Shown here: positions 1 to 61,597 of the stretch, in pieces
Position numbering within the stretch: the stretch's first letter is position 1
Layout of the letters: each line of letters opens with the position of its first letter
DNA from: an uncultured bacterium
GTDB lineage: Bacteria; Gemmatimonadota; Gemmatimonadetes; Gemmatimonadales; Gemmatimonadaceae
Reading direction: 5' to 3'
DNA length: 61,597 nucleotides
Assembly: GCA_963978095.1 (NCBI GenBank)
Contig: CAXBQP010000010.1
Span: forward strand, 1-61,597
Notes under the pieces: generated by a model
Told to the model about the DNA's origin: nothing
What the model saw: only the letters and a program-made list of their open reading frames with translations
The model's database searches: none
Program-made: the position numbers and the translations under genes

Positions 1-1002
1 CCCTGCGGCAGCGGCGGCCGCGCCCGCCGGGCCGCCGGCACGACCACCGGCACCACCGCCGCGCGCAGCCATGGTCGCGGCGCGGTCGGCAGCATCAGAG
101 GCGGAACGCGCGTTGTTCTGCGGCGCCCGGGTCAACTCGGCGAGGATGGGGGCTTTGGTGATCACCTTGGCCGCCATCGGGTTCGCGAGCGGCACCTGCA
201 CGATCTCGATCTTGAAACGCTCGCTGTTCGGGTCGAGCGAGGGATCAAGGTCGGAGCACCCCGGCAGTTCCGTCGGCGAGCGAACGCCCGCGGAGCCTGA
301 GATGTAGATGTAGACGTTCGCCTTGTCGTTCGGATCCTCGACCACCGTGTGGGTGTGGGAGCCGCGGCACGTCTGCACGCTCTGGATGTACTTCGGGTTC
401 TTGATGTCGGTGGCATCGTAGATGCGCACGCCACGGAAGCGCTCCTTGCTGACCGAGTCCGGCACGCCGCCCAAGCCGCAGTCCAGACGACCGCTGGTGG
501 CCTCACCCGAGACGAAGATCAGATTGCCGTACACCGACACGTCGCTCTGCGAGCCGCGGCAGACGACCTGCTGGATGCTCTTGGGCGCCCTCGGGTTGGA
601 GATGTCGAAGATCTCGTAGCCGTCGTAGTTGCCTTGGATCACGTAGTTGCCACGGAACGCCAGGTCCGAGTGCGTGACGCCGAGGAAAGGACCGGTGGCT
701 TCGACATTCTTGACGAGATGCATGTTCCACTCCGCCTCGGCGGCGCGGGTGGCCATCATGCGGCGCGTGGTGTCCGAGGGGACCTTGGCCGTGGTGCCCG
801 CGCGCAGACCGACGCGCGGATCCGGGGTCGGGGCGTCGGGCGACATCGTGATGCGCAGGGCGGGCGAAGGCGCCGCGACGCTGGATGAGGCACTCGACGA
901 GCTGGTCGAGGTGGCGCACGCGGACGCGTAGAGCGAGATGCCGGCGACTGTCGCCATGACGAGCGCAGTGGAGAATCGCCGCTCGGGGTGATGCTGAGCC
1001 AT
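1..1002 (-). CDS. Secreted LVIVD-repeat (beta-propeller) lipoprotein-like protein, 3' end beyond window edge
   Basis: Not in the ORF track because it has no stop in the window. Manual translation from ATG 1002 gives MAQHHPERRFSTALVMATVAGISLYASAC...SDLAFRGNYVIQGNYDGYEIFDISNPRAP...CRGSQSDVSVYGNLIFVS...GVRIYDATDIKNPKYIQSVQTCRGSHTHT, typical LVIVD repeats. Lies downstream of a DUF305 gene, a common pairing. Confidence 0.8.
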   Translation of the reverse strand, partial: MAQHHPERRFSTALVMATVAGISLYASACATSTSSSSASSSVAAPSPALRITMSPDAPTPDPRVGLRAGTTAKVPSDTTRRMMATRAAEAEWNMHLVKNVEATGPFLGVTHSDLAFRGNYVIQGNYDGYEIFDISNPRAPKSIQQVVCRGSQSDVSVYGNLIFVSGEATSGRLDCGLGGVPDSVSKERFRGVRIYDATDIKNPKYIQSVQTCRGSHTHTVVEDPNDKANVYIYISGSAGVRSPTELPGCSDLDPSLDPNSERFKIEIVQVPLANPMAAKVITKAPILAELTRAPQNNARSASDAADRAATMAARGGGAGGRAGGPAGAAAAAAG

Positions 1003-1057
1003 CGGGCCTTCCGGGTTGGGGGTGGGGCGTGGAACGGAACGGTGAATGATCGCGGAC

Positions 1058-1684
1058 TTACTTCCCTGGTGTGGCTTCGAGCATCTTGGTCATCCGCTCG
1101 ACTTCGGTGGACTGGTCGGCGTAAACATCGCTGGCGAACCGGTAGACGATGTCGTCGTTCCCGGAGCCTGCGCTCGCTTGCAGCTGGTTCACCATGTCGA
1201 TCGCGCCGAGGTGGTGACCGATCATCGCCTTGAGGAACAGACGATCGAAATCGGAGCCGCGGGCCTTGTCGAGCTCGGCGAGCTGCTCGGCGTTGAGCAT
1301 GCCCGGCATGATCATCTCGTGGACCATGCTGCCCATCTTCATCTTGTGCGTGGTGGCGTCGGCGGGGGGGACCTCGAGTCCGCGTTCAGCGAGCCAGCGT
1401 TGCATCAAGCCGATCTCGTCACGCTGGCCGACCACGATGCGCTGGCACAGCACGAGGACGTCGCGACGTGCGCCGTGCGACTCCGCCCACCCCGCGATGA
1501 GTACCGCTTGGGCGTGGTGCGGGATCATGCCCGACATGAACTCCACGTCGGCTTCGTTGATCGTGCGGACCGCGGGCGCGGGCGCCTGCGAGGAGGTCGA
1601 CCGGTTGGCGCTCGCCGGGGCGCACGCGGTGACGAGGAGTACGGCGAGCCCGAGCGGGGCACCGTGTCGGAGGAGAGCGATCAT
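1058..1684 (-). CDS. DUF305 (CopM/ferritin-like) lipoprotein
   Basis: Lipobox VTAC; ADVEFMSGMIPHHAQA and FDRLFLKAMIGHHLGAIDM paired HH motifs; MPGM motif. Confidence 0.9.
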   Translation of the reverse strand: MIALLRHGAPLGLAVLLVTACAPASANRSTSSQAPAPAVRTINEADVEFMSGMIPHHAQAVLIAGWAESHGARRDVLVLCQRIVVGQRDEIGLMQRWLAERGLEVPPADATTHKMKMGSMVHEMIMPGMLNAEQLAELDKARGSDFDRLFLKAMIGHHLGAIDMVNQLQASAGSGNDDIVYRFASDVYADQSTEVERMTKMLEATPGK

Positions 1685-1810
1685 CGGGGCGTACTCCGTG
1701 CGGAAACTGACGGTAACCGGCGCGGCCGACCGCTGGTCGACGGCGCGGCGGGGCCACCTGTGGATGTTAGTGCGTGCGACGCCGGTTGGTAAGAGCCCGC
1801 ACGGCGGTCT

Positions 1811-2761
1811 CTACAGGGCCTGGACCCAGCGGTGCACGGCCTCCGCCACGCGCGGGTCGGTCGGTCCCGCCAGCCCGAACGCCGCCATCGGCGAGGTGCC
1901 CTCAGGCACGGGCTTGTACATGTGCTGCAGCTCCGGAAAATGCACCGCCTCGGTGGGCAGGCCGGCACGTCCCGCCCGGAGTGCATCGGCGTGGTGACGC
2001 GGCACACTGGTATCGAGCCCGGCACTGACGAGCAGGACGGGGCCGCCGTATCGGGCGATCGTCTCCACGGGGTCGGTGGCGTCCACGTCCCGCATGTAAT
2101 TCCGTGAGGCCTCGTCGAAGGTGACGAGTGCCCCGGCACCCGTGGGTCCTGTCGCGCGGGCGACCAACGCATCCGGGAACGACTGTTGCCGTCGGATGTG
2201 GTCGATGACCTCGTCGAGAATCGCGAGCGGTTCCGGGGCTGCGCCCGCGGGACTCATGGCCAGGTGCTGTTCGCGCATGATGCCGAGGATGCCGATGCTC
2301 GGACCCGAGAGCAACACCACCCCATCGACGTTCGCTCCCTCGGCGGCGATGACAGAGGCCACGACCGAGCCCTCCGAGTGGCCTGCGAGCACGACCTTCC
2401 CCGTGGGGAGCGCGCGGGATGCGAGCTCGGCGCGCAAGCGGTCGAGCGCCGCGTTCGCGATCACCATGCGACGACGCCAGTTGGTGATCTTCGCCGCGGC
2501 CTCGGCGTCGAGCAGTTCGCTGCCGGTGCCCGGGCCGATTTTCGCGAATCGCAACACCGCGAGCCCGCGCTCCGACAGCTGCTCGGCGAGCCAGGCGTAG
2601 ACGCGCGGATAGATGTTCCAACTGGGGAAATCGCCGTCCACGTTCACGAAGAGCGAGCCCGGGATGAGCAGGACGCTCCCCCTCGGCTCCCCGTGCGGTA
2701 GCGTGAGTGCCGCGGGGATGGAGTATCCGCCAGCCTCGAGCGCGAGCGGAACCGTCTGCAC
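1811..2761 (-). CDS. Alpha/beta hydrolase (serine aminopeptidase S33-like)
   Basis: GHSEG nucleophile motif, LLIPGS oxyanion motif, D-T-S-V acid and C-terminal ELQH His. Confidence 0.85.
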   Translation of the reverse strand: MQTVPLALEAGGYSIPAALTLPHGEPRGSVLLIPGSLFVNVDGDFPSWNIYPRVYAWLAEQLSERGLAVLRFAKIGPGTGSELLDAEAAAKITNWRRRMVIANAALDRLRAELASRALPTGKVVLAGHSEGSVVASVIAAEGANVDGVVLLSGPSIGILGIMREQHLAMSPAGAAPEPLAILDEVIDHIRRQQSFPDALVARATGPTGAGALVTFDEASRNYMRDVDATDPVETIARYGGPVLLVSAGLDTSVPRHHADALRAGRAGLPTEAVHFPELQHMYKPVPEGTSPMAAFGLAGPTDPRVAEAVHRWVQAL

Positions 2762-2762
2762 G

Positions 2763-3770
2763 CTACTTTTTCTTCGCGGCCTTCTTCGCCGCCGACGTCC
2801 GGGTCCCGGACTTCAGCGGCGACGGCTTTCGCGGCGCCGCGGCGAGAGACTCACCACCCATCAGGGCCGCCATCACCGCCTTCTGGACGTGCAAGCGATT
2901 CTCGGCTTCGTCCCACACCACACTCTGCGCGCCGTCAATGACGTCGCTGGTGACTTCCTCGCCCCGGTGCGCCGGGAGACAGTGCAGGAAGATGGCGTTG
3001 GCCTTGGCCCGCGCCATCATGGCGGGATTCACCGTGAATCCCGCAAAGGCGCGGGCGCGGACAGCCTGCTCCTCCTCGTGGCCCATGGAGGCCCACACGT
3101 CGGTGTTCACCGCGTGCGCGCCCGCAATCGCCTCCTTGGGATCCTGCGTCAGCGTGACCTTGGCAGATCGCTGCGCGCGCGCGAGACAGGTGGCGTCGGG
3201 CTCGTACCCTTCCGGGCAGGCGAGGGCCAGCTCGAAGCCCAGGACCGCGGCGGCGTCGAGCCAGGAGTTGGCCATGTTGTTGCCGTCGCCGATCCAGGCA
3301 ACCTTTTTCCCCTTGTAGCTCCCGAGATGCTGGTTGATCGTGAGCAGGTCCCCGAGGATCTGACAGGGGTGGTGCAGGTCCGTGAGTCCGTTGATCACCG
3401 GGACGTCGGCGCAGTGCGCGAGTTCGACGACTTCGGCGTGGGCATACGTCCGCACCATGATGCCGTCGACCATGCGCGACAGCACCCGGGCCGTATCGGC
3501 GATCGGCTCCCCACGCCCCAGTTGGATGTCCCGGGGGCTCAGAAAGAGCGGGGTGGCGCCCAGCTGGGCGGCGCCGACTTCGAAGCTGACACGCGTGCGC
3601 GTGGAGTTCTTGAAGAAGATCATCGCCAGCGACTTCCCGGCGAGCGGGCGCGTGCGGTAGCGCCCGGTCCGCATGCGATCGCTCAGCGCCAACAGCGCGT
3701 CGAGTTCGGCACGGGTGAAGTCGTGAATGGCGAGGAAATCGCGGTGCTTCCGCGCGGCACGATCGGTCAT
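2763..3770 (-). CDS. argF: Ornithine carbamoyltransferase
   Basis: STRTRVSFE, HPCQ, GDGNNMANS, TDVWASMG and FLHCLPAHRG motifs. Start taken at ATG 3770 (MTDRAARKH); the longer track ORF runs antisense over the next gene. Confidence 0.95.
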   Translation of the reverse strand: MTDRAARKHRDFLAIHDFTRAELDALLALSDRMRTGRYRTRPLAGKSLAMIFFKNSTRTRVSFEVGAAQLGATPLFLSPRDIQLGRGEPIADTARVLSRMVDGIMVRTYAHAEVVELAHCADVPVINGLTDLHHPCQILGDLLTINQHLGSYKGKKVAWIGDGNNMANSWLDAAAVLGFELALACPEGYEPDATCLARAQRSAKVTLTQDPKEAIAGAHAVNTDVWASMGHEEEQAVRARAFAGFTVNPAMMARAKANAIFLHCLPAHRGEEVTSDVIDGAQSVVWDEAENRLHVQKAVMAALMGGESLAAAPRKPSPLKSGTRTSAAKKAAKKK

Positions 3771-3905
3771 GGCAGCGTTGGGGAACGGGGAAGCACTGTA
3801 ATCTATGCAGGCCGACCGGTGCGTGTACCCCACCGGGGCTCGAAGGCGAAGGTCGGACCACGCGCACGGCTGGAGCGCTACGGTCGCGTGCAGTAGCTTA
3901 CCGCC

Positions 3906-4874
3906 ATGTCTTCTCCCATCACGTATCAGGACGTTCTTGCGGCGCGCGAGCGGCTCCGCCCGCACCTCGCGCCGACGCCGTTGCGCCACTACCCGCTGCT
4001 CGATCAGGCGGTCGGCCACGGGATCCACGTCTCGGTCAAGCACGAGAATCATCATCCCACGCAAAGCTTCAAGATCCGCAACGGGCTCAACGCGATTCTC
4101 GCCTTGAGCGACGCCGAGCGTGCACGTGGCGTCATTGCCGCAAGCACGGGGAATCATGGCCAGGGGCTCGCCTACGCGGGCGGGCTCACGGGAACCACGG
4201 TCACGATCTGCGTACCCGAGGGGAACAACCCCAGCAAGAACGCGGCGATCCGTGCGCTCGGCGCGGAACTTCTGGAGATCGGCGCGTCGTATGATGAGAC
4301 GATTCAGGGGTGCGCCCGCATTCGTGAGGAACGTGGGCTCACGCTCGTGCACAGCACCAACAACGCCCACGTGATTGCCGGCGCGGGGACGATGACGCTG
4401 GAGTTGCTCGAGCAGGACCCCGCGTGCGACGCGGTGATCATCGCGCTCGGCGGCGGATCGCAGGCCGTGGGGGCGATCACCGTGGCGCGCGAACGGAAGC
4501 CGTCGCTCGGCGTGTACGCGGTAGGCGCGGCCAGTGCGCCGGCGCAGTTCGAGAGCTGGCAGCGCGGCGAGCGCTTGTCGGGGCTTCCCGTTGCGACCTT
4601 TGCCGAGGGCATCGCCACCGGGTCGGCGTACGAGATGACGTTCGACGCGCTTCGGGAAGGGCTGGCGGGGTTCGTGACGGTGAGTGAGGCGTCGATGTAT
4701 CAGTCGATCCGCGATCTCATCAACTTGACGCACAATGTGCCAGAAGGCGCGGGTGCCGCCGGCTTCGCCGGACTCCAGGCGTTGGCCCCGAAGCTCGCAG
4801 GGAAACGTGTGGCGATCATCATGTGCGGAGGGAATCTGGCGGAACGCGACCTGCAGCGGGCGCTTGCGAGCTGA
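3906..4874 (+). CDS. PLP-dependent threonine/serine dehydratase (fold type II)
   Basis: SFKIRNG PLP lysine, ASTGNHGQG, LGGGS and CGGN motifs. Confidence 0.9.
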   Translation: MSSPITYQDVLAARERLRPHLAPTPLRHYPLLDQAVGHGIHVSVKHENHHPTQSFKIRNGLNAILALSDAERARGVIAASTGNHGQGLAYAGGLTGTTVTICVPEGNNPSKNAAIRALGAELLEIGASYDETIQGCARIREERGLTLVHSTNNAHVIAGAGTMTLELLEQDPACDAVIIALGGGSQAVGAITVARERKPSLGVYAVGAASAPAQFESWQRGERLSGLPVATFAEGIATGSAYEMTFDALREGLAGFVTVSEASMYQSIRDLINLTHNVPEGAGAAGFAGLQALAPKLAGKRVAIIMCGGNLAERDLQRALAS

Positions 4875-4926
4875 TTCTCGGATGCCGCGCGGCGTGGCGC
4901 GGAGGCGCTGCGGACGGCGCGGATGT

Positions 4927-4965
4927 GGAACGGGGCGGGTCGCCGATGGCGACCCGCCCCGTTCC
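4927..4965. terminator. 18-bp stem hairpin between convergent genes
   Basis: GGAACGGGGCGGGTCGCC-GAT-GGCGACCCGCCCCGTTCC perfect inverted repeat. Confidence 0.75.
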
Positions 4966-4985
4966 GTTGGTGCTGACGCTCGACC

Positions 4986-7589
4986 TTACTCCTTGGGGTC
5001 CAGCATCTTCTTGATCTGGTCACGCGCATCCTGCAGATGCACACGCGTGGTGCGGTCCTTCGTACGACCGATGGCGGCGGAGAGCTCCCCGTCGAGCTGG
5101 CGCATCTCGTCCTTGGCGAGCCCGCGGAAATCCCCGAGGTTCACCGGCGTGCCGAACACCGGTCCGTTCTGCGCCGCCGGCTTGATCTTGGCGGCCATGA
5201 GATCGAGATAGTTGTTCTGCAGGCGACGACGATACGCATCGACCGGCGCGCCGGTCGCGATCTCCTTCCACAGCCCCTTCCGCACATCCGTGAGCAGCTC
5301 ACCGGCCGTGTACACCTCCGCCGTGTTGGCGGCGAGGGCTTCGTATTCGACCATGCGCGAGAGTCGGATGTTGCTGAGCAGGGCGTTGAGCGACCGCGTC
5401 TGCGCACCGGAGAGGCGTCCGATCTCCCCTTCCGATTCGATCTTCTTGAGGATCTTGAGATCGATCAGATAGGTCGGCGTGGTGAAGACCTGATCGTTCA
5501 GGAAGCGCACCGCGTCCTGCTGCCGCTTCTTGCTGACCGGGGTCCAGACATCTCCCGACTGGCCGACGACCTTCTCCTGCTTGTACTGCGACCCCACGAC
5601 GCGGGCGACATGCCCGGCTTCGGTGGCCCACTGGTTGATGACGCCGCTGTACGCCGAGCGGAGCATCGAGAAGTCGGCCGACTTGTCGGTCGTGGCGGCC
5701 GCTTCGGTGAGCTTCATGACGCGCGCCAGGTTCTTGAAGCCCCAGCCGGTGGCCTTCACCGCATCGGCGTCGCCAACGGCTTCGTTCTGCTCGGCCGGAT
5801 CCGCACCACCCGAGCCGGCATCGCTCGCGAAACGGTACCACGGGATCGTGTCCTGCATCCCGGCCCAGCGGTTGAGCGTGGCGACTTCGGCTTCCGGCGT
5901 CTTGGCACCGAGAATCGGCGAGTAGCCCCACATCACGGCGAACTTGTCGTAGGTGCCGACGCGGGGCGTGAGATCCTCGATCGCGATCCCGTCCTCGGGC
6001 TGCGCCGTGTAGTTGAAGCGGGCGTAGTCCATGATCGACGGCGAATGCCCCATCTTCGCGACGAAGGTCTTGGAGCGGATCGAGTCGGTCGGGTACATCG
6101 ATGACGCCTTGAAGTTGTGCGGGAAGCCGAGCGTGTGCCCGACCTCGTGCGCCGCGACGAACTGGATGAGGCGCCCCATCAGGTCCTGCGGGAAGGGGAA
6201 CTTCTGCGCGCGCGGATCGAGGTGCCCGACCTGCGAGAAGTACCAGTCGCGCTGGAGATCGAAGATGTTCTGGTACATCTGCACGTCGGCGTCGATGATC
6301 TCGCCGCTGCGCGGGTCCACGGTGCTCGGTCCGACGGCGTTGGCCACCGGGCTCGGCAGCCAGCGGATCATGGCGACGGTGGCATCCTCACCGGAGAAGT
6401 CCGGATCGTTGGCCGGTGCTTCGGCCGCCACGATTCCCTTGTAGAAACCGGCTTGTTCGAACGCAGGCTGCCACTCTTCGATGGCCCTCTTGATCCAGGG
6501 CTTGAGCCACCCCGGGGTCGCCGGATCGACGTAGTAGGTGATCGGCTTCTTGGGGACGCAGAGGTTGCCGACCTTCTGGTCGGAGCACTCGAGACGCCAG
6601 CGCGAGATGAACTCGCGGGTCGTGACGCGCTGCTCCTTGGAGCCGAAGTCCGTGGCGGTGGGTCCGAAGTAGCCGACGCGGGCATCGCGGAGGCGCCCCA
6701 TCATCGGCACGTCCGGCAGACGCACCATCGAGAAGGTGTAGGCCTCCGTCGTCGACTGCGGTTGCGCCGGGGGGAATCCGGGCGGCGTTGGTGCCCCACC
6801 GCCCGCCTGCGGCGTGTACGTCTGCTGGGCCGTGACGTTGATGTTCTTGCTGAAGGCCGCCCAGCGGTCGATGAACGACCGCGTGGCATCGACCGTGGCG
6901 CGACGGCCGTTGGCGGTCAACTCCTGCACGCCGCCGGTGAACATGCGCGTGACTTCGATGACCGCCGCGCTGTCCTTGCCGTACGCTTCGACGTTGAACG
7001 AGGCGAGGATCGGGAAGAACTGGATCAGGTTCATCGCCTTCGGCGACGAGAGCGACGAGTCGCTGGCAACGCTGCGGTAGTTCACGTTGCGGAGGAGGAT
7101 GCGGTTGTCACGCCGCTCCCATCGCACGAGGACGTCCGGGCCGAGCGTGCCGTTGATGCCGATGCTGTTCGGCGTCGCCGCGAGCACCGTGGTGATGATG
7201 AAATCCTTGCCCAGTTCAGCCGCTGGGATCTCGAAATAGAGACGGCTCCCGATCTGGTGCACGCCGAAGACGCCGGTCTTGGACTTCGCACGCGGGGTGA
7301 TGACGGTCGCGTACGGACGCGGGACCGGATCCGCCGCCGCACCGCCAGCACCACCAGCTGCGCCGGGACCGCCCGGCCCCTGGGGCGTAGCGCCCTGGGC
7401 GCCGCCCGGGGCCTGCGAAGAACCAGGAGCTGGGCTGTTTGGCATGCTGTTCGGGGCAGCCGCCGTAGTAGCCGCCGCGGCTGCGGCTGGAGCGGGCGCC
7501 GGAGCGGGCGCTGGTGAAGGCGCGGGAGTCTGCTGGCACGCGGCCAGGAGAGCGCCAGCGGCGGCGATGGAGACTGGGAGTCTGCGCAT
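4986..7589 (-). CDS. Zinc-dependent metalloprotease lipoprotein (DUF5117/DUF5118/DUF4953 type)
   Basis: Lipobox LAAC, Pro/Ala/Gly linker, DARVGYF, DPRSGEII, HEVGHTLGFPHNF zinc site, SIMDY Met-turn. Confidence 0.9.
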   Translation of the reverse strand: MRRLPVSIAAAGALLAACQQTPAPSPAPAPAPAPAAAAAATTAAAPNSMPNSPAPGSSQAPGGAQGATPQGPGGPGAAGGAGGAAADPVPRPYATVITPRAKSKTGVFGVHQIGSRLYFEIPAAELGKDFIITTVLAATPNSIGINGTLGPDVLVRWERRDNRILLRNVNYRSVASDSSLSSPKAMNLIQFFPILASFNVEAYGKDSAAVIEVTRMFTGGVQELTANGRRATVDATRSFIDRWAAFSKNINVTAQQTYTPQAGGGAPTPPGFPPAQPQSTTEAYTFSMVRLPDVPMMGRLRDARVGYFGPTATDFGSKEQRVTTREFISRWRLECSDQKVGNLCVPKKPITYYVDPATPGWLKPWIKRAIEEWQPAFEQAGFYKGIVAAEAPANDPDFSGEDATVAMIRWLPSPVANAVGPSTVDPRSGEIIDADVQMYQNIFDLQRDWYFSQVGHLDPRAQKFPFPQDLMGRLIQFVAAHEVGHTLGFPHNFKASSMYPTDSIRSKTFVAKMGHSPSIMDYARFNYTAQPEDGIAIEDLTPRVGTYDKFAVMWGYSPILGAKTPEAEVATLNRWAGMQDTIPWYRFASDAGSGGADPAEQNEAVGDADAVKATGWGFKNLARVMKLTEAAATTDKSADFSMLRSAYSGVINQWATEAGHVARVVGSQYKQEKVVGQSGDVWTPVSKKRQQDAVRFLNDQVFTTPTYLIDLKILKKIESEGEIGRLSGAQTRSLNALLSNIRLSRMVEYEALAANTAEVYTAGELLTDVRKGLWKEIATGAPVDAYRRRLQNNYLDLMAAKIKPAAQNGPVFGTPVNLGDFRGLAKDEMRQLDGELSAAIGRTKDRTTRVHLQDARDQIKKMLDPKE

Positions 7590-7743
7590 GTGACAGGGGA
7601 TGAGGTCCTTGGGCGACTGGCCACGGGTCCGGCCGTCGAACCACAGTCTATAAGACTGCCCTCGGTTGCCGCCGAGCGCCAGCGCCGGCGCCGGCGGGCG
7701 CGTAAGCTCTCATCTGCCCCCTTCTGTTCGGAGCCTCGATACG

Positions 7744-10392
7744 ATGACCGCCCTCCCCCGCCCCTCCCGCCACCTGTTGGCCCTCGCCGCCTGCTTCGCA
7801 CTGATCGCCGAAGTCACAAGTTCAGCGGTTGCGCAGGGATGGAATGCGCAAGAAATCCTCAGGACCGAGGCCTACGTCCGGCCGCCGGCCAACGTCGAGC
7901 GGATGATCCTCGCCCCGCGCACCGACATCTCCTTCACGGCGCCAAGCCCGGACCGGAAGTGGTTCCTGAAAGCCTCGGGAAGCGACCGCGGTGACATCCT
8001 CGCCTACGGCAAGTCCCACCTCTACCTCGGTGGGCTCCAGGTCGACACCAAGGCGAACCGCAATCGGTCGCTGACCACCAGCACCCGCAGCGGACTCTCT
8101 CTTGTGGACCCCAAGAGCGGCGCGACGAAGGCGATCGAGACGCCCAAGGGGGCATCGATCTCGGCGCAGAGCTGGTCACCCAACGGCACGCAGGTGGCCT
8201 ACATCGCGAACTTCGACGACGCGTCGTATGCCTACGTGGCCGACGTCGCCACCGGGAAGTCGACGCAGGCGAGCAAGTCGCCACTGCTCGCGACACTGGT
8301 CACCGGTCTCGAGTGGACCGCCGACGGCAAGTCGCTCATCGCGGTCGTCGTCCCTGATGGTCGCGGTCCGGCACCGACGCATGGCCCCAACGGCATCGAA
8401 GACGGTCCGACCGTGCGCCTCACCAACTCGCGTGCCATCCCGCAGCCGGTACACGCCAGCCTGCTCGATGATCCACACGACAAGGCCCTCCTCAAGTACT
8501 ACACCACCGGCCAGCTCGCGCTGATCGACGTGAGGGGGAAGAGCACGAAGAGGATCGGCACCCCGCGCATGATCCGCTCGGTGGATGCCGCGAGCGACGC
8601 GCAGGCATTCCGCGTGACCGTGATGACCGAGCCGTTCTCGTATCTCGTACCGGTCAGCAACTTCGGCTCCGTGCAGGAACTGTGGGATGCCGCCGGCACG
8701 GTGATCACGACGCTCGCCAGGACACCGCTCCGTGAGGGGGATCAGGGGGGCGATCCGGACGTCGCCGCGGCCGGCGGTCGCGGCGGCCCGGTGCAGACGG
8801 CCGCGGACACCGGGAAGCGCAGCATCCAGTGGAATCCGGTGGGTCCGGGACTCGTGTATCTGCAGTCGGTGTTCAACGGCTCGACCGCGGGCGCGCGTGC
8901 CGCGGGTGGGCGCGGCGCCGCTCCGGCGCGCCCGACTCCGAGTAGCGTGCGCTACGTGAACTGGCTCCCGCCCTACGGCCCGACCGACACGAAGGTGCTC
9001 TACGAAGGGTCGGCCCAGCTCGGCACCATCGCGTTCAGCGCCGATGCCAAGACGATGTTCGTCACCGACAGTGGCTCGGTGACCGCCGTCCGCGGCGCAC
9101 AGCGCTTCAACCTCGGGCGCGGAGTCATCATCCCCGGCGGTGGTGGCGGATTCGGCGGCGGTGGACGTGGCGGGCCGGGTGCGGCCGGGAACGACACGAC
9201 GGGCGGTGCGCTGCAGATGAAGCGCGGCCCGAACGGGCAGCAGTTCGTGGTCGTGGGAACGGATGGCAAGAGCGTCGCCGTCAGCGGCACGCGGACGCCG
9301 GGCGCGAAGTGGAACACCGAAGGCCCGCGCCCGTGGCTCGACAAGCTTGACTTCGAGAGCGGAAAGCGCACGCGCATCTTTGACGCGCCGGCGAACGCCT
9401 ACGAGGAGTTCGTCACCGCACTCGACGACGATTTCTCGAGCTACATCTACACGCATGAATCGCGCACCGTGATCGCCGATGCGTGGCTCAAGGACGTCGC
9501 GAGCGGCAGCACCAAGCAGCTGACGCACGCGGTGGATGTGGGCCCCGAGGTCACGGGTGCCATCACCAAGCGCCTGCAGGTCACGCGTCCTCGCGACGGC
9601 TTCACGATGTGGGTCGACGTCACGCTTCCGCGCGGTTGGAAGCCGGGCACGAAGCTCCCGGGGATCATCTGGTTCTACCCGCGCGAGTACACGACGCAGG
9701 CCGACTACGAACGCTCCCGCTATACCACAAACATCAACAAGTTCCCCGAAGTCCCGGCGCTGCGTCCGGCCTCGAGTACCAAGCTCTGGGTGGCGCAGGG
9801 CTACGCCCTCATCGAGCCGGACATCCCGATCGTCGGCGACACCGGGAAGATGAACGACAACTACACGCGCGATCTCCGCGAGAACCTCGACGCGGTGCTC
9901 GACGCCGTGGTCGAGGCCGGCTACGTGGACCGCAACAAGATGGGGATCGGTGGGCACAGCTATGGCGCCTTCTCCACCGTGAACGCGCTCACGCTCGTTC
10001 CGTACTTCAAGGCCGGCATCGCGGGCGACGGCATGTACAACCGGTCACTCACCCCCTTCGGCTTCCAGAGCGAGCGCCGCAACTTCTTCCAGGCCAAGGA
10101 CACCTACCTCGATATGTCCCCCTTCCTCCGGGCGGACAAGATCTCGGGGGCGCTCCTCATGTACCACGCCACCGAGGACCAGAACCAAGGCACCGCGCCG
10201 ATCAGCTCCACGCGCATGCTTCTCGCCCTCCAGGGACTGGGCAAGCCGGCGGCGCTGTACATGTATCCGTACGAGGATCACAGCGTCGCCACCTACGCGA
10301 GCGACCTTGATCTCTGGGCGCGCTGGTACGCGTGGTTCGAGATCTACGTCAAGAACGCCAAGGACGCGCCGACGGTACGGGTGCAGCCGTAG
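7744..10392 (+). CDS. Secreted S9 family serine peptidase (S9D glutamyl endopeptidase-like)
   Basis: Signal peptide ending AVA-Q, beta-propeller repeats, GGHSYGAF, YNRSLTPFGFQ, D-Q-N-Q-G-T acid region and YPYEDH His. Confidence 0.9.
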   Translation: MTALPRPSRHLLALAACFALIAEVTSSAVAQGWNAQEILRTEAYVRPPANVERMILAPRTDISFTAPSPDRKWFLKASGSDRGDILAYGKSHLYLGGLQVDTKANRNRSLTTSTRSGLSLVDPKSGATKAIETPKGASISAQSWSPNGTQVAYIANFDDASYAYVADVATGKSTQASKSPLLATLVTGLEWTADGKSLIAVVVPDGRGPAPTHGPNGIEDGPTVRLTNSRAIPQPVHASLLDDPHDKALLKYYTTGQLALIDVRGKSTKRIGTPRMIRSVDAASDAQAFRVTVMTEPFSYLVPVSNFGSVQELWDAAGTVITTLARTPLREGDQGGDPDVAAAGGRGGPVQTAADTGKRSIQWNPVGPGLVYLQSVFNGSTAGARAAGGRGAAPARPTPSSVRYVNWLPPYGPTDTKVLYEGSAQLGTIAFSADAKTMFVTDSGSVTAVRGAQRFNLGRGVIIPGGGGGFGGGGRGGPGAAGNDTTGGALQMKRGPNGQQFVVVGTDGKSVAVSGTRTPGAKWNTEGPRPWLDKLDFESGKRTRIFDAPANAYEEFVTALDDDFSSYIYTHESRTVIADAWLKDVASGSTKQLTHAVDVGPEVTGAITKRLQVTRPRDGFTMWVDVTLPRGWKPGTKLPGIIWFYPREYTTQADYERSRYTTNINKFPEVPALRPASSTKLWVAQGYALIEPDIPIVGDTGKMNDNYTRDLRENLDAVLDAVVEAGYVDRNKMGIGGHSYGAFSTVNALTLVPYFKAGIAGDGMYNRSLTPFGFQSERRNFFQAKDTYLDMSPFLRADKISGALLMYHATEDQNQGTAPISSTRMLLALQGLGKPAALYMYPYEDHSVATYASDLDLWARWYAWFEIYVKNAKDAPTVRVQP

Positions 10393-10428
10393 CGTCATCC
10401 ATCGGATGGCGCGCGACGTGCACGCGCG

Positions 10429-11214
10429 CTATTCGATGATCGGGCCCGCCGCACAGCCCGGGATGCCACCGACCCATGTGGACTCGTTCCACAGGGTCGG
10501 CAGGCTCCGGAAGCTCTCCCAGTCGGCCATGAGCCGCTGCAGGAGACCGACCTGCACCGACGCGACATCGGGCGCGAAGTAGGCGTACGGACAGACGTGC
10601 ATCGGGCGCGTCCCCTGCGCCGTGGCGTACCCGAACTCCACTTCGCCGAGTCCCGAGTTGTACTGCTGATTCAGCGTGCCGACCTCGGCGATCGTCTGTC
10701 CCACGATGACGCGATCGCCGACCGCCACGCGGGGCAACAGCACATGCTCCGTCTCGATCAGGACGTTGCAACTGGTGGGGATGCCGTCCGGGCGAATGCG
10801 CACGGACACATCGCCCAGGGTCGGCGTACTCCACAACGTCGCCACCTCCGCGACAACGCCATTCACCGTGGCGACGACCGGCGTATGCAGCGGCGCCAGA
10901 TAGGTGGGCTGCGGATTCGCCTTGTCCACACCGGACGTGTTCTGCGAGGCCGGGATCACATCGCCGTACTCGGTGAAGATCTTGTTCTCCTGCACGGCAC
11001 CGGCCACGAACCGCACATCGCCGGCCAGCCCGGTCGCCGGCACATACGCCGCCAGGGAGATCGGGTGCCGTCGAATGACGGCTTGCAGACAGTCGGTGGT
11101 CTGCAGCGCAGTCACGGAGGACTTGCCGCACGCCGCAAGAAGACAGAGGATCGGCAGGACCAGCACGCCGACCCACCGAGCGCAGGAATGGCGCAGAGCG
11201 GAAATGCATCGCAT
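10429..11214 (-). CDS. Lipoprotein with degenerate M23/LytM-like domain
   Basis: Lipobox LAAC; APLHTPVVATVNGVV, EHV and VAVGDRVIVGQTIAEVG resemble the M23 fold, but the HxxxD and HxH ligands are absent. Start 11214 is supported by a TATGTT box 6 nt upstream. Confidence 0.6.
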   Translation of the reverse strand: MRCISALRHSCARWVGVLVLPILCLLAACGKSSVTALQTTDCLQAVIRRHPISLAAYVPATGLAGDVRFVAGAVQENKIFTEYGDVIPASQNTSGVDKANPQPTYLAPLHTPVVATVNGVVAEVATLWSTPTLGDVSVRIRPDGIPTSCNVLIETEHVLLPRVAVGDRVIVGQTIAEVGTLNQQYNSGLGEVEFGYATAQGTRPMHVCPYAYFAPDVASVQVGLLQRLMADWESFRSLPTLWNESTWVGGIPGCAAGPIIE

Positions 11215-11307
11215 GGCCGGAACATACTGGCGCGAGACGCGTCGTGCCACCGGGCGGAACACGAAGGCACCGACGTTCCGTCGAGCGCTCCGTCGGGCGC
11301 TCCGCCG

Positions 11308-12237
11308 TTACGCGCGCGGGTGGCTCCGTTGGTACACCTGTTTCAGCCGCTCCACGCTCGTGTGCGTGTAGATCTGCGTCGTACTGATGCTCGCGTGACC
11401 GAGCAACTCCTGCACCGCGCGCAGATCAGCACCGGCGTCGAGCAGGTGCGTGGCGAAGGTGTGGCGCAGGGAATGGGTGGAGAGTCCGGCGCCTTCGTCC
11501 ACCTGCGCGAGCCAGCCGACGATCGCGTTCTGCACGCCTTTGGCACTCAACCGCGTGCCGCGCTGACTGAGAAAGCACGCGGTGCGATCGGCCCCCATCC
11601 CGATCTTCTTCACGAGCGCGTCGCGCACGCGCTCGTACTCCCGCAGCGCACGCTGCGCGTGATCACCGACCGGGACGATCCGTTCTTTGCGCCCCTTGCC
11701 ACGCACCTTCACCTGCCCGGCGAGCAGGTCGAGATCCGCACGATTGATGCCGCGCAGCTCGCTGAGGCGAAGCCCGGCGGAATAGAAGAGCTCGAGCATC
11801 GCGAGGTTGCGGACGTCGGTATACTTCCCCTCACCGGCGCGCGTGGCGGCGGCCTGGAAGAGTGTCTCGACCTGCGCGCGGTCCAGATGCCCGGGGAGAT
11901 GCTTCTCCGTCTTTGGCGACCCCACGGTGCGCGCCGGATTGGTTTCAACCTGGTCGTTGCGGTGCAGGAATGCGTAGAAGGTCCGCACGGCGGAGAGGGT
12001 GCGGCCGATGCTCCGCTTCCCCAGTCCCTTCCGCGTCAGGTGTGCGAGGAACGAGCGCATGGCGAGCCGGTCGACCTGTCCCCAATCCCAGTCGTCAGCG
12101 CCCAGATACGGTCCCAGGAAGGCGCAGAACTCCTCGAGGTCGCGCCGGTACGCGGTGCGCGTGTTGGGCGAGACATCGCGCTCCTTCTCCAAATGCGTCA
12201 GGAAGTGCGCGATGAAGGCGGGCGCGGGTTCGGTCAT
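11308..12237 (-). CDS. xerC: Tyrosine recombinase XerC
   Basis: SPNTRTAYRRDL, AGLRLSEL, GKGRKERIVP, HSLRHTFATHLLDAGADLRAVQELLGHASISTTQIYTH, HPRA end; topA-trmFO context. Confidence 0.93.
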   Translation of the reverse strand: MTEPAPAFIAHFLTHLEKERDVSPNTRTAYRRDLEEFCAFLGPYLGADDWDWGQVDRLAMRSFLAHLTRKGLGKRSIGRTLSAVRTFYAFLHRNDQVETNPARTVGSPKTEKHLPGHLDRAQVETLFQAAATRAGEGKYTDVRNLAMLELFYSAGLRLSELRGINRADLDLLAGQVKVRGKGRKERIVPVGDHAQRALREYERVRDALVKKIGMGADRTACFLSQRGTRLSAKGVQNAIVGWLAQVDEGAGLSTHSLRHTFATHLLDAGADLRAVQELLGHASISTTQIYTHTSVERLKQVYQRSHPRA

Positions 12238-12280
12238 GGTACTCGTAAGCTATCCTCGACAGCGCTAACTTTCTCCCCCT

Positions 12281-12952
12281 ATGCTCCTCGGGATCGCCGG
12301 CATGATCGGGTCGGGCAAGACGACCCTCACCCAAGCGCTCGCAACGCGCTTCGGGCTGCAGCACGCCCTCGAGAGCGTGGACGCCGACAATCCCTGGCTC
12401 GACAAGTTCTATTCGGGCGCCGAGGGGATGCAGAAGTACGGCATGCACCTCCAGCTCCACTTCCTCGCCACGCGCTTCAAGTCCATGCGCCGCATGCGCG
12501 CCCTCGGCGGCAGTTGGGTGCTCGACCGCACGTGGTACGAGGACGCCGAGATCTTCGCGCGCGGGCTGTTCGAACAGGGGTACATGGGCGCGGACGATTG
12601 GGGACTCTATCAGCAGCTTTACGCCGAGCTGTTGCACGCGCCGGCCGCGCGCCCTCCCAGACTCATGGTCTATCTGCATGCACCGCTGGAGACGATCCTC
12701 AAGCGCATCCAGACGCGCGGTCGCCCCAAGGAACGTGACGCCGCCCCGGAATATTTCGCCTCGCTCCACGCGCGGTACGAGGGGTGGATCGGCGGCTTCC
12801 GGAAGTGCCCGGTGCTCCGGATCGACGTGCGCGACTATGACCTGATGGCGAATCCCGAATCGGTGGAGGAGATCGCCGCGCGGGTACGCGGGGTGCTCGA
12901 AGGCGAGATACCACAGACCGAGCTCTGGCCGAAGATCGCGACGCGCGGCTGA
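12281..12952 (+). CDS. Deoxynucleoside kinase
   Basis: GMIGSGKTT P-loop, LDKFY, QLHFLATRF, LDRTWYED, RIQTRGRPKE lid. Confidence 0.9.
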   Translation: MLLGIAGMIGSGKTTLTQALATRFGLQHALESVDADNPWLDKFYSGAEGMQKYGMHLQLHFLATRFKSMRRMRALGGSWVLDRTWYEDAEIFARGLFEQGYMGADDWGLYQQLYAELLHAPAARPPRLMVYLHAPLETILKRIQTRGRPKERDAAPEYFASLHARYEGWIGGFRKCPVLRIDVRDYDLMANPESVEEIAARVRGVLEGEIPQTELWPKIATRG

Positions 12953-12980
12953 TCCGCGCGTGCGACGAGCGGTCGCGCGG

Positions 12981-14309
12981 TCAGGTCGTCCCGCGCCACT
13001 CCGCAAGCGCCTGCAGCGAGCGCTCGGCGTACATCTCCCGCTTCTTGGCCTTGTCCCGCGGCACGGGGTTCAGCTCTTCGAGCAACCCGAAGTTCGCGTT
13101 CATCGGCTGGAAGTGCCGGGGATCGGCCTCGCGCAGGTAGCGATAGAGCGCGCCGAGCATCGTGGTCGGCGGCGGGACCACGGGTTCGAGCCCCCGCAGC
13201 ATGCGATCGAGGTTCCACGCGGCCATGATCCCGGTGGCCGTGCTCTCGGTATAGCCCTCCACACCGGTGATCTGTCCCGCGAAGAGCAGCTGCGGGTCGT
13301 CGCGCAGACTCAGATGCGGCGTGAGCGACGCCGGCGAGTTCACGTACGAGTTGCGGTGGATGCTCCCGAATCGCAGGAACTCCGCATTCTGGAGGCCGGG
13401 GATCATCTTGAGCACGCGCTGCTGCTCGGGGATCCGCAACCGCGTCTGGAAGCCGACGATGTTCCACATCCGTCCCGCGCGGTCCTCGCGCCGGAGTTGC
13501 ACCACCGCGTAGGGCCAACGCCCCGTGCGCGGGTCGTCGAGTCCCACGGGCTTCATCGGCCCGAAGCGGAGCGACTCGCGCCCACGACGCGCCATCTCCT
13601 CGACGGGCATGCACCCCTCGAAGTACGGGACCTTGTCGAACTCGTGGCTCGTGAACTGGTCGGCGACCGCCAAGGCGTCGATGAAGGCTTCGTATTCCGC
13701 CTTGTTCATCGGGCAGTTCAGATACGCGCCGCCGTCGTCGGCCCCTTCCATCGTCTCCTTGCCGTACCGCGAGGCGCGGAAGACAATCGAGTGATCGAGC
13801 GACTCCTCCGCCACGATCGGCGCGATGGCATCGTAGAAGGCGAGCGACTCCACTCCGAGTCGCTCGCGAATGGTCGTCGCAAGCCCGTCGCTGGTGAGGG
13901 GGCCGGTCGCGATGATGCCAGGCGATGGAAGTTGGGTGATCTCCTCGCGCACCACGGTGATGTTCGCGTGCGCCAGGATCCGATCGTGCACCGCCGCGCT
14001 GAACACGTCGCGGTCCACGGCAAGCGCGCTGCCGGCCGCGACGCGCGCTTCATCGGCCGCCGAGAGAATGATCGAACCGAGCGCGCGCATCTCGGCCTTC
14101 AGCAGCCCGTGTGCGTTGGTGACTTCGGTGCTCTTGAAGGTGTTCGAGCACACCAACTCGGCGAGCTTGTCGGTCTTATGAGCCTCCGTGCCGCGTACCC
14201 CGCGCATCTCGTGCAGTACCACCCGGTGACCACGCTCCGCGAGCTGCCAGGCGGCCTCGCTCCCGGCGAGCCCGCCTCCGATGACATGGACTTCCTTCGA
14301 CGCGGTCAT
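12981..14309 (-). CDS. trmFO: Folate/FAD-dependent tRNA (m5U54) methyltransferase
   Basis: IGGGLAGSEAA, ELVCSN, YFEGCMPVE, RFGPMKPVGL, AGQITGVEGY, QPMNANFG. Confidence 0.97.
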   Translation of the reverse strand: MTASKEVHVIGGGLAGSEAAWQLAERGHRVVLHEMRGVRGTEAHKTDKLAELVCSNTFKSTEVTNAHGLLKAEMRALGSIILSAADEARVAAGSALAVDRDVFSAAVHDRILAHANITVVREEITQLPSPGIIATGPLTSDGLATTIRERLGVESLAFYDAIAPIVAEESLDHSIVFRASRYGKETMEGADDGGAYLNCPMNKAEYEAFIDALAVADQFTSHEFDKVPYFEGCMPVEEMARRGRESLRFGPMKPVGLDDPRTGRWPYAVVQLRREDRAGRMWNIVGFQTRLRIPEQQRVLKMIPGLQNAEFLRFGSIHRNSYVNSPASLTPHLSLRDDPQLLFAGQITGVEGYTESTATGIMAAWNLDRMLRGLEPVVPPPTTMLGALYRYLREADPRHFQPMNANFGLLEELNPVPRDKAKKREMYAERSLQALAEWRGTT

Positions 14310-14349
14310 GTGGCGGATGATAGCGCACCGACCAGCCGTGCGCCCAGGG

Positions 14350-15615
14350 TCAGAAGAAGGTCTGAAGCCGGAGGTAGAGCAGTTGCTCCGTCGGGCGGTC
14401 GCCGCTCGCGGCGCCCCCTCGGAACGTCGTGAGCTCGTACGCCGCCTGCGCCTTGGTGTTGCGCGTGAAGTACCAGCTCACACCAAGTGCGTGTTCCGTG
14501 GCGCCGCGCGCGGCGACCGCCGGGTCGGCGAGCACCGGGAACGCCGCATCCCCGACGTTGATTTGCGCCATGCGCGCCACCAACTGCCACGCCCCCCACT
14601 GCCCTTGCGCCGGATCGAACGGACGCGCCGGCGCGAGGCCACGGACGTCGGAGGGCTCCCCCGTGAGACTCCAATCCAGGGTGAGGAAGGCGCCAGTGGA
14701 CGGGACGAGCGCCGTCGTCGTGCCGCGGCGCACGTTATCCAGCGTACGATACCCCTCGGCGAACGCCCCGAATCGCCCAAAGCGCGCCACCGCGAACAGA
14801 TTGTGACGATCCCGGTCGCCATCGGCGACGGCACCGGCCGATTCGCGGAACTGGAAGAACGTGGCCGCGGCCGGCGTCGCGTAGTGCGAAAGCCCGGTGG
14901 CCGAGCCGGCCGCGCGCATCACCCCATGCGATCCGCTATAGCCGAGGATGACCCCCTGCCCGTTCTTCCGGACGACCGGTCGTGTGACCAGACGCAGGGT
15001 GAGGTCCTTGGCGTCGTTGCCATCACTCTCGCCGTTGGCGCCGCCATTCGGCACGCCGTTGTATGTCGCGAGCGTCGCCTCGATGCGGCCATCCATCGCA
15101 TCACCCGTGACCGCGACCCCTTCGTCACGATTCGACGAGAGCTGGCTGACGATCGACCGCTCAGGAAAGGGCTGGTCAGAGGCGTTGATGTACCGTTCCC
15201 AGCCGTATGCCACCTTCTGCTTGCCCGCGCGCAGCCAGAGGTGCTTGCCCAGCGTCACGTCCGCGAAGGCATCGGCGATGCCGGGTAATGTCGTCACGGC
15301 CAGGTCGGGCATCACGCGCAGCGCGATCCACGGGTTGATGTTCAGGTCGAAGATCAGCCGTGCCCGACGCACCGCGAAGGTGTTCGGGAGCGCGTCCGTC
15401 CGGTCGCTCGAGATGAACCGGCCGTCCAACGCCACATAGCCGCGCAACTTGAGCTGTCGCCGACCGTCCGAAGAATGGATGCGCACGCCGTCGTCGTCAT
15501 AGACGACGACGGCGCTGTCCTTGGTGGCGGCCGCAAGCTTCGCTTGTGCCCCGAGCGGAGCAGCGGCGAGCCAGAGCGCGACGACCAGTGCGGTGCCGCG
15601 CTTACTGGCCGACAC
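14350..15615 (-). CDS. OprO/OprP-like anion (phosphate)-selective porin
   Basis: Signal peptide, FAVRRAR, DAFAD, GKQKVAYGWE, ERS...NRDEG, GAWQLVAR, terminal aromatic F. GTG start overlaps the topA stop. Confidence 0.8.
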   Translation of the reverse strand: MSASKRGTALVVALWLAAAPLGAQAKLAAATKDSAVVVYDDDGVRIHSSDGRRQLKLRGYVALDGRFISSDRTDALPNTFAVRRARLIFDLNINPWIALRVMPDLAVTTLPGIADAFADVTLGKHLWLRAGKQKVAYGWERYINASDQPFPERSIVSQLSSNRDEGVAVTGDAMDGRIEATLATYNGVPNGGANGESDGNDAKDLTLRLVTRPVVRKNGQGVILGYSGSHGVMRAAGSATGLSHYATPAAATFFQFRESAGAVADGDRDRHNLFAVARFGRFGAFAEGYRTLDNVRRGTTTALVPSTGAFLTLDWSLTGEPSDVRGLAPARPFDPAQGQWGAWQLVARMAQINVGDAAFPVLADPAVAARGATEHALGVSWYFTRNTKAQAAYELTTFRGGAASGDRPTEQLLYLRLQTFF

Positions 15616-18037
15616 TCTCCGCCTCGACGTCCGAGGGCTCCGCGACACTCCACTCATTGGCACACTTCAGGCATTTGCGGTAACTCCCCCGCGTCTTGTT
15701 GGACTTGGCCTCGGCGCCAATGAACCCGCACTCGGGACACGACTCGTTCACCGGCTTGTCCCAGCAGACGAAATCGCAGTTCGGATAATTCTCGCAACCG
15801 AAGAACGCTTTGCCGCGCTTCTTCGAGCGGCGCGCGGCAATGTCCCCCCCATCCTTGGGGCACTTGACGCCGGTCGGCATCGACCGCGTGCCGCGGCACT
15901 TCGGGAAGGCACTGCAACCCAGGAACTCACCGCTGCGGCCACGACGGACGACCGTCATCTTGTCGCACAACGGACACGGATACTCGGTGAGCACCGGCGG
16001 TTGACGCTCCCCCTTGAGCGGGCGCGTGTACTTGCACGCCTTGGGATGGTTCTCGCAGGCGATGAACGGCCCGAAGAATCCACCCTTTGCCAGAAGCTTC
16101 CCGCCATCGAGCGGACACTTCTCGTGCTCGAGCGCACTGAGGTCGTGTGCGGCGTGGATCAGCCCCTCGTAGTTCACCTGTCCGAGTGCGGTGTCGAACG
16201 GCCCCCAGAACTCCGAGAGCACGTCGCCCCACGGCATCGCTCCGCCCTCGACCTTGTCGAGCTCGTGTTCCATGCGGGCGGTGAAGCTCACATCGAACTC
16301 ATTGGGGAACTGCTTGACCATCACCGTCTCCACGCTCTCGCCGAGCGGCGTCGGGAAGAAGCGGCGCTGCTCGAGCTCGGCGTAGTGCCGCTCGGTGAGC
16401 GTGCTGATGATGCTCGCGTAGGTGGACGGGCGGCCGATGCCGAGGCGTTCAAGCTCCTTCACGAGACTCGCTTCGGAATAGCGCGGCGGCGGCTCGGTGA
16501 AGTGTTGCGTCGGCTTCACTTCCTTGACCGGCACCTTCTCCCCTGCTTCGATCGCGGGGAGCGCCTGCTCGTCTTCGAGCGCCTTCGAGTCGCCTTCTTC
16601 ACGCGCTTCCTTGTACAGCGACAGGAAGCCTTGGAACTTGATCACCGAGCCGGTGGCGCGGAACAGATACCGATGCAGGGCACCCGCGAAATCGAAATCC
16701 ACCGTCGTGGTGTCGAACACCGCCGGTGCCATCTGGCTCGCCATGAAGCGCTGCCAGATCAGTTGATACAGCTTGAACTGCTCCGGCGACAAGTACTTCT
16801 GGACCGAATCCGGCGTGCGCACCGGGTCGGTGGGTCGAATGCCTTCGTGGGCGTCCTGCGCGTTGGTATCGCCAGCCGCGCCGTAGAGCATCGGCGCCTT
16901 GGCCAGGAACGCGTCCGGATACTGTGTCCGCAGATACTCGCGCGCCGCCGCGACCGCCGTCTCGGAGATGCGCGTCGAGTCGGTACGCATGTAGGTGATC
17001 AGACCGACCGATCCCTCCACCTTCCCGAGCTCGATGCCTTCATACAAGTTCTGCGCCAAACGCATGGTGCGCTTGGAGCCGAAGCCGAGCTTCTTGGCCG
17101 CTTCCTGCTGCAGCGTGGACGTCTTGAACGGTTCCGCCGGATTCTTGCGGCGCTCGCGGCGCTTGATGTCGGTCACATCAAAGGTGCTGCGCGTCGCGAC
17201 ATCGTTCACGATCGCGCGTGCCAGTTCGCCGGTGGGGATGATCGGCTTGTTGCCGTCGAGATGATGCAACTTGGCGGTGAACGCCTGCCCGTCGTGCGAC
17301 AGTGCCGCCGCGATCGTCCAGTACTCCACCGGATTGAAGGCGCGGATCTCACGCTCGCGTTCCACCAGAATGCGGAGCGCCACGGTCTGGACGCGTCCCG
17401 CCGAAAGCCCCTTCTTGACGGTCTTCCACAGCACCGGGCTCGCCTTGTATCCCACCAAGCGATCCAGCACGCGGCGCGCCTGCTGCGCATCGACCTTCTG
17501 CTGGTCGATGTCGCCGGCACGATCGATCGCCCGGTTCACCGCGTCCTTGGTGATCTCATGAAAGAGCACCCGCTTGATCGGCGGCGCGTGCTTGCCCTTG
17601 ATCTGGCTGTGCACATGCCACGCGATCGCCTCTCCCTCGCGGTCAGGGTCGGTGGCGATGAACACGGCGCGGGAGATTTTCGCGGCCGCCTTGAGCTCGG
17701 CGACCGTTTTCTCCTTCCCGGGGATCGTCACGTAGTCGGGTTCGAAATGATCCTCGAGGTCGATCCCCAGCGTCTTGGTCGGCAGGTCGCGGATGTGCCC
17801 GACCGTCGCCTTCACGGCGTAACTCGAGCCCAGATACTTGCCGATGGTCTTGGCCTTGGCAGGCGACTCGACGATGACGAGCGCCTTGCCGCTTGGTACG
17901 CCGGCTTCGACCTCCTCCTCGACGACCTCAACATCGGGCGCCATGGACCGTCGCTTGGCGACCGCCTTCCTGGTGGCCGCCACCTTCTTGGTCGTCGCCT
18001 TCTTCTTGGTGGCGCTGGATTTCTTCTTGGTGGCCAT
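15602..18037 (-). CDS. topA: DNA topoisomerase I
   Basis: LVIVESPAKAKTI, ATDPDREGE, SAGRVQ, ITYMRTDS, QDAHEGIRPT, GIGRPSTYA, C-terminal C4 zinc ribbons. Start at MATKKK. Confidence 0.97.
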   Translation of the reverse strand: MATKKKSSATKKKATTKKVAATRKAVAKRRSMAPDVEVVEEEVEAGVPSGKALVIVESPAKAKTIGKYLGSSYAVKATVGHIRDLPTKTLGIDLEDHFEPDYVTIPGKEKTVAELKAAAKISRAVFIATDPDREGEAIAWHVHSQIKGKHAPPIKRVLFHEITKDAVNRAIDRAGDIDQQKVDAQQARRVLDRLVGYKASPVLWKTVKKGLSAGRVQTVALRILVEREREIRAFNPVEYWTIAAALSHDGQAFTAKLHHLDGNKPIIPTGELARAIVNDVATRSTFDVTDIKRRERRKNPAEPFKTSTLQQEAAKKLGFGSKRTMRLAQNLYEGIELGKVEGSVGLITYMRTDSTRISETAVAAAREYLRTQYPDAFLAKAPMLYGAAGDTNAQDAHEGIRPTDPVRTPDSVQKYLSPEQFKLYQLIWQRFMASQMAPAVFDTTTVDFDFAGALHRYLFRATGSVIKFQGFLSLYKEAREEGDSKALEDEQALPAIEAGEKVPVKEVKPTQHFTEPPPRYSEASLVKELERLGIGRPSTYASIISTLTERHYAELEQRRFFPTPLGESVETVMVKQFPNEFDVSFTARMEHELDKVEGGAMPWGDVLSEFWGPFDTALGQVNYEGLIHAAHDLSALEHEKCPLDGGKLLAKGGFFGPFIACENHPKACKYTRPLKGERQPPVLTEYPCPLCDKMTVVRRGRSGEFLGCSAFPKCRGTRSMPTGVKCPKDGGDIAARRSKKRGKAFFGCENYPNCDFVCWDKPVNESCPECGFIGAEAKSNKTRGSYRKCLKCANEWSVAEPSDVEAESVGQ

Positions 18038-18137
18038 GAATCGTATGAAGAGCCCCGTGCGACCACCGCCTGAGGGGCGGCTGCCGTGGTGAGGCGAACA
18101 CTCTATAGTTGTGCGACTACCCTGACAGAGACCTATG

Positions 18138-18680
18138 CTAGTCCGGGTTTCCGTCCGCCGCAAGCGCCACTATGGCGTCCGCGACCTGGTCCAGCGACAT
18201 CAAATCCGTTCTAACCACATGATTTGATTGCAGATACGCTATTTCCCGATCCGCGGCCAACTTCTGGAGCGCGGTCAAAGGATCCGCCCGGTCCAGGAGC
18301 GGACGGGCCTCCCGTTCGGCTCCCATTCGGGCCAGGGCGATTTCCGGGCTGACGGCCAGATACACCAGCACCGCACAATTTTTGAGCGTATCGAAGCAGC
18401 CCGGATTGGCGATCCATCCGCCACCCGGAGCGAGCACCATACGGCGCTGCGACGTGAGCTCCCGCGTCAGCGCCCGCTCCTGCTCCCGGAACCAGGGCTC
18501 GCCGCGGGAGACGAAAAGCTGGGCCACCGATTCCCCCTCCCGCCGCTCGATTTCACGGTCGAAATCGAGGAATGGGCGCCCGAGCCGCTCGGCGACCGCC
18601 CGCCCGACCGTGCTTTTTCCGCTGCCGGGTAACCCGACGAGCACCAGGTGCGGTGCCGGTCGCGCGGACGCCTCAGCCAA
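18138..18680 (-). CDS. aroK: Shikimate kinase
   Basis: LVGLPGSGKST, DFDREIE, GEPWFREQE, PGGG, RPLL. TTG start overlapping the aroC stop is assumed. Confidence 0.92.
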   Translation of the reverse strand: MAEASARPAPHLVLVGLPGSGKSTVGRAVAERLGRPFLDFDREIERREGESVAQLFVSRGEPWFREQERALTRELTSQRRMVLAPGGGWIANPGCFDTLKNCAVLVYLAVSPEIALARMGAEREARPLLDRADPLTALQKLAADREIAYLQSNHVVRTDLMSLDQVADAIVALAADGNPD

Positions 18681-19866
18681 GGCGCGTCGCGAGATGCGCG
18701 AGATAGGCGTCGCAGTTGCGGCGCAGCTCACCGAGCGAGTCCCCGCCGAACTTCTCGACGAACGCGTCGGCGAGTACGAGCGCGGTCATCGCCTCGGCGA
18801 TCACCCCCATCGCCGGCACCGCGGTCACATCACTCCGTTCGGCCGCGGCTTCGGCCGGCGCGGCGGTCTTGGTGTCGATGGTGTGGAGGGGGCGCATCAG
18901 CGTGCTGATCGGCTTCATCGCGACTTTGATGATCAGCGGTTCGCCACTCGTCATCCCTCCTTCAAGACCCCCGGCGCGATTGGTCGCCCGACGCACATTG
19001 CCGGTGCGCGGCGATCCGGGGGCCATCGCGATGGCATCGTGGACGTCCGCCCCCGTACGGCGCGCGGTCTCGAAGCCCATGCCGATCTCCACCCCCTTCA
19101 CGGCGGGAATGCTCATCAGCGCCGCGCCCAAGCGGCCATCGAGCTTGCGATCCCAGCTCACGTGCGATCCGAGCCCCACCGGAAGTCCGTCGACAACCAC
19201 CTCACAGATGCCGCCCAGCGTATTCCCCTCTTGCTTGGCGCGATCGATCCGTGCCACCATCTCGGCCTCGGCCGCCGCGTCGAGGGTGCGCAACGGTGAC
19301 CCGGCAGCAGCAGCGTTGATGTCCGTCGGCATCGGATCCGGACGGGTCGCATCGACCCCACCCAGATGCACCACGTGCGAGCCGATGCGCACGTCGAACT
19401 CGGCGAGCAGCCGACGCGCCACCGCGCCCGCCGCCACGCGGGCCGTGGTCTCACGCGCCGACGCGCGCTCGAGGATGTCGCGCGCATCGTCGCGGTCGTA
19501 TTTGAGGACGCCGGTCAGATCCGCGTGCCCCGGGCGTACGCGCGTCACCTGACGCCTCCGGCCCTGGTCCGTCGCGTCTTCGTCGCGCGGCGCGGCGTCC
19601 ATGATGGCTTCCCAGTTCTTCCAATCGCTGTTGCGGATCAACATCGCGATCGGCGATCCCAGCGTCTCGCCGGCGCGCACACCGGAAAGGAACTCGACCG
19701 CGTCGGTCTCGATCTGCATGCGCCGACCACGCCCGTAGCCCTGTTGCCGGCGCGCGAGCTGCGTGTCGATGTCCTGAGCAAGCAGAGGGAGTCCCGCCGG
19801 GACTCCCTCGATGACACTCACCAGCGCCTTGCCGTGCGATTCGCCGGCAGTGACGAAACGGATCAC
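18673..19866 (-). CDS. aroC: Chorismate synthase
   Basis: FVTAGESHG, RPGHAD, ERASARETTARV, SIPAVKGVEIG, GGLEGGMT, MKPIST, ERSD. GTG start overlaps the pilQ stop. Confidence 0.97.
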   Translation of the reverse strand: MIRFVTAGESHGKALVSVIEGVPAGLPLLAQDIDTQLARRQQGYGRGRRMQIETDAVEFLSGVRAGETLGSPIAMLIRNSDWKNWEAIMDAAPRDEDATDQGRRRQVTRVRPGHADLTGVLKYDRDDARDILERASARETTARVAAGAVARRLLAEFDVRIGSHVVHLGGVDATRPDPMPTDINAAAAGSPLRTLDAAAEAEMVARIDRAKQEGNTLGGICEVVVDGLPVGLGSHVSWDRKLDGRLGAALMSIPAVKGVEIGMGFETARRTGADVHDAIAMAPGSPRTGNVRRATNRAGGLEGGMTSGEPLIIKVAMKPISTLMRPLHTIDTKTAAPAEAAAERSDVTAVPAMGVIAEAMTALVLADAFVEKFGGDSLGELRRNCDAYLAHLATRLG

Positions 19867-21746
19867 GGCGTCTTCCCTGCCCGGACCGTCTCGCCGTCGT
19901 CGATGATGCGCGGCGTGATCAGGATGAGCAGATCCTGTTTCCGTTCCACGGTCTCGTTCTCGGAGAAGAGACGACCGATGCCGGGCAGGTTCATCAGGAA
20001 CGGGATCCCGCGCCGATTGCGCGACACCTGCGTCTGCGTCAGGCCGCCGATGACCGCCGTCTCGCCGTCGCCGACGAGCACTTCGTTGCGACTGAAGCGC
20101 TTGTTGATGGTCGGCCCAGCCACCGTCGCGCCCGCGAGCGACTGCTGCTCCGCGTACACGGACATGAGCACCTGATGGTTGGCCGTCACATGCGGCGTGA
20201 CGCGGAGCGTGATGCCGACATCCTGGCGCTGCTGTTGCGGCCCCGACTGCGTCAGCTGTCCGGGAACGGTCGGCGGGGTGAGCAGATACGCGATCTGCGT
20301 GCCGGCGAACAACTCGGCCTCCCGATTGTCGACCGTGGTGGTGCTCGGCTCGGCCTGCACGTCGGAGAGTTGCTGTTCGCTCAGCGCGTCCAGGAACGAG
20401 GTAAGGTTGAACCCGCCCAGCGTCATGTTGTAGATCAACGACAGCGACGAGGTCGACTTGTACGCCCGGCTCGCATTCGCCACGCCGGCGAGTCCGTCGC
20501 CTGAAATATTCACGCGGAAATCGCCCGGCACCGGCGTGTCGCCATTCAATCGCGGCAGCACCGCGTTGCTGAAGGTGTTGGCCGAGCCGAGGTCGTAGCT
20601 GATGCCGAGCTGCTCGGTGCCCGTCCGGTCGACCGCAATGATTTTCGCCTTGATGGCGACCTGCGGCGTGCGCACATCCAGATCCCGGATGTAGTTGGCG
20701 ATGTCCGCCAGCCGCCCCGGCGTCTCGGTGACGATCACGGCGTTGGTCTTCTCGTCGAAGCTGACGACGCCGCGCGAACTGCAGCTCGCCCCGACGCCCG
20801 GGGAGGCAGTCGCTCCAGTCGCCGAACTCCCGCCCGCGCCCGATCCGGCGCCACTCGTGCCGGTGACGACCTCGGAGACCGCCGCCTTCGGCGCACCTCC
20901 TCCGCAGCCAGCGCCCAGGAGCTGGCGCACCGTGGCCGCCATCGTCTCCGCTTTGGCGTAGTTCACCTGGATCACCTGCGTCTGCACCGGTTCCACGCGC
21001 TGCTTGTCCGCGATGTTCGCGTAGCTGTCGACGGTGATGATCCCCGACGGCTCCACGACCAACGAAAGCCCCTGCGATGCCAGGATACTCTTGAGCGCCA
21101 GGTCCCACGGTTGGTTCTTGATGTCCGCGGTCACGAAGCCGTCCACCTGACGGCCCACGACGATGGTACGCCCGCTGAACTGCGCAAAGCTGGTGATGAC
21201 ATCGCGGATGTGCGTTTCCTGGAACGACACCGTGATGCGTCGCTCCGGCGATTGCTGCGGGGCCGGAGCCGCAGGGGCCGCTGGCGACGCGACCGCGGGT
21301 CTCGCACCGAGACTCCAGGTCGCGAAGCGATCGGGCCCTGCCACGGAGATCCGGACATCTTTCTCGCCGCGGACCACGGTGTACTCGTGATCGCCGTCAA
21401 GGTCGAGCACGACGCGCACCACTCCCGGCTTGTACTGCGCGAGTCGCACATTCGTGATGCCGCCGCGAGAGACCTTGTCATACAGGCGCGCGGGGACGCC
21501 GAGGGTGGCGCCACGCAGATCGACGACGATCCGGCGCGGGCTCTCGAGCGTGAAGTCGAACAGGTCGATCGGCCCCTCGACCGCGATGACGACTTCGGCG
21601 CGTCCGGTTCCCGGGGTCACGCTGACCGCGGTGATGCTGCCCGGCGCGTCGTTCCGCACCGTAGGCTCGGCGTCGGCGCGCGGAGCACCGAGGGCGATGA
21701 GCAGGCACGCAGCCGACAGCGCCGCGATGTGACGGACTCGCGTCAT
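19863..21746 (-). CDS. pilQ: Type IV pilus secretin
   Basis: AMIN domain, N0 (IKNQPWDLAL), N3 (DEKTNAVIV), PQVAIKAKI, GITLRVTPHV, GETAVIGGL, IPFLMNLPGIGRLF. Confidence 0.93.
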   Translation of the reverse strand: MTRVRHIAALSAACLLIALGAPRADAEPTVRNDAPGSITAVSVTPGTGRAEVVIAVEGPIDLFDFTLESPRRIVVDLRGATLGVPARLYDKVSRGGITNVRLAQYKPGVVRVVLDLDGDHEYTVVRGEKDVRISVAGPDRFATWSLGARPAVASPAAPAAPAPQQSPERRITVSFQETHIRDVITSFAQFSGRTIVVGRQVDGFVTADIKNQPWDLALKSILASQGLSLVVEPSGIITVDSYANIADKQRVEPVQTQVIQVNYAKAETMAATVRQLLGAGCGGGAPKAAVSEVVTGTSGAGSGAGGSSATGATASPGVGASCSSRGVVSFDEKTNAVIVTETPGRLADIANYIRDLDVRTPQVAIKAKIIAVDRTGTEQLGISYDLGSANTFSNAVLPRLNGDTPVPGDFRVNISGDGLAGVANASRAYKSTSSLSLIYNMTLGGFNLTSFLDALSEQQLSDVQAEPSTTTVDNREAELFAGTQIAYLLTPPTVPGQLTQSGPQQQRQDVGITLRVTPHVTANHQVLMSVYAEQQSLAGATVAGPTINKRFSRNEVLVGDGETAVIGGLTQTQVSRNRRGIPFLMNLPGIGRLFSENETVERKQDLLILITPRIIDDGETVRAGKTP

Positions 21747-22237
21747 TGCGGTCTCCTTGTGGTGTTACTCTTGGCGTCCTTCTTCGGCGTCTTGTCCATC
21801 ACGAGCGTCTGTTGGCGGCTCATGCCGAACTCGTCGACGGCGAAGGTGATGTCTTGTGGTCCGATCTTTGCGACCTTCATGCGGCCGAGTGCTGCACCGA
21901 TCATCACGCGATACGTCTGACCGTTGGATCCGTCGGTGAGGATCGCGACGGAACGTCGCGGCGACTCCGTGTCGTAGATCACGCCGATCAGGGCCAGATC
22001 AGCCAGCAACGGCCGCAGTTCGCCGGACGACATGAGCGACACGAACGGATCGCGGCGCCCCTCGGCGGCATAGCTGAAGACCTCGCGCATGATCACCACA
22101 CCAGTGCTGTCCTTGGCCGGTTCCGCGGCGGCCGCGCGCGGTTTGGCCGGAGTGGCGCGCTGTGCGCGCGACACCGACGGTACGAGGGACACGAGCAGCG
22201 TGGCCAACAGGAGGATCCCGCGCATCAATCGCGTCAT
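21743..22237 (-). CDS. pilP: PilP-like alignment subunit
   Basis: FSY...GRRDPF motif, LALIGVI; position between pilO and pilQ. Confidence 0.8.
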   Translation of the reverse strand: MTRLMRGILLLATLLVSLVPSVSRAQRATPAKPRAAAAEPAKDSTGVVIMREVFSYAAEGRRDPFVSLMSSGELRPLLADLALIGVIYDTESPRRSVAILTDGSNGQTYRVMIGAALGRMKVAKIGPQDITFAVDEFGMSRQQTLVMDKTPKKDAKSNTTRRPQ

Positions 22238-22890
22238 GCGCCACCGTCCTTGGCGGCGCCCGCGTCAGGGCGGGAAGCACGCTTGGGCTTTGGCTTCGCC
22301 TTGGGCGGTGCCGTGCGCACGACCGCCGTTTGCAGTTCGAAGGTCGCGACGAGGGTCTGTTTGCCCGGCGTCACCTTGGCCGCGGTAGCCCCGGTCGGCA
22401 GGGCGAGCATCAGGTTCACGGGCGACACGATCCGCGGGAGCGATCCGATGTTGGCGAGCACCGCGGCGATATCGTGATAAGGGCCGGTCAACCGCATGCG
22501 ATACCGATGCGTGTCGAACAATTCTCCCTCGACCACCGGGAGCGGCTCGACCGTGCCGATGTCGAGATTCGCCCGACGCGCCGAGTTGGAGATCTGGTCG
22601 ATGAGTGCAGAGACTTCCGCGCCGACCGGCACCAAGGTGCGCAGGGTGGCGAGATCGGCGCGACTGCGATCCGTGTTCGCGGTGATCTGCTTGGTGTTGC
22701 CTTTGGCAATCTCCGCCTTGGCGAGCCGGTTCAGGCTGTCCACGGTATCGAGCCGAGCGCGCAAGTCATGGATCTCCAAGCGCTTGGGCTCGAAAATTCC
22801 ATACCAGTAGCCGGCGGCGGCGGCAACGCCGAGGAAGCCGAGGAAGAACAGCCGCTGGCCGCGCGGATCCGTCGGAAGTCCGAGTGCCAT
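22234..22890 (-). CDS. pilO: Type IVa pilus alignment protein PilO
   Basis: One TM, coiled coil, LVP..AEV..LIDQI, GPYHDIAAVLANIGSLPRIV. Confidence 0.9.
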   Translation of the reverse strand: MALGLPTDPRGQRLFFLGFLGVAAAAGYWYGIFEPKRLEIHDLRARLDTVDSLNRLAKAEIAKGNTKQITANTDRSRADLATLRTLVPVGAEVSALIDQISNSARRANLDIGTVEPLPVVEGELFDTHRYRMRLTGPYHDIAAVLANIGSLPRIVSPVNLMLALPTGATAAKVTPGKQTLVATFELQTAVVRTAPPKAKPKPKRASRPDAGAAKDGGA

Positions 22891-23642
22891 CAGGGACGCT
22901 CCAAGGCGCGGAAGGGCGCGCGCCGGATGGCCGTGGAATCCGGCTGCTGGTACCGCAGTTCGAGCGTGAACTGCGTGGCTTCCTTGCCCGCCGGCTGGAC
23001 GGTGACCAACTCGGTCTTCACCAGTTGCACGTCCTGCAGGAAGGGAGACGCCTCAAGCTGCTTCCAGAAGCGGGTGATTGCCTGCACATCCACGGTCTGC
23101 CCGATGATCTTGAGCTTGAGCACCTGCGATGCCTTGAGCGCACTGTCGGCTTCCGCCGCGATCTTGGACGGGTCCGCACCCGTGAAGAGCCCGGCGTCGA
23201 TCTCCGGGGTGAGCGAAGCCACCGGACTGGTCTGCTGCACCAGGATCAACCAGGTGTAACTCGGCAAGGCACGACTGATTTCTTCCATCACGTGCGGCCA
23301 GACGAATCGGGATCCGTCGATCGTGTTCACGATCCGCAACTGGCGCGCCACCGAGTCCCGCACGGCGGACGCCACCGCCCGCTGTTTGATCACTTGCGCG
23401 AAGCGCAGGGAATCGCCGTGGGCCTTGCTCTCGCGGGCTTTGACCTCCTCGAAGCTCCTGCCCTGGAAGTACCACATACCCACCACCGCTCCGACACCGA
23501 CCAGAAAGAGGGTGGTGGCGATGACGAAGAGGCGGTCGATGTGGAAGCGCGACGCCAGTTCGCGGAACGCATCACCGACTTCCATCTTGGCGGCCGACGG
23601 CTGCTTGCGTTTCGCGCCGGGCAGGAGATTGATCTCGATCAT
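22890..23642 (-). CDS. pilN: Type IVa pilus alignment protein PilN
   Basis: MIEINLLP motif, one TM, WPHVMEEISRALPSYTWL, LEASPF. Confidence 0.92.
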   Translation of the reverse strand: MIEINLLPGAKRKQPSAAKMEVGDAFRELASRFHIDRLFVIATTLFLVGVGAVVGMWYFQGRSFEEVKARESKAHGDSLRFAQVIKQRAVASAVRDSVARQLRIVNTIDGSRFVWPHVMEEISRALPSYTWLILVQQTSPVASLTPEIDAGLFTGADPSKIAAEADSALKASQVLKLKIIGQTVDVQAITRFWKQLEASPFLQDVQLVKTELVTVQPAGKEATQFTLELRYQQPDSTAIRRAPFRALERP

Positions 23643-23649
23643 CGGCGGC

Positions 23650-24693
23650 TCAGGCGCTCTGGCGCAAGGCCAGGCCGATGGGCAACATCAGCAGCGGCGC
23701 GACCTCATCGATGACGAGGCCGTCGAGCGCCCCGTCCGCGATCTGCAGATTCCCGAGGGAGTTCGCATGCTCCATCGGGATGCCGAGGCGGTCGCCGAGC
23801 AGATCGTCGAGCCCCGGAATCCGCGAACCGCCACCGCACAGGAACATGGTCCGCAGGGCGCCCGCGCTGCGCGAGTTGGTGGCGAGAAAGGCGATGGCGC
23901 GATCGATGCCCGTGACGATCTCATCGCCGCGCACCGCCACCACCGCGTCGAGCGGCTCGTTTCGGTCGTAGCCTTGGATCATCGCGGCCGCGTCGTCGAG
24001 CGACAGCCCGTGGTCCCGTTGCAGGTCCTCGCGGAACTTGCGTGTGCCCACCGTGATGTCGCGGGTGAGGATCGGCACGCCGTCGTCGAGGATGTTGATG
24101 TTCGTGACTTCGTGCCCGATGTTGAGCAACCCGACCAGCCCGGCGAGCGCATCCGGATGGTTCAGCTCGAAGGCGTTGTGGAGCGCGAAGGCGTCCACAT
24201 CGACCACGGACGGTTCCAGCCCGGATTCGCTCAGCACGCGCATCTTGGACTCCACGAGTTCCCGCTTCGCGGCGACGAGCAGCACCTGCATCTCGGGCCC
24301 GGTCCCCTCGGGATCGAGAATCTGGAAATCCAGCTCGACCGATTCCATGTCGAACGGCACATGCTGCTCGGCCTCCCAGCGCATGAGCTCACGGGCCTGA
24401 TGCTCGTTCACCCGCTCGATCTGGATCTTCTTGATGATGACGTCGCGCCCGCCGACGGCGACCACGACCTGCTTGGTCGCGACCCCCGCTTCGGTCAGCG
24501 CGGCCGCAATCGCCTCCGACACGATGCTCGGGTCCATGATCTCCCCGTCGACGATCGCGTCGGCCAGCAAGGGCATGATGACGACCTTGGTGAGCATCGG
24601 TGTGCGCGTCCCGTGTTCGATCACGGCCACTTTGATGAGGCCGGAACCGATATCGAGACCCACCGTGCTCTGTTTGCGGCCGAAAAGCGGCAT
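23650..24693 (-). CDS. pilM: Type IVa pilus actin-like protein PilM
   Basis: VGLDIGSGLIK, EAEQHVPF, VLLVAAK, LCGGGSRIPGL, IGLALR. Confidence 0.94.
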   Translation of the reverse strand: MPLFGRKQSTVGLDIGSGLIKVAVIEHGTRTPMLTKVVIMPLLADAIVDGEIMDPSIVSEAIAAALTEAGVATKQVVVAVGGRDVIIKKIQIERVNEHQARELMRWEAEQHVPFDMESVELDFQILDPEGTGPEMQVLLVAAKRELVESKMRVLSESGLEPSVVDVDAFALHNAFELNHPDALAGLVGLLNIGHEVTNINILDDGVPILTRDITVGTRKFREDLQRDHGLSLDDAAAMIQGYDRNEPLDAVVAVRGDEIVTGIDRAIAFLATNSRSAGALRTMFLCGGGSRIPGLDDLLGDRLGIPMEHANSLGNLQIADGALDGLVIDEVAPLLMLPIGLALRQSA

Positions 24694-24861
24694 GCGAAAG
24701 GGACGGAGATCCCGGCAGGCCCCCGACCGGCTTTCCGGCCTCAGGACCAACCAGGCACAACCAAGAACGGCCCAACCCGGCGCACCAGCGGCCCGATGGG
24801 ACTCCCTGCCACCATGACACGAGCGGACAGGCGGGGAGGTAACGAACCCGCGGTGACACGT

Positions 24862-25326
24862 TCAGGGGTCTGGGGCCCACCACCAGCCCGGTAGCCGCTG
24901 AAGACTCAGCCCCCCACCGGTGTCCGCAACAATAAACAGGAATGCCACGATTCCAGCATCCCCCCTCCCCCCACCGACGCGGCTCCGTGCCGCGCTGGAG
25001 GCCCGAACGAACCGCCCCCCGAGTCGGACCAAGCTCACGACCACCGTGTCGCGCCCGACCACGCTGCGCTGTTGGCGGACCGATCCGGGGAGCGCCCGCA
25101 GCCAGGCGCTGTCAGTCGGGGCGTCGATCTGGGGGCTCAAGGCCGATTCCGCGAGCCCCAACGCGTTGACACGTGCCCGCCCCCCCCGCGCCAGACGTAG
25201 GTCCTGCAGCGACGCATCCAACGCGATCGCGCCGAGCATCGCCACGACCAACAGCGCCACGAGCGCCATCAGCAGTGCGACGCCCGGACGCGCGCGCGCG
25301 CTGCGGAGCCCGCCACGCCCCGTCAC
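24862..25326 (-). CDS. PilX-like minor pilin
   Basis: RPG|VALLMALVAL class III signal lacking Glu+5 (PilX/GspK trait), then ALGLAESAL. Confidence 0.7.
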   Translation of the reverse strand: MTGRGGLRSARARPGVALLMALVALLVVAMLGAIALDASLQDLRLARGGRARVNALGLAESALSPQIDAPTDSAWLRALPGSVRQQRSVVGRDTVVVSLVRLGGRFVRASSAARSRVGGGRGDAGIVAFLFIVADTGGGLSLQRLPGWWWAPDP

Positions 25327-26162
25327 GGAACAGCGGGCGTCATCGGCGGCACCGTCGCGGTGAGCGGCCGTTGCCCGAGCACCAGTGACTGCGCCGACCG
25401 CACGGCGATGATCACCTCACCCGTTGGCATCACGCGGAAACGCAACCCACTGTCAGCTGGCGCCGCCAACGGTCCCGCGACCGGTTGCGATGCCGCGCAG
25501 TGACCGGGGGCATCACAACTCCGGTACGCCAACTCCCAACTCTTGTCCGATCCCCGCACCAGCCCCCAGCGACCACGACGCACCATCCGTATCGGCGCCC
25601 CGACCGTCACACCGCTGGACAGCGCGCTCGCGACGACCAGACGGGTGAGGGGACGCCGCAGGACACTGTCGCTCCGCGACACAAAACCCGTGGACGGCGG
25701 ACACCCGGCCCCCTCGAATCGCGAGGCCGCAGAATCCACGAGGTATCGCCCCCATCCGCGAGCGATCGTGTCGTAGACGTACAGGAGATCTCCCGCCGCG
25801 GGGGTGTACCGCCAGCGACTCAAGGGCGTCGCGCCAGTGGTCTGCGTGGGGGGAAGCGTCAGCGTGCGCGCGCCGACCGAGCAGGCGACTGAAGTACCGA
25901 CATGCGCCAACAGCTCGAGCGCCGTGTCCCCTCGGAGCAGAAGACTGTCACCAAGCGACGCCCGGATCTCCGAGCGCAGCAGCAGCTCGACATCCTGTTC
26001 GAGCCGTACGGCCTCACTCGACCGGCTCCCCGCGCGTACCCGACGCTCGGCCGCCACCATCACCGAGGCCGCGAGCGCCGCAACCACGCTGCTGATCACC
26101 AGCGCGACCAACAACTCGGCAAGCACGGCCCCTGGTCGGCAGTGGCGACGAGCACCACTCAT
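25323..26162 (-). CDS. PilW-like minor pilin
   Basis: RPG|AVLAELLVAL prepilin motif with Glu+5; start overlaps the upstream stop (ATGA). Confidence 0.7.
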   Translation of the reverse strand: MSGARRHCRPGAVLAELLVALVISSVVAALAASVMVAAERRVRAGSRSSEAVRLEQDVELLLRSEIRASLGDSLLLRGDTALELLAHVGTSVACSVGARTLTLPPTQTTGATPLSRWRYTPAAGDLLYVYDTIARGWGRYLVDSAASRFEGAGCPPSTGFVSRSDSVLRRPLTRLVVASALSSGVTVGAPIRMVRRGRWGLVRGSDKSWELAYRSCDAPGHCAASQPVAGPLAAPADSGLRFRVMPTGEVIIAVRSAQSLVLGQRPLTATVPPMTPAVP

Positions 26163-26506
26163 GGTGCGCAGCGGGCAGAGGCCGTCATCACGATCGGGTG
26201 ATGGGCATGCAGCGGCACGATACGCGACGACAGCGTCCAGCTGCCCTGACTGACACGGACCGTCCACTGCACCGCGCCCCACGGACCGCGACGCCCACCC
26301 GCCGAATCGCTCCCGCATGCGCGGGCGTCCGACCACTCGATCTGTTCCTGGACTGCTCGGGCCCCCTCACGCTCGGCATCGGCGAGCAGCCGGAGCCGCT
26401 GGTCGGCCAACAGCACGCTGGTGAGCACGAGCCCCGCGACCGATGCCATGAGCACCGCGACGACGACTTCCGCGAGCGTGAATCCGTCAGGAGTGGGACG
26501 ATGCAT
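26159..26506 (-). CDS. PilV-like minor pilin
   Basis: DG|FTLAEVVVAV N-methylation motif, short length. Start 26506 has TATCGT 7 nt upstream. Confidence 0.75.
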   Translation of the reverse strand: MHRPTPDGFTLAEVVVAVLMASVAGLVLTSVLLADQRLRLLADAEREGARAVQEQIEWSDARACGSDSAGGRRGPWGAVQWTVRVSQGSWTLSSRIVPLHAHHPIVMTASARCAP

Positions 26507-26640
26507 GTCGACCACGATAGCGCGTGATGCGTATCAGGCCGGCATCAGAGGATTGCGCCACACAGCAAATCCACGCCGGTGTAAACGGACGCGGGCCGGA
26601 CGAGATCGTCCGGCCCGCGCGCATCACCGCTCCCCGCGAC

Positions 26641-27015
26641 TCACTGGCAGATCGGCTCGCCTTCCGTCGTGGCGCCACCACCCAGCGTAATCCTGCAGGT
26701 CTTGGACGTGGAGGCGTGTGTGGCGGTCGCCGCCCACCCACTCGACGTCACGCTGCCGATCGTGACATTGACCCCCGTCGACGCGCGGTAGCCCGTGCCC
26801 AGTGCCGTGGTGCTGGAGGCATAGGTGCTGTTGTTGTCGGAGAAATACGCTTCCTGCGCGGTGATCAAGTTGCGCAGGTCCGATTTCATCGACGCCAAAT
26901 AGGCCTTCTCCTTGGTATTGGCGAACTTGGGAATCGCGATCGACGCGAGAATCCCGATGATGACCACCACGATGAGCAGTTCGATCAGGGTGAAACCTTT
27001 GCGGACTGAACGCAT
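26641..27015 (-). CDS. pilA: Type IVa pilin, copy 2 (124 aa)
   Basis: MRSVRKG|FTLIELLIVVVIIGILASIAIPKF, C-terminal Cys pair, GGAG RBS. Confidence 0.9.
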   Translation of the reverse strand: MRSVRKGFTLIELLIVVVIIGILASIAIPKFANTKEKAYLASMKSDLRNLITAQEAYFSDNNSTYASSTTALGTGYRASTGVNVTIGSVTSSGWAATATHASTSKTCRITLGGGATTEGEPICQ

Positions 27016-27161
27016 GACACGAACTCCGTTTCGGGGAAATTCCCACACTCGCTGAGCGTGGGGGCTAACAGCGAAGGTTGACTGAGTACGGGAGGCGCCA
27101 ACCTTCAGAATTCCAGAACTGTACAGCAACGATACAGCAGGTCGTGCGGCTCACGCAAGGA

Positions 27162-27197
27162 CGAGCGGGCTGGACGACATGTCGTCCAGCCCGCTCG
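27162..27197 (-). terminator. Perfect 36-bp palindrome after pilin copy 1 (terminator or mRNA-stabilising hairpin)
   Basis: CGAGCGGGCTGGACGACATGTCGTCCAGCCCGCTCG is its own reverse complement. Confidence 0.75.
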
Positions 27198-27229
27198 CGA
27201 CTCACAGCCCCAACCAGGTCATGCCAAGC

Positions 27230-27604
27230 TCAGCTGCAGTTCGGCTCGCCTTCCGCGGTGGCCGAACCACCGAGGGTGATCGTGCAGGTCTTCGAGGTCG
27301 AGCCGTGCGTGGCCGTGGCCGACCAGCCGGTCGACGACACGCCGCCGATCGTGACCGTCACGCCGGTCGACGCCTTGTAGGTGGTGCCGAGGGCAGTGGT
27401 CGACGAAGCGTACGTGCTGTTGTTGTCCGAGAAGTAGGCTTCCTGCGCGGTGATCAGGTTGCGCAGATCCGACTTCATCGACGCGATATAGGCCTTCTCC
27501 TTGGTGTTCGCGAACTTCGGGATCGCAATCGCGGCCAGAATGCCGATGATCACAACGACGATCAGCAGCTCGATCAGGGTAAAGCCCTTACGCTTGGTCA
27601 ACAT
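27230..27604 (-). CDS. pilA: Type IVa major pilin, copy 1 (124 aa)
   Basis: MLTKRKG|FTLIELLIVVVIIGILAAIAIPKF, C-terminal Cys pair, GGAG RBS, sigma-54 promoter upstream. Confidence 0.93.
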   Translation of the reverse strand: MLTKRKGFTLIELLIVVVIIGILAAIAIPKFANTKEKAYIASMKSDLRNLITAQEAYFSDNNSTYASSTTALGTTYKASTGVTVTIGGVSSTGWSATATHGSTSKTCTITLGGSATAEGEPNCS

Positions 27605-27701
27605 GCCGAGACTCCGTTGAACGGTGGTTTGGATTCCAACGAGAAGAAGACGACCAGCAACGGGAGAGGTTTCACCCGCGGCGTGTCCTTGAAACGGGTA
27701 C

Positions 27702-27717
27702 AGCATTTGTCATACCA
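27702..27717 (-). promoter_or_regulatory. Sigma-54 (-24/-12) promoter of pilin copy 1
   Basis: Minus strand TGGTATGACAAATGCT = GG-N10-GC; a GAFTGA activator (pilR) is encoded in the locus. Confidence 0.75.
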
Positions 27718-27741
27718 CGTGGAACGTACAACCTAACCTGT

Positions 27742-27760
27742 TATAAGACAATATCTTATA
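27742..27760. promoter_or_regulatory. AT-rich palindrome upstream of the pilin promoter (candidate DNA-bending protein or regulator site)
   Basis: TATAAGA-CAATA-TCTTATA inverted repeat about 25-45 bp upstream of the -24 box. Confidence 0.45.
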
Positions 27761-27866
27761 CCAGAACCGCCACCGCCGCAACCGCTAACGGTGCCGCGGA
27801 ACGCGGGGGACGTTGCAATCTGCGAGACCCGGCCGGCCCCGCTTCCGCCGGATCGTCAGGGCTCCA

Positions 27867-29624
27867 TCAGGGCTTGGCCGAGCGATGCGAGCCGGTCCAA
27901 CGGACCGTCGGGTCGGTGGAGTCGGTAGCCACGAGGGCGCTGTCGGCGACCTCGATCATGAAATCAAAGGCTCGGCGGTACATGCCGTCGGCGATCGCCA
28001 CGCGGGCCTGTGCTCGCGCGGCGTGCCACTGCCCCAACTCCAGGTGGCAGGACACAAGCCCCGCCCGCGCGAGCGGGGACTCCGGCTCGATCGCCAACGC
28101 GGCCTGATACTCCGGAATCGCCGCCTGGCAGATATGCGCCTCGCGATACTTGTGCGCGAGGTCGATCCGCACGGCATGGTACCCGGGAAGCAGCGCGATC
28201 GCCGTGCGCCATTCGCGCTCGGCCTCGAGCGGGCGATGCTGCTCCCACAAGCGGCCGCCGAGGGAGTAGTGACTGCGGAAGTTGAGCGGAGCATCGAGCG
28301 CAAGCGTCTCGAACACATGATCATTGTCCCGCCAGGTGCGCTGTCGTTCCGCGCTGTGCGCGGTCCCCGCCATCACGAGCACGGCGAACCCACCCGCGAG
28401 CGCGAGCTTCCCGGCGCGCGGGGCGTTCGCGAGCCGTCGGACGAGCCATGCCCCCGCGACGCCGACCGCGAGCATCGCGCCCACGCTGGGCAGCAACAGC
28501 GTGCGCTCCGCGATCAGGATTCCGGTGGGCAGCAGGATGTTGGCCACCGGCACCAGGCAGATGGCGATCCACGCGATCCCGAACGAGACGATCGGCGCTC
28601 GGCGCACGCAGATGATCGCGAGCAGCCCCGTGCAGAGCAGTAGCAGGATGCCGGGCAGCAGTTCCGGATGCCAGCTCGTGTGCACGTGCACCAGCGCGGG
28701 TGAGTAATCGGCGTACAGGCGTGCCGGCCAGAGCAGCAGGCGTCCGAATTCCGGCACCAGGCCGAGCATCACGACCGCGCGTTGTCCCGTGGACAGATGC
28801 TGCAGCGAGGGATGTGGGGTGTCGCCGGCCACATCCACCAGCACGGCGGTACGGATCGCGAGGAACAGCGTGGCGAGCAGGGCCAGCTTCAGCAGATGCG
28901 CCGAGCCTTCGTCCAGGCGCTCCCGCCACGGGCGGGGGTCATGCACGATCGTGAGTTCCACGGCCATCAGCAGGGCTGGCAACACGATCACATGTTCCTT
29001 GCAGAACATGCCGACCAGGTAGAGCGATGCCACTGCGATGGCGTCGCCCGTGCGCAGCGGCAGCCCGTCGCGTCGCGCGCGGACATACCGGGCCGTCGCC
29101 AGGAGCAGCAGCAGCGCGGACCAGAGTTCCGCCTGGCCGACGACGTTCCCGACCGCCTCGACGTGCACCGGATGGACGGCGAAGAGCGCACCCGCGATGG
29201 TGGCGGCGACGCGCGGCATCACCTGCAGCGCGAGCCAATACATCACGACGCACACGGCGGCATACAGCGCGATGTTCACCGCGTGGAAGACGAGCGGGCG
29301 TCCCGCTCCCGCTGCCCATTGCATCGCATACAGCACGATGATCAGGGGGCGATACAGCGCCGCCCCGCGCGCGTTGGGCCAGTAGGTCTCACCGAACCGA
29401 TGCCACAGGTCCCGCAGGGTGTGCACCCGCGCGTTCTCGACGATGATCCACCGATCGTCGTACGCGAAGCCGTTGTGGAGCCCGGTGATGGAGGCCGCAA
29501 TCGCGAGGCAGGCGATGAGCACCGCCAACGGGCGCCAATCACGGGGATCGTCCACGCCGGATGGGGCGACGTGGGCCATGGCGCCAACGGCATGGGGCGC
29601 GTCACCGCCCCCGCGTGTGCTCAC
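27867..29624 (-). CDS. TMTC/DUF1736-like GT-C glycosyltransferase with C-terminal TPR repeats
   Basis: GFAYDD loop after TM1, YRPL, FHAVN, LFAVHPVHVEAV...GQAEL, CKE, WPARLYADY, IAERTLLLPS, W+DNDHVF then TPRs. GTG start overlaps the GT2 stop. Confidence 0.8.
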   Translation of the reverse strand: MSTRGGGDAPHAVGAMAHVAPSGVDDPRDWRPLAVLIACLAIAASITGLHNGFAYDDRWIIVENARVHTLRDLWHRFGETYWPNARGAALYRPLIIVLYAMQWAAGAGRPLVFHAVNIALYAAVCVVMYWLALQVMPRVAATIAGALFAVHPVHVEAVGNVVGQAELWSALLLLLATARYVRARRDGLPLRTGDAIAVASLYLVGMFCKEHVIVLPALLMAVELTIVHDPRPWRERLDEGSAHLLKLALLATLFLAIRTAVLVDVAGDTPHPSLQHLSTGQRAVVMLGLVPEFGRLLLWPARLYADYSPALVHVHTSWHPELLPGILLLLCTGLLAIICVRRAPIVSFGIAWIAICLVPVANILLPTGILIAERTLLLPSVGAMLAVGVAGAWLVRRLANAPRAGKLALAGGFAVLVMAGTAHSAERQRTWRDNDHVFETLALDAPLNFRSHYSLGGRLWEQHRPLEAEREWRTAIALLPGYHAVRIDLAHKYREAHICQAAIPEYQAALAIEPESPLARAGLVSCHLELGQWHAARAQARVAIADGMYRRAFDFMIEVADSALVATDSTDPTVRWTGSHRSAKP

Positions 29625-30376
29625 GCGAACAGATTGAAGCGGATGATGTGACCGATGGCGGCAACGCCGTCCCGCCAGCCGATCTTCTTCCCCTCGGCGT
29701 AGGTGCGGCCGGAGTAGGAGATCGGCACCTCGAAGATCCGGGCGCGGCGCTTGGCCAGTTGCGCCGTGACCTCGGGCTCGAACCCGAAGCGTTCCGACGT
29801 GAGCGTGAGCGACCGGGCGAGATCGCCCGTGATCGCCTTGTAGCACGTCTCCATGTCGGTCAGGTTCAGGTTGGTGAGCATGTTGCTGAACGTGGTCAGC
29901 ATGAAGTTGCCCACCGAGTGCCAGAAGTAGAGCACGCGATGCGGCCCGCCGAGGAATCGGGAGCCGAACACCGCGTCGGCACGTCCCGCGATGATGGGAT
30001 CGAGCATCGCCGGCCAGTCGGCCGGATCGTATTCGAGGTCGGCGTCCTGCACGATCACGACATTGCCGGTGCTCGCCGCGAGTGCCGTCCGGATGGCGGA
30101 TCCCTTGCCGCGGTTGCGGTCATGCAGGATCAGCACGTCGATCCGCCCGTCTCGCTTCAGTTGCTCCAGGATCTCGCGCGTTCCATCGGTCGAACAGTCA
30201 TCGACACAGATGACTTGCTGCCGCACCGGCACCGACCGCACTTGCTCGAGGATCGTCGCGATGGTGTTGCGCTCGTTGTACACCGGAATGAGCACGGACA
30301 GCACGAGGCTCTCCACGGGCATCGGAGTGAGGCCGCGCATGCGGCTCGCGGGCTGAGCGATTGACGACGATGACAT
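29621..30376 (-). CDS. GT2 polyprenol-phosphate glycosyltransferase (DPM1/Ppm1-like)
   Basis: SVLIPVYNE, VDDCSTDGT, NRGKGSA, QDADLEYDP, GSRF, LTDMETCYK, FGFEPE, EVPISY.GR...EGKKIGWRDG. Start may be slightly downstream. Confidence 0.9.
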   Translation of the reverse strand: MSSSSIAQPASRMRGLTPMPVESLVLSVLIPVYNERNTIATILEQVRSVPVRQQVICVDDCSTDGTREILEQLKRDGRIDVLILHDRNRGKGSAIRTALAASTGNVVIVQDADLEYDPADWPAMLDPIIAGRADAVFGSRFLGGPHRVLYFWHSVGNFMLTTFSNMLTNLNLTDMETCYKAITGDLARSLTLTSERFGFEPEVTAQLAKRRARIFEVPISYSGRTYAEGKKIGWRDGVAAIGHIIRFNLFA

Positions 30377-30406
30377 AGGCGGTCGGGAGGATCCGTGAAA
30401 TCTGCG

Positions 30407-31879
30407 TCAGGAGCCGGCGTCGCGCGATGGCTGTGACGAGACCGGAGCAGGACGCAGCGCGCGGTACCGTGCGCAGAGGCGCCGATACCGGCCGATCCAT
30501 GGGAGTTCTCGCGGCAGGCGATCGAGCGGATTCGGCCCCCGCCGCTGCTCGATGCACTGGATCAGCGCCTCGGTGGCGGGGATATGGGCGGCATCGGCCC
30601 CCGCGGCGATCCGGCGCGACACGCGCGGGACAGCGGTGAGGTTCAACGCCGCGAGCACGAGGGCGATGGCCACGACCGGTCGCCGCCACGCGGCCCAGTC
30701 CGCGCGGCGCGCGCACCGCGTGAGTGCGAGCCCAAGCCCGACGGTCAATAGCGCCAGCAACGGGGTGTTGTAATACGCCACCCGGACGTCGGGGGCCGCG
30801 ACGGGCGGATGACGTGACACCAGAAGCGCGGCGAAGAGCGTGAGCGCGGCCAACGCGAGGCTGGCGCGCAGGAGCCATCGGGCGTGTCCACCGATGCGGG
30901 CCAGCAGCAGTCCCGCGCATGCGACGACGATCCCCCAGCTGACGCCGAGTCCTCCGGCAAAGAGGGAGAAGGAGTCCAGGAGCCACACCGCGGCACCGCG
31001 CCACACCTCGGGACGCATCAGGGCCGCCGGATCCACCGTCCCCGACTGCAGAGACCAGTTCACCTCCTGATGCACCGCCGCGCGGATCAGCGTCGGGCCG
31101 ACCCACATGTCGTAGACGGTCCCGGCGCCCAGGGCCAGCATGAGCGCGAGGACGTACCTCATGTCCTCGGAGCGTCGATTCCCGGCAGCCCTGGCGTCGA
31201 GCCACAACAGGACCGCGAAGGCCAGCACGAAGAACGTCCCCTGCCGGTCGGCGAGCACGAGGACGGTGGCGGTGACGCCGAGCGTGAGCGCGCGCCGGCG
31301 TCGGTCACGACGCGAGCGAAGTGGCGTCTCGGGTGCGCGAGAGGCGTCGTCCACCACACGCACCAGCTGCCAGGCCAGCATCAGGACGGCGGCGGCGGCC
31401 AACGACTTGGCGGTCCGGAAGTGGCGGGCCCCGAGCACCGTGCTCGCCGAGGACACGAAGAGCAGCGCCGGAACGAACGCCGCGCGCCCGAGTTGCGGCG
31501 CCGCCGTGCGCAGCCATGTCACGGTGACGCCGACAATCAGTCCGCACGCGAGCAGATGCATGGCGGAGAGCGGGAGAAACCAGCCGGTCCGCCGGAACCA
31601 CGCGGCGGCCACGCGGGCATCGAACCAATCGGTGGCGTAACTCAGTTCGCGTGCCTGGTAGAGTCCGAAGTCGTTCCGCTGCACGTCGAAGATCTGTGCC
31701 ACCGGGGCGCGCCCGTCGAGCGCGTTCGCGAGATACGTGGCGGACTCCATGTGCACGAAGGGAAACGCGCGCACCAGCCAGGCGGCGCTCACGGCGAGCG
31801 CAAGCATCGCGACCAGCGCCGCGACGAGCCCCGCGGTGCGGGGTGGCGCGCCGATCGGGCAGGCGCTGCGCGCGCTCAC
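30407..31879 (-). CDS. Polytopic membrane protein of unknown function (possible GT-C fold)
   Basis: About 10-11 hydrophobic segments, with a polar loop after TM1 (HMES...NDFGLYQARELSYATDWFD). GTG start overlaps the pilR stop. Confidence 0.65.
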   Translation of the reverse strand: MSARSACPIGAPPRTAGLVAALVAMLALAVSAAWLVRAFPFVHMESATYLANALDGRAPVAQIFDVQRNDFGLYQARELSYATDWFDARVAAAWFRRTGWFLPLSAMHLLACGLIVGVTVTWLRTAAPQLGRAAFVPALLFVSSASTVLGARHFRTAKSLAAAAVLMLAWQLVRVVDDASRAPETPLRSRRDRRRRALTLGVTATVLVLADRQGTFFVLAFAVLLWLDARAAGNRRSEDMRYVLALMLALGAGTVYDMWVGPTLIRAAVHQEVNWSLQSGTVDPAALMRPEVWRGAAVWLLDSFSLFAGGLGVSWGIVVACAGLLLARIGGHARWLLRASLALAALTLFAALLVSRHPPVAAPDVRVAYYNTPLLALLTVGLGLALTRCARRADWAAWRRPVVAIALVLAALNLTAVPRVSRRIAAGADAAHIPATEALIQCIEQRRGPNPLDRLPRELPWIGRYRRLCARYRALRPAPVSSQPSRDAGS

Positions 31880-33258
31880 CCGTCGACGCCGAAGCGCGAG
31901 AGCTTGCGGTGCAAGGTCGAGGGATCGATCCCCAAGACTTCCGCTGCCCGCGTCTTGTTGCCGTGCTCCGCCTGCAACACCCACATGATGTAGGCGCGCT
32001 CGATGGTCTCGAGCGACGGGTTCGCGCTGCCACGATCCGACAGCAGCGATTCAGGGGTCGCCTCCGTGATGCGCTCGGGAAGCGCGGCGACGTCAATGAC
32101 GTCGCCCGTGGTCAGGATGACCGCGCGCTCCAAGGCGTTTTCCAGTTCGCGCACATTGCCGGGCCACCGGTACCGCTGCAACAGCGCGAGCGCCTCCGCG
32201 CTGAGGTGTTTGACCGGCTCCTGCCGCGACTCGGCGCGTCGCGCAAGGAAGGCGTCCGAGAGCAGCGGGATGTCGTCCGCACGCTCGCGCAGCGGCGGGA
32301 CGTGAATGGCGATCACGTTCAACCGATAAAACAGGTCACGCCGGAAGGTCCCGCGGCGAATCTCCTCCTCGAGATCACGATTCGTCGCCGCAATCACACG
32401 CGTGTCGATCGGCACCGCCTGCGTCGCGCCCACGGGGATCACCTCACGGTGCTGCAGCACGCGCAGCAACTTCACCTGCGTCGCCGGCGTCGTCTCCCCG
32501 ATCTCGTCGAGGAAGAACGTGCCCCCGGCGGCGGCGGTGAACAATCCGTCGCGGTCCTTCACGGCGCCGGTGAAAGCGCCACGCTGATGTCCGAAGAGCT
32601 CGCTCTCGAGCAGTCCCTCCGGCAGCGCGCCGCAGTTGATGGAGAGGAACGATCCGCTGTTGCGAGCGGACAGCTCGTGGATGTACCGGGCGACCACTTC
32701 CTTGCCCGTGCCCGACTCGCCCATCACCAGCACCGTGCTCTCCGTGGGCGCGACCGCCGCGGCCAGCCGCAAGACCTCCAACCACTTGCGGTTCTGTCCG
32801 ATCGGCGCGGCCGTGGACGCGTGGTCGCGCCGATGAATCTCGCGTTTGAGGGAACGGTTCTCCACGCGCAGCCGCCGGTGTTCGGCGGCACGGCGCAGAA
32901 TCGCCAGCAGATCGTCGTTGCGGAACGGCTTCTGGATGTAATAGAACGCGCCCGCATTGACGGCCTGCATGGCCGTCTCGAGCGAGGCTTGGGCGGTCAT
33001 CAGAATCACCGGGGTGTCCGCATCGTGCGCCTTGGCCGCATCGAGAATGTCGACACCACTCACCTGCGGCATTCGGACATCGGTCAGAATGATGTCCGGC
33101 GAAAGCGCGGCAACCTGCGCGAGCCCGGCCTTCCCCCCGTGCGCCAGATGGGGCACGAACCCGGCATTCCGCAGCAGGATGCCGAGGGATTCGAGGATGC
33201 TCTGTTCGTCGTCGACCACGAGCACGGTGGGCAGTGGCGGCTGATGCATGGCGTTCAC
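31876..33258 (-). CDS. pilR: Sigma-54-dependent response regulator (PilR-like)
   Basis: Receiver (VDDE, TDVRMP), GESGTGKE, ESELFGH, GAFTGA, FLDEIGE, FRRDLFYRLNV, WPGNVRELEN, Fis HTH. Confidence 0.88.
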   Translation of the reverse strand: MNAMHQPPLPTVLVVDDEQSILESLGILLRNAGFVPHLAHGGKAGLAQVAALSPDIILTDVRMPQVSGVDILDAAKAHDADTPVILMTAQASLETAMQAVNAGAFYYIQKPFRNDDLLAILRRAAEHRRLRVENRSLKREIHRRDHASTAAPIGQNRKWLEVLRLAAAVAPTESTVLVMGESGTGKEVVARYIHELSARNSGSFLSINCGALPEGLLESELFGHQRGAFTGAVKDRDGLFTAAAGGTFFLDEIGETTPATQVKLLRVLQHREVIPVGATQAVPIDTRVIAATNRDLEEEIRRGTFRRDLFYRLNVIAIHVPPLRERADDIPLLSDAFLARRAESRQEPVKHLSAEALALLQRYRWPGNVRELENALERAVILTTGDVIDVAALPERITEATPESLLSDRGSANPSLETIERAYIMWVLQAEHGNKTRAAEVLGIDPSTLHRKLSRFGVDG

Positions 33259-34949
33259 GAGAGATTCGGTGCCCCGGACCACGTCATCACAACGGGGTCG
33301 AAGGGGAGCAGGATGGTGAAGCGCGTCCCGGCTGGCGACGAATCCACCAACACGACGCCGCGGTGTGCTTCAACGGCCCGATGCGTGATCGAGAGCCCGA
33401 GCCCGGTGCCACCGACTTTGTTCGTGGCGAACGGCTCGAAGAGCCGGTTCTGGACATCGCTGGCGATGCCAGGTCCGGCGTCGGCGACCTGCACGCTGAG
33501 GGCGCCGTCGGGGAATGGCACGCCGCGTGGCACCTGATCCGGCGTGATCACCGACGCCGTGACGGTGACCTCGGTGCCCGCGCGCGTCGCTTGGAGCGCA
33601 TTCAGGACGAGGTTGAACACCGCGCGGTGCAGCAGATCCTCATCGCCGAACAGCGGCAACGGGTCATCGGCGAGGCGTACCGTCAGACGGGCGTCCGGCA
33701 TCCGCGACGGATGCTCTCCCGCCAGGGCACAGGCGGCACGGACGACGGCGGCCAGATCCACGCGATCACGCCGCGCGATCCGGACACGCGCGAAGTCGAG
33801 GAACTCCGTGAGGAGCGACGACAGGCGCGCCGATTCACGCACCACGAGCGCCCCGAGCGTCCGCTCGTCCTTCGAGGCGGTCGCGCGCGTCGCGAGTTGC
33901 TCGACCGCGCTCTGGATGGACGCCAGTGGATTCTTGATCTCATGCGCGAGCGACGCCGACAACTCAGCGACCGCCTCGAGCCGTTGCGCGCGCAGATGCA
34001 ACTGCTCGAGCCGCTTCTCGCCGGAGATGTCCTGGAAGATCGCGGTGAAGTTGCGGCGGATCCCCTCGGCGTCGCCGGCCGCCACCGAAATGGAGATGCC
34101 CACCGGCCGCGGTTGCGTATCGTGACGGAGTTCGAATTCGGCGCGCGTGACCCCCTGCCCCGACGCGATGGCGGCCTCGAGCAGTGCGGCGAACTCCGGC
34201 ACGGTGGTGCGCAGCGCGTTGAGCGCGGGCCGATTCAGGAATGCGGTGAAATCGAAGGGCAGCACCTTCGACGCCGCCGCATTGGCGAAGAGCAGGACTC
34301 CGCGGTCGTTGATGGTCAGGATGCCGGCCCGGATGTTGGCGAGGATATCGCGTTCCCGCAGTCGGACCGATGCGAGTTCGGCGGCGAGCGCTTCGCGTCC
34401 TTCCCCTGCCGCCTGCAAACGGGCGCTGATGACGCCGGTGCCGATCGCCACGGCCGAGAAGACGGCGATCTGCAACAGCAGACTCAACTCCAACGGGCCC
34501 GGACGCACGAGCAAGGCGTCGGCCGCATACACCACGCTGCCAAGCAAGGCGATCAGCACCGCGCCCCCGCCCGGCAGCAGCAGGGCGGCCGCGGCGTTGA
34601 CCGGGATATAGAGCGCCGCGAACTGTGACGCCGCTCCACCGGTGACGTGCACGATGCCGGTGATCACCAGCACGTCCACGACCAACTGACCGTACAGGAA
34701 CCCTCGCGTCAGCGGTTTTCGATTAACTTCCGTCCAGAGGAAGGAGACGGCGGTGACAAAGAGCGCGCCGACGAAGCAGAGTGTCGCAATGAGCGTTTTC
34801 TCTGAATCCGCGATGAGCCACTGGAAGACGGCGGCGAGGAAGATCGCGCTGGCCAGCATCAGACGGCTGACGTAGACCCACCGGACGAGTCGCCGAGGGG
34901 TCAGCACCGCAAGCCGTTGGCTTTCGTTCTTGGGCTGGGAAGTTCGCAC
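33255..34949 (-). CDS. pilS: Sensor histidine kinase (PilS-like)
   Basis: Six-TM N-terminus (VHVTGGAASQFAALY), PAS-like region, LAHEIKNPL, NLVLNA, DAGPG, FEPF, GTGLGL; coupled to pilR. Confidence 0.88.
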   Translation of the reverse strand: MRTSQPKNESQRLAVLTPRRLVRWVYVSRLMLASAIFLAAVFQWLIADSEKTLIATLCFVGALFVTAVSFLWTEVNRKPLTRGFLYGQLVVDVLVITGIVHVTGGAASQFAALYIPVNAAAALLLPGGGAVLIALLGSVVYAADALLVRPGPLELSLLLQIAVFSAVAIGTGVISARLQAAGEGREALAAELASVRLRERDILANIRAGILTINDRGVLLFANAAASKVLPFDFTAFLNRPALNALRTTVPEFAALLEAAIASGQGVTRAEFELRHDTQPRPVGISISVAAGDAEGIRRNFTAIFQDISGEKRLEQLHLRAQRLEAVAELSASLAHEIKNPLASIQSAVEQLATRATASKDERTLGALVVRESARLSSLLTEFLDFARVRIARRDRVDLAAVVRAACALAGEHPSRMPDARLTVRLADDPLPLFGDEDLLHRAVFNLVLNALQATRAGTEVTVTASVITPDQVPRGVPFPDGALSVQVADAGPGIASDVQNRLFEPFATNKVGGTGLGLSITHRAVEAHRGVVLVDSSPAGTRFTILLPFDPVVMTWSGAPNLS

Positions 34950-35028
34950 GAGGCTCCAGTATTGCAAATCGCAACAGATTTAGCATGGGGTTGGCCGTGG
35001 CGAAATGCAAGAGACAGGGGACACCACC

Positions 35029-35475
35029 ATGAGTCGTTCCGATTCGGACGTGCCCGGAGTGCGCGTCAGCGCGACCGTGACCATCCCGGCTGGCGAAATC
35101 GAGTTCCGTGCGAGTCGCAGCGGCGGGCCGGGTGGGCAACATGTGAACACCTCCAGCACTCGCGTCGAATTGACGTGGAATGCCGTGCGCTCAACGGCCC
35201 TGACCGGCGAGCAACGCGCACTGCTCCTGGCCACGCTGCATGCCAAACTCGACACCGACGGCTCGCTCCGCGTGGTCGTCAGCGACACGCGGAGTCAAAA
35301 GCAGAATCGGGCGATCGCCGAGGAGCGGCTCGCGGCCCTGGTGCATCATGGACTGCTGGTGCGGAAGGCGCGCAAGAAGACCAAGCCCGGCCGCGCCGCC
35401 GTGGAACGCCGGATCGCGAGCAAGAAGAAACAGGGCGCGAAGAAGAAAACCCGTCGCTTCTCCGGCGACGAGTGA
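35029..35475 (+). CDS. arfB: Alternative ribosome rescue factor / peptidyl-tRNA hydrolase ArfB
   Basis: RSGGPGGQHVNT, RSQKQNR, basic C-terminal tail. Confidence 0.95.
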   Translation: MSRSDSDVPGVRVSATVTIPAGEIEFRASRSGGPGGQHVNTSSTRVELTWNAVRSTALTGEQRALLLATLHAKLDTDGSLRVVVSDTRSQKQNRAIAEERLAALVHHGLLVRKARKKTKPGRAAVERRIASKKKQGAKKKTRRFSGDE

Positions 35476-35536
35476 GCCGCGGCTGCGGCACGGGTGCGGC
35501 TGCCATCGTCGGCCGCACCGGTGCCGCACCGCTCCA

Positions 35537-38026
35537 CTACCAGCGGATCGTCCAGCTGGTGTCACCCCAACCATCGCCGAAGGGATCGCCCGGCGGCGCC
35601 TTGAGGGCTTCGGTGAGCACCGGCACCTCCCCCTTCTCTTGCCACCGCCGGATATCGGCGGCGATCGCGCGCCAGTGCGCCTTCACCTCGGCGGTGGTGG
35701 CGGCAGCGGCCTTGGCGGTCGCGACGGTCTTGAGCGTGTCGGCCCAGAGGTCGGCCACGCCACGCACTTCCGGCGAGGCCTCCTTGTCCGCGGCCAGCAG
35801 GATCAGCCGATCGCTGACGGCCCGCTGCGTCACGCGCTGGATCGCGGCGAGTTTGCCGGAGGTCGGCACGGCGGCACTCCACGTCCCCTTCACCAGGTCA
35901 CGCACGGCATCATGCAGCGAGTAGCCACCGAGTCGCGCCGCATACTGCACCATGCGGGCGGCGCGCTCCCGCTGCAGGATCCCGTCGATGATCATCTGGG
36001 CCAGGGTGCGCGCCGCGCCAAGCTCGTCGAACACGGGCGTGGTGCGCGATCCGAGCAACTCGACATCGCGCTCGAGGCGTGGAGGGAAGAGGGTCAACAC
36101 CGTGTCCGGGATCGCGAGCTCCTTCGGATCGAGCGCCGCGAGCAGTTGCTGCATCGCCGCGCGCTGACGCGCCGCGCTGATGACGGTGGTGGCCTGCTGC
36201 CCATCGCCCTTGAGGGGATTCGCGTACTCGAGCCCGCCGAGCGTCTTGGTGACGCCGTTGACGGCGAAGCGGTGGAAGAAATAGAGGAGCGGGAAACGGT
36301 CCTGCAGGATCGACAGCGGCTCACCGTCACGAATGTTGCGGAGCCCGAATCGTGAGAGCGCGATGCGACGGGCGTCCATCTGGCGCTTGAGGAACTCGTT
36401 CGGCGTGGCCGCGTCGTCCCAGAGGGAGGTGCGCGGATCGGCAGCATTCTCGGGGCGGGCGTCGCCGTCGCTCAAGTACAGATACCCCTGCTTGAGGCCG
36501 TCGCTGACGATGGCCTTGAGGGAGTCCTTCTCGCTCGCGGCGGGAAAGATGCCGTACCCCCAATGGATGGCCCACACATCGTAGGCGCCGGGGCCGGTCG
36601 CGTACGCCTGCGAGAGGTCGATCGCGCCGTTGGTGACGAGGACGCGCGGCGCGGGATAGTCCATGACCGAGGCGCGTTCGTACGAGCTGGCGATGTAGTT
36701 GTGTTGCAGGCCGAGGGTGTGCCCGACTTCGTGCGCGCTCACCTGCCGGATGCGCGAGAGCACGAACGCGGTATCAGCGGCGGCGGCATCGGCGCCCAGG
36801 AGTGCGGCGTAGATGTTGTAATCGGTGCGATTGCGGTGGGAGTCCATGCGGGCCATCCCCTTGAGCATCTCACCGGTGCGGGGATCGGTCAGGGCGCCGC
36901 CGACGCTCCAGCCGCGCTCGTTGCGGTTCTCCCACTGCACGACGTTATAGCGCGCGTCCATCGGGTCGACGCCTTCGGGGAGGAGCTCGACCCGGAACCC
37001 GCCGCGGAGGCCCGCGCGGTCGAACGCCTGCGTCCAGAAGCCGACGCCTTGGAGCGTGGCGGTGCGCAGCGGCTCGGGGATCCCCCGATCGACGTAATAG
37101 ACGATGGGATTCTTGATCGGGCTGTTCGGGTCGTTCGGGTTCACCCGTTCCAGCCGGTGCCGCGAGGCCCAATGCTGTTCGAGCTGGGCCTGGATCGGCT
37201 GGTTGTAGTCCTTGAAGCTGATGCCGAAGAAGCCGACGCGAGGATCGGCCACGCGCGGCTTGAACGCATCGTCGGGAAGCTTGAGGAGCGTGATGTGTTG
37301 CCGGAAGTCGAGCGCCCGTGCGTCGGGGACGAGTCGGCCGACGAATCCGGCGGGATTCCCCTGGGCGGCGAAGGTCAGCGCGACGTCGATCTCGGTGTTC
37401 TCGGCGAATGCCTTGGTGTACGGCTTGAAGATCCGTGAACGGTCCCGCGCGACGGCGTATTGCCCCTGCTGCGAGCGCGCGAGCGTGGTACCGATCTCGT
37501 TCCAGTCGCGCATGACGAGGTCGGTGGCATCGACGAGCAGCTTCCCCCCTTCCTCGGCGAGGATGGGCAGCGCCGCGCTGGTGCTGCTGGCGAACGCTTC
37601 GGCCACGGAGCGCTGGTTGTCGGCGGAGCCGCTCGACCGATAGCTCGTGTTCTCGAAGGTGACCAGGACGCGATCACCCGCCTTCTGGAAGCGGGCGACG
37701 CGCACGGTGCCGCCGGAGCCCCGATCGAGTCCGATCGGATTGGAGCCGAGTCCGGTGGCGAGCGTCGTCATGAACAGGGCACGGGTGCCATCGGCCGGGA
37801 GTTCGAGCAGAAGCCCGCCGGTGCGCTCGTTGATCCAGAGGGGGATGAATCCGTCGCGCCGTTCCATGCCGGCGGTTCGGGCGGCGATGGTCGCGGCGGG
37901 GGCAGCCTGTTGCGCGCCGAGGGTGTGCCGACGTGCTGTGGTGGATGGCGCCGCGGCGAGCGCGGCGAGCGCCGCGAGTGCCGCCAGTGCCGCCACGGCG
38001 GGACGGCTGCGGAGAGACTGGGACAT
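35537..38026 (-). CDS. Secreted zinc-dependent metalloprotease (DUF5117/DUF4953 type), second paralog
   Basis: Signal peptide, DPRVGFF, DPRTGEML, HEVGHTLGLQHNY, SVMDY, PPGDPFG tail. Confidence 0.9.
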   Translation of the reverse strand: MSQSLRSRPAVAALAALAALAALAAAPSTTARRHTLGAQQAAPAATIAARTAGMERRDGFIPLWINERTGGLLLELPADGTRALFMTTLATGLGSNPIGLDRGSGGTVRVARFQKAGDRVLVTFENTSYRSSGSADNQRSVAEAFASSTSAALPILAEEGGKLLVDATDLVMRDWNEIGTTLARSQQGQYAVARDRSRIFKPYTKAFAENTEIDVALTFAAQGNPAGFVGRLVPDARALDFRQHITLLKLPDDAFKPRVADPRVGFFGISFKDYNQPIQAQLEQHWASRHRLERVNPNDPNSPIKNPIVYYVDRGIPEPLRTATLQGVGFWTQAFDRAGLRGGFRVELLPEGVDPMDARYNVVQWENRNERGWSVGGALTDPRTGEMLKGMARMDSHRNRTDYNIYAALLGADAAAADTAFVLSRIRQVSAHEVGHTLGLQHNYIASSYERASVMDYPAPRVLVTNGAIDLSQAYATGPGAYDVWAIHWGYGIFPAASEKDSLKAIVSDGLKQGYLYLSDGDARPENAADPRTSLWDDAATPNEFLKRQMDARRIALSRFGLRNIRDGEPLSILQDRFPLLYFFHRFAVNGVTKTLGGLEYANPLKGDGQQATTVISAARQRAAMQQLLAALDPKELAIPDTVLTLFPPRLERDVELLGSRTTPVFDELGAARTLAQMIIDGILQRERAARMVQYAARLGGYSLHDAVRDLVKGTWSAAVPTSGKLAAIQRVTQRAVSDRLILLAADKEASPEVRGVADLWADTLKTVATAKAAAATTAEVKAHWRAIAADIRRWQEKGEVPVLTEALKAPPGDPFGDGWGDTSWTIRW

Positions 38027-38171
38027 GGGATCGCGAATCGGGTTGGAGTCGACCGCAACATCGTCGCGCCGCGCGTCCGGCGCCAGAGGGAGGACCCTCA
38101 CGGCGATTCCCGGCGTTGTTTTTTTCCGATATCTCAGCTTGAGACGACGACTCCGCGCGCGGCGCCGGCGC

Positions 38172-39605
38172 TCAGAACCCGACGATGGCCGGTGCGCCGA
38201 TCGCGACGCCAAGCGCGGCGCGCGTCGACAGGCGTTTGGCGTCCAGCGCGGCGAGCTTGACCTGTTCGTCGAGCAAGGCCCGCTCCCTGAGGTTCACCAC
38301 GAGAAGGGAGCTCTCGCCCGTGTCGAGTCGGCGTTGCTCGGCGTCCCGCAGCAGCCGCGCCTGCGTCACCGCGCGCGCCTGACGCTCGCGTTGCGCTTCG
38401 ATGGCACGGTATTGATTGGCCGCCTCACGGACGGCGAGCGCGACATCCCGCTGCGTCCGTTGCAGTTCGAGGCGATCCCGCTCGAGTTTCGCCGTGGCTG
38501 CGGCAAGTTTTGCGCGGTCCTTGATCAGGAGCGGGGACAGCTTCGCCGAGGCGCCGGCCTTCAGATCGGAGCCGGTAAAGCCGATCGCCGATGGATCACC
38601 GACTCCCAGCGCGGCGAGATCCACGCTGGCAAGCGGCAATACGGATTGGCGGGCCAACAGTCGCTGCGCCTCGGACTGCCGGAGTTTTGCCGTGAGTTTG
38701 GCGAGTTCCGGATGCGACCGTTCCGCCGCCGCGATCCACCGCTGCTCGGCGAGCGAATCGGCGACCAGAGAGGATACCGCGGGCTCCTCCGGCCTCACCT
38801 CCGCTCCCAGATCCTGCGGAGTGCCTGCCGCGCTCCAGAGATAACTGTTCACCACCAGACGCGCGCTGACCGCCGCCGCCTCGGCGTCGAGACGCGCCAC
38901 CGTGCGCCGATCGACCTCAAGTCCCGCCTCCACGGTGTCGATGGCGGCCGCATCGCCATTGCGCACCCGCGTTCGCACCGCGGACAGTCGGAACTCCGCC
39001 AGCCCCACACCGTCGCGTGCGATGGCCGCTTTGCGCTCGGCCTCGGACCAAGCCGCCCAATCCTTGGCGGCGCTGAGGAGCAGCTTGTTGAGCGCTGCGG
39101 CGCGTTCCCCATCGGCGCCGTCGCGTGCCGCGCGGGATTGTGCGAGCGCGGTGCGGCGCTCGTCGGTGAGCGTGCGTTGCCCGAGTGGGATGCTGACGCC
39201 TGCACTCCACAAGCCGTTCTTCGGCACCGTGGATTCCGGGTTGAGATTCGACCCGCCCGCCCGGTCGAACCCGAGCTTCACATCCATGCCAACACTCGTG
39301 GGCACGGTGAGCTTGAAGGCGTACTCGTCGTAGTAGCTCTTGCCGCCGAACGTTTTGTTGTCCCAGCCGACCGAGAGCACCGGCTCGAACGCGCCCAGCG
39401 CGCCGCGCAGGTCCGCGGCCGCGATCTCGGCGGTCAGCTGCGCTTGGCGAGCGATCGGATGTTGGGCGCGCACCTGGCGGTAGAAGGCGTCGAACCCGAG
39501 TGACTGCGCGCTGCTGGTACCCCATGGCACGCCGATGCCGACGAGCAACGCCGTGAGCATCCGCGTCGCGCGTCGTGCGCGCTCACACTGGAACGTGGGA
39601 CTCAT
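38172..39605 (-). CDS. TolC-family outer membrane efflux protein
   Basis: HPIARQA, GAFEP, two OEP repeats, GESSLLVVNLRE. Confidence 0.88.
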   Translation of the reverse strand: MSPTFQCERARRATRMLTALLVGIGVPWGTSSAQSLGFDAFYRQVRAQHPIARQAQLTAEIAAADLRGALGAFEPVLSVGWDNKTFGGKSYYDEYAFKLTVPTSVGMDVKLGFDRAGGSNLNPESTVPKNGLWSAGVSIPLGQRTLTDERRTALAQSRAARDGADGERAAALNKLLLSAAKDWAAWSEAERKAAIARDGVGLAEFRLSAVRTRVRNGDAAAIDTVEAGLEVDRRTVARLDAEAAAVSARLVVNSYLWSAAGTPQDLGAEVRPEEPAVSSLVADSLAEQRWIAAAERSHPELAKLTAKLRQSEAQRLLARQSVLPLASVDLAALGVGDPSAIGFTGSDLKAGASAKLSPLLIKDRAKLAAATAKLERDRLELQRTQRDVALAVREAANQYRAIEAQRERQARAVTQARLLRDAEQRRLDTGESSLLVVNLRERALLDEQVKLAALDAKRLSTRAALGVAIGAPAIVGF

Positions 39606-40894
39606 TTCTCCGACTTGCCCCCCGGAGCCGGAGGCGATTCGACGGTCGGTGGGAATCCATTCAGCTTGCGCCAGATCTCATACCAGACGCGCACGCGCTG
39701 CAGCATCGCCCAGCCATACACGCCGGAGCCTGCGCGGAGTTGCACGGGCCAGGGATCGTCCGCCGGATCCGGGACCACGAGCACGCGATACTTCCCTGGC
39801 TTGCTGTCGACGACGTCCACCACGCGAATGACGCCGGCGAAGGTGCCAACGGATGCGCTGGGCCAGCCCGAGAACTGCAGCGCCGGCCATCCGTCGAACT
39901 GCAGACGGACGCGATCGCCCTCGCGCAGGAGCGGGACGTCCATCGCCTTGGCGTAGAGGGCGACCGCGAGCGCCGGGTTCGCCGGCTGGATGGTGACGAC
40001 CGCATCGCCATCCTTCAGCATCTCGCCGATCCCGGCCTTGAGCGCCTTGACGACGATCCCGTCCTGGGGAGCGCGCACCACATAGAGTCCGGTCCTCGCC
40101 TCCAGACTCACCGTCGCACTGCGGAGCTTCGCCACCTCGGCGGTGGATTCCCCGATGTCCGCCAGCGTGTTGCTGCGCTCCGCTTCCGACTTGGAAATCT
40201 TGTCGCCGTACTCGGCCGCGAGCGACCGCAGTTCGAGTCGTGCATTCTGGAGTTCGTTGCGCTTCTCGACCGCGGTCGCGTACGCCTTCAGCGCCTTGGT
40301 GCGTGCGCCCTCGAGCTCGGTGAGCGACTTGAGGCCCTCGGCGTACAGCGCCTCCTGGCGCGCGAGTTGTGCGGCGGCGACCGTGGAGTCGAGCACGGCC
40401 GACTGCACCGCCGATTCATACCACGCGACCTTGTTGCGTCCCTTGTCGAGCGAGGTGGTGAGCCCGTCACGCAACGCGGCGAGTTGTCGCGCGAGGGCTG
40501 CGACCTTCTCCCTCTTGGCGCCGACAGCGGATTCCTTGGCCGCGAGCGCCTCCCGTTGGCGATCGAGCGCGCGGGGATCCAGGTACAGATCCTTCACGTC
40601 GGCGAGATGCACGATGGGATCGCCCGCTTTGACGGACTGTCCCTCGCGCACATCCCACGACACGATCCGACCGCCGACGACGACGTTCACCGCTTGGGGG
40701 CGGTCGCTCGGGTTGAGGGCCGTCACCTCTCCGGTGGCCTGCACCGTCTGCTGCCAGGGGAGGAACAGTGACACGAACGCCACCGCCGCCACTACCGCCG
40801 CCCACCGGAAGAAGGTCCGATGATAGGGCGGCGTCGAGAGCAGTCGCAGCGATTCGAGCGCGGGCACGTGGCCCTCGGTGCCATGCGGAATCAT
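39602..40894 (-). CDS. HlyD-family membrane fusion protein
   Basis: TM then LPWQQTVQATG, VREGQSVKAGD, coiled coil, VRAPQDG, VRLQFDGWPALQFSGWP. Confidence 0.9.
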   Translation of the reverse strand: MIPHGTEGHVPALESLRLLSTPPYHRTFFRWAAVVAAVAFVSLFLPWQQTVQATGEVTALNPSDRPQAVNVVVGGRIVSWDVREGQSVKAGDPIVHLADVKDLYLDPRALDRQREALAAKESAVGAKREKVAALARQLAALRDGLTTSLDKGRNKVAWYESAVQSAVLDSTVAAAQLARQEALYAEGLKSLTELEGARTKALKAYATAVEKRNELQNARLELRSLAAEYGDKISKSEAERSNTLADIGESTAEVAKLRSATVSLEARTGLYVVRAPQDGIVVKALKAGIGEMLKDGDAVVTIQPANPALAVALYAKAMDVPLLREGDRVRLQFDGWPALQFSGWPSASVGTFAGVIRVVDVVDSKPGKYRVLVVPDPADDPWPVQLRAGSGVYGWAMLQRVRVWYEIWRKLNGFPPTVESPPAPGGKSEK

Positions 40895-43038
40895 CGGGTG
40901 GCCTCCTGGCGCGCGAACAACGGCGACACCTCCGGCCAAGGCCCGGCGGCGGCGATCCTGCCCTCGTGCAGCACGACCACGCGATCGCACACGTCGAGGA
41001 ACTCCTCGTCGTGCGAGACGGCAACCAGCGTCCAGGGCACGCCAGGGCCCGTGAGTAGCGCCGTGATCTCACGCCGATCCGGTGGGGCGAGCGTCGAGAA
41101 TACCTCATCCAGCACGAGGAGGCGCGGCCCGCCGACGATGGCGCGGGCAAGCACGAGTCGGAGCGCCATGGTGGCAGGAAGCGTGCGACCACCGGCGGTG
41201 ATCTCCGTCCGGAGCCCGCTTGACAGCGACTGGACATAGTCGTGCGCCCCCACGCGGCGCAGGGCATCGATGACCTGAGCCGTCCCGACCCCGGCGCGCC
41301 CCATCGACACGTTCTCCTCGATGCTTCCATCGAACAGCGACTCGCCCGGCCCTACCTGTCCGATCATCGCGCGCAGCGCGGTCCCATCGAGATCGGCACG
41401 GGTAATCCCGTCGTAGGTGATCGTCCCGGTGTAGCCGCCGAAGACGCCTGCGAGCACCCGCGCGAACGTGGACTCGCCCGATCCGAAGACGCCGACCACG
41501 CCGATCCGTTCCCCGGCAGCGATCCGGAGATCCACCTGATGCAGGGTGGGCGCCGATGCGTGGGGATACGTGAAGCTGACATTGCGCATGGTGACGGCGA
41601 GACCGCGGCCGCTCTCGGCAAGCGCGAGACCGCCCCCCGACTCGAGTTCGAGATCGCGCAGGTGCGCTAGCTTCTCGACCGCCGTGAGCAGGTCGTACAC
41701 GTCGGCGAGACTCGCAATCAGTTTCTCAATCCCGGCGATGACGGTGACGACCACGATCTCGCTCGCCACGAACTGGCCGAGCGTGATCTGGCGGTCGATC
41801 ACGAGGAGACTGCCCAGGATGAGGAGTCCGCCCGTGACGACCGTCTTGAAGAGGATCATCGCGATCTTCTGCTGGACCAGCACGCCGAAGTGGGCCCGGC
41901 GGTACGTGAGATAGCCGGATACATGCTCGTCCATGCGCGACAGCGGGAGGGTGGAGCGTCCGGCATACTTGAAGCTCACCGCCGCACGCGCCACTTCCTC
42001 GAGCCAGCGCACCGCACGGTACTTGTATGATGATTCCTTGAGACTCGTGGCGAGCCCCTTCGGACCGGTGAGCCGGAAGATCAGCGCCAAGAGGAGCACC
42101 AGCACCGCACCGAAGAAGGCGAAGTACGGATGGTAGACCGTCAGCAGCAACAGGCCGAACAGCACCTGCAGCAATGCCGTCGACCCGTCTACCAGCAACT
42201 TCGCCCCGCTCTTCTGGATCGTGAGGACCTCGAAGAAGCGGTTCATCTGCTCGGTGAGATCCTCGCCGGTCCGCTTGTCGATGGCGAGCCGCGGCAGCCG
42301 TGCGACGAGCTCGAGCGCGAAGCGCGCGAACACCCGCTGCTGGATGGTCTCCACCACCGACAACTGCATCACGGACAGCACGCCGTAGGCGAGTGTGCCC
42401 ACGACGACGAACGCCACGAGCAGGATCACCGGTTGCAGGATCAACCCGCCGCTCACGAGTCCGATCGTCGCCTGCACGCCGAGCGGCAGGGTGAGGGAGA
42501 AGAGGCCGACGAGCGTCGCGTAGAGGTACACCAACGCGATATTCCCCTTCTCCTCGGCGATCAGGGCGAGCAAGCGCGCCCCGGCGCCGGGGTGCGCGTC
42601 GACCTGATACCCTTGCTCGATGAGGCGTGCCGGTACGAGCACGCGGAGCCCCGGGTCCCGTGCTGCACGAAGGAGTTCTTCCGCGGTGCGTACGGCCTCG
42701 TGCGGAGCGCCCCCCGCATCGATCGTGGCGATGTCCCACGTTCGCTGGCGTCGACGGAGCAAGACGGTGACGGACTCGTGCGGCGGGCCGTCGGAGGCGC
42801 GCACAAGCACCAGCGGACCCGCGTCGCGCCCAAGCAGCGCCGAGAGCTCAGCGCGCGGGACTTCGCGGGCGACATACGTGATCCCGGCCCGCGTGCCCGC
42901 TTCAAGAATCGACTGCTCGAGCCCCTCCGCACTCCGCTCCTCGAGGCCGAGGCGCGAGAGGTCGGTGATGGCGGATTGCGCGAGCCGGGGGAGCCCGAGT
43001 CGCGACGCGACCAGGGCCGTGATCTCTGGTGACAACAT
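40891..43038 (-). CDS. HlyB-like ABC exporter with degenerate nucleotide-binding motifs
   Basis: ABC TMD (ITLGQFVASE); NBD with Walker A GVFGSGES, signature LPATM, Walker B LLVLDE, H-loop VSHD. Confidence 0.85.
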   Translation of the reverse strand: MLSPEITALVASRLGLPRLAQSAITDLSRLGLEERSAEGLEQSILEAGTRAGITYVAREVPRAELSALLGRDAGPLVLVRASDGPPHESVTVLLRRRQRTWDIATIDAGGAPHEAVRTAEELLRAARDPGLRVLVPARLIEQGYQVDAHPGAGARLLALIAEEKGNIALVYLYATLVGLFSLTLPLGVQATIGLVSGGLILQPVILLVAFVVVGTLAYGVLSVMQLSVVETIQQRVFARFALELVARLPRLAIDKRTGEDLTEQMNRFFEVLTIQKSGAKLLVDGSTALLQVLFGLLLLTVYHPYFAFFGAVLVLLLALIFRLTGPKGLATSLKESSYKYRAVRWLEEVARAAVSFKYAGRSTLPLSRMDEHVSGYLTYRRAHFGVLVQQKIAMILFKTVVTGGLLILGSLLVIDRQITLGQFVASEIVVVTVIAGIEKLIASLADVYDLLTAVEKLAHLRDLELESGGGLALAESGRGLAVTMRNVSFTYPHASAPTLHQVDLRIAAGERIGVVGVFGSGESTFARVLAGVFGGYTGTITYDGITRADLDGTALRAMIGQVGPGESLFDGSIEENVSMGRAGVGTAQVIDALRRVGAHDYVQSLSSGLRTEITAGGRTLPATMALRLVLARAIVGGPRLLVLDEVFSTLAPPDRREITALLTGPGVPWTLVAVSHDEEFLDVCDRVVVLHEGRIAAAGPWPEVSPLFARQEATR

Positions 43039-43151
43039 CGTCAGACGTCAGTGGGGGGCGTCCCTCGTCACGCATTTCGCGCTTCGACCGGGACGGTCCG
43101 CCTCCGCGGCGGCATCAGAGATAACCCCGAAGGCGGGGCTGGGGTTCCCGA

Positions 43152-43197
43152 AAAACGTGACGGGGCCAGCGGGAGGACGGCCCCGCGGCCCCGCCAC
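43152..43197 (-). terminator. Probable intrinsic terminator after the gene ending at 43215
   Basis: Imperfect GTGACGGGGCC...GGCCCCGCCAC stem followed by TTTTT on the minus strand. Confidence 0.5.
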
Positions 43198-43214
43198 CTG
43201 TACCGCGGTTTCCC

Positions 43215-44006
43215 CTACGGCTTCTTGATGATCGCCTTGACCGAATCCGGGAGCTCGAACGCCGAAGGCTCAACCTTGTCGAACTCCACGTTCGTGACTT
43301 CGAGCACGACATCGGCCGGGCCGAGCTTGCGCACGATCCTCGTGGGAATCTTGAGGCCGCCGAACTCCTTGTACTCCCCGATGACCGCCGTCTGGTCGAT
43401 CGCCTGCCCCTGCATGGTCACGCGTGAGCTCTGTCCGATCCGCAGTCCCGTCTCGGCGTCAAAATAGTTGCGGCTTTCGCTGTCGTTGAGGCGGATGATC
43501 TTCACCTCGTAGGCCTTTTTGCCATCGAAATCGGTCAGCGCCACCGTCTCGGCGCTCTTGACCTTGCTCGGATCGTAGAAATCGGCGAAGAAATCGGCAT
43601 TGTTCCGGACCTCGGTCGCGGCGTCCCCCTCAAGCAACTGGGCGCCCGCCTGCGAGGAGGTGCCCCACGCCACGCTGCCATTGAAGCCCGTACTGATGTC
43701 GCCGAGCATGCCGAGCGACTGCTTCTGCACGAACAGCGCGGGCTTGGCGCGCCAGATTTCGAGCGCACCGCTGATGTTGGCGACCGCGATCGTGATGGTC
43801 CCGGTCTGATGAATCGAGCTGTGCTTGTCCATCGCGGCGCGTCCACCCATGGCTTGATCGGCCTTGGCGATCAGCGTCTTGGCATCGGGGAGGGCGGGCG
43901 TGGCCGGCGTGCCCTGTGCGCGGGCGGGTGACGCCGTCGCGACGGCGAGCGCTGCGGCCAAAGCAAGGGAACGAATGGAGCGGCGGGTGCCACGGGTAGG
44001 AGTCAT
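43215..44006 (-). CDS. Secreted beta-rich protein (LolA-like / lipoprotein-sorting fold, DUF620-like)
   Basis: Signal peptide ARA-Q, AMGGRAA, GFNGSVAW, YFDAETGL, YKEFGGLKIP, FELP. Confidence 0.7.
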   Translation of the reverse strand: MTPTRGTRRSIRSLALAAALAVATASPARAQGTPATPALPDAKTLIAKADQAMGGRAAMDKHSSIHQTGTITIAVANISGALEIWRAKPALFVQKQSLGMLGDISTGFNGSVAWGTSSQAGAQLLEGDAATEVRNNADFFADFYDPSKVKSAETVALTDFDGKKAYEVKIIRLNDSESRNYFDAETGLRIGQSSRVTMQGQAIDQTAVIGEYKEFGGLKIPTRIVRKLGPADVVLEVTNVEFDKVEPSAFELPDSVKAIIKKP

Positions 44007-44038
44007 GCCTGGACCTTTCGGTGAGAGAACGTCAGCCA

Positions 44039-44548
44039 TCACGGTTGTACGGGCAAGCCGGCACTGAGCGCGAGTACGACGCGTTCCTGCTGGCGCTCGC
44101 TGCCCCCGATGAGCACGGCCGCGAGGTTGTTCTGGACCATCCACTGGTGCAACACCGGTGGTTGTCCCTGGACGGACGCAGGAGCCAGCGCGGTGGTGTC
44201 GACCCGCGCGGTCGCGGTCCGACGCGCGACGGAGTCGGGAAAGATATACACCGTCAGGCGCGAGGCGCCGACTTGATAGACGATTCCGGGCACGCCGAAG
44301 CTCGGTGCCCCCGTCTCGCCGGGAAGCGCCTGCGGGGCCAGTCCGGCGCGTACGAGTCGCTCCACCAGATGCGGTTCATCCCACAGACCGGTCGTCACGG
44401 GGACAGCGGCTGCCGAGGCGGCCTGCGCGGCGGACGCCTCGATCGCCGAGCGTGCGGCGGCGACCGCCTTGGCCTTTTCGGCCGCGGGGTCGGCGCAACC
44501 GGCGAGTCCCACGCTGCAGGCGAGTACGCTGGAGGAGAGCAGACGCAT
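44039..44548 (-). CDS. Hypothetical lipoprotein
   Basis: Lipobox LAGC; TAGATT box 6 nt before the ATG. Confidence 0.7.
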   Translation of the reverse strand: MRLLSSSVLACSVGLAGCADPAAEKAKAVAAARSAIEASAAQAASAAAVPVTTGLWDEPHLVERLVRAGLAPQALPGETGAPSFGVPGIVYQVGASRLTVYIFPDSVARRTATARVDTTALAPASVQGQPPVLHQWMVQNNLAAVLIGGSERQQERVVLALSAGLPVQP

Positions 44549-44624
44549 GCGTGGAATCTATCGGAGCGGCGGGTGTGGTGAGACCGCGCCTGCCCTGCGG
44601 AGGGTCGGGCAGTATCTTTTGGAT

Positions 44625-45029
44625 ATGACACGGGAATCCGGACGCGAACCGCTCCGCGCGGTCCGCCTCGACAAGTGGCTCTGGGCCGCGCGGTTCTTCA
44701 AGACGCGTTCGATTGCCGTCGACGCGATCGCCGGCGGCAAGATCACCGTGAACGGCGACCGACCGAAACCAGCGCGTGAGGTGAAGGTCGGCGACGAACT
44801 CCGGCTGCGCCTCGGGCCGTATGAACACACGGTGATCGTCCGGGCCGTGAGCGACGCCCGCGGGCCCGCGGCCCAGGCCGCCCTCCTCTACGAGGAGACC
44901 GCCGCGTCCAGGACCGCCCGCGAACAGCACGCCTGGACTCTGAAACATGCCGCCCCGGTCATGGACTCCGGCGAAGGGCGGCCCACCAAGAAGGATCGTC
45001 GCACCTTCGAGCGGTCACGCGGCTGGTAG
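44625..45029 (+). CDS. hslR: Ribosome-associated heat shock protein Hsp15 (S4 domain)
   Basis: VRLDKWLWAARFFKTRS, RGPAAQAALLYEET, GRPTKKDRR. Confidence 0.93.
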   Translation: MTRESGREPLRAVRLDKWLWAARFFKTRSIAVDAIAGGKITVNGDRPKPAREVKVGDELRLRLGPYEHTVIVRAVSDARGPAAQAALLYEETAASRTAREQHAWTLKHAAPVMDSGEGRPTKKDRRTFERSRGW

Positions 45030-45047
45030 CCTCGCGCGGCACGCCGC

Positions 45048-46586
45048 TCAGCCCTTCACGAGCGGCAACCAGAGCCGTACGGCCGCGCCGGTGGGCCGGT
45101 CCCGGTCCACGGTCAGATCGCCGCCAATCGATCGGGCGTGTGCCCGGACCCACGCGAGCCCGAGGCCGCCGCGCGCGCCGACGACTTCCTCGGCGCGTGG
45201 CGCTGCGAGCGTCGACAGCTCGTCGGCGGAGAATGGTGCCCCCGCATCGATGACAGCCAAACACGCGTAACTGCCGACTGCCACGCGCGGCCTCGAAAAT
45301 TCCTCCGTCGCCGACACGGTGACCACCTCTTGCCGCGACAGCTGCACATTGACCGTACCGCGAGGCGGCGTGCCGTCCCGCGCCTGTTCGCAGAGCTCCA
45401 CCACCATGCGCTCCAGCGCCTCCTCATCCGCGCGCACGAGCAGTCCCACGTCACTCGGCACGAGCGTCAGCAGCCGCTCGACGAACAGCGTGTCGAAGAT
45501 CGGCCGCATGCGCTCCACAAACTGGCCCAGCTCCACCAAGCTCGGCGCGGCCGGATCGGTGCGTGCGAACTCCAACAGCCGGCTCAGCTTGCGGGCCAAT
45601 CGATCGCTCGTTTCGGCGAGTGCCGCGTATTGCTCACGCCCGCGCTCGGTGCGGCGCAGCTCCGTGGCGACGAAGGTCGTGGCCTGCAACACATTCTTGA
45701 GATCATGCGCCACGGTGACGGCGAACTGTCCGGCATCGGCATCCGCCCGCCGGCCCGCCGCAATCCGCTCCACCAGGGTGATCCGCGAATGCTCCTCCGC
45801 CAGGTCATCATACGACAATCGCAGGCAGATCCCGACCACCGCACCCACCACCGCTCCGTTCACGGCCAGCACCGTGAACAGCAGCGCCATTTGGGAGTAG
45901 ATATTTTCCACGGCGAGCCGCGGCGCGCCAGGACCGTCGAACGTGTCCCACTGCCGTTCGGAGAGGGAGCGCATCGCCGCCGTGCTGACGAGCAGCACCA
46001 CCAATATCCACATGAGTCTGCGGCGCGGATGATTCGCGGGGACCGCGTACCACACCATCCCCGCGGCGACCAACTGCGCGAGTACCTTGAGCGCGAGCAT
46101 CATGCTGGCCACGGACATCGGCGACGCCGCCACCCAGGGCCCACCGAACGTGTACGGCAGGGTCGCGAGCAGTACGAGGCCGGCAACCAAAAGAATGCGG
46201 GGGCGCCATGTCCGGAACCGGTTCAGCGTCATCGCTTCCACGACGCCAACCATCGCGATCAGCCCCATGGTCCAGCAGAGCCACGACAGCAGGAGCGACG
46301 GCAGCTGCATCCACGAGAAACGCGGCGATATCACCGCGAGCTCGGCGCCGACGATCGTGAAGGCACCCAACGATTGCCACAACACGGCATCGAGAATCGC
46401 ACGCACGGTCGGCTGTTCGTACAACCGTTCGATCGCACGCAGCATGGCCCAGCCGCCGAGGTTCAGCACAAGGACGGAACCGCGCACGACGGTTTGAAAG
46501 ATTGCCGGATCCAACCCGCGCGACGCCTCCGCCGCGCCCGGCAGGAAAAGATCCGCGACCTCCGACAGCCACGCGAAGTCCATCAT
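45048..46586 (-). CDS. 7TM sensor kinase D: phospho-His retained, ATP-binding domain degenerate
   Basis: H-box VAHDLKN; N-box ELCEQARDG (no Asn), G1 DAGAP, no F-box, G2 GGLGL. Confidence 0.8.
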   Translation of the reverse strand: MMDFAWLSEVADLFLPGAAEASRGLDPAIFQTVVRGSVLVLNLGGWAMLRAIERLYEQPTVRAILDAVLWQSLGAFTIVGAELAVISPRFSWMQLPSLLLSWLCWTMGLIAMVGVVEAMTLNRFRTWRPRILLVAGLVLLATLPYTFGGPWVAASPMSVASMMLALKVLAQLVAAGMVWYAVPANHPRRRLMWILVVLLVSTAAMRSLSERQWDTFDGPGAPRLAVENIYSQMALLFTVLAVNGAVVGAVVGICLRLSYDDLAEEHSRITLVERIAAGRRADADAGQFAVTVAHDLKNVLQATTFVATELRRTERGREQYAALAETSDRLARKLSRLLEFARTDPAAPSLVELGQFVERMRPIFDTLFVERLLTLVPSDVGLLVRADEEALERMVVELCEQARDGTPPRGTVNVQLSRQEVVTVSATEEFSRPRVAVGSYACLAVIDAGAPFSADELSTLAAPRAEEVVGARGGLGLAWVRAHARSIGGDLTVDRDRPTGAAVRLWLPLVKG

Positions 46587-48043
46587 GCGAATGCTCCCGA
46601 CACCGACGGAATCCGCGATCCCGCATCCTGCGCCGGAATCCACATGCTGAAGGTCGCCCCCTCACCCGGGATCGAGGCGCACGCCACGTCACCGCCGATC
46701 GACCGCAGAAAGGTGCGGATGGAGGTCAAACCGAGCCCGGTGCCCTTGGTGCCTTTGGTGGTGAAGTATGGTTCGAAGAGGCGACCGACCAGTTCCGGCG
46801 AGATCCCCGCCCCGGCATCGGAGACCTGCACGAGCACACCGCGTCCCGAATTGATCTCTCGGGCGAACAGATCGGTCGGAGGCGCCGCATGCGCGACGGC
46901 GCGAATCCGGATGGTCGCGCCCGGCGGGGATGCGTCGCGCGCGTTCAGCACCAAGTTCGTGACGGCCCGCTCGAGATCAGCGGGTGAACAGGCCGCAACC
47001 AGGACCGGGGAACCGATCGTCAGCAACACCGAATGCTGTGGTGACAGCCGCTTGAGCACGGGCAGGGCGGTCCGAAGTACCGTCGCGATGTCAATCACCG
47101 GAATGCTCGACTGCGCCTGTGGGCGAACATCGGTCAATCGTTGGAGCAACGACGCGCCTTGCTCCGCCGCCAGCTCGAGCACCTCCGCCTCGTGCTGCAG
47201 CGCCGGATCGCGCCGCGCGAGCGCCGCGGAGGTGCTGACGTCGACGACGACCGCACTGATGTCGGAGGCGAGCCCGCGCGAGAGGGAGGCCAGCGCCTCC
47301 CCGCGCTGGCGCCGCGCTGCGCCGAACTCCCGTTGCATCTCGGCGTCGAACTGCAGCGTGATCTCATGTCGCTCATTGATCAACAGCGCCCAGAAATCGA
47401 GCGCCATCAGTACCACGGAGAACGCGAGCGTGCCCAAGAGTACGAAGATCTGGCGTCCGGCGGACACGCGGAATGTCGGGGACCCGGCATCCGTCAACAC
47501 GATCAGGAGCAGGGGACGCGCGGCCTGCACCACGAGCGTCACGTTCAGCAGGAACATCACACGTCGTGCACGATCCGGGAGCCCGCGGACGGCGAGCGAC
47601 ACGGTCACCAACACCAGCATCGCGAGCGCCGCGATCAGCTTGAGCAGCGACAGCAGATTCCCCGCGTACAACTGTGGGAGTCCGACCCCGAGCCCAACTC
47701 CCCCGGCGACCGCAAGCCAGAGCAGGCGTGTGTGCCCATCCGTCCTATCGACCCCGCGCACCGCCCGAAGCACCTCGCGCCAGGCGACCATGATCGCCGC
47801 GAGGGAGGCGACCGCGACGGAAAAGGCCGGACCAGCCCACGCGTCACGCCCCGTGCCGAGCGCGAAGTCGAGCACGAACTGCGCCGCCGACGCGACCGAG
47901 CCCACCCACCACACCGTCGACAGCGCACGCGCGAGTGGGCGCTTGGAGAAGCGGAAGAACAACTCGAGGCCCGCCGCACCGACCAGGAATTGGATGACGA
48001 CCAGGAGGTGCACGAGCAGGCGAACCGCGAACGTCTCCGGCAT
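46583..48043 (-). CDS. 7TM sensor kinase C: His replaced by Ser, ATP-binding domain intact
   Basis: H-box GLASDIS; NLVLNARDA, DAGAG, FEPYFTTK, GTGLGL. Confidence 0.82.
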   Translation of the reverse strand: MPETFAVRLLVHLLVVIQFLVGAAGLELFFRFSKRPLARALSTVWWVGSVASAAQFVLDFALGTGRDAWAGPAFSVAVASLAAIMVAWREVLRAVRGVDRTDGHTRLLWLAVAGGVGLGVGLPQLYAGNLLSLLKLIAALAMLVLVTVSLAVRGLPDRARRVMFLLNVTLVVQAARPLLLIVLTDAGSPTFRVSAGRQIFVLLGTLAFSVVLMALDFWALLINERHEITLQFDAEMQREFGAARRQRGEALASLSRGLASDISAVVVDVSTSAALARRDPALQHEAEVLELAAEQGASLLQRLTDVRPQAQSSIPVIDIATVLRTALPVLKRLSPQHSVLLTIGSPVLVAACSPADLERAVTNLVLNARDASPPGATIRIRAVAHAAPPTDLFAREINSGRGVLVQVSDAGAGISPELVGRLFEPYFTTKGTKGTGLGLTSIRTFLRSIGGDVACASIPGEGATFSMWIPAQDAGSRIPSVSGAFA

Positions 48044-48086
48044 CAGCCTGCGCCCCCCACACGAACAGAGCCCCCGATGACCACCC

Positions 48087-49604
48087 TCATACGGTCGTCT
48101 CGGCGGTTGGCAACCACAGTCGCACGGTGGTGCCCTCCCCCACACGACTGTCGATCGTCAGGTCGCCCCCAGCGGCCCGAAGCTGGCTGCGCACCGACAG
48201 CAATCCGAATCCTGCCTCGCGCGCCAGACGCTTGGTGAAGGTCGGTTCGAAGACCACCGCGAGTTCCGACGCGGAGAGCCCGACGCCCTGATCCGAGATC
48301 GTGAGCACACCGTATGCTCCCTCGGCCAACACCGGAGACTCACCCGCCAACCGTTCCATCCGATCGCTCCGCACTTCGAGAACCGAATCCGGCTCGGAAA
48401 AATCCCGCGCATTGCTGAGCACTTCCACAACGGCGTCCTCGAGGACCTGCAGTTGAACGCGCACCAGCAGGCTGCGGACGCTGGACTCCATCCGCAGATC
48501 GTGACGCGTCACCAACCCATCCAGCACGAGACGGAAGCGCTGCACGAACAGGGGGAGATCCACGTAGTCGCGCTGGGTGGGCAGCGGTTTCGCGTAGGCG
48601 CCCAGTCGCAGGATCCGCTCCTCCAACTGCCCATTCAACAGACGAACCGCGCTCACGTCCAACGCCGGCGCCTCCGTGGAGGTCAAGCTGGTCTCCATCA
48701 TCCGCACGCCGAGCATCAGATTGCGCAACTCATGACTCAGCCCGACGACGAACTGCCCCAACCTCGCTTCGTGCGACCGCGCCCCGCGCACCGCCTCCGC
48801 GAGCCGGAGTCGCTCCTGTTCCAACTGAATCCGCGCATGCGGATAGCGCGTGACGACCAGAAGAAAGGCCAGCACCAACGCCGAGGCCACCGAGAGGATC
48901 GCATTGAGTTGGACGATCTGAAGGAGCCCACCGCGCGGCGTATCGGCCGGAAGTCCGGCAGAGGACAAACTCAGGCGCACCAGTTCGCCGGAGATCGCAA
49001 AGAGCTGCGCTGCCAGGAAGTACTGGGTGGCGGGAAAATGCACGCTCATCCGGTCACGCGTCCGAACGGCGACCCAGACCGCGTGTCCGCCGATCATCAC
49101 ATTCGCAAGGAGCAGCATCATCGCGTTGGACGGCAGCGGCAGGTGGGGGAAACCGTGGCGCAACGCCACGACGATCGCCGAGATGACGAACGAAGCCACC
49201 GCCGCGCGTCGGATGCGTCCAAAGGACACCGACGGCGCCTCCTCACCGCGAAAAAAGGCCATGAGCACGTCGACGAGCGGGATCGATGACGCCATGGTGG
49301 CGATCGTCAGCACCGTCACGAGCGCGGTGAGCTCGCGCGGTACTGCCCAGCCGGCCGCGACCAGACTCAGCCAGAGGCCGCCAAGCTGGCGAATCCCGCG
49401 CAAGATCATGTAGGAGAAGACGACGCGGGTGAACAGCCGCCCCGTAATCGCTTCGAGCCGACGACCGGCCGCCGTCGTCAGCACGAGCACGCCGAGGAAC
49501 ACGAGGGCGGTGAACGCGTACTTTCCCTGCAAGTCCTGAGTGTAATGCCGCCACGGCTCCAGAGGCTCGGGCTGGAGGGCCAGGACAGACGGCGCGAGTC
49601 GCAT
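48087..49604 (-). CDS. 7TM sensor kinase B: His and ATP-binding motifs both largely retained
   Basis: H-box LSHELRN; EVLSNARDF, DQGVG, FEPTFTKR, AGFGL. Confidence 0.82.
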   Translation of the reverse strand: MRLAPSVLALQPEPLEPWRHYTQDLQGKYAFTALVFLGVLVLTTAAGRRLEAITGRLFTRVVFSYMILRGIRQLGGLWLSLVAAGWAVPRELTALVTVLTIATMASSIPLVDVLMAFFRGEEAPSVSFGRIRRAAVASFVISAIVVALRHGFPHLPLPSNAMMLLLANVMIGGHAVWVAVRTRDRMSVHFPATQYFLAAQLFAISGELVRLSLSSAGLPADTPRGGLLQIVQLNAILSVASALVLAFLLVVTRYPHARIQLEQERLRLAEAVRGARSHEARLGQFVVGLSHELRNLMLGVRMMETSLTSTEAPALDVSAVRLLNGQLEERILRLGAYAKPLPTQRDYVDLPLFVQRFRLVLDGLVTRHDLRMESSVRSLLVRVQLQVLEDAVVEVLSNARDFSEPDSVLEVRSDRMERLAGESPVLAEGAYGVLTISDQGVGLSASELAVVFEPTFTKRLAREAGFGLLSVRSQLRAAGGDLTIDSRVGEGTTVRLWLPTAETTV

Positions 49605-51085
49605 CACGATTCCGCCAGCGGCAGCGCGCGCGTCTCGAACCGCGCCGCATCGAGGGTATCGTCCGGAAGCCACAGATGAATGGTGAGCCGTCCCGAGGTG
49701 TTGCGCTCCGCCAGTGCATCTCCACCCAACAGTCTGGCGAAGCGACGCAATGAGCCGAGCGCCCCGTCACGACTCGGCACGCCGATCGGCGACGACGCAC
49801 TCTCGAACAGACTCTCGTCGTGCTCCGCCGTCGGCTTGGGCATGCCCTGCACACTGAGTCGCGCGTAGTTGCCGGCGGCCAACAGCCCGGATGGCGCGTC
49901 CAGCCGCTGGCTCGACAACCGCACATCGATGCACCGTTGCTCACCGAGACCTGCGTTCAAGAACAGAACGAGATTCATCAGGGCCCGTGAGAACTCTTCC
50001 GGCGGACACTCCGTGTGATGCAACTGCGTGCTGGGCGTCCACCGGATCTCCACGTCGGGAAGCATCCGGCGTACCCGCGGCAACGCCACCTCCACCAGGG
50101 TGCCGATCTCGAGCCGATGTCCTTCGATCATGGTCTCATCCGGCTCGCGCAACTGGGCCAGCAGCGCGCGCCCCTTTGCCTGCACCGCGTCGATGATCGC
50201 AAGCTCCGCGTCGTGAAACGGTTCGGTCGCGAGCTGCGCACGAACACTCTCGACGGCACCCACGAGCGCGGTCACGTTGCGCGCGATGCCCGTGGCGAGA
50301 TACCCGGCCGTCTCGAGACGTCGACGCCGCGACGCCGCCCCCTCAGCGGAGCGCAACCGCGCCGACCGTGCGTCGATCAACGCACGCTCCATCTCCACCG
50401 CCGCCGCCAACTGCGTATAGGCCACGGCCAGCATGGTGAACATCGCCGAGGCAATCGACAAGAGCTGCGCGGCCTGGTTCGGACCCGGGTACCCGGTCCA
50501 CGAACCGGCGATTGCCGCCTGTTGCAAGGGGCGGCTGGCGAGCAACACCATTCCCGTCACGAGCAGTCGATGCACCTCGCTGTTCCTGCGGGCGTTCCGC
50601 CCCTGCAGGTAGAACCAGAGCGCGCTCCCGCAGGCGACCAGCATGAGCACGGCGATCGGCACGCGCGACACCTCGAGTCCGTTTTGTCTCGGCGCTACGG
50701 GGGTCATCAGGACCACCACGACGCCGAGGACGGTGGAGACGGCCACCGACCGCAAAATCCGCGTGCGAAGGACAGCGGGTGGTTCGGGCCGCTCTTGCAC
50801 TTCCGCGAACGCGGAAGGCAACGTCGCGACCGACGCGAACAGGAACACGAAGAATCCGACCGTCCCCACGCGCATCAGCGCGAGGGAGTCGAAATAGTTG
50901 CCCAGTTGTCCGATCAGGGAGAAACATCCCGTCGCGACGCCGAAGGTCCAGAAGAGCGCCATCCGTCGCACGAGGCGCTGCTCGAACATGCTGGTGCCGA
51001 TCCAGCATCCCGCTGCGATCGCGACAAAGATCGTCGCCAGTATCGACTGCAACAGCAGCCGGAACGGAAGGGGATCGAGATGCAC
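49604..51085 (-). CDS. 7TM pseudokinase A: His replaced by Arg, ATP-binding domain degenerate
   Basis: H-box GIARNVT; N-box NLVLFL, no DxGxG (VQGMPKP), G2 GALGSL. Confidence 0.78.
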   Translation of the reverse strand: MHLDPLPFRLLLQSILATIFVAIAAGCWIGTSMFEQRLVRRMALFWTFGVATGCFSLIGQLGNYFDSLALMRVGTVGFFVFLFASVATLPSAFAEVQERPEPPAVLRTRILRSVAVSTVLGVVVVLMTPVAPRQNGLEVSRVPIAVLMLVACGSALWFYLQGRNARRNSEVHRLLVTGMVLLASRPLQQAAIAGSWTGYPGPNQAAQLLSIASAMFTMLAVAYTQLAAAVEMERALIDARSARLRSAEGAASRRRRLETAGYLATGIARNVTALVGAVESVRAQLATEPFHDAELAIIDAVQAKGRALLAQLREPDETMIEGHRLEIGTLVEVALPRVRRMLPDVEIRWTPSTQLHHTECPPEEFSRALMNLVLFLNAGLGEQRCIDVRLSSQRLDAPSGLLAAGNYARLSVQGMPKPTAEHDESLFESASSPIGVPSRDGALGSLRRFARLLGGDALAERNTSGRLTIHLWLPDDTLDAARFETRALPLAES

Positions 51086-51115
51086 GAGAGGGGACCGCCG
51101 CGAGCCGCGGGGGAG

Positions 51116-51502
51116 CTACATCGGTGCTGCGAGCACCTGCCGGACCGCGCTCAGCAGTTGCGCTTCGGTGAACGGCTTGAGCAATGTCGCATTCGCACCG
51201 ACCTGCGCCGCCACGGACAGATAGAGATCCGCCGAGCCCATTCCCCCGCCGGACATCGCGATGATCGGCAGCGTCGGATGGGAACGTCGAAGCTCGATGA
51301 TGGTCTCGACCCCTTCGCGGTCCGGCATCACGAGATCGGTCAGCACCAGGTCGAATCGCCCGGACTGCATCGCCTCGATCGCCAACCGCCCGTCGTTGAC
51401 GGCGAGCACATCGAACCCGGCGCGGTCGAGCACGAGCTCGAGCGACTTCAGAACCGACGGTTCATCATCGACCAGCAGAATGCTGATGTGCGAGGCTTCC
51501 AT
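51116..51502 (-). CDS. Single-domain response regulator (CheY-like receiver)
   Basis: VDDE, LTDLVMP phospho-Asp, AMSGG, LLKPF; no output domain. Confidence 0.92.
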   Translation of the reverse strand: MEASHISILLVDDEPSVLKSLELVLDRAGFDVLAVNDGRLAIEAMQSGRFDLVLTDLVMPDREGVETIIELRRSHPTLPIIAMSGGGMGSADLYLSVAAQVGANATLLKPFTEAQLLSAVRQVLAAPM

Positions 51503-51683
51503 GGGAGATCAGCGAGTCAGAAGCTAGGGGACATCGGACGGACGACATGCCATGGTCGACTGCGCAATCGTCCGAGTGTCACGAGTTCATTCAGTAAAGG
51601 AGATGAATCACGTGCGCGATTAGCTGAAGCAACCTGTTAGACTAGCATATTTCGGGGAAAAACGCCACGGATGCATGATTTTT

Positions 51684-52379
51684 CTACACCAATTTTTGTC
51701 CAGCGATTCTACGGAGTGTGGCGTCGTCGAGGCGGTGCCCCCCGTCAAACGTTTCGGCGCGGTAGGGAAACCCCGAGCCGTCGAGCCGCTCCCGTTCGCG
51801 GGCGACGACGTCGGCCGGCGCGAATCGATCGCGCGCGCCCACCACGAGGAGCGTGTCGGCCTGTCGGAGCGGGGCGTGGGGATTTGCGATCTCGAGTTCC
51901 GGGGGGACGGCGCATCCCCAGAGGATGTGCCGCGCAATGGGCGTAGATCCGCTCGCGACCCAGCGCGACGACGTGGCGCCACCCTGCGAGAAACCGAGGA
52001 CGGTCACGGGGGGCGCCACTCCGCCGAGCCGTTCGGTGATCGAGATGTGGAGTCCGGTGAGATAGCTCAGATAGTCACGGATCTCGTCCTCGCGCGCTTC
52101 CTTGGTCATCCAGCTCGCGCCGATCGGGACCTCCTTGCCGATGCGATCCTCGAGGCGTCCCGCGTAGTGGCGGGACAGCGCCTCTGGCGCGACGATCAGC
52201 CGGGAGCCGTCGTCGATGCAGCGAAAGTTCTCGAGGAAGGGCACGGCCAGCTCGCCGTAGCCGTGCAGGACGTACCAAAGTTCGCGGAGAACGCCGGTTG
52301 CATGGAGGTCGGCGCGTGGCTGGGGGCCGAGCAGGGCGAGACGTGCGGTCCGCGGCGTGGTGAAGGTCTCGAGGTGCAT
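51684..52379 (-). CDS. Phospholipase/carboxylesterase family alpha/beta hydrolase
   Basis: LHGYG, APEALS, ASWMT, GFSQGG, GARD, FDGGH. Confidence 0.88.
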   Translation of the reverse strand: MHLETFTTPRTARLALLGPQPRADLHATGVLRELWYVLHGYGELAVPFLENFRCIDDGSRLIVAPEALSRHYAGRLEDRIGKEVPIGASWMTKEAREDEIRDYLSYLTGLHISITERLGGVAPPVTVLGFSQGGATSSRWVASGSTPIARHILWGCAVPPELEIANPHAPLRQADTLLVVGARDRFAPADVVARERERLDGSGFPYRAETFDGGHRLDDATLRRIAGQKLV

Positions 52380-52524
52380 CGGTGAAAGCTGTCGTGCGTG
52401 GCGGCGGTGGGGTAGCGGCAGGGGTAGCGGCAGGGGGATCAGCTGGGGGAGCGGCCGGTGAGGCGTGGCGGATTGCGGTGCTTCCCGGTCCCGATTACCC
52501 TTCACCCTTCACCAGGAGCAGACC

Positions 52525-52674
52525 GTGAGCCACGCACCAGTCAATCCGTCCGCCAAGGGGTGGGGTTTCGCCCTTGCGATCATCATTCTCGCTATCGTCG
52601 CGAATGTGACGGCCTTCTCGATCCACAAGGCAACGTATCTCCAGCCGGACAAGCACGCGTCGGCGGAGAAGTAG
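52525..52674 (+). CDS. Small single-TM membrane protein (49 aa)
   Basis: AGGAG RBS before GTG; GWGFALAIIILAIVANVTAFSIH TM helix; followed by a terminator hairpin. Confidence 0.7.
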   Translation: MSHAPVNPSAKGWGFALAIIILAIVANVTAFSIHKATYLQPDKHASAEK

Positions 52675-52693
52675 TCGTTCCACCAGAACATGA

Positions 52694-52725
52694 AGCGGGG
52701 CCCGGCATCGTTGCCGGGCCCCGCT
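52694..52725. terminator. Hairpin between the convergent small ORF and infA
   Basis: AGCGGGGCCCGGCA-TCGT-TGCCGGGCCCCGCT 14-bp perfect stem. Confidence 0.75.
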
Positions 52726-52752
52726 CGTTGCATCAGGCCGCGCTGCCGATGC

Positions 52753-52974
52753 TCAGTTCTTGTGCCGGAACGTGATGCGACCGCGACTCAGGTCGTACGG
52801 CGAGACCTCGACGGTCACGCGATCCCCCTGCAGCACGCGAATGCGGAAGCGACGCATCTTGCCGGCCATCGTCGCCAGGACATCGTGCCCGTTCGACAGG
52901 AGCACGCGGAAGGTCGCGCTGGGGAGCACTTCGCTGACGGTGCCTTCGAGTTCGATCGCTTCTTCTTTCGCCAT
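52753..52974 (-). CDS. infA: Translation initiation factor IF-1
   Basis: [18 protein letters not shown]...GKMR...[21 protein letters not shown]. Confidence 0.98.
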
Positions 52975-53175
52975 GGATGCCGTTGGGATGGTCAGGACGC
53001 CGGCCGAGGCCAGGGGTCACGGGAACCTTGTAATGTAGTCCCGTGCGACGCAGGGAACCAGCGCGGGAGCGAATCCACGGGACGCGCCCGGCGGGCCGTG
53101 CCCTGGAGCCGAGCCTCGCGCCGTGGCGCGGCGGCCATTACCCTGAATCATCACTCCAGCCGCGAACCCACGCCG

Positions 53176-54504
53176 ATGCCCCTCCTGCTTCGTACCGCCC
53201 GCGCCGCGTTGCTCGGGACCACCGCGCTCTCGCTTGCCGCGCACGCCGCCGGCGCGCAATCCCGGAAACCCAGCGACGAACTCGACACGCGCATCGCGCA
53301 GGTGATGAGCAAGGTCGTGACCTGGCGTCGTGATTTTCACGAGCATCCGGAACTCTCCAACAGCGAGAAGCGCACGGCCAAGATCGTCGCCGAGCATCTG
53401 CGCGCGCTGGGACTCGATGTCCGCGAGGGGGTGGCGGGCACGGGGGTGATCGGCGTGCTCAAGGGAGGGAAGCCGGGGAAAGTCGTGGCGCTGCGCGCCG
53501 ACATGGACGCGCTCCCCGTGACGGAAGAAACGGATCTCCCCTTCAAGTCCACGGTCAAGGCCACCTTTGCCGGCCAGTCCGTGGGCGTGATGCACGCCTG
53601 CGGGCACGACTCGCACACCGCGATGCTGATGGGCGCGGCCGAGGTGCTGACCGGGATGCGGGCCTCGCTCCCGGGAACGGTCAAGTTCATCTTCCAGCCG
53701 GCGGAGGAAGGGGCGCCGCCGGGGGAGCGTGGCGGAGCCGCCGTGATGGTCGAGCAGGGCGCGCTGGAGAATCCGCATGTCGACGCGGTGTTCGCGCTGC
53801 ATGTGTGGCCGGAAGAGGCGGGGAAATTGAGCTACAAGCCCGGCGCCTCGATGTCGGCCTCGGACCAGCTGCGGATCGTGGTCCGCGGGCGTCAGACGCA
53901 CGGCGCGCAGCCGTGGCGCGGCGTGGACCCGATCGTGCTCTCGGCGCAGATCGTATCGGCGCTGCAGACGATCACCGCGCGCCAGACGGACATCACCGCC
54001 GCGCCGGCGATCGTGACCGTGGGGACCATCAACGGCGGCGTCCGGTTCAACATCATTCCGGACAGCGTGATCATGACGGGCACGATCCGCACCTTCGACG
54101 ATGCGATGCGCAAGGACATCCACCTGCGCATCGCTCGCACGGCGGAGAAGATCGCCGAGGCGAGTGGCGGCTCGGCGACGGTGACCATCACGGTGGGCGG
54201 CAGCATCGTCTGGAACGATCCGGCGCTCACGGCGCAGATGGCGCCGACGATCGCCAAGGCCGCCGGCGGCAAGGTGAACAGCAACGCGGTGTGGATGCCC
54301 TCGGAGGACTTTCCGTCCTTCACGAAGACGACCCCGGGCGTGTATCTCTTCCTCGGCGTGAACAAGGCCGGCGTCGCGGTTGAGGAGGCCGCGGCCAACC
54401 ACTCGACCAAGTTCTTCGTGAATGAGGACGCGATGCCCACCGGCGTGAAAGCGCTCGTGTCGCTCGCGACCGACTTCCTGGCATCCGCAAAGACCACCCC
54501 GTGA
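53176..54504 (+). CDS. Secreted M20D amidohydrolase
   Basis: Signal peptide, RRDFHEHPELS, LRADMDALP, MHACGHDSH, FQPAEEG, SEDF. Confidence 0.92.
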   Translation: MPLLLRTARAALLGTTALSLAAHAAGAQSRKPSDELDTRIAQVMSKVVTWRRDFHEHPELSNSEKRTAKIVAEHLRALGLDVREGVAGTGVIGVLKGGKPGKVVALRADMDALPVTEETDLPFKSTVKATFAGQSVGVMHACGHDSHTAMLMGAAEVLTGMRASLPGTVKFIFQPAEEGAPPGERGGAAVMVEQGALENPHVDAVFALHVWPEEAGKLSYKPGASMSASDQLRIVVRGRQTHGAQPWRGVDPIVLSAQIVSALQTITARQTDITAAPAIVTVGTINGGVRFNIIPDSVIMTGTIRTFDDAMRKDIHLRIARTAEKIAEASGGSATVTITVGGSIVWNDPALTAQMAPTIAKAAGGKVNSNAVWMPSEDFPSFTKTTPGVYLFLGVNKAGVAVEEAAANHSTKFFVNEDAMPTGVKALVSLATDFLASAKTTP

Positions 54505-55121
54505 GCAACCCGCTCCCCTGGGTGCCGTGGGAGTTCTGGACGTGGATCGAGAATGTCGCGGTCGTGTTCGGGCTGGTCAGCGTGTACCTCTCGGCCAAGG
54601 AGCGGATCGCCGGCTGGCCCACGGCGATCGTGAATGTGGGGCTCTACTTCTTCGTCTTCTGGCACAGCAAGCTGTACGCGGACGCGGTGCTGCAACTCGT
54701 GTATCTCGTCCTCTCCGTGTACGGCTGGTATGAATGGCTGTACGGCGGGGCGCAACATTCCGCGCTGCAAGTGACGCAGGCCCGGCGACTGCACTGGCTC
54801 GTGAGCGTGCCGCTGGCGACGGCGTTCGCGATCGGCCTCGGCGCGTTCATGGCGACGCATACCGATTCGCCGGTGCCCTATCTGGACGCCGGCCTGACCT
54901 CGGTGAGTCTGGTGGCGCAGTGGATGATGACGCGGAAGTTGCTCGAGAACTGGCTGGTGTGGATCGGCGTGAATCTCGTGTATGTGCCGACGTTCATCTT
55001 CCGGGGACTCCCCGCTACCGCGGTGCAGTATGCGGTGTTCCTGGTGCTTGCGGCGATCGGCTACGCCGGATGGCGGCGGTCACTCGCGTCGACGGCGGAC
55101 GCTGCGACCCCGGGGCGGTAA
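54501..55121 (+). CDS. pnuC: PnuC-family vitamin (nicotinamide riboside) transporter
   Basis: GWP, LYAD..LQ.VY..LSVYGWYEW, PYLDA, AQWMMTRKLLENWLVWIGVN. Confidence 0.92.
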   Translation: MSNPLPWVPWEFWTWIENVAVVFGLVSVYLSAKERIAGWPTAIVNVGLYFFVFWHSKLYADAVLQLVYLVLSVYGWYEWLYGGAQHSALQVTQARRLHWLVSVPLATAFAIGLGAFMATHTDSPVPYLDAGLTSVSLVAQWMMTRKLLENWLVWIGVNLVYVPTFIFRGLPATAVQYAVFLVLAAIGYAGWRRSLASTADAATPGR

Positions 55122-55123
55122 GG

Positions 55124-55699
55124 GTGCGGATCGTCGTGACGGGCCCCGAGAGCACGGGCAAGAGCACGCTCGCGCAGCTCCTGGGGGAACGCCTGCACGC
55201 GCCGGTTGTTCCCGAGGCGGCGCGCCTGTATGCGGAGGCGCTCTCGGCCCGCACGCCCGGCGCCACGCTGACCGCGGCTGACGTCGCGCCGATTGCGCGC
55301 CTCGCGCTCTCGCTCGACGACCACGCGATGGCCGCGCAGCCCGGGACCGTGGTGTGCGACACCGATCTGGTCTCGACCGTCGTGTACGCCCGACACTACT
55401 ACGGCGATGTCCCCGCGTGGGTCGAGACCGCAGCGCGTGAACGGCGCGGGGACCTGTACCTGTTGTGCGCGACCGATCTTCCGTGGACGCCGGACGCCGT
55501 CCGTGACCGCCCATTGCACCGCGATGCCCTGCTGCATGCGTTCCGCGACGCCTTGCACGCGTTCGACTGCACCGTCGCGTGGGTCGCGGGGACGGGGGAC
55601 GCGCGCGTGGAGCAGGCGTGGGAAGCGATCGCGCGGCATCAGGCCGCGCCCCTCGCAGCGCCCCTCGCCGCGCCCCACGCGCGCGAGGAACGTTCATGA
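55124..55699 (+). CDS. Stand-alone NadR/Ttd14-type P-loop kinase (AAA_28)
   Basis: VTGPESTGKST, VPEAAR, VCDTD, DLPWTPDAVRD. Confidence 0.87.
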   Translation: MRIVVTGPESTGKSTLAQLLGERLHAPVVPEAARLYAEALSARTPGATLTAADVAPIARLALSLDDHAMAAQPGTVVCDTDLVSTVVYARHYYGDVPAWVETAARERRGDLYLLCATDLPWTPDAVRDRPLHRDALLHAFRDALHAFDCTVAWVAGTGDARVEQAWEAIARHQAAPLAAPLAAPHAREERS

Positions 55700-57060
55700 C
55701 GCTCGTCCGCTCCGCGTTTCCCGGGCTCCTGCAGGCGGGTACCGCGACCAACGTGGCCGCCGGCGAGTTTTCCGCCGCGCTGCTGCAGGCCGGCATCACG
55801 GCCGCGCTGGCGGTGCTCTGCGTCGGACTCTGGTCGCGAAGCCGGCAGTCGTACTTCGGGTGGTGGGGGCTCGCCTTCGGGCTCTTTCTGCTGCGCATCA
55901 CCGTCATCGTGGTCTTCATCGCGAGCGGGGACCGCGGATGGCTGTTCTGGCATCAAGTCATCACCGGCTGGACCGCGCTCGCGCTGCTCTGGGCGGCGCT
56001 CAAGTTCTCGCACGAGGCGCGGTGGCGCCGCTGGTACTACCTGTTCGTCGCCTTTCCCTTGGCGTGGAGCTATATCGCGGTCATCCGGCTCGAGAACTTC
56101 ACCCTCGCCGCGGTTCCTGCGGTGCTCTTCCTCTCGGGGGCCACGCTCTGGACGGGGATCGTCCTCCTGCGCTTCCAACGCAAGGCGACCCAGGGCGCCA
56201 GCACCTTGCTCGGCTGGACCTTCCTGCTGTGGGGGCTCCACCATCTGGATTATCCCATCCTGCGGGCGCGCGGCGCGTGGAACCCGTGGGGCTACTACAT
56301 CGACATCCTCTTTCTGCTCGCCGTCGGCGCTGGCATCCTGCTGGTGATCAACGCCGAGCTCGCCAGCCGCCTGCAACTGCGGACCGACGAGCTGGAGCGG
56401 CTCTCGCGGCGGATGGTCCAGCAGCACGAAGAAGAGCGCCGGCGCCTCTCGCTCGAACTGCATGACGAAACGGCGCAGGTCTTCGCCGCCGTCAAAATGC
56501 AACTCGGCGTAATGAGCGAGCGATTCACCGAGAGCGACCCGCCGGTGGCCGCGCGGTTGTTGCGTGCCGTGGAACTGGTGGATGACGGGATGCGCGGGAT
56601 CCGCAACGTCGTCAATGATCTGCGGCCGTCACTGCTGGACGACCTGGGACTCCTGCCGGCCATGCGCTCGCTGGTGGCGGATTACCAGGAGCGGCGGGGA
56701 TTGCCGGTGACCATCGACGCGCCCCCGGCACTGCCACCCCTCAGCGACGAAGCGGAGGTGGCCCTCTTCCGCGCGTTGCAGGAGGCGTTGGCCAATGTCG
56801 CCCGCCATGCGTCGGGCGCCTCCACGCGAGTGCTCATCCGCGTGCATGCGGACACGATTCTCCTGCGGGTCGCCGACGGTGGACCGGGGTTCGCTGACGA
56901 CGGGGAACTGTCGCGCGCCGAGGCGGCAGGGCATCTTGGACTCGTGGGCATGCGTGAGCGGATCGTCGCGCTCGGGGGAGCCGTCCGGATACGGTCGGCA
57001 CCGGGCGCGGGAGTGGACATCGAAATCCAAGTGCCGATTTTCCGAGGGGTGGACGCGTGA
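55696..57060 (+). CDS. 7TM sensor histidine kinase, HisKA_3 (NarX-type)
   Basis: Seven hydrophobic segments, EEERRRLSLELHDETAQ, LRPSLLDDLGL, QEALANVARHA, DGGPGF, GHLGLVGMRER. Confidence 0.92.
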   Translation: MTLVRSAFPGLLQAGTATNVAAGEFSAALLQAGITAALAVLCVGLWSRSRQSYFGWWGLAFGLFLLRITVIVVFIASGDRGWLFWHQVITGWTALALLWAALKFSHEARWRRWYYLFVAFPLAWSYIAVIRLENFTLAAVPAVLFLSGATLWTGIVLLRFQRKATQGASTLLGWTFLLWGLHHLDYPILRARGAWNPWGYYIDILFLLAVGAGILLVINAELASRLQLRTDELERLSRRMVQQHEEERRRLSLELHDETAQVFAAVKMQLGVMSERFTESDPPVAARLLRAVELVDDGMRGIRNVVNDLRPSLLDDLGLLPAMRSLVADYQERRGLPVTIDAPPALPPLSDEAEVALFRALQEALANVARHASGASTRVLIRVHADTILLRVADGGPGFADDGELSRAEAAGHLGLVGMRERIVALGGAVRIRSAPGAGVDIEIQVPIFRGVDA

Positions 57061-57740
57061 CGGAGCAGACGCCGATCAAGGTGCTGGTGGTGGACGACCA
57101 CAGCGTGGTCCGCGAAGGGATCCGCCACGTGCTGGATGATGGCGTGCGTTTCGTGGTCGTCGGTGAGGCGTCGAGCGGCGTCGAGGCGGTGCGGGCGGCG
57201 GAGGAGCTGCAGCCGGATGTCGTCGTACTGGACATCTCCATGCCCGGCGGATCCGGGCTGCACGCGGTGAGTGCGTTGCTGTCGCGCATGCCCGGCGTGC
57301 GCATTCTGATGCTGTCGGTCCACGACGACCTCGAATACATCCTCGAGAGCGTGCGCGCCGGCGCCCACGGCTACCTGCGGAAGGACTCGACGCCGGCGGA
57401 GTTGCGCGACGCCGTCACCACCGTGCGGAGCGGGAACGCCTGGTTCTCACCGCAGGTCGCGCGTCAGTTGGCCGAAGCGTTGCGCGGCGGGGTGAAATCC
57501 GCAGAGATGGAACCGGATCGTGGCGCCAAGGCCCCGCATGCGCTCGAGGTACTCACGAGTCGCGAACGCGAGATCCTGATCCATATCGCGGAAGGGAAGA
57601 CGAACAAGGAGATCGGCGCGGCGCTCGGCATCAGCACGCGAACGGTTGAGACGCACCGGGATTCCTTGATGCGCAAGATCGGCATTCGCACGGTCGCCGG
57701 CCTCACCCGCCTCGCGCTCGAGCAGGGACTGATCGGCTGA
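57057..57740 (+). CDS. NarL/LuxR-family response regulator
   Basis: VDDH, LDISMP, LTSREREIL, NKEIG, TVETHR. Confidence 0.93.
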   Translation: MTEQTPIKVLVVDDHSVVREGIRHVLDDGVRFVVVGEASSGVEAVRAAEELQPDVVVLDISMPGGSGLHAVSALLSRMPGVRILMLSVHDDLEYILESVRAGAHGYLRKDSTPAELRDAVTTVRSGNAWFSPQVARQLAEALRGGVKSAEMEPDRGAKAPHALEVLTSREREILIHIAEGKTNKEIGAALGISTRTVETHRDSLMRKIGIRTVAGLTRLALEQGLIG

Positions 57741-57747
57741 CGCGGCG

Positions 57748-57791
57748 TTGCCGGCTATATGCCGGCGATTTGCCGGCTATTTGTCGGCGGC
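57748..57791. repeat. 11-bp tandem repeat, about 4 imperfect copies
   Basis: TTGCCGGCTAT ATGCCGGCGAT TTGCCGGCTAT TTGTCGGCGGC. Confidence 0.6.
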
Positions 57792-58826
57792 GGCCCGCGC
57801 CTTCGCGGCGACCACGGGATCCAGTCCCTGGTCGAGTCGGCGCACGAACTCGGCGATCGTCCGCACGCTGCGGACGAAGAAGCCCTGTTCGATCTTGCCG
57901 AAGGTATCGCTCGGCTGATGGTAGTCCGGGTGATCCTCGACCCCGAAATAGACCCAGGGGATCCGCGCGGTGTGAAAGGGGCCTTGGTCCGACTGCTGCG
58001 TCCAGTTCTCCTGCCCCGTCCCGCTGTCGTGACCAAGCTTGAGGGTGACCGGCGCGGTGGCCGCGAGTGCATCCAGCAACGGACGCATCACCGGCCACGG
58101 CGTCGCACCGGCGGCCCAGAGCTCCCCCTTCGTGTTGCGTCCCACCATGTCCAAGTTCACGTTCGCCACCAGTTTGTCGAGTGCGACCGGCGAGCGCGTC
58201 ACGAACTCCTTGGAGCCCAGCAGCCCCTGCTCCTCGCCATCGAACAGCGCGATGATGACGGAGTTCTCCGGTGGGTGGTCCTTGAGCCAGCGGGCGATCC
58301 CCAAGACCGCAGCGGTGCCGGAGGCGTTGTCGTCGGCGCCGTGGTAGATCGCGCCGTTCTTGTTTCCGAGATGATCGTAGTGCGCCGACAGCACGATGTA
58401 GCGATCCGGGTACTTCGTGCCCTCGTGGAAACCCACCAGATTGGTTCCGGTGGAGGTTCCGCCGGCGCGTGCCGCCGTGAAGGCGAAGGTGAACCGCTGC
58501 GCGAACGGCGACAGATTGGCGGCGAGGAACTGGCGCAGGATGTACGCACGCGCACGGATGTTCCCGGCGGTCCCCAATCGGCGCCCGTCCATGGAATCGG
58601 CGGCGAGCGCGGCGAGGTCCGCGATCAACGGGAGCGAGTCGATGGCGGGGAAGCCGATCCCCTTGGCCGCGGCTCGGCTCTTGCCTTGCCCGGCCGCCGG
58701 CGGTGCCGTGGAGGACGACTGCGCACGCAGGACCAGACGGTCCGTGGGAACTGCCGGAGCGGCGGCAAGCGCGGTCATCAGCCCGAGCGACGGCAGGACC
58801 AGGGCGAGTCGACGAGAACGCGTCAT
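57777..58826 (-). CDS. Secreted M28 family metallopeptidase
   Basis: SAHYDHLG, GADDNASG, FDGEEQGLLGS, NLDM, SDQ, DYHQPSD. Confidence 0.92.
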   Translation of the reverse strand: MTRSRRLALVLPSLGLMTALAAAPAVPTDRLVLRAQSSSTAPPAAGQGKSRAAAKGIGFPAIDSLPLIADLAALAADSMDGRRLGTAGNIRARAYILRQFLAANLSPFAQRFTFAFTAARAGGTSTGTNLVGFHEGTKYPDRYIVLSAHYDHLGNKNGAIYHGADDNASGTAAVLGIARWLKDHPPENSVIIALFDGEEQGLLGSKEFVTRSPVALDKLVANVNLDMVGRNTKGELWAAGATPWPVMRPLLDALAATAPVTLKLGHDSGTGQENWTQQSDQGPFHTARIPWVYFGVEDHPDYHQPSDTFGKIEQGFFVRSVRTIAEFVRRLDQGLDPVVAAKARAAADK

Positions 58827-58877
58827 GCCGAACAATACGCACGACGGCGTGATTCGGCCAAATCGTGCTGGCATGCG

Positions 58878-60020
58878 CTACCGGAAGATGTGCGGCACGA
58901 AGCGCGAGGTGTTGTCCGTCACCCACCCATCCGATTCACGGATTCCCATCCCCGCCGCTGACTGCCCGATCATCCAGGAACCGATCACCGGACGACGGCC
59001 GTCGAAGAGGGGAATCGAGGCGAGTTCCTGGAAGATGAATCCCTCGGCCCCGTAGCTCCCCTTCCCTTCGATGTGGTCCTGCATCGTGTGGACCGTGACG
59101 TTCGCCCCTTCGCGCGAGAGCAGCGGTTTCTTCACCCACTCGAACATGTCACCCGGGTCATCGAAGTAGGCGGGGAGGAGGTACGGACTGTCCGGGTTGA
59201 GTTCCCACAGGATCGGGAGGATTCCCTTGTTCGAGAGGATCATCTTCCACGCCGGCTCGATCACCACCGATTCGGACGGCAGGACATGCGCGGCGAACGC
59301 CTCGCTCGCCATCCACTCCCACGGATAGAGCTTGAAGAGGGTGGTGATGCGCTCCTCGTCGAGATCCCGGAACTCGCGGGCCAGATCGTTCCACCCGATG
59401 TCGTCGATGGCGAGCATCTTCACCCGGTATCCCGCGAGTGCCGCCGTCTCGGCGATGTAGGCGGAGGTCATGGCGTCCTCCACATCGTCCATGGAGCTGA
59501 AATGGACGAGGTGCCCATCGGGGCCAGGGGCCGGCAGGTAGGGCTGGAACTCACGCCAGAGCGCGATGAGCGACTCGTGCAGGGCGTTGAACTGGTCCCA
59601 CTTCGGAAAACGGTCCTGCATCCAGTCCCACTGGATGACGGATGCCTCGAGCAAGCTGGTGGGCGTGTCCGCGTTGTACTCCAGCATCTTGGGCGGACTC
59701 ACGCCGTCGTAGGCGAGATCGAACCGGCCGTAGAGCGACGGTGGCTCGGCCTCCCAGCTCGATTCAATCAGGGGAATCGCGGTGGGGGGAATCCGCAGCT
59801 GGTCGTAGCGCTTTTCATCGATGACCACCTGCACGGCATTCAAGCAGAGCGCGTGGAGTTCGTTCGTGGCGCGTTCGATCTTCTCGATCTCGTCACCCGT
59901 GAACTCGTAGTGGACCCCCTCGTGCCAGTAGGGCTGCTCGTCGGCGGAGTGCCACACGAGCCCACGTGCCTCGACCCGCGCTTTCCAGTCGTCGCGTGCG
60001 GTGGTGACCTTGCGCTCCAC
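58878..60020 (-). CDS. Glutathionylspermidine synthase-like ATP-grasp ligase (YgiC-like)
   Basis: YGRFDL, LEYNADTPTSL, FKLYPWEW, EPAWKMILSNK, KKPLLSREGAN, GIRE, FVPH. Confidence 0.92.
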   Translation of the reverse strand: MERKVTTARDDWKARVEARGLVWHSADEQPYWHEGVHYEFTGDEIEKIERATNELHALCLNAVQVVIDEKRYDQLRIPPTAIPLIESSWEAEPPSLYGRFDLAYDGVSPPKMLEYNADTPTSLLEASVIQWDWMQDRFPKWDQFNALHESLIALWREFQPYLPAPGPDGHLVHFSSMDDVEDAMTSAYIAETAALAGYRVKMLAIDDIGWNDLAREFRDLDEERITTLFKLYPWEWMASEAFAAHVLPSESVVIEPAWKMILSNKGILPILWELNPDSPYLLPAYFDDPGDMFEWVKKPLLSREGANVTVHTMQDHIEGKGSYGAEGFIFQELASIPLFDGRRPVIGSWMIGQSAAGMGIRESDGWVTDNTSRFVPHIFR

Positions 60021-60022
60021 GC

Positions 60023-60400
60023 TCAGCCCCCGGAGCTGAAGCCGCTGCCCGCGGAGGCACGCGCCGCCCCCGAGGACCCGAAGCCCCCACGCGTCGTCGT
60101 GCCCCCGGCCGCACGGCTGCCGGCGAGCGACGGGCTGTAGCGACCCGCTTCCACGGGCATCACGCGCCCCCCGCGCGCCACATAGCCCGTGTAGGCGTTG
60201 TTGTAGAAGAAGAAGGGCTGCGCGTACACGTGCGGATACCACATTCCACCGTAGTAGTAACCGCGGTGCTCCACGGCATACTCACAGGCTGCCGCCGCGT
60301 AGTACTGCGGAAGGCACGGGTCAGGAGGCGTGGTCGCACCGCCGCAGGCGGCGGCGAATGCGGGAACGAGTGTCAGGACGATGGTCGAGGAACGCTTCAC
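60023..60400 (-). CDS. Small Tyr/Gly-rich lipoprotein (YgiB/DUF1190-like)
   Basis: GGAG RBS then GTG, lipobox AAAC, tail TTTRGGFGSSG; directly upstream of the ATP-grasp gene. Confidence 0.8.
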   Translation of the reverse strand: MKRSSTIVLTLVPAFAAACGGATTPPDPCLPQYYAAAACEYAVEHRGYYYGGMWYPHVYAQPFFFYNNAYTGYVARGGRVMPVEAGRYSPSLAGSRAAGGTTTRGGFGSSGAARASAGSGFSSGG

Positions 60401-60442
60401 GGCATGCTCCGGATGGGTGCTCACAGTACGCCCTTGAAGATA

Positions 60443-61597
60443 TCAAGGTTTCGTCTTGGCGAGCACCAAGAGGGCGGACCCGATTTCCCGCTCCCCCGTG
60501 GGATCGCTGGGCGTGTTGACGATCTTGCCGCGCACCACCATCGTCGTCGAGCCGCCACCGTCGAAGTTCATGGCGTGGGCGGCGCCGAGCTCGTGCATCA
60601 GGCCGGACAGTTCTTCCAAAGTGACGCCGACACTTTTCGCGCTTCGGCCGTCCACCGTCACGAGGTACAGCACACTGCTGTCGCGGCTGAACCCCACGGC
60701 GGTGCGCGGATGCCTGGCCTCGGCATTCCGTGAGATCGTCCCTTCATCCGCCGCCGCGCGGGAGGAGACATCCACGCCATCCCGCAGGATCCGCGGCCAG
60801 CCGCCGATCACGACATCCAACGGTGCCCGGGACTGCGTCGGTCCGACCCCCATCAGCACGCGGATCGTGTCGACATCAGCGAAGGCCGCGACTTCCTTGC
60901 TGCGCGGCCCGTAGCCGGCGAGCACGGCGCCCAGCGGCGGAATCAGCGAGCCGGAGTTCCCCACCGGTGCCCCGCGGCGCACGTACATCAGGGTATCGCC
61001 ACGATGCCCCGCTTCGATCAGGGCCAGCTCCGCGGTGGCGCGGCTCGTATCGCGCGGCGTGACGGTGCCAAAGCGCCACGTATAGAACGCCGTGCCCTCC
61101 GGCGTACCGCTCGGATTGCTGTTGAGGGTGAGGATCGGCAGGCGATGGCCCCCGCCCATCGCGACCCCTTCGAACACGAACCGGTCGATCAGCGGGGCGC
61201 CGCGCCCGTCGACGCCGAACTGGATGTGCGGGTTGCGGAAGGTGTCGTAGGGTGAATCGGTGACCTTCTGCCCTTTCCACCACTCGCCGGCCACGACCTG
61301 GTTGTTCTCGCTCTCGCCCGTCTTGAGGTTGAAGAAATCCGCGTTGACGGCCACGAGCACCTGCGCGCCCTTGGCCGTTCGGCGTTGGACGATCGAGGAC
61401 GTCGTCTCGCGGCCGGTGAGCGCGTCCTTGGCGCGACCGTGCTCGATGCTGACGCTCGCCGTGCGACGGTCGATCCGCACGACATTGATGATCAACGGCC
61501 CGGCGTTCCGCACGTAGCGTGCATGCTCCACCCCGGGGGCAATCGTCTGGCGCGCAACGGAGTCGGCCGCGAGCCGGGTCACCGCGCTCGCCGCGCG
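60443..61597 (-). CDS. Phosphodiester glycosidase (NAGPA-like) protein, 5' end beyond window edge
   Basis: AVNADFF, RHPRTAVG, VDGR, MNFDGGGST, NTPSD..GER. Confidence 0.88.
   Translation of the reverse strand, partial: RAASAVTRLAADSVARQTIAPGVEHARYVRNAGPLIINVVRIDRRTASVSIEHGRAKDALTGRETTSSIVQRRTAKGAQVLVAVNADFFNLKTGESENNQVVAGEWWKGQKVTDSPYDTFRNPHIQFGVDGRGAPLIDRFVFEGVAMGGGHRLPILTLNSNPSGTPEGTAFYTWRFGTVTPRDTSRATAELALIEAGHRGDTLMYVRRGAPVGNSGSLIPPLGAVLAGYGPRSKEVAAFADVDTIRVLMGVGPTQSRAPLDVVIGGWPRILRDGVDVSSRAAADEGTISRNAEARHPRTAVGFSRDSSVLYLVTVDGRSAKSVGVTLEELSGLMHELGAAHAMNFDGGGSTTMVVRGKIVNTPSDPTGEREIGSALLVLAKTKP

Follow-up and report, generated by a model that had tools for sequence, protein, structure and literature searches.

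A candidate pilin O-glycosylation island with two GT-C glycosyltransferases in a type IV pilus locus of an uncultured Gemmatimonadota bacterium

The window analysed here, a 61,597-nt stretch of DNA from an uncultured soil or freshwater bacterium of the phylum Gemmatimonadota, carries a type IV pilus locus with the gene order pilS, pilR, a polytopic membrane protein, a short GT2 glycosyltransferase, a GT-C glycosyltransferase with TPRs, two pilins and then pilMNOPQ. From pilR to the pilins, this is the order that the original prediction described, and all genes and features of the locus lie on the minus strand. The pilS-type sensor histidine kinase (33255..34967; Pfam 6TM_PilS 4.9e-09, PAS, HisKA, HATPase_c) is located upstream of pilR, as it also is in related loci, and the pilR-type sigma-54 activator and response regulator (31876..33282; Pfam Response_reg 2.6e-27, Sigma54_activat 2.3e-67, HTH_8) is 72–80% identical across the loci of the genus. 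On the side of the second pilin, the locus continues with a minor-pilin-like ORF and a PilX-like ORF, followed by pilM, pilN, pilO, an ORF of pilP size and the secretin gene pilQ (19863–24750); the nearby minor-pilin-like genes are conserved in related loci.

The GT2 protein (29621..30376; 251 aa; PF00535, 7.8e-32) has no C-terminal membrane domain and, judging from its sequence, is a candidate polyprenol-phosphate sugar synthase of the DPM1/GtrB/ArnC type. Among NCBIfam models it comes closest to AglJ (1.6e-35), followed by dolichyl-phosphate hexose transferase (1e-18), PpgS (4e-17) and ArnC (2.7e-14), all of which fall under their curated cutoffs, so that no specific orthology can be claimed, and its sequence matches in the PDB include the Pyrococcus Dol-P-Man synthase (5mlz, 1e-13, query residues 20–233), ArnC (9hwj, 1.2e-11) and GtrB (5ekp, 9e-09). 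Taken together, these comparisons place it about equally close to Dol-P-Man synthase, ArnC, GtrB and PpgS. Its gene lies directly upstream of the gene for the TPR-bearing GT-C in 19/19 loci of the genus and in 34 of the 42 co-directional loci of the phylum.

That next gene (27867..29624) encodes a GT-C glycosyltransferase with a C-terminal TPR domain (TMTC/PMT_2-like; hereafter the GT-C+TPR protein), as identified from a structure model and Pfam TPR_19. The GTGA by which it was said to overlap the GT2 gene is present at 29624–29621, but the start codon is unsettled: in a public gene call, this protein (P0001, 570 aa) starts at an ATG at 29579, which leaves a 42-nt gap; residues 1–24 of the long, 585-aa form are disordered in the model. 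The model (pLDDT 92.9, pTM 0.91) confidently predicts a GT-C fold for the N-terminal multi-span domain, with residues ~23–435 matching AglB (3waj, Z 21.6 over 326 aligned residues), STT3B (Z 19.7), Pmt1–Pmt2 (6p2r_B, Z 19.6 over 350), ArnT (5f15, Z 18.8) and Pmt4 (Z 18.5). Residues ~443–570 match TPR domains in the structure search, Pfam places TPR_19 on residues 500–539 (E 6.8e-08), and the modelled TPR helices span residues 434–568, preceded by 11 long membrane-type helices if helix 93–106 is counted as a loop helix. We infer that the C-terminal TPRs lie on the non-cytoplasmic side.

Conservation was assessed in an alignment (A1) of 78 sequences, comprising the window protein and 77 relatives. 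Directly after TM1, D56 (in the numbering of the 585-aa form) is present in 78/78 sequences and D57 in 76; they are accompanied by Y91 (74), R92 and P93 (78 each), K209 (77), E210 (76), and Y307, E373 and R374 (77 each). The DD loop and the TPRs of the original prediction are real. The TMTC family is characterized by seven conserved motifs, M1–M7 (PMC7801869, Table 4), and when their positions are assigned by order and loop, without alignment to TMTC sequences, five of them retain their core residues: M1 (DD), M2 (YRP), M4 (KE), M5 (as D-Y) and M7 (ER). M3 reads Q-x-E, not R-x-D, and a pattern search did not recover M6 (PxxP). The catalytic domain accords with the proposed TMTC likeness in the five motif cores so assigned, but the DUF1736 label is not confirmed for the protein itself: Pfam at E ≤ 10 returned only TPR families for the window protein, and no DUF1736, PMT_2 or MIR. 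At E ≤ 1, a TMTC_DUF1736 match appears in 30 of the 78 aligned proteins (best E 1e-05) and a PMT_2 match in 24 (best E 1.3e-08). When 27 relatives were scanned singly, the best DUF1736 score was 25.8 bits, under the Pfam cutoff of 27, and PMT_2 exceeded its cutoff in six. In a language-model atlas, the protein scores 0.92 with a chordate DUF1736 cluster (189 shared features) and 0.99 with bacterial PMT_2 clusters, a proximity that we treat as a lead only. The family is large (22,061 sequence clusters at E ≤ 1e-10), and the literature searched contained no paper that we found to define a substrate for bacterial GT-C+TPR proteins.

The protein between pilR and the GT2 (30407..31879; 490-aa gene call P0271), whose gene begins directly after the pilR stop codon, had been described simply as a polytopic membrane protein. 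It is one, but its structure match makes it a second GT-C-fold membrane glycosyltransferase, belonging to a small unnamed family. It has no Pfam or NCBIfam match and just 16 homologues among 5.8 billion proteins, and the acidic residues E45, D55, D65 and D70 are invariant across 16 sequences. A wide VIA-align search with its model (pLDDT 87.4, pTM 0.89) returned, as the top 20 matches, exclusively membrane enzymes of the lipid-linked-sugar (GT-C) group, namely 18 GT-C glycosyltransferases and 3 GPI-transamidase chains, after which the next match falls to Z 6.2. The best matches are ALG12 (9s6t, Z 16.9 over 341), ArnT (5f15, Z 15.8 over 380), AglB (Z 14.7) and Pmt4 (Z 14.5), and the nearest atlas cluster was automatically named "ArnT-like glycosyltransferase". 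On the basis of this fold, a role as an accessory protein or flippase was rejected.

Both pilins are major type IV pilins, copy 1 (27230..27604; N_methyl 2.2e-09) being the proposed acceptor and copy 2 (26641..27015; N_methyl 2.6e-09) being 87% identical to it in the mature part. The best NCBIfam match of pilin 1 is PilA_Myxo (2.1e-16), under its cutoff. Pilin 1 is made, as RNA-library contigs cover it in 4/4 metatranscriptome runs of one study. Upstream of it lies a sigma-54-type promoter-like element (TGG-N9-TGCT; 27702..27717; TGGTATGACAAATGCT), and RNA-library contigs of one study stop, in three of its runs, at 27692, a point 11 nt downstream of this element's GC; this is a weak hint only, since contigs cannot define transcript ends. 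The last 66 residues of pilin 1 contain exactly the 28 Ser/Thr that had been counted, with VTVTI, ATAT and TCTIT all present (24 Ser/Thr in pilin 2); against a Ser+Thr fraction of 0.117 in 37 predicted proteins of the window, 28/66 corresponds to a binomial P of ~3e-10. Across 74 distinct pilins of the phylum, however, the Ser/Thr fraction of the globular part has a median of 0.29 (range 0.18–0.47), and this richness is a property of the pilin lineage and is not diagnostic. Nor does it follow the presence of the enzyme: a genome of the same genus (G009) gives no match to the GT-C+TPR query, yet its pilin is 75% identical and holds 24 Ser/Thr among the final 66 residues. Pilin composition, thus, does not depend on the enzyme.

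The gene neighbourhood comparison that the original prediction proposed does connect enzyme and pilin in other genomes. In the window, 262 nt separate the GT-C+TPR stop from the start of pilin 1; a pilin directly follows the GT-C gene in 17/19 loci from other genomes in the genus; and a major pilin lies ≤1.3 kb from it in 55/66 loci of the phylum with enough flanking sequence. All these loci come from one phylum and are kin rather than independent cases. In 42 of the 77 Gemmatimonadota loci surveyed the pilin lies downstream and co-directional, in 13 it is upstream in divergent orientation, in 11 both flanks are covered and contain none, and in another 11 the flanks are too short to tell. Linkage persists to ~33% GT-C identity and over the two gene layouts. 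The 13 divergent layouts have no GT2 and mostly no pilR, and contain one to three GT-C copies (two in 8); tandem duplication beside the pilin gives up to three copies. In a GT-C tree of 103 rows, the pilin-linked ones are spread over the whole tree, and the orphan copies mostly form one nested clade of 6 that includes the paralogue of the window's own genome. Two congener loci (G015 and G010) retain the pair of GT2 and GT-C genes, with pilins absent out to about 8 kb.

We propose that the locus is probably a pilin O-glycosylation island, using a polyprenol-P-sugar donor in a three-component periplasmic plan; the earlier grouping of the GT2 and the two membrane proteins into one lipid-linked-sugar glycosylation module is supported. 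The soluble GT2 would, by homology, move a sugar from a nucleotide sugar to polyprenol phosphate at the inner membrane face, an unlinked flippase would turn the lipid-sugar to the periplasmic side, and the GT-C+TPR enzyme would pass the sugar to Ser/Thr in the periplasmic globular domain of pilins that have not yet been assembled and remain anchored in the inner membrane. Transfer would use the invariant DD loop and the YRP, KE and ER residues, with the periplasmic TPR domain holding the protein; the GT-C fold, residue conservation, linkage to pilin genes and the example of TfpW all point to this step. The second GT-C may either extend the glycan or serve other sites. The transferase genes belong to the pilS–pilR gene string, and the pilins would have their own promoter or promoters.

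The precedent is the arabinosylation of group IV pilins in Pseudomonas aeruginosa. TfpW is described (bioRxiv 10.1101/2020.04.19.049825) as a 646-aa protein with 11 TM helices, DDX in its first periplasmic loop and C-terminal TPRs in the periplasm; ArnT is the best template for it, pilA is the neighbouring gene, and the donor is a polyprenol-P-pentose. The GT-C+TPR protein would match this description in being a membrane GT-C of ~600 residues with a cytoplasmic N-terminus, ~11 TM helices, DD(X) in the first periplasmic loop and C-terminal periplasmic TPRs, with ArnT among the closest structural templates; both transferase genes adjoin the major pilin gene, and a polyprenol-phosphate monosaccharide donor and pilin Ser/Thr acceptors are proposed here as well. 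A pilA-adjacent GT-C+TPR enzyme using a lipid-P-sugar is therefore already known, and the contrast that had been drawn between a TMTC-type system and TfpW was overdrawn. The enzyme family probably differs here. The TfpW-specific, proline-rich motif YX6PFX7P of periplasmic loop 4 (bioRxiv 10.1101/2020.04.19.049825) occurred in 0/78 members of the GT-C+TPR family in a pattern search, and its looser EmbC form YX6PX5P in 2/78; TfpW itself was compared by description. Whereas TfpW is described as relying on a PRPP-derived pentose pathway (decaprenyl-P-arabinofuranose) encoded elsewhere in the genome, here a nucleotide-sugar GT2 of the DPM1/GtrB/ArnC kind sits beside the GT-C. Unlike in the TfpW system, the transferase genes precede the pilin within the pilSR string and include a second GT-C from a separate family.

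PglL and TfpO are of the Wzy_C/O-antigen-ligase type and move preassembled undecaprenyl-PP-linked oligosaccharides; no Wzy_C or O-antigen-ligase domain was detected by Pfam among the locus proteins scanned. Like the system proposed here, PglL and TfpO (PilO) modify pilin Ser/Thr in the periplasm, and tfpO also lies beside pilA. The PMT enzymes (GT39) of fungi and actinobacteria, together with Ppm1/Dpm1, share the GT-C fold (as in the above matches to Pmt1–Pmt2 and Pmt4), a DD/DE loop and a DPM1-like GT2, which makes their polyprenol-P-mannose donor, and act on Ser/Thr acceptors; one of their luminal loops holds a MIR domain (PMC7759382), in place of which the GT-C+TPR protein has C-terminal TPRs and no MIR match. 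The GtrA/GtrB/GtrC and ArnC/ArnE-F/ArnT systems likewise combine a GT2 polyprenol-P-sugar synthase with a GT-C acting outside the cytoplasm (PMC11194591 and PMC11127046). Unlike in those systems, the GT2 here has none of the C-terminal TM helices that GtrB and ArnC possess, sugar transfer is presumably to a protein, TPRs are part of the GT-C, and no flippase gene (GtrA, ArnE/F or MATE) was present among the locus genes scanned. The sole GtrA-like match found in the genome (GtrA_DPMS_TM) is on another contig (C3:125450-125791).

GT2 and GT-C pairs of the ArnC/ArnT and GtrB/GtrC kinds usually modify lipid A or polysaccharides, and the module might instead glycosylate some other envelope target (minor pilins, PilQ, exopolysaccharide or lipid A/LPS), being placed in the pilus locus only through shared PilS–PilR control. 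ArnC is indeed among the best matches of the GT2, the second GT-C has an atlas neighbour named after ArnT, the transferase genes continue from pilR and not from the pilins, two congeners retain the GT2 and GT-C pair without an adjoining pilin, and the conserved minor-pilin-like genes are nearby as well. We nevertheless consider this unlikely: the major pilin is the gene that stays beside the GT-C through rearrangements, including the 13 divergent layouts without a GT2, the periplasmic TPR domain suggests a protein acceptor, and TfpW, the only characterised enzyme of the same architecture, modifies a pilin.

Pilin could also be merely the most abundant client of a general periplasmic O-glycosyltransferase that acts on Ser/Thr-rich or unfolded stretches, as PMTs do in actinobacteria and fungi. 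The relatives that exceed the PMT_2 cutoff, the fold matches to Pmt1/2 and Pmt4, which about equal those to other GT-Cs, the very large size of the family and the orphan paralogues without a nearby pilin, one of them in the same genome, would all accord with such an enzyme. Tight pilin linkage and tandem GT-C duplication point to a dedicated, co-evolving substrate instead, and animal TMTC-type TPR enzymes are substrate-selective (PMC11292533), which makes a general transferase rather improbable in our judgement. It is very hard to credit that the membrane protein with TPRs has no catalytic role and serves in pilus assembly like PilF/PilW, with an unrelated GT2: a source labels one homologue "Tfp pilus assembly protein PilF" and the TPR part weakly matches a PilW model (E 0.0068), but the 410-residue N-terminal domain has a GT-C fold, its catalytic-loop residues are kept in 74/78 to 78/78 sequences, and the GT2 adjoins it throughout the genus.

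Animal TMTC1–4, protein O-mannosyltransferases of CAZy family GT105, use Dol-P-Man to O-mannosylate Ser/Thr on the beta-strands of cadherins. The GT-C+TPR protein would resemble them in its 11 TM helices and luminal or periplasmic TPRs and, with the motif positions assigned as above, in having DD in loop 1 and YRP, KE, D-[WY] and ER cores at the places of M1, M2, M4, M5 and M7 (PMC7801869, Table 4); its stretch FAVHPVH is close to FAVHPIH of human TMTC3 (PMC7801869). The sub-threshold DUF1736 matches of its relatives sit at the loop equivalent to the one that the profile describes, between TM7 and TM8, and a DPM1-like candidate donor synthase is encoded here. Unlike TMTC1–4, it has only about four TPRs, and its acceptor would be a pilin rather than a cadherin domain. 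That the Gemmatimonadota enzymes are true bacterial TMTC-type O-mannosyltransferases with type IV pilin as their dedicated substrate is, in our view, a tentative possibility. Mannose as the sugar, beta-strand acceptor sites and a eukaryote-like pathway are likewise conjectural. Were this reading true, a bacterial family with tens of thousands of sequence clusters would have its first defined client in the pilins, and animal cadherin O-mannosylation would gain a prokaryotic counterpart on another beta-sheet adhesion or filament protein. Here, the GT-C+TPR family is tied to one small, abundant and easily purified candidate acceptor and to its own donor synthase, so that substrate, sugar and sites become testable by mass spectrometry and three-gene reconstitution.

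Pilin glycans shape phage susceptibility, adhesion and the surface chemistry of the pilus. If the enzymes are true TMTC-type O-mannosyltransferases dedicated to pilins, the varying sets of GT-C genes would give rise to strain-specific pilus glycans. Between related genomes, both the number and the family of the GT-C genes vary, from one to five per locus, which fits a surface glycan under diversifying selection and suggests that the glycan differs between lineages.

The GT-C plus TPR protein is encoded within one type IV pilus locus, which runs on the minus strand from 34967 down to 19863 in the window contig (G+C content 67%). Here, pilS (33255-34967) and pilR (31876-33282) are followed by a membrane protein predicted to be a second GT-C-fold protein (30407-31879), a GT2 (29621-30376), the GT-C plus TPR protein itself (27867-29624), and pilins 1 (27230-27604) and 2 (26641-27015). 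Past pilin 2, on the same strand, come a minor-pilin-like ORF and a PilX-like ORF, and then pilM, pilN, pilO, a pilP-sized ORF and the pilQ secretin, which brings the locus to 19863. The GTGA overlap of the GT2 and GT-C genes, noticed in the original prediction, is present at 29624-29621. The GT-C start may nevertheless be the ATG at 29579, because this alternative is used by a public gene call (P0001) and the predicted model shows the first 24 residues of the longer version as disordered.

The model of the GT-C plus TPR protein is of high predicted quality (pLDDT 92.9, pTM 0.91). In a wide search with VIA-align, residues ~23-435 matched AglB with a Z-score of 21.6 over 326 residues, followed by STT3B (19.7), Pmt1-Pmt2 (19.6), ArnT (18.8), Pmt4 (18.5), ALG12 (18.4) and PglB (17.7), while residues ~443-570 matched TPR domains, that of OGT among them. 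For the fold assignment, this search supersedes Foldseek against the PDB, where TPR proteins dominate the list and GT-C matches reach a TM-score of only ~0.4. No TMTC structure is found among the PDB structure matches listed by either program, and the whole-protein alignment profile, compared with PDB sequences, retrieved TPR proteins only among the 60 rows listed.

The label 'TMTC/DUF1736-like', under which this protein was originally described, holds in part, on the side of its relatives and motif residues rather than of its own domain matches: Pfam sees only TPR families in the window protein, even at E<=10. In an alignment of the window protein with 77 relatives at 33-52% identity, TMTC_DUF1736 is matched by 30 and PMT_2 by 24 of the 78 sequences at E<=1. 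Among 27 relatives scanned singly, the best DUF1736 match, which falls at the loop where TMTCs carry DUF1736, scores 25.8 bits against a cutoff of 27, and six pass the PMT_2 cutoff of 26.1 bits. The motif residues to which Eisenhaber and co-workers (PMC7801869) assign the binding of donor and metal in TMTC1-4 are mostly kept at the family level, with positions matched by order and loop, namely DD of M1 (D56 in 78/78, D57 in 76/78), YRP of M2 (Y91 in 74/78, R92 and P93 each in 78/78), KE of M4 (K209 in 77/78, E210 in 76/78), D-W of M5 in the form D/E-Y (70/78, with 57 D and 13 E, and Y in 77/78) and ER of M7 (E373 and R374 each in 77/78). The exceptions are M3, where R-x-D is replaced by Q-x-E, and the PxxP of M6, which was not found among the 78 sequences. 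A language-model atlas, which we treat as a lead only, placed bacterial PMT_2 clusters nearest (0.99) and a chordate DUF1736 cluster at 0.92. Given this mixture of Pfam, motif, atlas and PDB-list evidence, the protein is best described as a GT-C from the PMT/TMTC neighbourhood whose architecture is TMTC-like, and not as a demonstrated member of the TMTC family.

The GT2 is a protein of 251 aa without a C-terminal membrane domain. Among PDB sequences, it best matches the Pyrococcus Dol-P-Man synthase (1e-13, residues 20-233), ArnC (1.2e-11) and GtrB (9e-09), and its best NCBIfam matches, every one under the curated cutoff, are AglJ, a dolichyl-phosphate hexose transferase, PpgS and ArnC. By this family resemblance, the GT2 is a putative polyprenol-phosphate sugar synthase. 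For the protein at 30407-31879, described originally as a polytopic membrane protein, Pfam and NCBIfam give no match and just 16 homologues were found. The best 20 structural matches of its predicted model (pLDDT 87.4) are all GT-C-type membrane enzymes, led by ALG12 (Z 16.9) and ArnT (Z 15.8), before the score falls to Z 6.2; it is assigned as a second GT-C-fold transferase. A point that weakens the glycosylation reading is that no flippase was found in the locus, the sole GtrA-type domain of the genome lying on a different contig.

The original prediction had staked itself on linkage of the transferase to pilins in other genomes, and this linkage was found both within the genus and across the phylum. 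In 19 genus loci fetched from other genomes, the GT2 directly precedes the GT-C in all 19 and a major pilin directly follows it in 17, one of which is cut by a contig end with the prepilin start still visible; in the other two, from genomes G015 and G010, no prepilin motif occurs within ~8 kb. The phylum scan, with one genome per species, yielded 77 distinct loci with GT-C identities from 59% down to 30%. A major pilin lies at most 1.3 kb downstream on the same strand in 42 of these, with the GT2 directly upstream of the GT-C in 34 of the 42, while 13 have the pilin upstream and divergent, without a GT2, and eight of these 13 carry two GT-C copies. Eleven loci lack a pilin with both flanks seen, although it lies 2.6-3.1 kb off in two of them and a minor-pilin-like gene is next door in one, and a further 11, with flanks too short to tell, were left out of the count. 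The GT-C is therefore pilin-linked in 55 of 66 determinable loci, where it occurs in one to three tandem copies; as the loci are kin, this reflects conserved synteny and not 55 independent events. The best 80 results of the genome-collection scan are all from Gemmatimonadota, Longimicrobiales included, and the linkage evidence is accordingly that of one phylum. When 103 GT-C rows were placed in a tree, those linked to pilins were spread over all of it, and the orphans fell mostly into one nested clade of six. That the linkage outlasts divergence to about one-third sequence identity, duplication and changes of layout argues for a functional tie between the GT-C and the pilins. The window's own genome also encodes a TMTC-like GT-C plus TPR paralogue of 37% identity (contig 26, 3336-4955), which has no pilin, GT2 or pilSR nearby and falls into this orphan clade, itself well supported.

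The space between pilR and the GT2 is variable. It is empty in some loci (L027, L028 and L033), and in most relatives (L023, L029, L030, L032, L038, L045 and more) it holds one or two genes for PMT_2-like GT-Cs of ~520 aa, whose 'VGVFWDDGVYL' loop contains an invariant DD; PMT_2 is matched by 10 of the 19 GT-C proteins that relatives carry in this position. The unrelated 16-member GT-C family occupies the space in the window's genome and in one close relative. Hhalign shows no relation between the window's second GT-C and the relatives' PMT_2-like family (probability 0.2%), and in BLAST against the relatives' ORFs its only matches are N-terminal and short (29-74 residues, best E 1.8e-4); they sit in the first ~76 residues, upstream of the gene-called start and overlapping the end of pilR. 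Between the PMT_2-like and TMTC-like families, hhalign gave only a weak signal (probability 16.5%). Cassette-like turnover of the space between pilR and the GT2 is what a surface-glycan locus would be expected to show. In sister-family genomes without the TMTC-like gene, the pilR-pilin space encodes, in the opposite orientation, a protein of ~1030 aa in which a spermine/spermidine-synthase domain is recognised at E ~1e-13 (L128:4364-7489, minus strand; L130:8922-12017, plus strand).

The composition of the pilins does not help to decide their modification. As originally described, 28 of the last 66 residues of pilin 1 are Ser or Thr, and the protein contains VTVTI, ATAT and TCTIT; this Ser/Thr content lies far over the window protein background of 0.117 (P ~3e-10). 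Yet such richness is typical of the pilin lineage (median 0.29, range 0.18-0.47 in 74 distinct pilins), and in G009, a 97% complete genome of the same genus in which the GT-C found no match, a 75% identical pilin has Ser or Thr at 24 of its final 66 positions. Because composition is kept without a detectable enzyme, it does not track the enzyme, and we rejected a high Ser/Thr content as an indicator of glycosylation. The 38/41-genome tally from the search in which G009 gave no GT-C match includes the unpublished genome G006, on which nothing else rests. The G009 pilin is an orphan gene (L127, G009:C2:82000-100000, pilin at 7995-8345), with no pilS, pilR, GT2 or GT-C within ~8 kb on either side. 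At least 90% of 66 pilins aligned across the phylum keep Ser72 of the mature protein (in 'KASTG'), which is thereby a candidate acceptor or else a residue with a structural role. A genus-level D-N-N-S-T motif (mature residues 52-57 of window pilin 1) also fits the bacterial N-glycosylation sequon D/E-X-N-X-S/T. Complex prediction of the GT-C (78 rows) with the mature pilin (66 rows) scored 0.00 in both runs, made without controls, and is evidence neither for nor against an interaction.

The closest known system is TfpW, the pilin glycosyltransferase of group IV Pseudomonas aeruginosa. According to the TfpW preprint (bioRxiv 10.1101/2020.04.19.049825), this enzyme has 646 aa and 11 TM helices, carries DDX in its first periplasmic loop and ends in a C-terminal TPR domain on the periplasmic side, with ArnT as best template and OGT as best match of the TPRs; in several genera its gene adjoins pilA, and a polyprenol-phosphate pentose serves as donor. 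The original prediction set a TMTC-type system against TfpW, but this opposition falls at the level of mechanism, since architecture and logic are alike in both. The window locus differs in having a nucleotide-sugar GT2 donor synthase instead of a PRPP-derived pathway, in carrying extra GT-C genes, in the upstream position of its transferase genes within the pilSR string, and in the YX6PFX7P motif of TfpW, which occurs in 0/78 members of the window GT-C family. A literature search, with most subscription journals outside it, found no paper tying TMTC-like bacterial enzymes to pilins or any substrate. Overall, the observations behind the original prediction were borne out and its interpretation is only partly supported; pilin glycosylation by a lipid-P-sugar pathway is the most likely function, and one we favour with moderate confidence. 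What is new relative to the TfpW kind is the construction from a PMT/TMTC-like enzyme family without a tested bacterial member. The system is a good, cheap experimental lead and not a new kind of system.

Upstream of pilin 1, a sigma-54-like element, TGGTATGACAAATGCT, at 27702-27717 follows the pattern TGG-N9-TGCT, the geometry of a sigma-54 promoter; the canonical TGGCAC-N5-TTGC with up to two mismatches occurs 54 times in all (~60 expected), never upstream of the pilins. The pilin 1 gene is covered by contigs of four metatranscriptome runs from one study, and those of three runs span 27217-27692, including the whole of pilin 1; all stop at 27692, which is 11 nt downstream of the element's GC. 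This end is a weak hint of a sigma-54 start for pilin 1, and only that, because contigs cannot define transcript ends and DNA may contaminate RNA libraries. If the hint is true, pilin 1 would be made from its own PilR-type promoter, apart from the transferase genes. For pilin 2, the only covering contigs are 95-99% identical, and the transferase genes are covered by just two pieces, of 202 nt (30191-30392) and 21 nt, their uncovered parts being uninformative. A perfect 16-bp inverted repeat at 27163-27196, just past the pilin 1 stop and between the two pilin genes, is likely to form a transcript-end hairpin, though it has no clear T-run.

Further regulatory genes were seen in the relatives and elsewhere in the window. 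In many loci, the pilins are directly followed by genes for a second pilS-like kinase, which is shorter and matches the C-terminal half of pilS at ~30% identity, and a second pilR-like activator (41-46% identity). This pair is found in L055, L100, L106, L111, L114 and L117 and is absent from the window's locus; a pilS-like fragment also occurs in L025, L029, L031 and L035. At 45048-51502, the window contains four head-to-tail, partly overlapping ORFs of ~500 aa each, three with HATPase_c histidine-kinase domains and the fourth without a Pfam match, and this array is followed by a single-domain response regulator.

Follow-up and report, generated by a model that had tools for sequence, protein, structure and literature searches.

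We describe an operon, carried by a small set of uncultured Gemmatimonadota from lakes, that combines one receiver with four related membrane sensor kinases, and in which, judged by sequence, ATP-binding and phospho-acceptor functions are found on separate polypeptides: kinase C has an ATP domain and no phospho-acceptor histidine, and its neighbour D has the histidine and a dead ATP domain. We propose, with a probability just short of one half (about 0.48), that the operon originates from duplication of a two-gene X-Y unit, that C and D operate as a split kinase, that A modulates B, and that four inputs are brought onto one receiver. Three paralogues, each lacking a different essential part, are kept by selection, suggesting that they work only in mixed pairs, and we infer that heteromers form and that C phosphorylates D in trans.

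The five open reading frames all lie on the minus strand at 45048-51502 of the window (the whole stretch of 61,597 nucleotides that was analysed) and contain no internal stops. The first gene encodes the stand-alone receiver, RR (51116-51502, 128 aa; Pfam Response_reg, 1.8e-25), and is followed, after a gap of 30 nt, by A (49604-51085, GTG start, 493 aa), B (48087-49604, 505 aa), C (46583-48043, 486 aa) and D (45048-46586, 512 aa), which are intact multi-pass membrane histidine-kinase paralogues of ~500 aa. An earlier note on this DNA had described four full-length, unframeshifted kinases of 486-512 aa, an A/B overlap TGATG (B start/A stop), a C/D overlap ATGA (D start/C stop) and a 43-nt gap between B and C (48044-48086, minus strand), and all of these are present. 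The broader idea of two overlapping pairs set apart by a gap holds for the overlaps only. Among the four loci with enough flanking sequence (the window, G022/L026, G026/L027 and the metagenome contig L056), the A/B and C/D start-stop overlaps recur in all four, and both pairs are translationally coupled. The gap is not a conserved feature: it separates the pairs in two of the four loci, the window and L056 (~40 nt), and is replaced by an ATGA overlap in G022 and G026, where all three kinase junctions overlap.

The four kinases display all four on-off combinations of phospho-acceptor histidine and ATPase, as had been claimed, with the motifs at the following codons. In A, Arg269 takes the histidine position (GIARNV, codon 50279-50281) and the ATP-domain fold lacks the N/G1/F motifs, with DxGxG and F-box absent and N-box and G2 degenerate; a Pfam search of A gave no match, and the protein is by its motifs a doubly dead pseudokinase. 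B has an intact H-box (SHELRN, His291, codon 48732-48734, H-E-x-x-N) together with N, G1, F and G2 boxes (VLSNARD, SDQGVG, VFEPTFTKR and GFGL; Pfam HATPase_c, 2.8e-14), and is by its motifs the sole self-sufficient kinase among the four. In C, Ser260 replaces the histidine (GLASDI, codon 47264-47266) next to a consensus ATP-binding domain (LVLNARD, SDAGAG, LFEPYFTTK and GTGLGL; HATPase_c, 1.2e-19), whose N, G1 and G2 boxes correspond to the columns invariant among the canonical kinases of alignment A4. D keeps the histidine (AHDLKN, His294, codon 45705-45707, H-D-x-x-N) and G2 (GGLGL), and has lost the N-box Asn (LCEQARD, Asn to Gln), the second G1 Gly (IDAGAP, DxGxP) and the F-box; its HATPase_c match is 1.6e-8, and its HisKA match (8.1e-5, 23 bits) lies below the cut-off of 26.9. 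The phospho-acceptor histidine is hence present in B and D and absent in A and C, the same across lineages, and the N/G1/F/G2 set is complete in B and C and incomplete in A and D. Judged by motif, each coupled pair retains exactly one phospho-acceptor histidine and one ATP-binding domain, in A/B both within B. Such losses are rare in the window's genome, where 28 ORFs match the kinase-core profile: the H-box histidine is present in 26, the two His-less cores being A and C, both in the operon, and the N-box Asn is missing in three, namely A, D and one ORF without an aligned ATP domain. The histidine in QHEAEVLEL, where DHp helix 2 of C begins, was considered as an alternative acceptor and rejected because the third lineage has Tyr there; a histidine near the same place in A shifts by one residue from lineage to lineage.

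In 4/4 loci with enough flank, neither the set and order of the five genes nor the four motif states differ, and a fifth cluster, a D fragment (P0010), has the D motif state; the sample amounts to three to four lineages, all related and within one genus, and not to independent origins. Identity between lineages is 47-56% for the kinases, 72-94% for the flanking genes and 90-91% for the receiver. In D, VAHDLKNVLQAT and GGLGLAWVRAH are identical in 5/5 clusters, with the N-box position being Gln, His or Arg, and in C the acceptor position is Ser in 4/4 ortholog clusters with the ATP motifs at consensus in all lineages. For the pair G022 and G026 (dS 0.22-0.46), dN/dS is 0.31 in A, 0.27 in B, 0.29 in C, 0.40 in D and 0.04 in RR, and falls to 0.09-0.15 in the DHp domains, the His-less ones included (0.13 in A). 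The degenerate kinases A, C and D are kept by purifying selection and are not decaying, and the expectation of a four-state pattern conserved in other genomes at dN/dS well short of 1 is borne out (the same states in three to four lineages, 0.27-0.40).

The operon is a 6.5-kb insertion limited to one freshwater Gemmatimonadota sub-clade. A metagenome scan with the A alignment returned 601 pattern matches, with no relatives among them, and two of the three loci from a scan of the genome collection were real; the third, L030 (26 residues of a betaproteobacterial MAG, E 6e-4), was taken as chance. Intermediate forms were sought beside receiver homologues in 6 other members of the genus, where only unrelated contexts were found (hybrid kinases of 1,665-1,720 aa and multi-receiver clusters).

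Of the five genes, that of the receiver is the most conserved. Its Response_reg match spans residues 8-121 of 128 with no output domain, in agreement with the earlier reading of a free receiver without DNA-binding output, and the acidic pocket (LLVDDE), the Asp in LVLTDLVMP, the Ser in IAMSG and the Lys in LLKPF are all present. The protein reaches the cut-off of no named NCBIfam regulator.

When the cytoplasmic parts are placed in trees, B groups with D as its sister (support 100/99), and A and C are probably sister paralogues as well (90/91 with 19 rows, 92/89 with 23 rows), although the latter grouping may be aided by shared H-box loss or long branches. With these two sister relationships the gene order reads X1-Y1-X2-Y2, and A-B-C-D appears to reflect the tandem duplication of one pair, made of a His-less X and a His-bearing Y. 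All four belong to an unnamed family of multi-pass membrane kinases of ~490-520 aa (P0134, P0136 and others), the A profile aligning with P0134 (E 1.9e-18) and a dozen others across residues ~4-482. The other members of the family appear canonical: the N and G1 boxes are present in each of 19 examined, and the H-box is canonical in 18 of them. E-values for the membrane parts alone against the family are 2e-9 (A), 3.9e-9 (C), 1.5e-4 (B) and 1.7e-4 (D), compared with 0.008-0.64 for reversed controls, so that the B and D matches are marginal. Homology of the membrane domains is visible only via the wider family profile, since hhalign among the four (three-sequence profiles) gives E 0.04-0.26, which is not significant.

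The membrane domains resemble no named sensor. In the N-terminal 230-260 residues, where HisKA_7TM, 7TMR-DISM, MASE and 5TMR-LYT were sought, no Pfam membrane domain was found at E<=1 in A-D, and 6 canonical relatives had none at E<=0.1; an Atlas features search gave only unnamed clusters at 0.90-0.91, with HisKA_7TM and MASE4 at 0.85, in the chance range. The AF2 model of A (pLDDT 76) has seven TM helices, TM7 continuing into DHp helix 1, and a DHp-CA fold, and that of D (pLDDT 81, CA domain >90) has six to seven TM helices in a membrane domain of ~260 aa. The previous description of the kinases as 7TM proteins is thus matched by the A model and partly by the D model, AF2 models being the sole basis of the helix counts. 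Foldseek places the A model closest to the RetS kinase region, HK853 and CckA (kinase DHp-CA, E 1e-7), and the D model closest to ZraS, CckA, RetS and CpxA (E 2e-12), with the DivL structure 4Q20 also among the matches of D. These models indicate that the DHp hairpin and the alpha/beta ATP-domain fold persist in A and D. The kinase cores are CckA/VirA-like and have no receiver attached, as was noted before for CckA; scores against the CckA/VirA-like NCBIfam equivalogs are 32-102 bits with cut-offs of 647-1000, signifying core resemblance only. A complex prediction for C 225-486 and D 258-512 (alignments A4 and A5) gave ipSAE values of 0.29, 0.32 and 0.29 against a mark of 0.32, in runs without controls, and weighs neither way on binding.

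The operon descends from a family of ~500-aa multi-pass membrane histidine kinases with otherwise canonical members, most likely through tandem duplication of a two-gene unit whose first gene, the His-less X, gave A and C and whose second, the His-bearing Y, gave B and D. C and D would form a mixed DHp bundle and a natural split kinase, with His294 of D phosphorylated in trans by the intact ATP domain of C. D, through its H-D-x-x-N kinase/phosphatase motif, would transfer the phosphate onto the free receiver and take it off again. B would autophosphorylate alone, modulated by the doubly dead A via heteromerisation. With C/D and A/B heteromers, up to four membrane inputs would converge on the one receiver, which may act by protein contact or as a relay.

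The consensus ATP motifs of C make little sense without continued use of ATP chemistry; the domain needs an acceptor, and the adjoining, coupled D combines an invariant H-box with a dead ATP domain. Pairing of A with B and of C with D is consistent with the data. The A/B pair is not explained by the same single trans geometry, because B holds both the histidine and the ATP domain and would need cis autophosphorylation or a B homodimer, and the role of A is the weakest step of the mechanism. Against the mechanism stand the DHp positions His+7, +11 and +12, which set partner specificity in EnvZ-type kinases and read L/M/M in B versus Q/F/V in D, a seemingly surprising difference if one receiver serves both, and the ability of His-less kinases with a kept ATP domain to act non-catalytically, as DivL does. 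Tentatively, and at rather less than even odds, C and D may belong to natural, obligate heteromeric class I 'hemi-kinases' that arose by pair duplication, with C/D catalysis exclusively across subunits and free D acting as a phosphatase. Kinase output would then require two different membrane sensors simultaneously.

By its motifs, the C/D configuration is that of laboratory complementation, in which one subunit is without the histidine, the other is without ATP binding, and activity needs both; EnvZ and NtrB are the classic cases of such intermolecular complementation of kinase mutants. There, however, the subunits are engineered point mutants of one protein, whereas the operon version is natural, old (47-56% identity) and selected. 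DivL of Caulobacter, in which Tyr replaces the histidine and which serves as a regulator reading the state of a single-domain receiver, likewise retains the histidine-kinase fold without the acceptor, but its action on CckA is non-catalytic and it is not known to have a His-bearing, ATP-dead paralogue as partner. To our knowledge, split kinases are documented for CheA only. CheA3 and CheA4 of Rhodobacter sphaeroides form such a split kinase, neither being able to autophosphorylate by itself, and HisKA proteins without HATPase and with H-E/D-x-x-N/T have been proposed as split bifunctional kinases (PMC3591291). As in C/D, ATP-binding activity and phospho-acceptor histidine lie on two proteins, and, as proposed for the operon, the His-bearing partner has phosphatase capacity and a single-domain receiver is fed. 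CheA3/CheA4 are nevertheless class II, cytoplasmic, missing whole domains and established as a complex, whereas C and D are full-length class I membrane paralogues with a conserved inactivated domain and their own membrane modules, and a complex of the two is predicted.

In the multikinase network of Pseudomonas aeruginosa (RetS-GacS, PA1611, LadS), an ATP-dead partner controls a real kinase (PMC8498467, PMC12189002). RetS has lost ATP binding and shares a DHp-DHp interface with GacS, and a GacS H293A variant and a G2-box variant complement each other in trans (PMC8498467). RetS is inhibitory, encoded away from gacS, keeps its histidine and has receiver domains; the operon, in contrast, holds adjoining, translationally coupled paralogues with reciprocal losses, and C would be an activator. 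Several kinases acting onto one output-less receiver, and heteromers of different kinases, are known from MrrA in Caulobacter, a single-domain receiver serving as a hub (PMC11481889), and from the heteromeric kinase complexes of SkaH-LovK-SpdS (bioRxiv 10.1101/554154), but the kinases concerned are intact, dispersed in the genome and without reciprocal catalytic losses. A literature search outside subscription journals found no description of a natural, adjoining membrane-kinase pair with reciprocal His/ATP-domain loss.

D could alternatively be a Spo0B/ChpT-like phosphotransferase or a dedicated phosphatase, options absent from the earlier note. Separate homodimers, with B as the sole kinase, D as receiver phosphatase, and A and C as DivL- or RetS-like pseudokinases that serve as scaffolds or sensors and bind the receiver or B with no trans-phosphorylation, make up the best-surviving alternative, which we consider unlikely. 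Histidine-kinase paralogues usually evolve away from heterodimerising after duplication, the RetS kinase region is the best match of the A model and RetS functions without ATP binding, and D keeps H-D-x-x-N, a motif that goes with phosphatase activity (PMC3591291), which requires no ATP hydrolysis. Homodimers, however, give the strictly conserved ATP motifs of C no use, and account neither for the complementary losses within each coupled pair nor for the alternating His-less/His-bearing gene order.

A phosphorelay from B via a Spo0F-like receiver to His294 of membrane-bound D, and on to an output regulator encoded elsewhere, is more doubtful still. Spo0B and ChpT, both soluble, consist of a helical hairpin with the histidine and an ATP-domain fold that does not bind ATP, an anatomy that D shares; ChpT derives from the CckA lineage, and the operon cores are CckA-like. 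The lack of an output domain in the highly conserved receiver is also compatible with a relay, and no ChpT-family match over the cut-off was found in the window's genome, so that the phosphotransferase role is not otherwise filled. Yet D has no match to PF10090, the ChpT C-terminal family, at E<=1, its model best matches true kinases, with neither ChpT nor Spo0B entries among the best 30 Foldseek matches listed, and its large membrane domain is unlike soluble Spo0B and ChpT; the nearby genes include no terminal regulator, and C and A are left without a role.

Autophosphorylation of Ser260, or phosphorylation of a partner Ser/Thr, would make C a Ser-directed kinase, which is highly improbable: a phosphorylatable Ser does stand beside a perfect ATP domain in all four C clusters, and the histidine-kinase fold is used for Ser phosphorylation by anti-sigma factor kinases and plant ethylene receptors, but beyond a kept +1 acidic residue nothing points to Ser chemistry, and D is left unexplained. 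That A, C and D are functionless, decaying duplicates of B has next to no probability, as the loss of residues essential for autophosphorylation in three of the four kinases and their far faster evolution than neighbouring genes are set against four full-length, unbroken genes at every locus, identical substitutions retained despite the divergence, and the low dN/dS that all four share, lower again in DHp.

Returning to the split-kinase reading, textbooks present histidine kinases as homodimers, selection is believed to disfavour mixing among paralogues, and pseudo-kinase partners act mostly as inhibitors. The operon would be a natural, selected counterpart of the classic mutant-complementation experiment, with the ATP domain alone working in one protein and the histidine alone in its neighbour, and with A/B as an in-operon control pair, one member having both working parts and the other neither. 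If heteromers form, it offers a testable system for the choice between cis and trans autophosphorylation, for the evolution of dimerisation specificity among paralogues, and for whether bacteria build two-input logic within a single kinase dimer. C/D would then be a hard-wired switch or coincidence detector, as theory predicts for split kinases, and would be without precedent among transmembrane HisKA kinases, in a tiny family from uncultured organisms where everything beyond the sequence is interpretation.

A scan of the region for regulatory signals returned one promoter-like site (0.6 expected) and three terminator-like sites (4.7 expected), and is uninformative. Contigs from RNA libraries (two libraries of one study), in which DNA may also be present and the absence of pieces on D carries no weight, include short pieces on RR, the RR/A junction, A, B and C.

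Five consecutive open reading frames on the minus strand (45048-51502), none with an internal stop, make up the operon, i.e. a free receiver (51116-51502, minus strand, 128 aa) followed by four paralogous membrane histidine kinases or kinase-like proteins, A (49604-51085, minus, 493 aa, GTG start), B (48087-49604, minus, 505 aa), C (46583-48043, minus, 486 aa) and D (45048-46586, minus, 512 aa). The receiver and A are separated by a 30-nt gap. Between the kinase genes the junctions are those reported in the earlier note: A and B have one base in common (TGATG), B is followed by 43 nt of spacer before C, and C and D overlap by ATGA. A four-way alignment together with the codon positions bears out every one of its motif statements, too. 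A carries Arg269 in the H-box (GIARNV, codon 50279-50281), lacks the G1 and F boxes and has degenerate N and G2 boxes, and B is intact, with His291 (SHELRN) and the N, G1, F and G2 boxes. C has Ser260 at the acceptor position (GLASDI, codon 47264-47266) and a consensus ATP domain, and D combines His294 (AHDLKN) with LCEQARD and IDAGAP, an absent F-box and a retained G2 (GGLGL). In the receiver, the acidic pocket, acceptor Asp, Ser and Lys are all there.

Pfam detects Response_reg in the receiver (1.8e-25) and HATPase_c in B (2.8e-14), C (1.2e-19) and D (1.6e-8), HisKA in D scores slightly below the cut-off, and the Pfam search of A gave no match; likeness to VirA-like and CckA kinases in NCBIfam is sub-threshold only. 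In the AF2 models, A has seven helices, the last continuing into helix 1 of the His-bearing dimerisation domain (DHp), and D six to seven, both with the kinase fold of DHp and ATP-binding domain. Against the PDB, the model of A matches the RetS kinase region, HK853 and CckA best, and that of D matches ZraS, CckA and RetS.

The four-state pattern described in the earlier note is kept elsewhere. Full-length orthologues of A and D occur in only two of 29 further species in the genus (G022 and G026), the search for D being confined to the genus; for A, the 31 genomes searched from neighbouring genera and families gave none. When 185,579 species genomes were scanned for the pattern, these two came up again, each titled a Gemmatimonadetes MAG from a lake. 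Among 5.8 billion proteins, four more clusters turned up for A, four for D (one a fragment) and three for C, past which lies a gap and then generic CckA-like hybrid kinases at no more than 35% identity over the core. By pairwise identities, a third lineage accounts for one A, one C and one D cluster, and the D fragment stands at much the same distance from each of the three lineages; the third lineage's locus was recovered on a metagenome contig (L056). Gene order and motif states are identical in all four loci with enough flank (the window, L026 of G022, L027 of G026 and L056). In A the H-box reads G-I-x-R-N-V, with the Arg, and G1 is absent; B retains SHELRN with N, G1 and G2; and C pairs GLAS[DE]I with an ATP domain at consensus. 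In D, VAHDLKNVLQAT and GGLGLAWVRAH are identical to the letter, the N-box Asn is replaced by Gln, His or Arg, and G1 reads DxGxP. Identity between lineages is 47-56% for the kinases, 90-91% for the receiver and 72-94% for syntenic flanking genes. As to the layout of two overlapping pairs with a gap between them, the start-stop overlaps of A/B and C/D recur in 4/4 loci, but the B/C spacer (about 40 nt) is present in two and replaced by an overlap in the other two.

In trees built from the cytoplasmic parts, to which canonical members of the family were added as a third group, B and D are sisters (support 100/99), and so are A and C (90/91 with 19 rows; 92/89 with 23 rows, lineage 3 added and G006 left out). 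The unpublished genome G006 contributes one outgroup row to the 19-row tree, and the topology is identical without it. The order A-B-C-D therefore reads X1-Y1-X2-Y2, and the simplest history would be tandem duplication of a two-gene unit comprising a His-less and a His-bearing paralogue. The His is absent from both X descendants and retained, with H-[DE]-x-x-N, in both Y descendants, and the ATP domain survives once per unit, in B in the first and in C in the second.

In every lineage, C has its ATP-binding motifs at consensus and lacks the acceptor His, and its coupled neighbour D combines an invariant acceptor region with motifs that would leave it no way to bind Mg-ATP. The motif pattern of C next to D is the strongest single argument for a split kinase. 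C/D would be nature's version of a laboratory experiment in which a His variant and a G2-box variant complement each other (PMC8498467), and would parallel the split kinase CheA3/CheA4 (PMC3591291). On the split-kinase theory of PMC3591291, phosphatase activity would be higher in D when it is free. On these grounds we favour C/D as a split kinase acting across subunits. Past motif conservation, we infer every mechanistic step: B would be a self-sufficient kinase with A as its pseudokinase partner, and the A/B and C/D pairs would both act on the free receiver. Two observations count against this arrangement, namely that A/B are unable to use the same trans geometry, and that DHp positions for receiver specificity differ between B and D. 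Certain DHp positions usually set receiver specificity.

Alternatively, the proteins could form separate homodimers, with D a phosphatase and A and C non-catalytic regulators, which we regard as unlikely but the best placed of the other readings. A relay with D as a Spo0B/ChpT-like phosphotransferase is more doubtful still: D does show the Spo0B/ChpT anatomy, but it has no PF10090 match, is membrane-bound and in structure matches most resembles true kinases. Ser-directed activity of C is very improbable. For decay of duplicates, the unsaturated pair G022-G026 is informative (Nei-Gojobori, dS 0.22-0.46), with whole-gene dN/dS of 0.04 for the receiver, 0.31 for A, 0.27 for B, 0.29 for C and 0.40 for D. 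The DHp is the most tightly constrained part of all four (0.13, 0.14, 0.15 and 0.09 for A to D), the ATP-domain folds giving 0.21-0.49 and the membrane parts 0.32-0.51. Constraint on the intact kinase B is no tighter than on A, C and D, so random decay, the outcome that the earlier note had set against its own proposal, is excluded at 0.27-0.40 across A-D, and decay of duplicates has a negligible likelihood.

Published work already describes heteromeric kinase complexes, pseudokinases, split CheA kinases and receiver hubs (PMC12189002, PMC8498467, PMC3591291, 10.1101/554154 and PMC11481889). Full-text searches outside subscription journals turned up no natural case of adjacent membrane-kinase paralogues in which one has lost the His and the other ATP binding.

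The operon is flanked by an esterase-like gene (51684-52505, minus strand) and an Hsp15/S4-like gene (44469-45029, plus strand), which directly adjoin each other in 23 of the 25 other genus members with the locus recovered (L061-L085; 22/24 without G006), the remaining two loci stopping at a contig edge. The operon, 6.5 kb long, is thus an insertion found in one sub-clade alone, and vertical inheritance has kept it at a fixed site since. As to the donor, no search turned up relatives closer than generic kinases. A HMMER profile of A run against 1.84 billion representatives matched a wider family of 485-520-aa proteins, whose alignment runs from the membrane part through to the C-terminal end (P0134, with 1.9e-18, and a dozen others). 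Among the 19 such relatives examined, the H-box is canonical (AHD-x-x-N) in 18 and the N and G1 boxes are present in all 19; multi-pass kinases of other genus members, including one comparator from G006, are likewise canonical. In profile comparisons of the membrane part alone with the wider family, A (2e-9) and C (3.9e-9) match firmly and B (1.5e-4) and D (1.7e-4) marginally, with reversed controls at 0.008-0.64. The membrane parts of A-D compared directly with each other gave nothing significant, and no Pfam family covering this domain was found. In P0189, one of the family's more remote members, the residue aligned with the acceptor is Arg, and His comes immediately after it (G-I-A-R-H); this reflects either a shifted register or a step on the way to the A state.

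In other genus members, the receiver's nearest homologues (52-57% identity) are part of multi-receiver clusters (L050 of G028, L051 of G012, L052 of G014 and L053 of G003), those of L050 and L051 directly adjoining hybrid kinases of 1,665-1,720 aa; in none of the four does the homologue have a membrane kinase like A-D beside it. The hairpin loop that joins the DHp helices, regarded as the element that decides between cis and trans autophosphorylation, carries in B of G022 a Ser/Thr-rich insert (a T-S-S-T-S-S-T-S run) that is shorter in G026 and absent from the window and L056. Short metatranscriptome contigs within 44800-51800 (X13 and X14; two libraries of one study) match the receiver, its junction with A, and A, B and C with 95-100% identity; as such libraries can contain DNA, they hint only weakly at expression.

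The genome from which the window comes (2.98 Mb, 91% complete) has 28 ORFs of at least 200 aa that match a profile of canonical kinase cores at E ≤ 1e-5. The H-box His is present in 26, the exceptions being A and C; the N-box Asn is absent from three (A, D and a contig 22 ORF without an aligned ATP domain) and DxGxG from four, i.e. the same three and a contig 8 HAMP kinase. Degeneracy among the kinase cores of the genome is therefore concentrated in this operon. Apart from A, D and the ORF without an ATP domain, the contig 8 protein is the only one with a broken G1; this HAMP-HisKA-HATPase kinase (62695-64317; L086:2217-3818:+) lies beside an OmpR-type regulator, has N-T-G-A-P for DxGxG, resembling D-A-G-A-P of D, and retains the His and the N-box Asn. 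Within the window, 10 kb from the operon, a 574-aa open frame (33258-34979, minus strand) encodes an intact histidine kinase with the H-box SLAHEIKNPL and complete ATP motifs.
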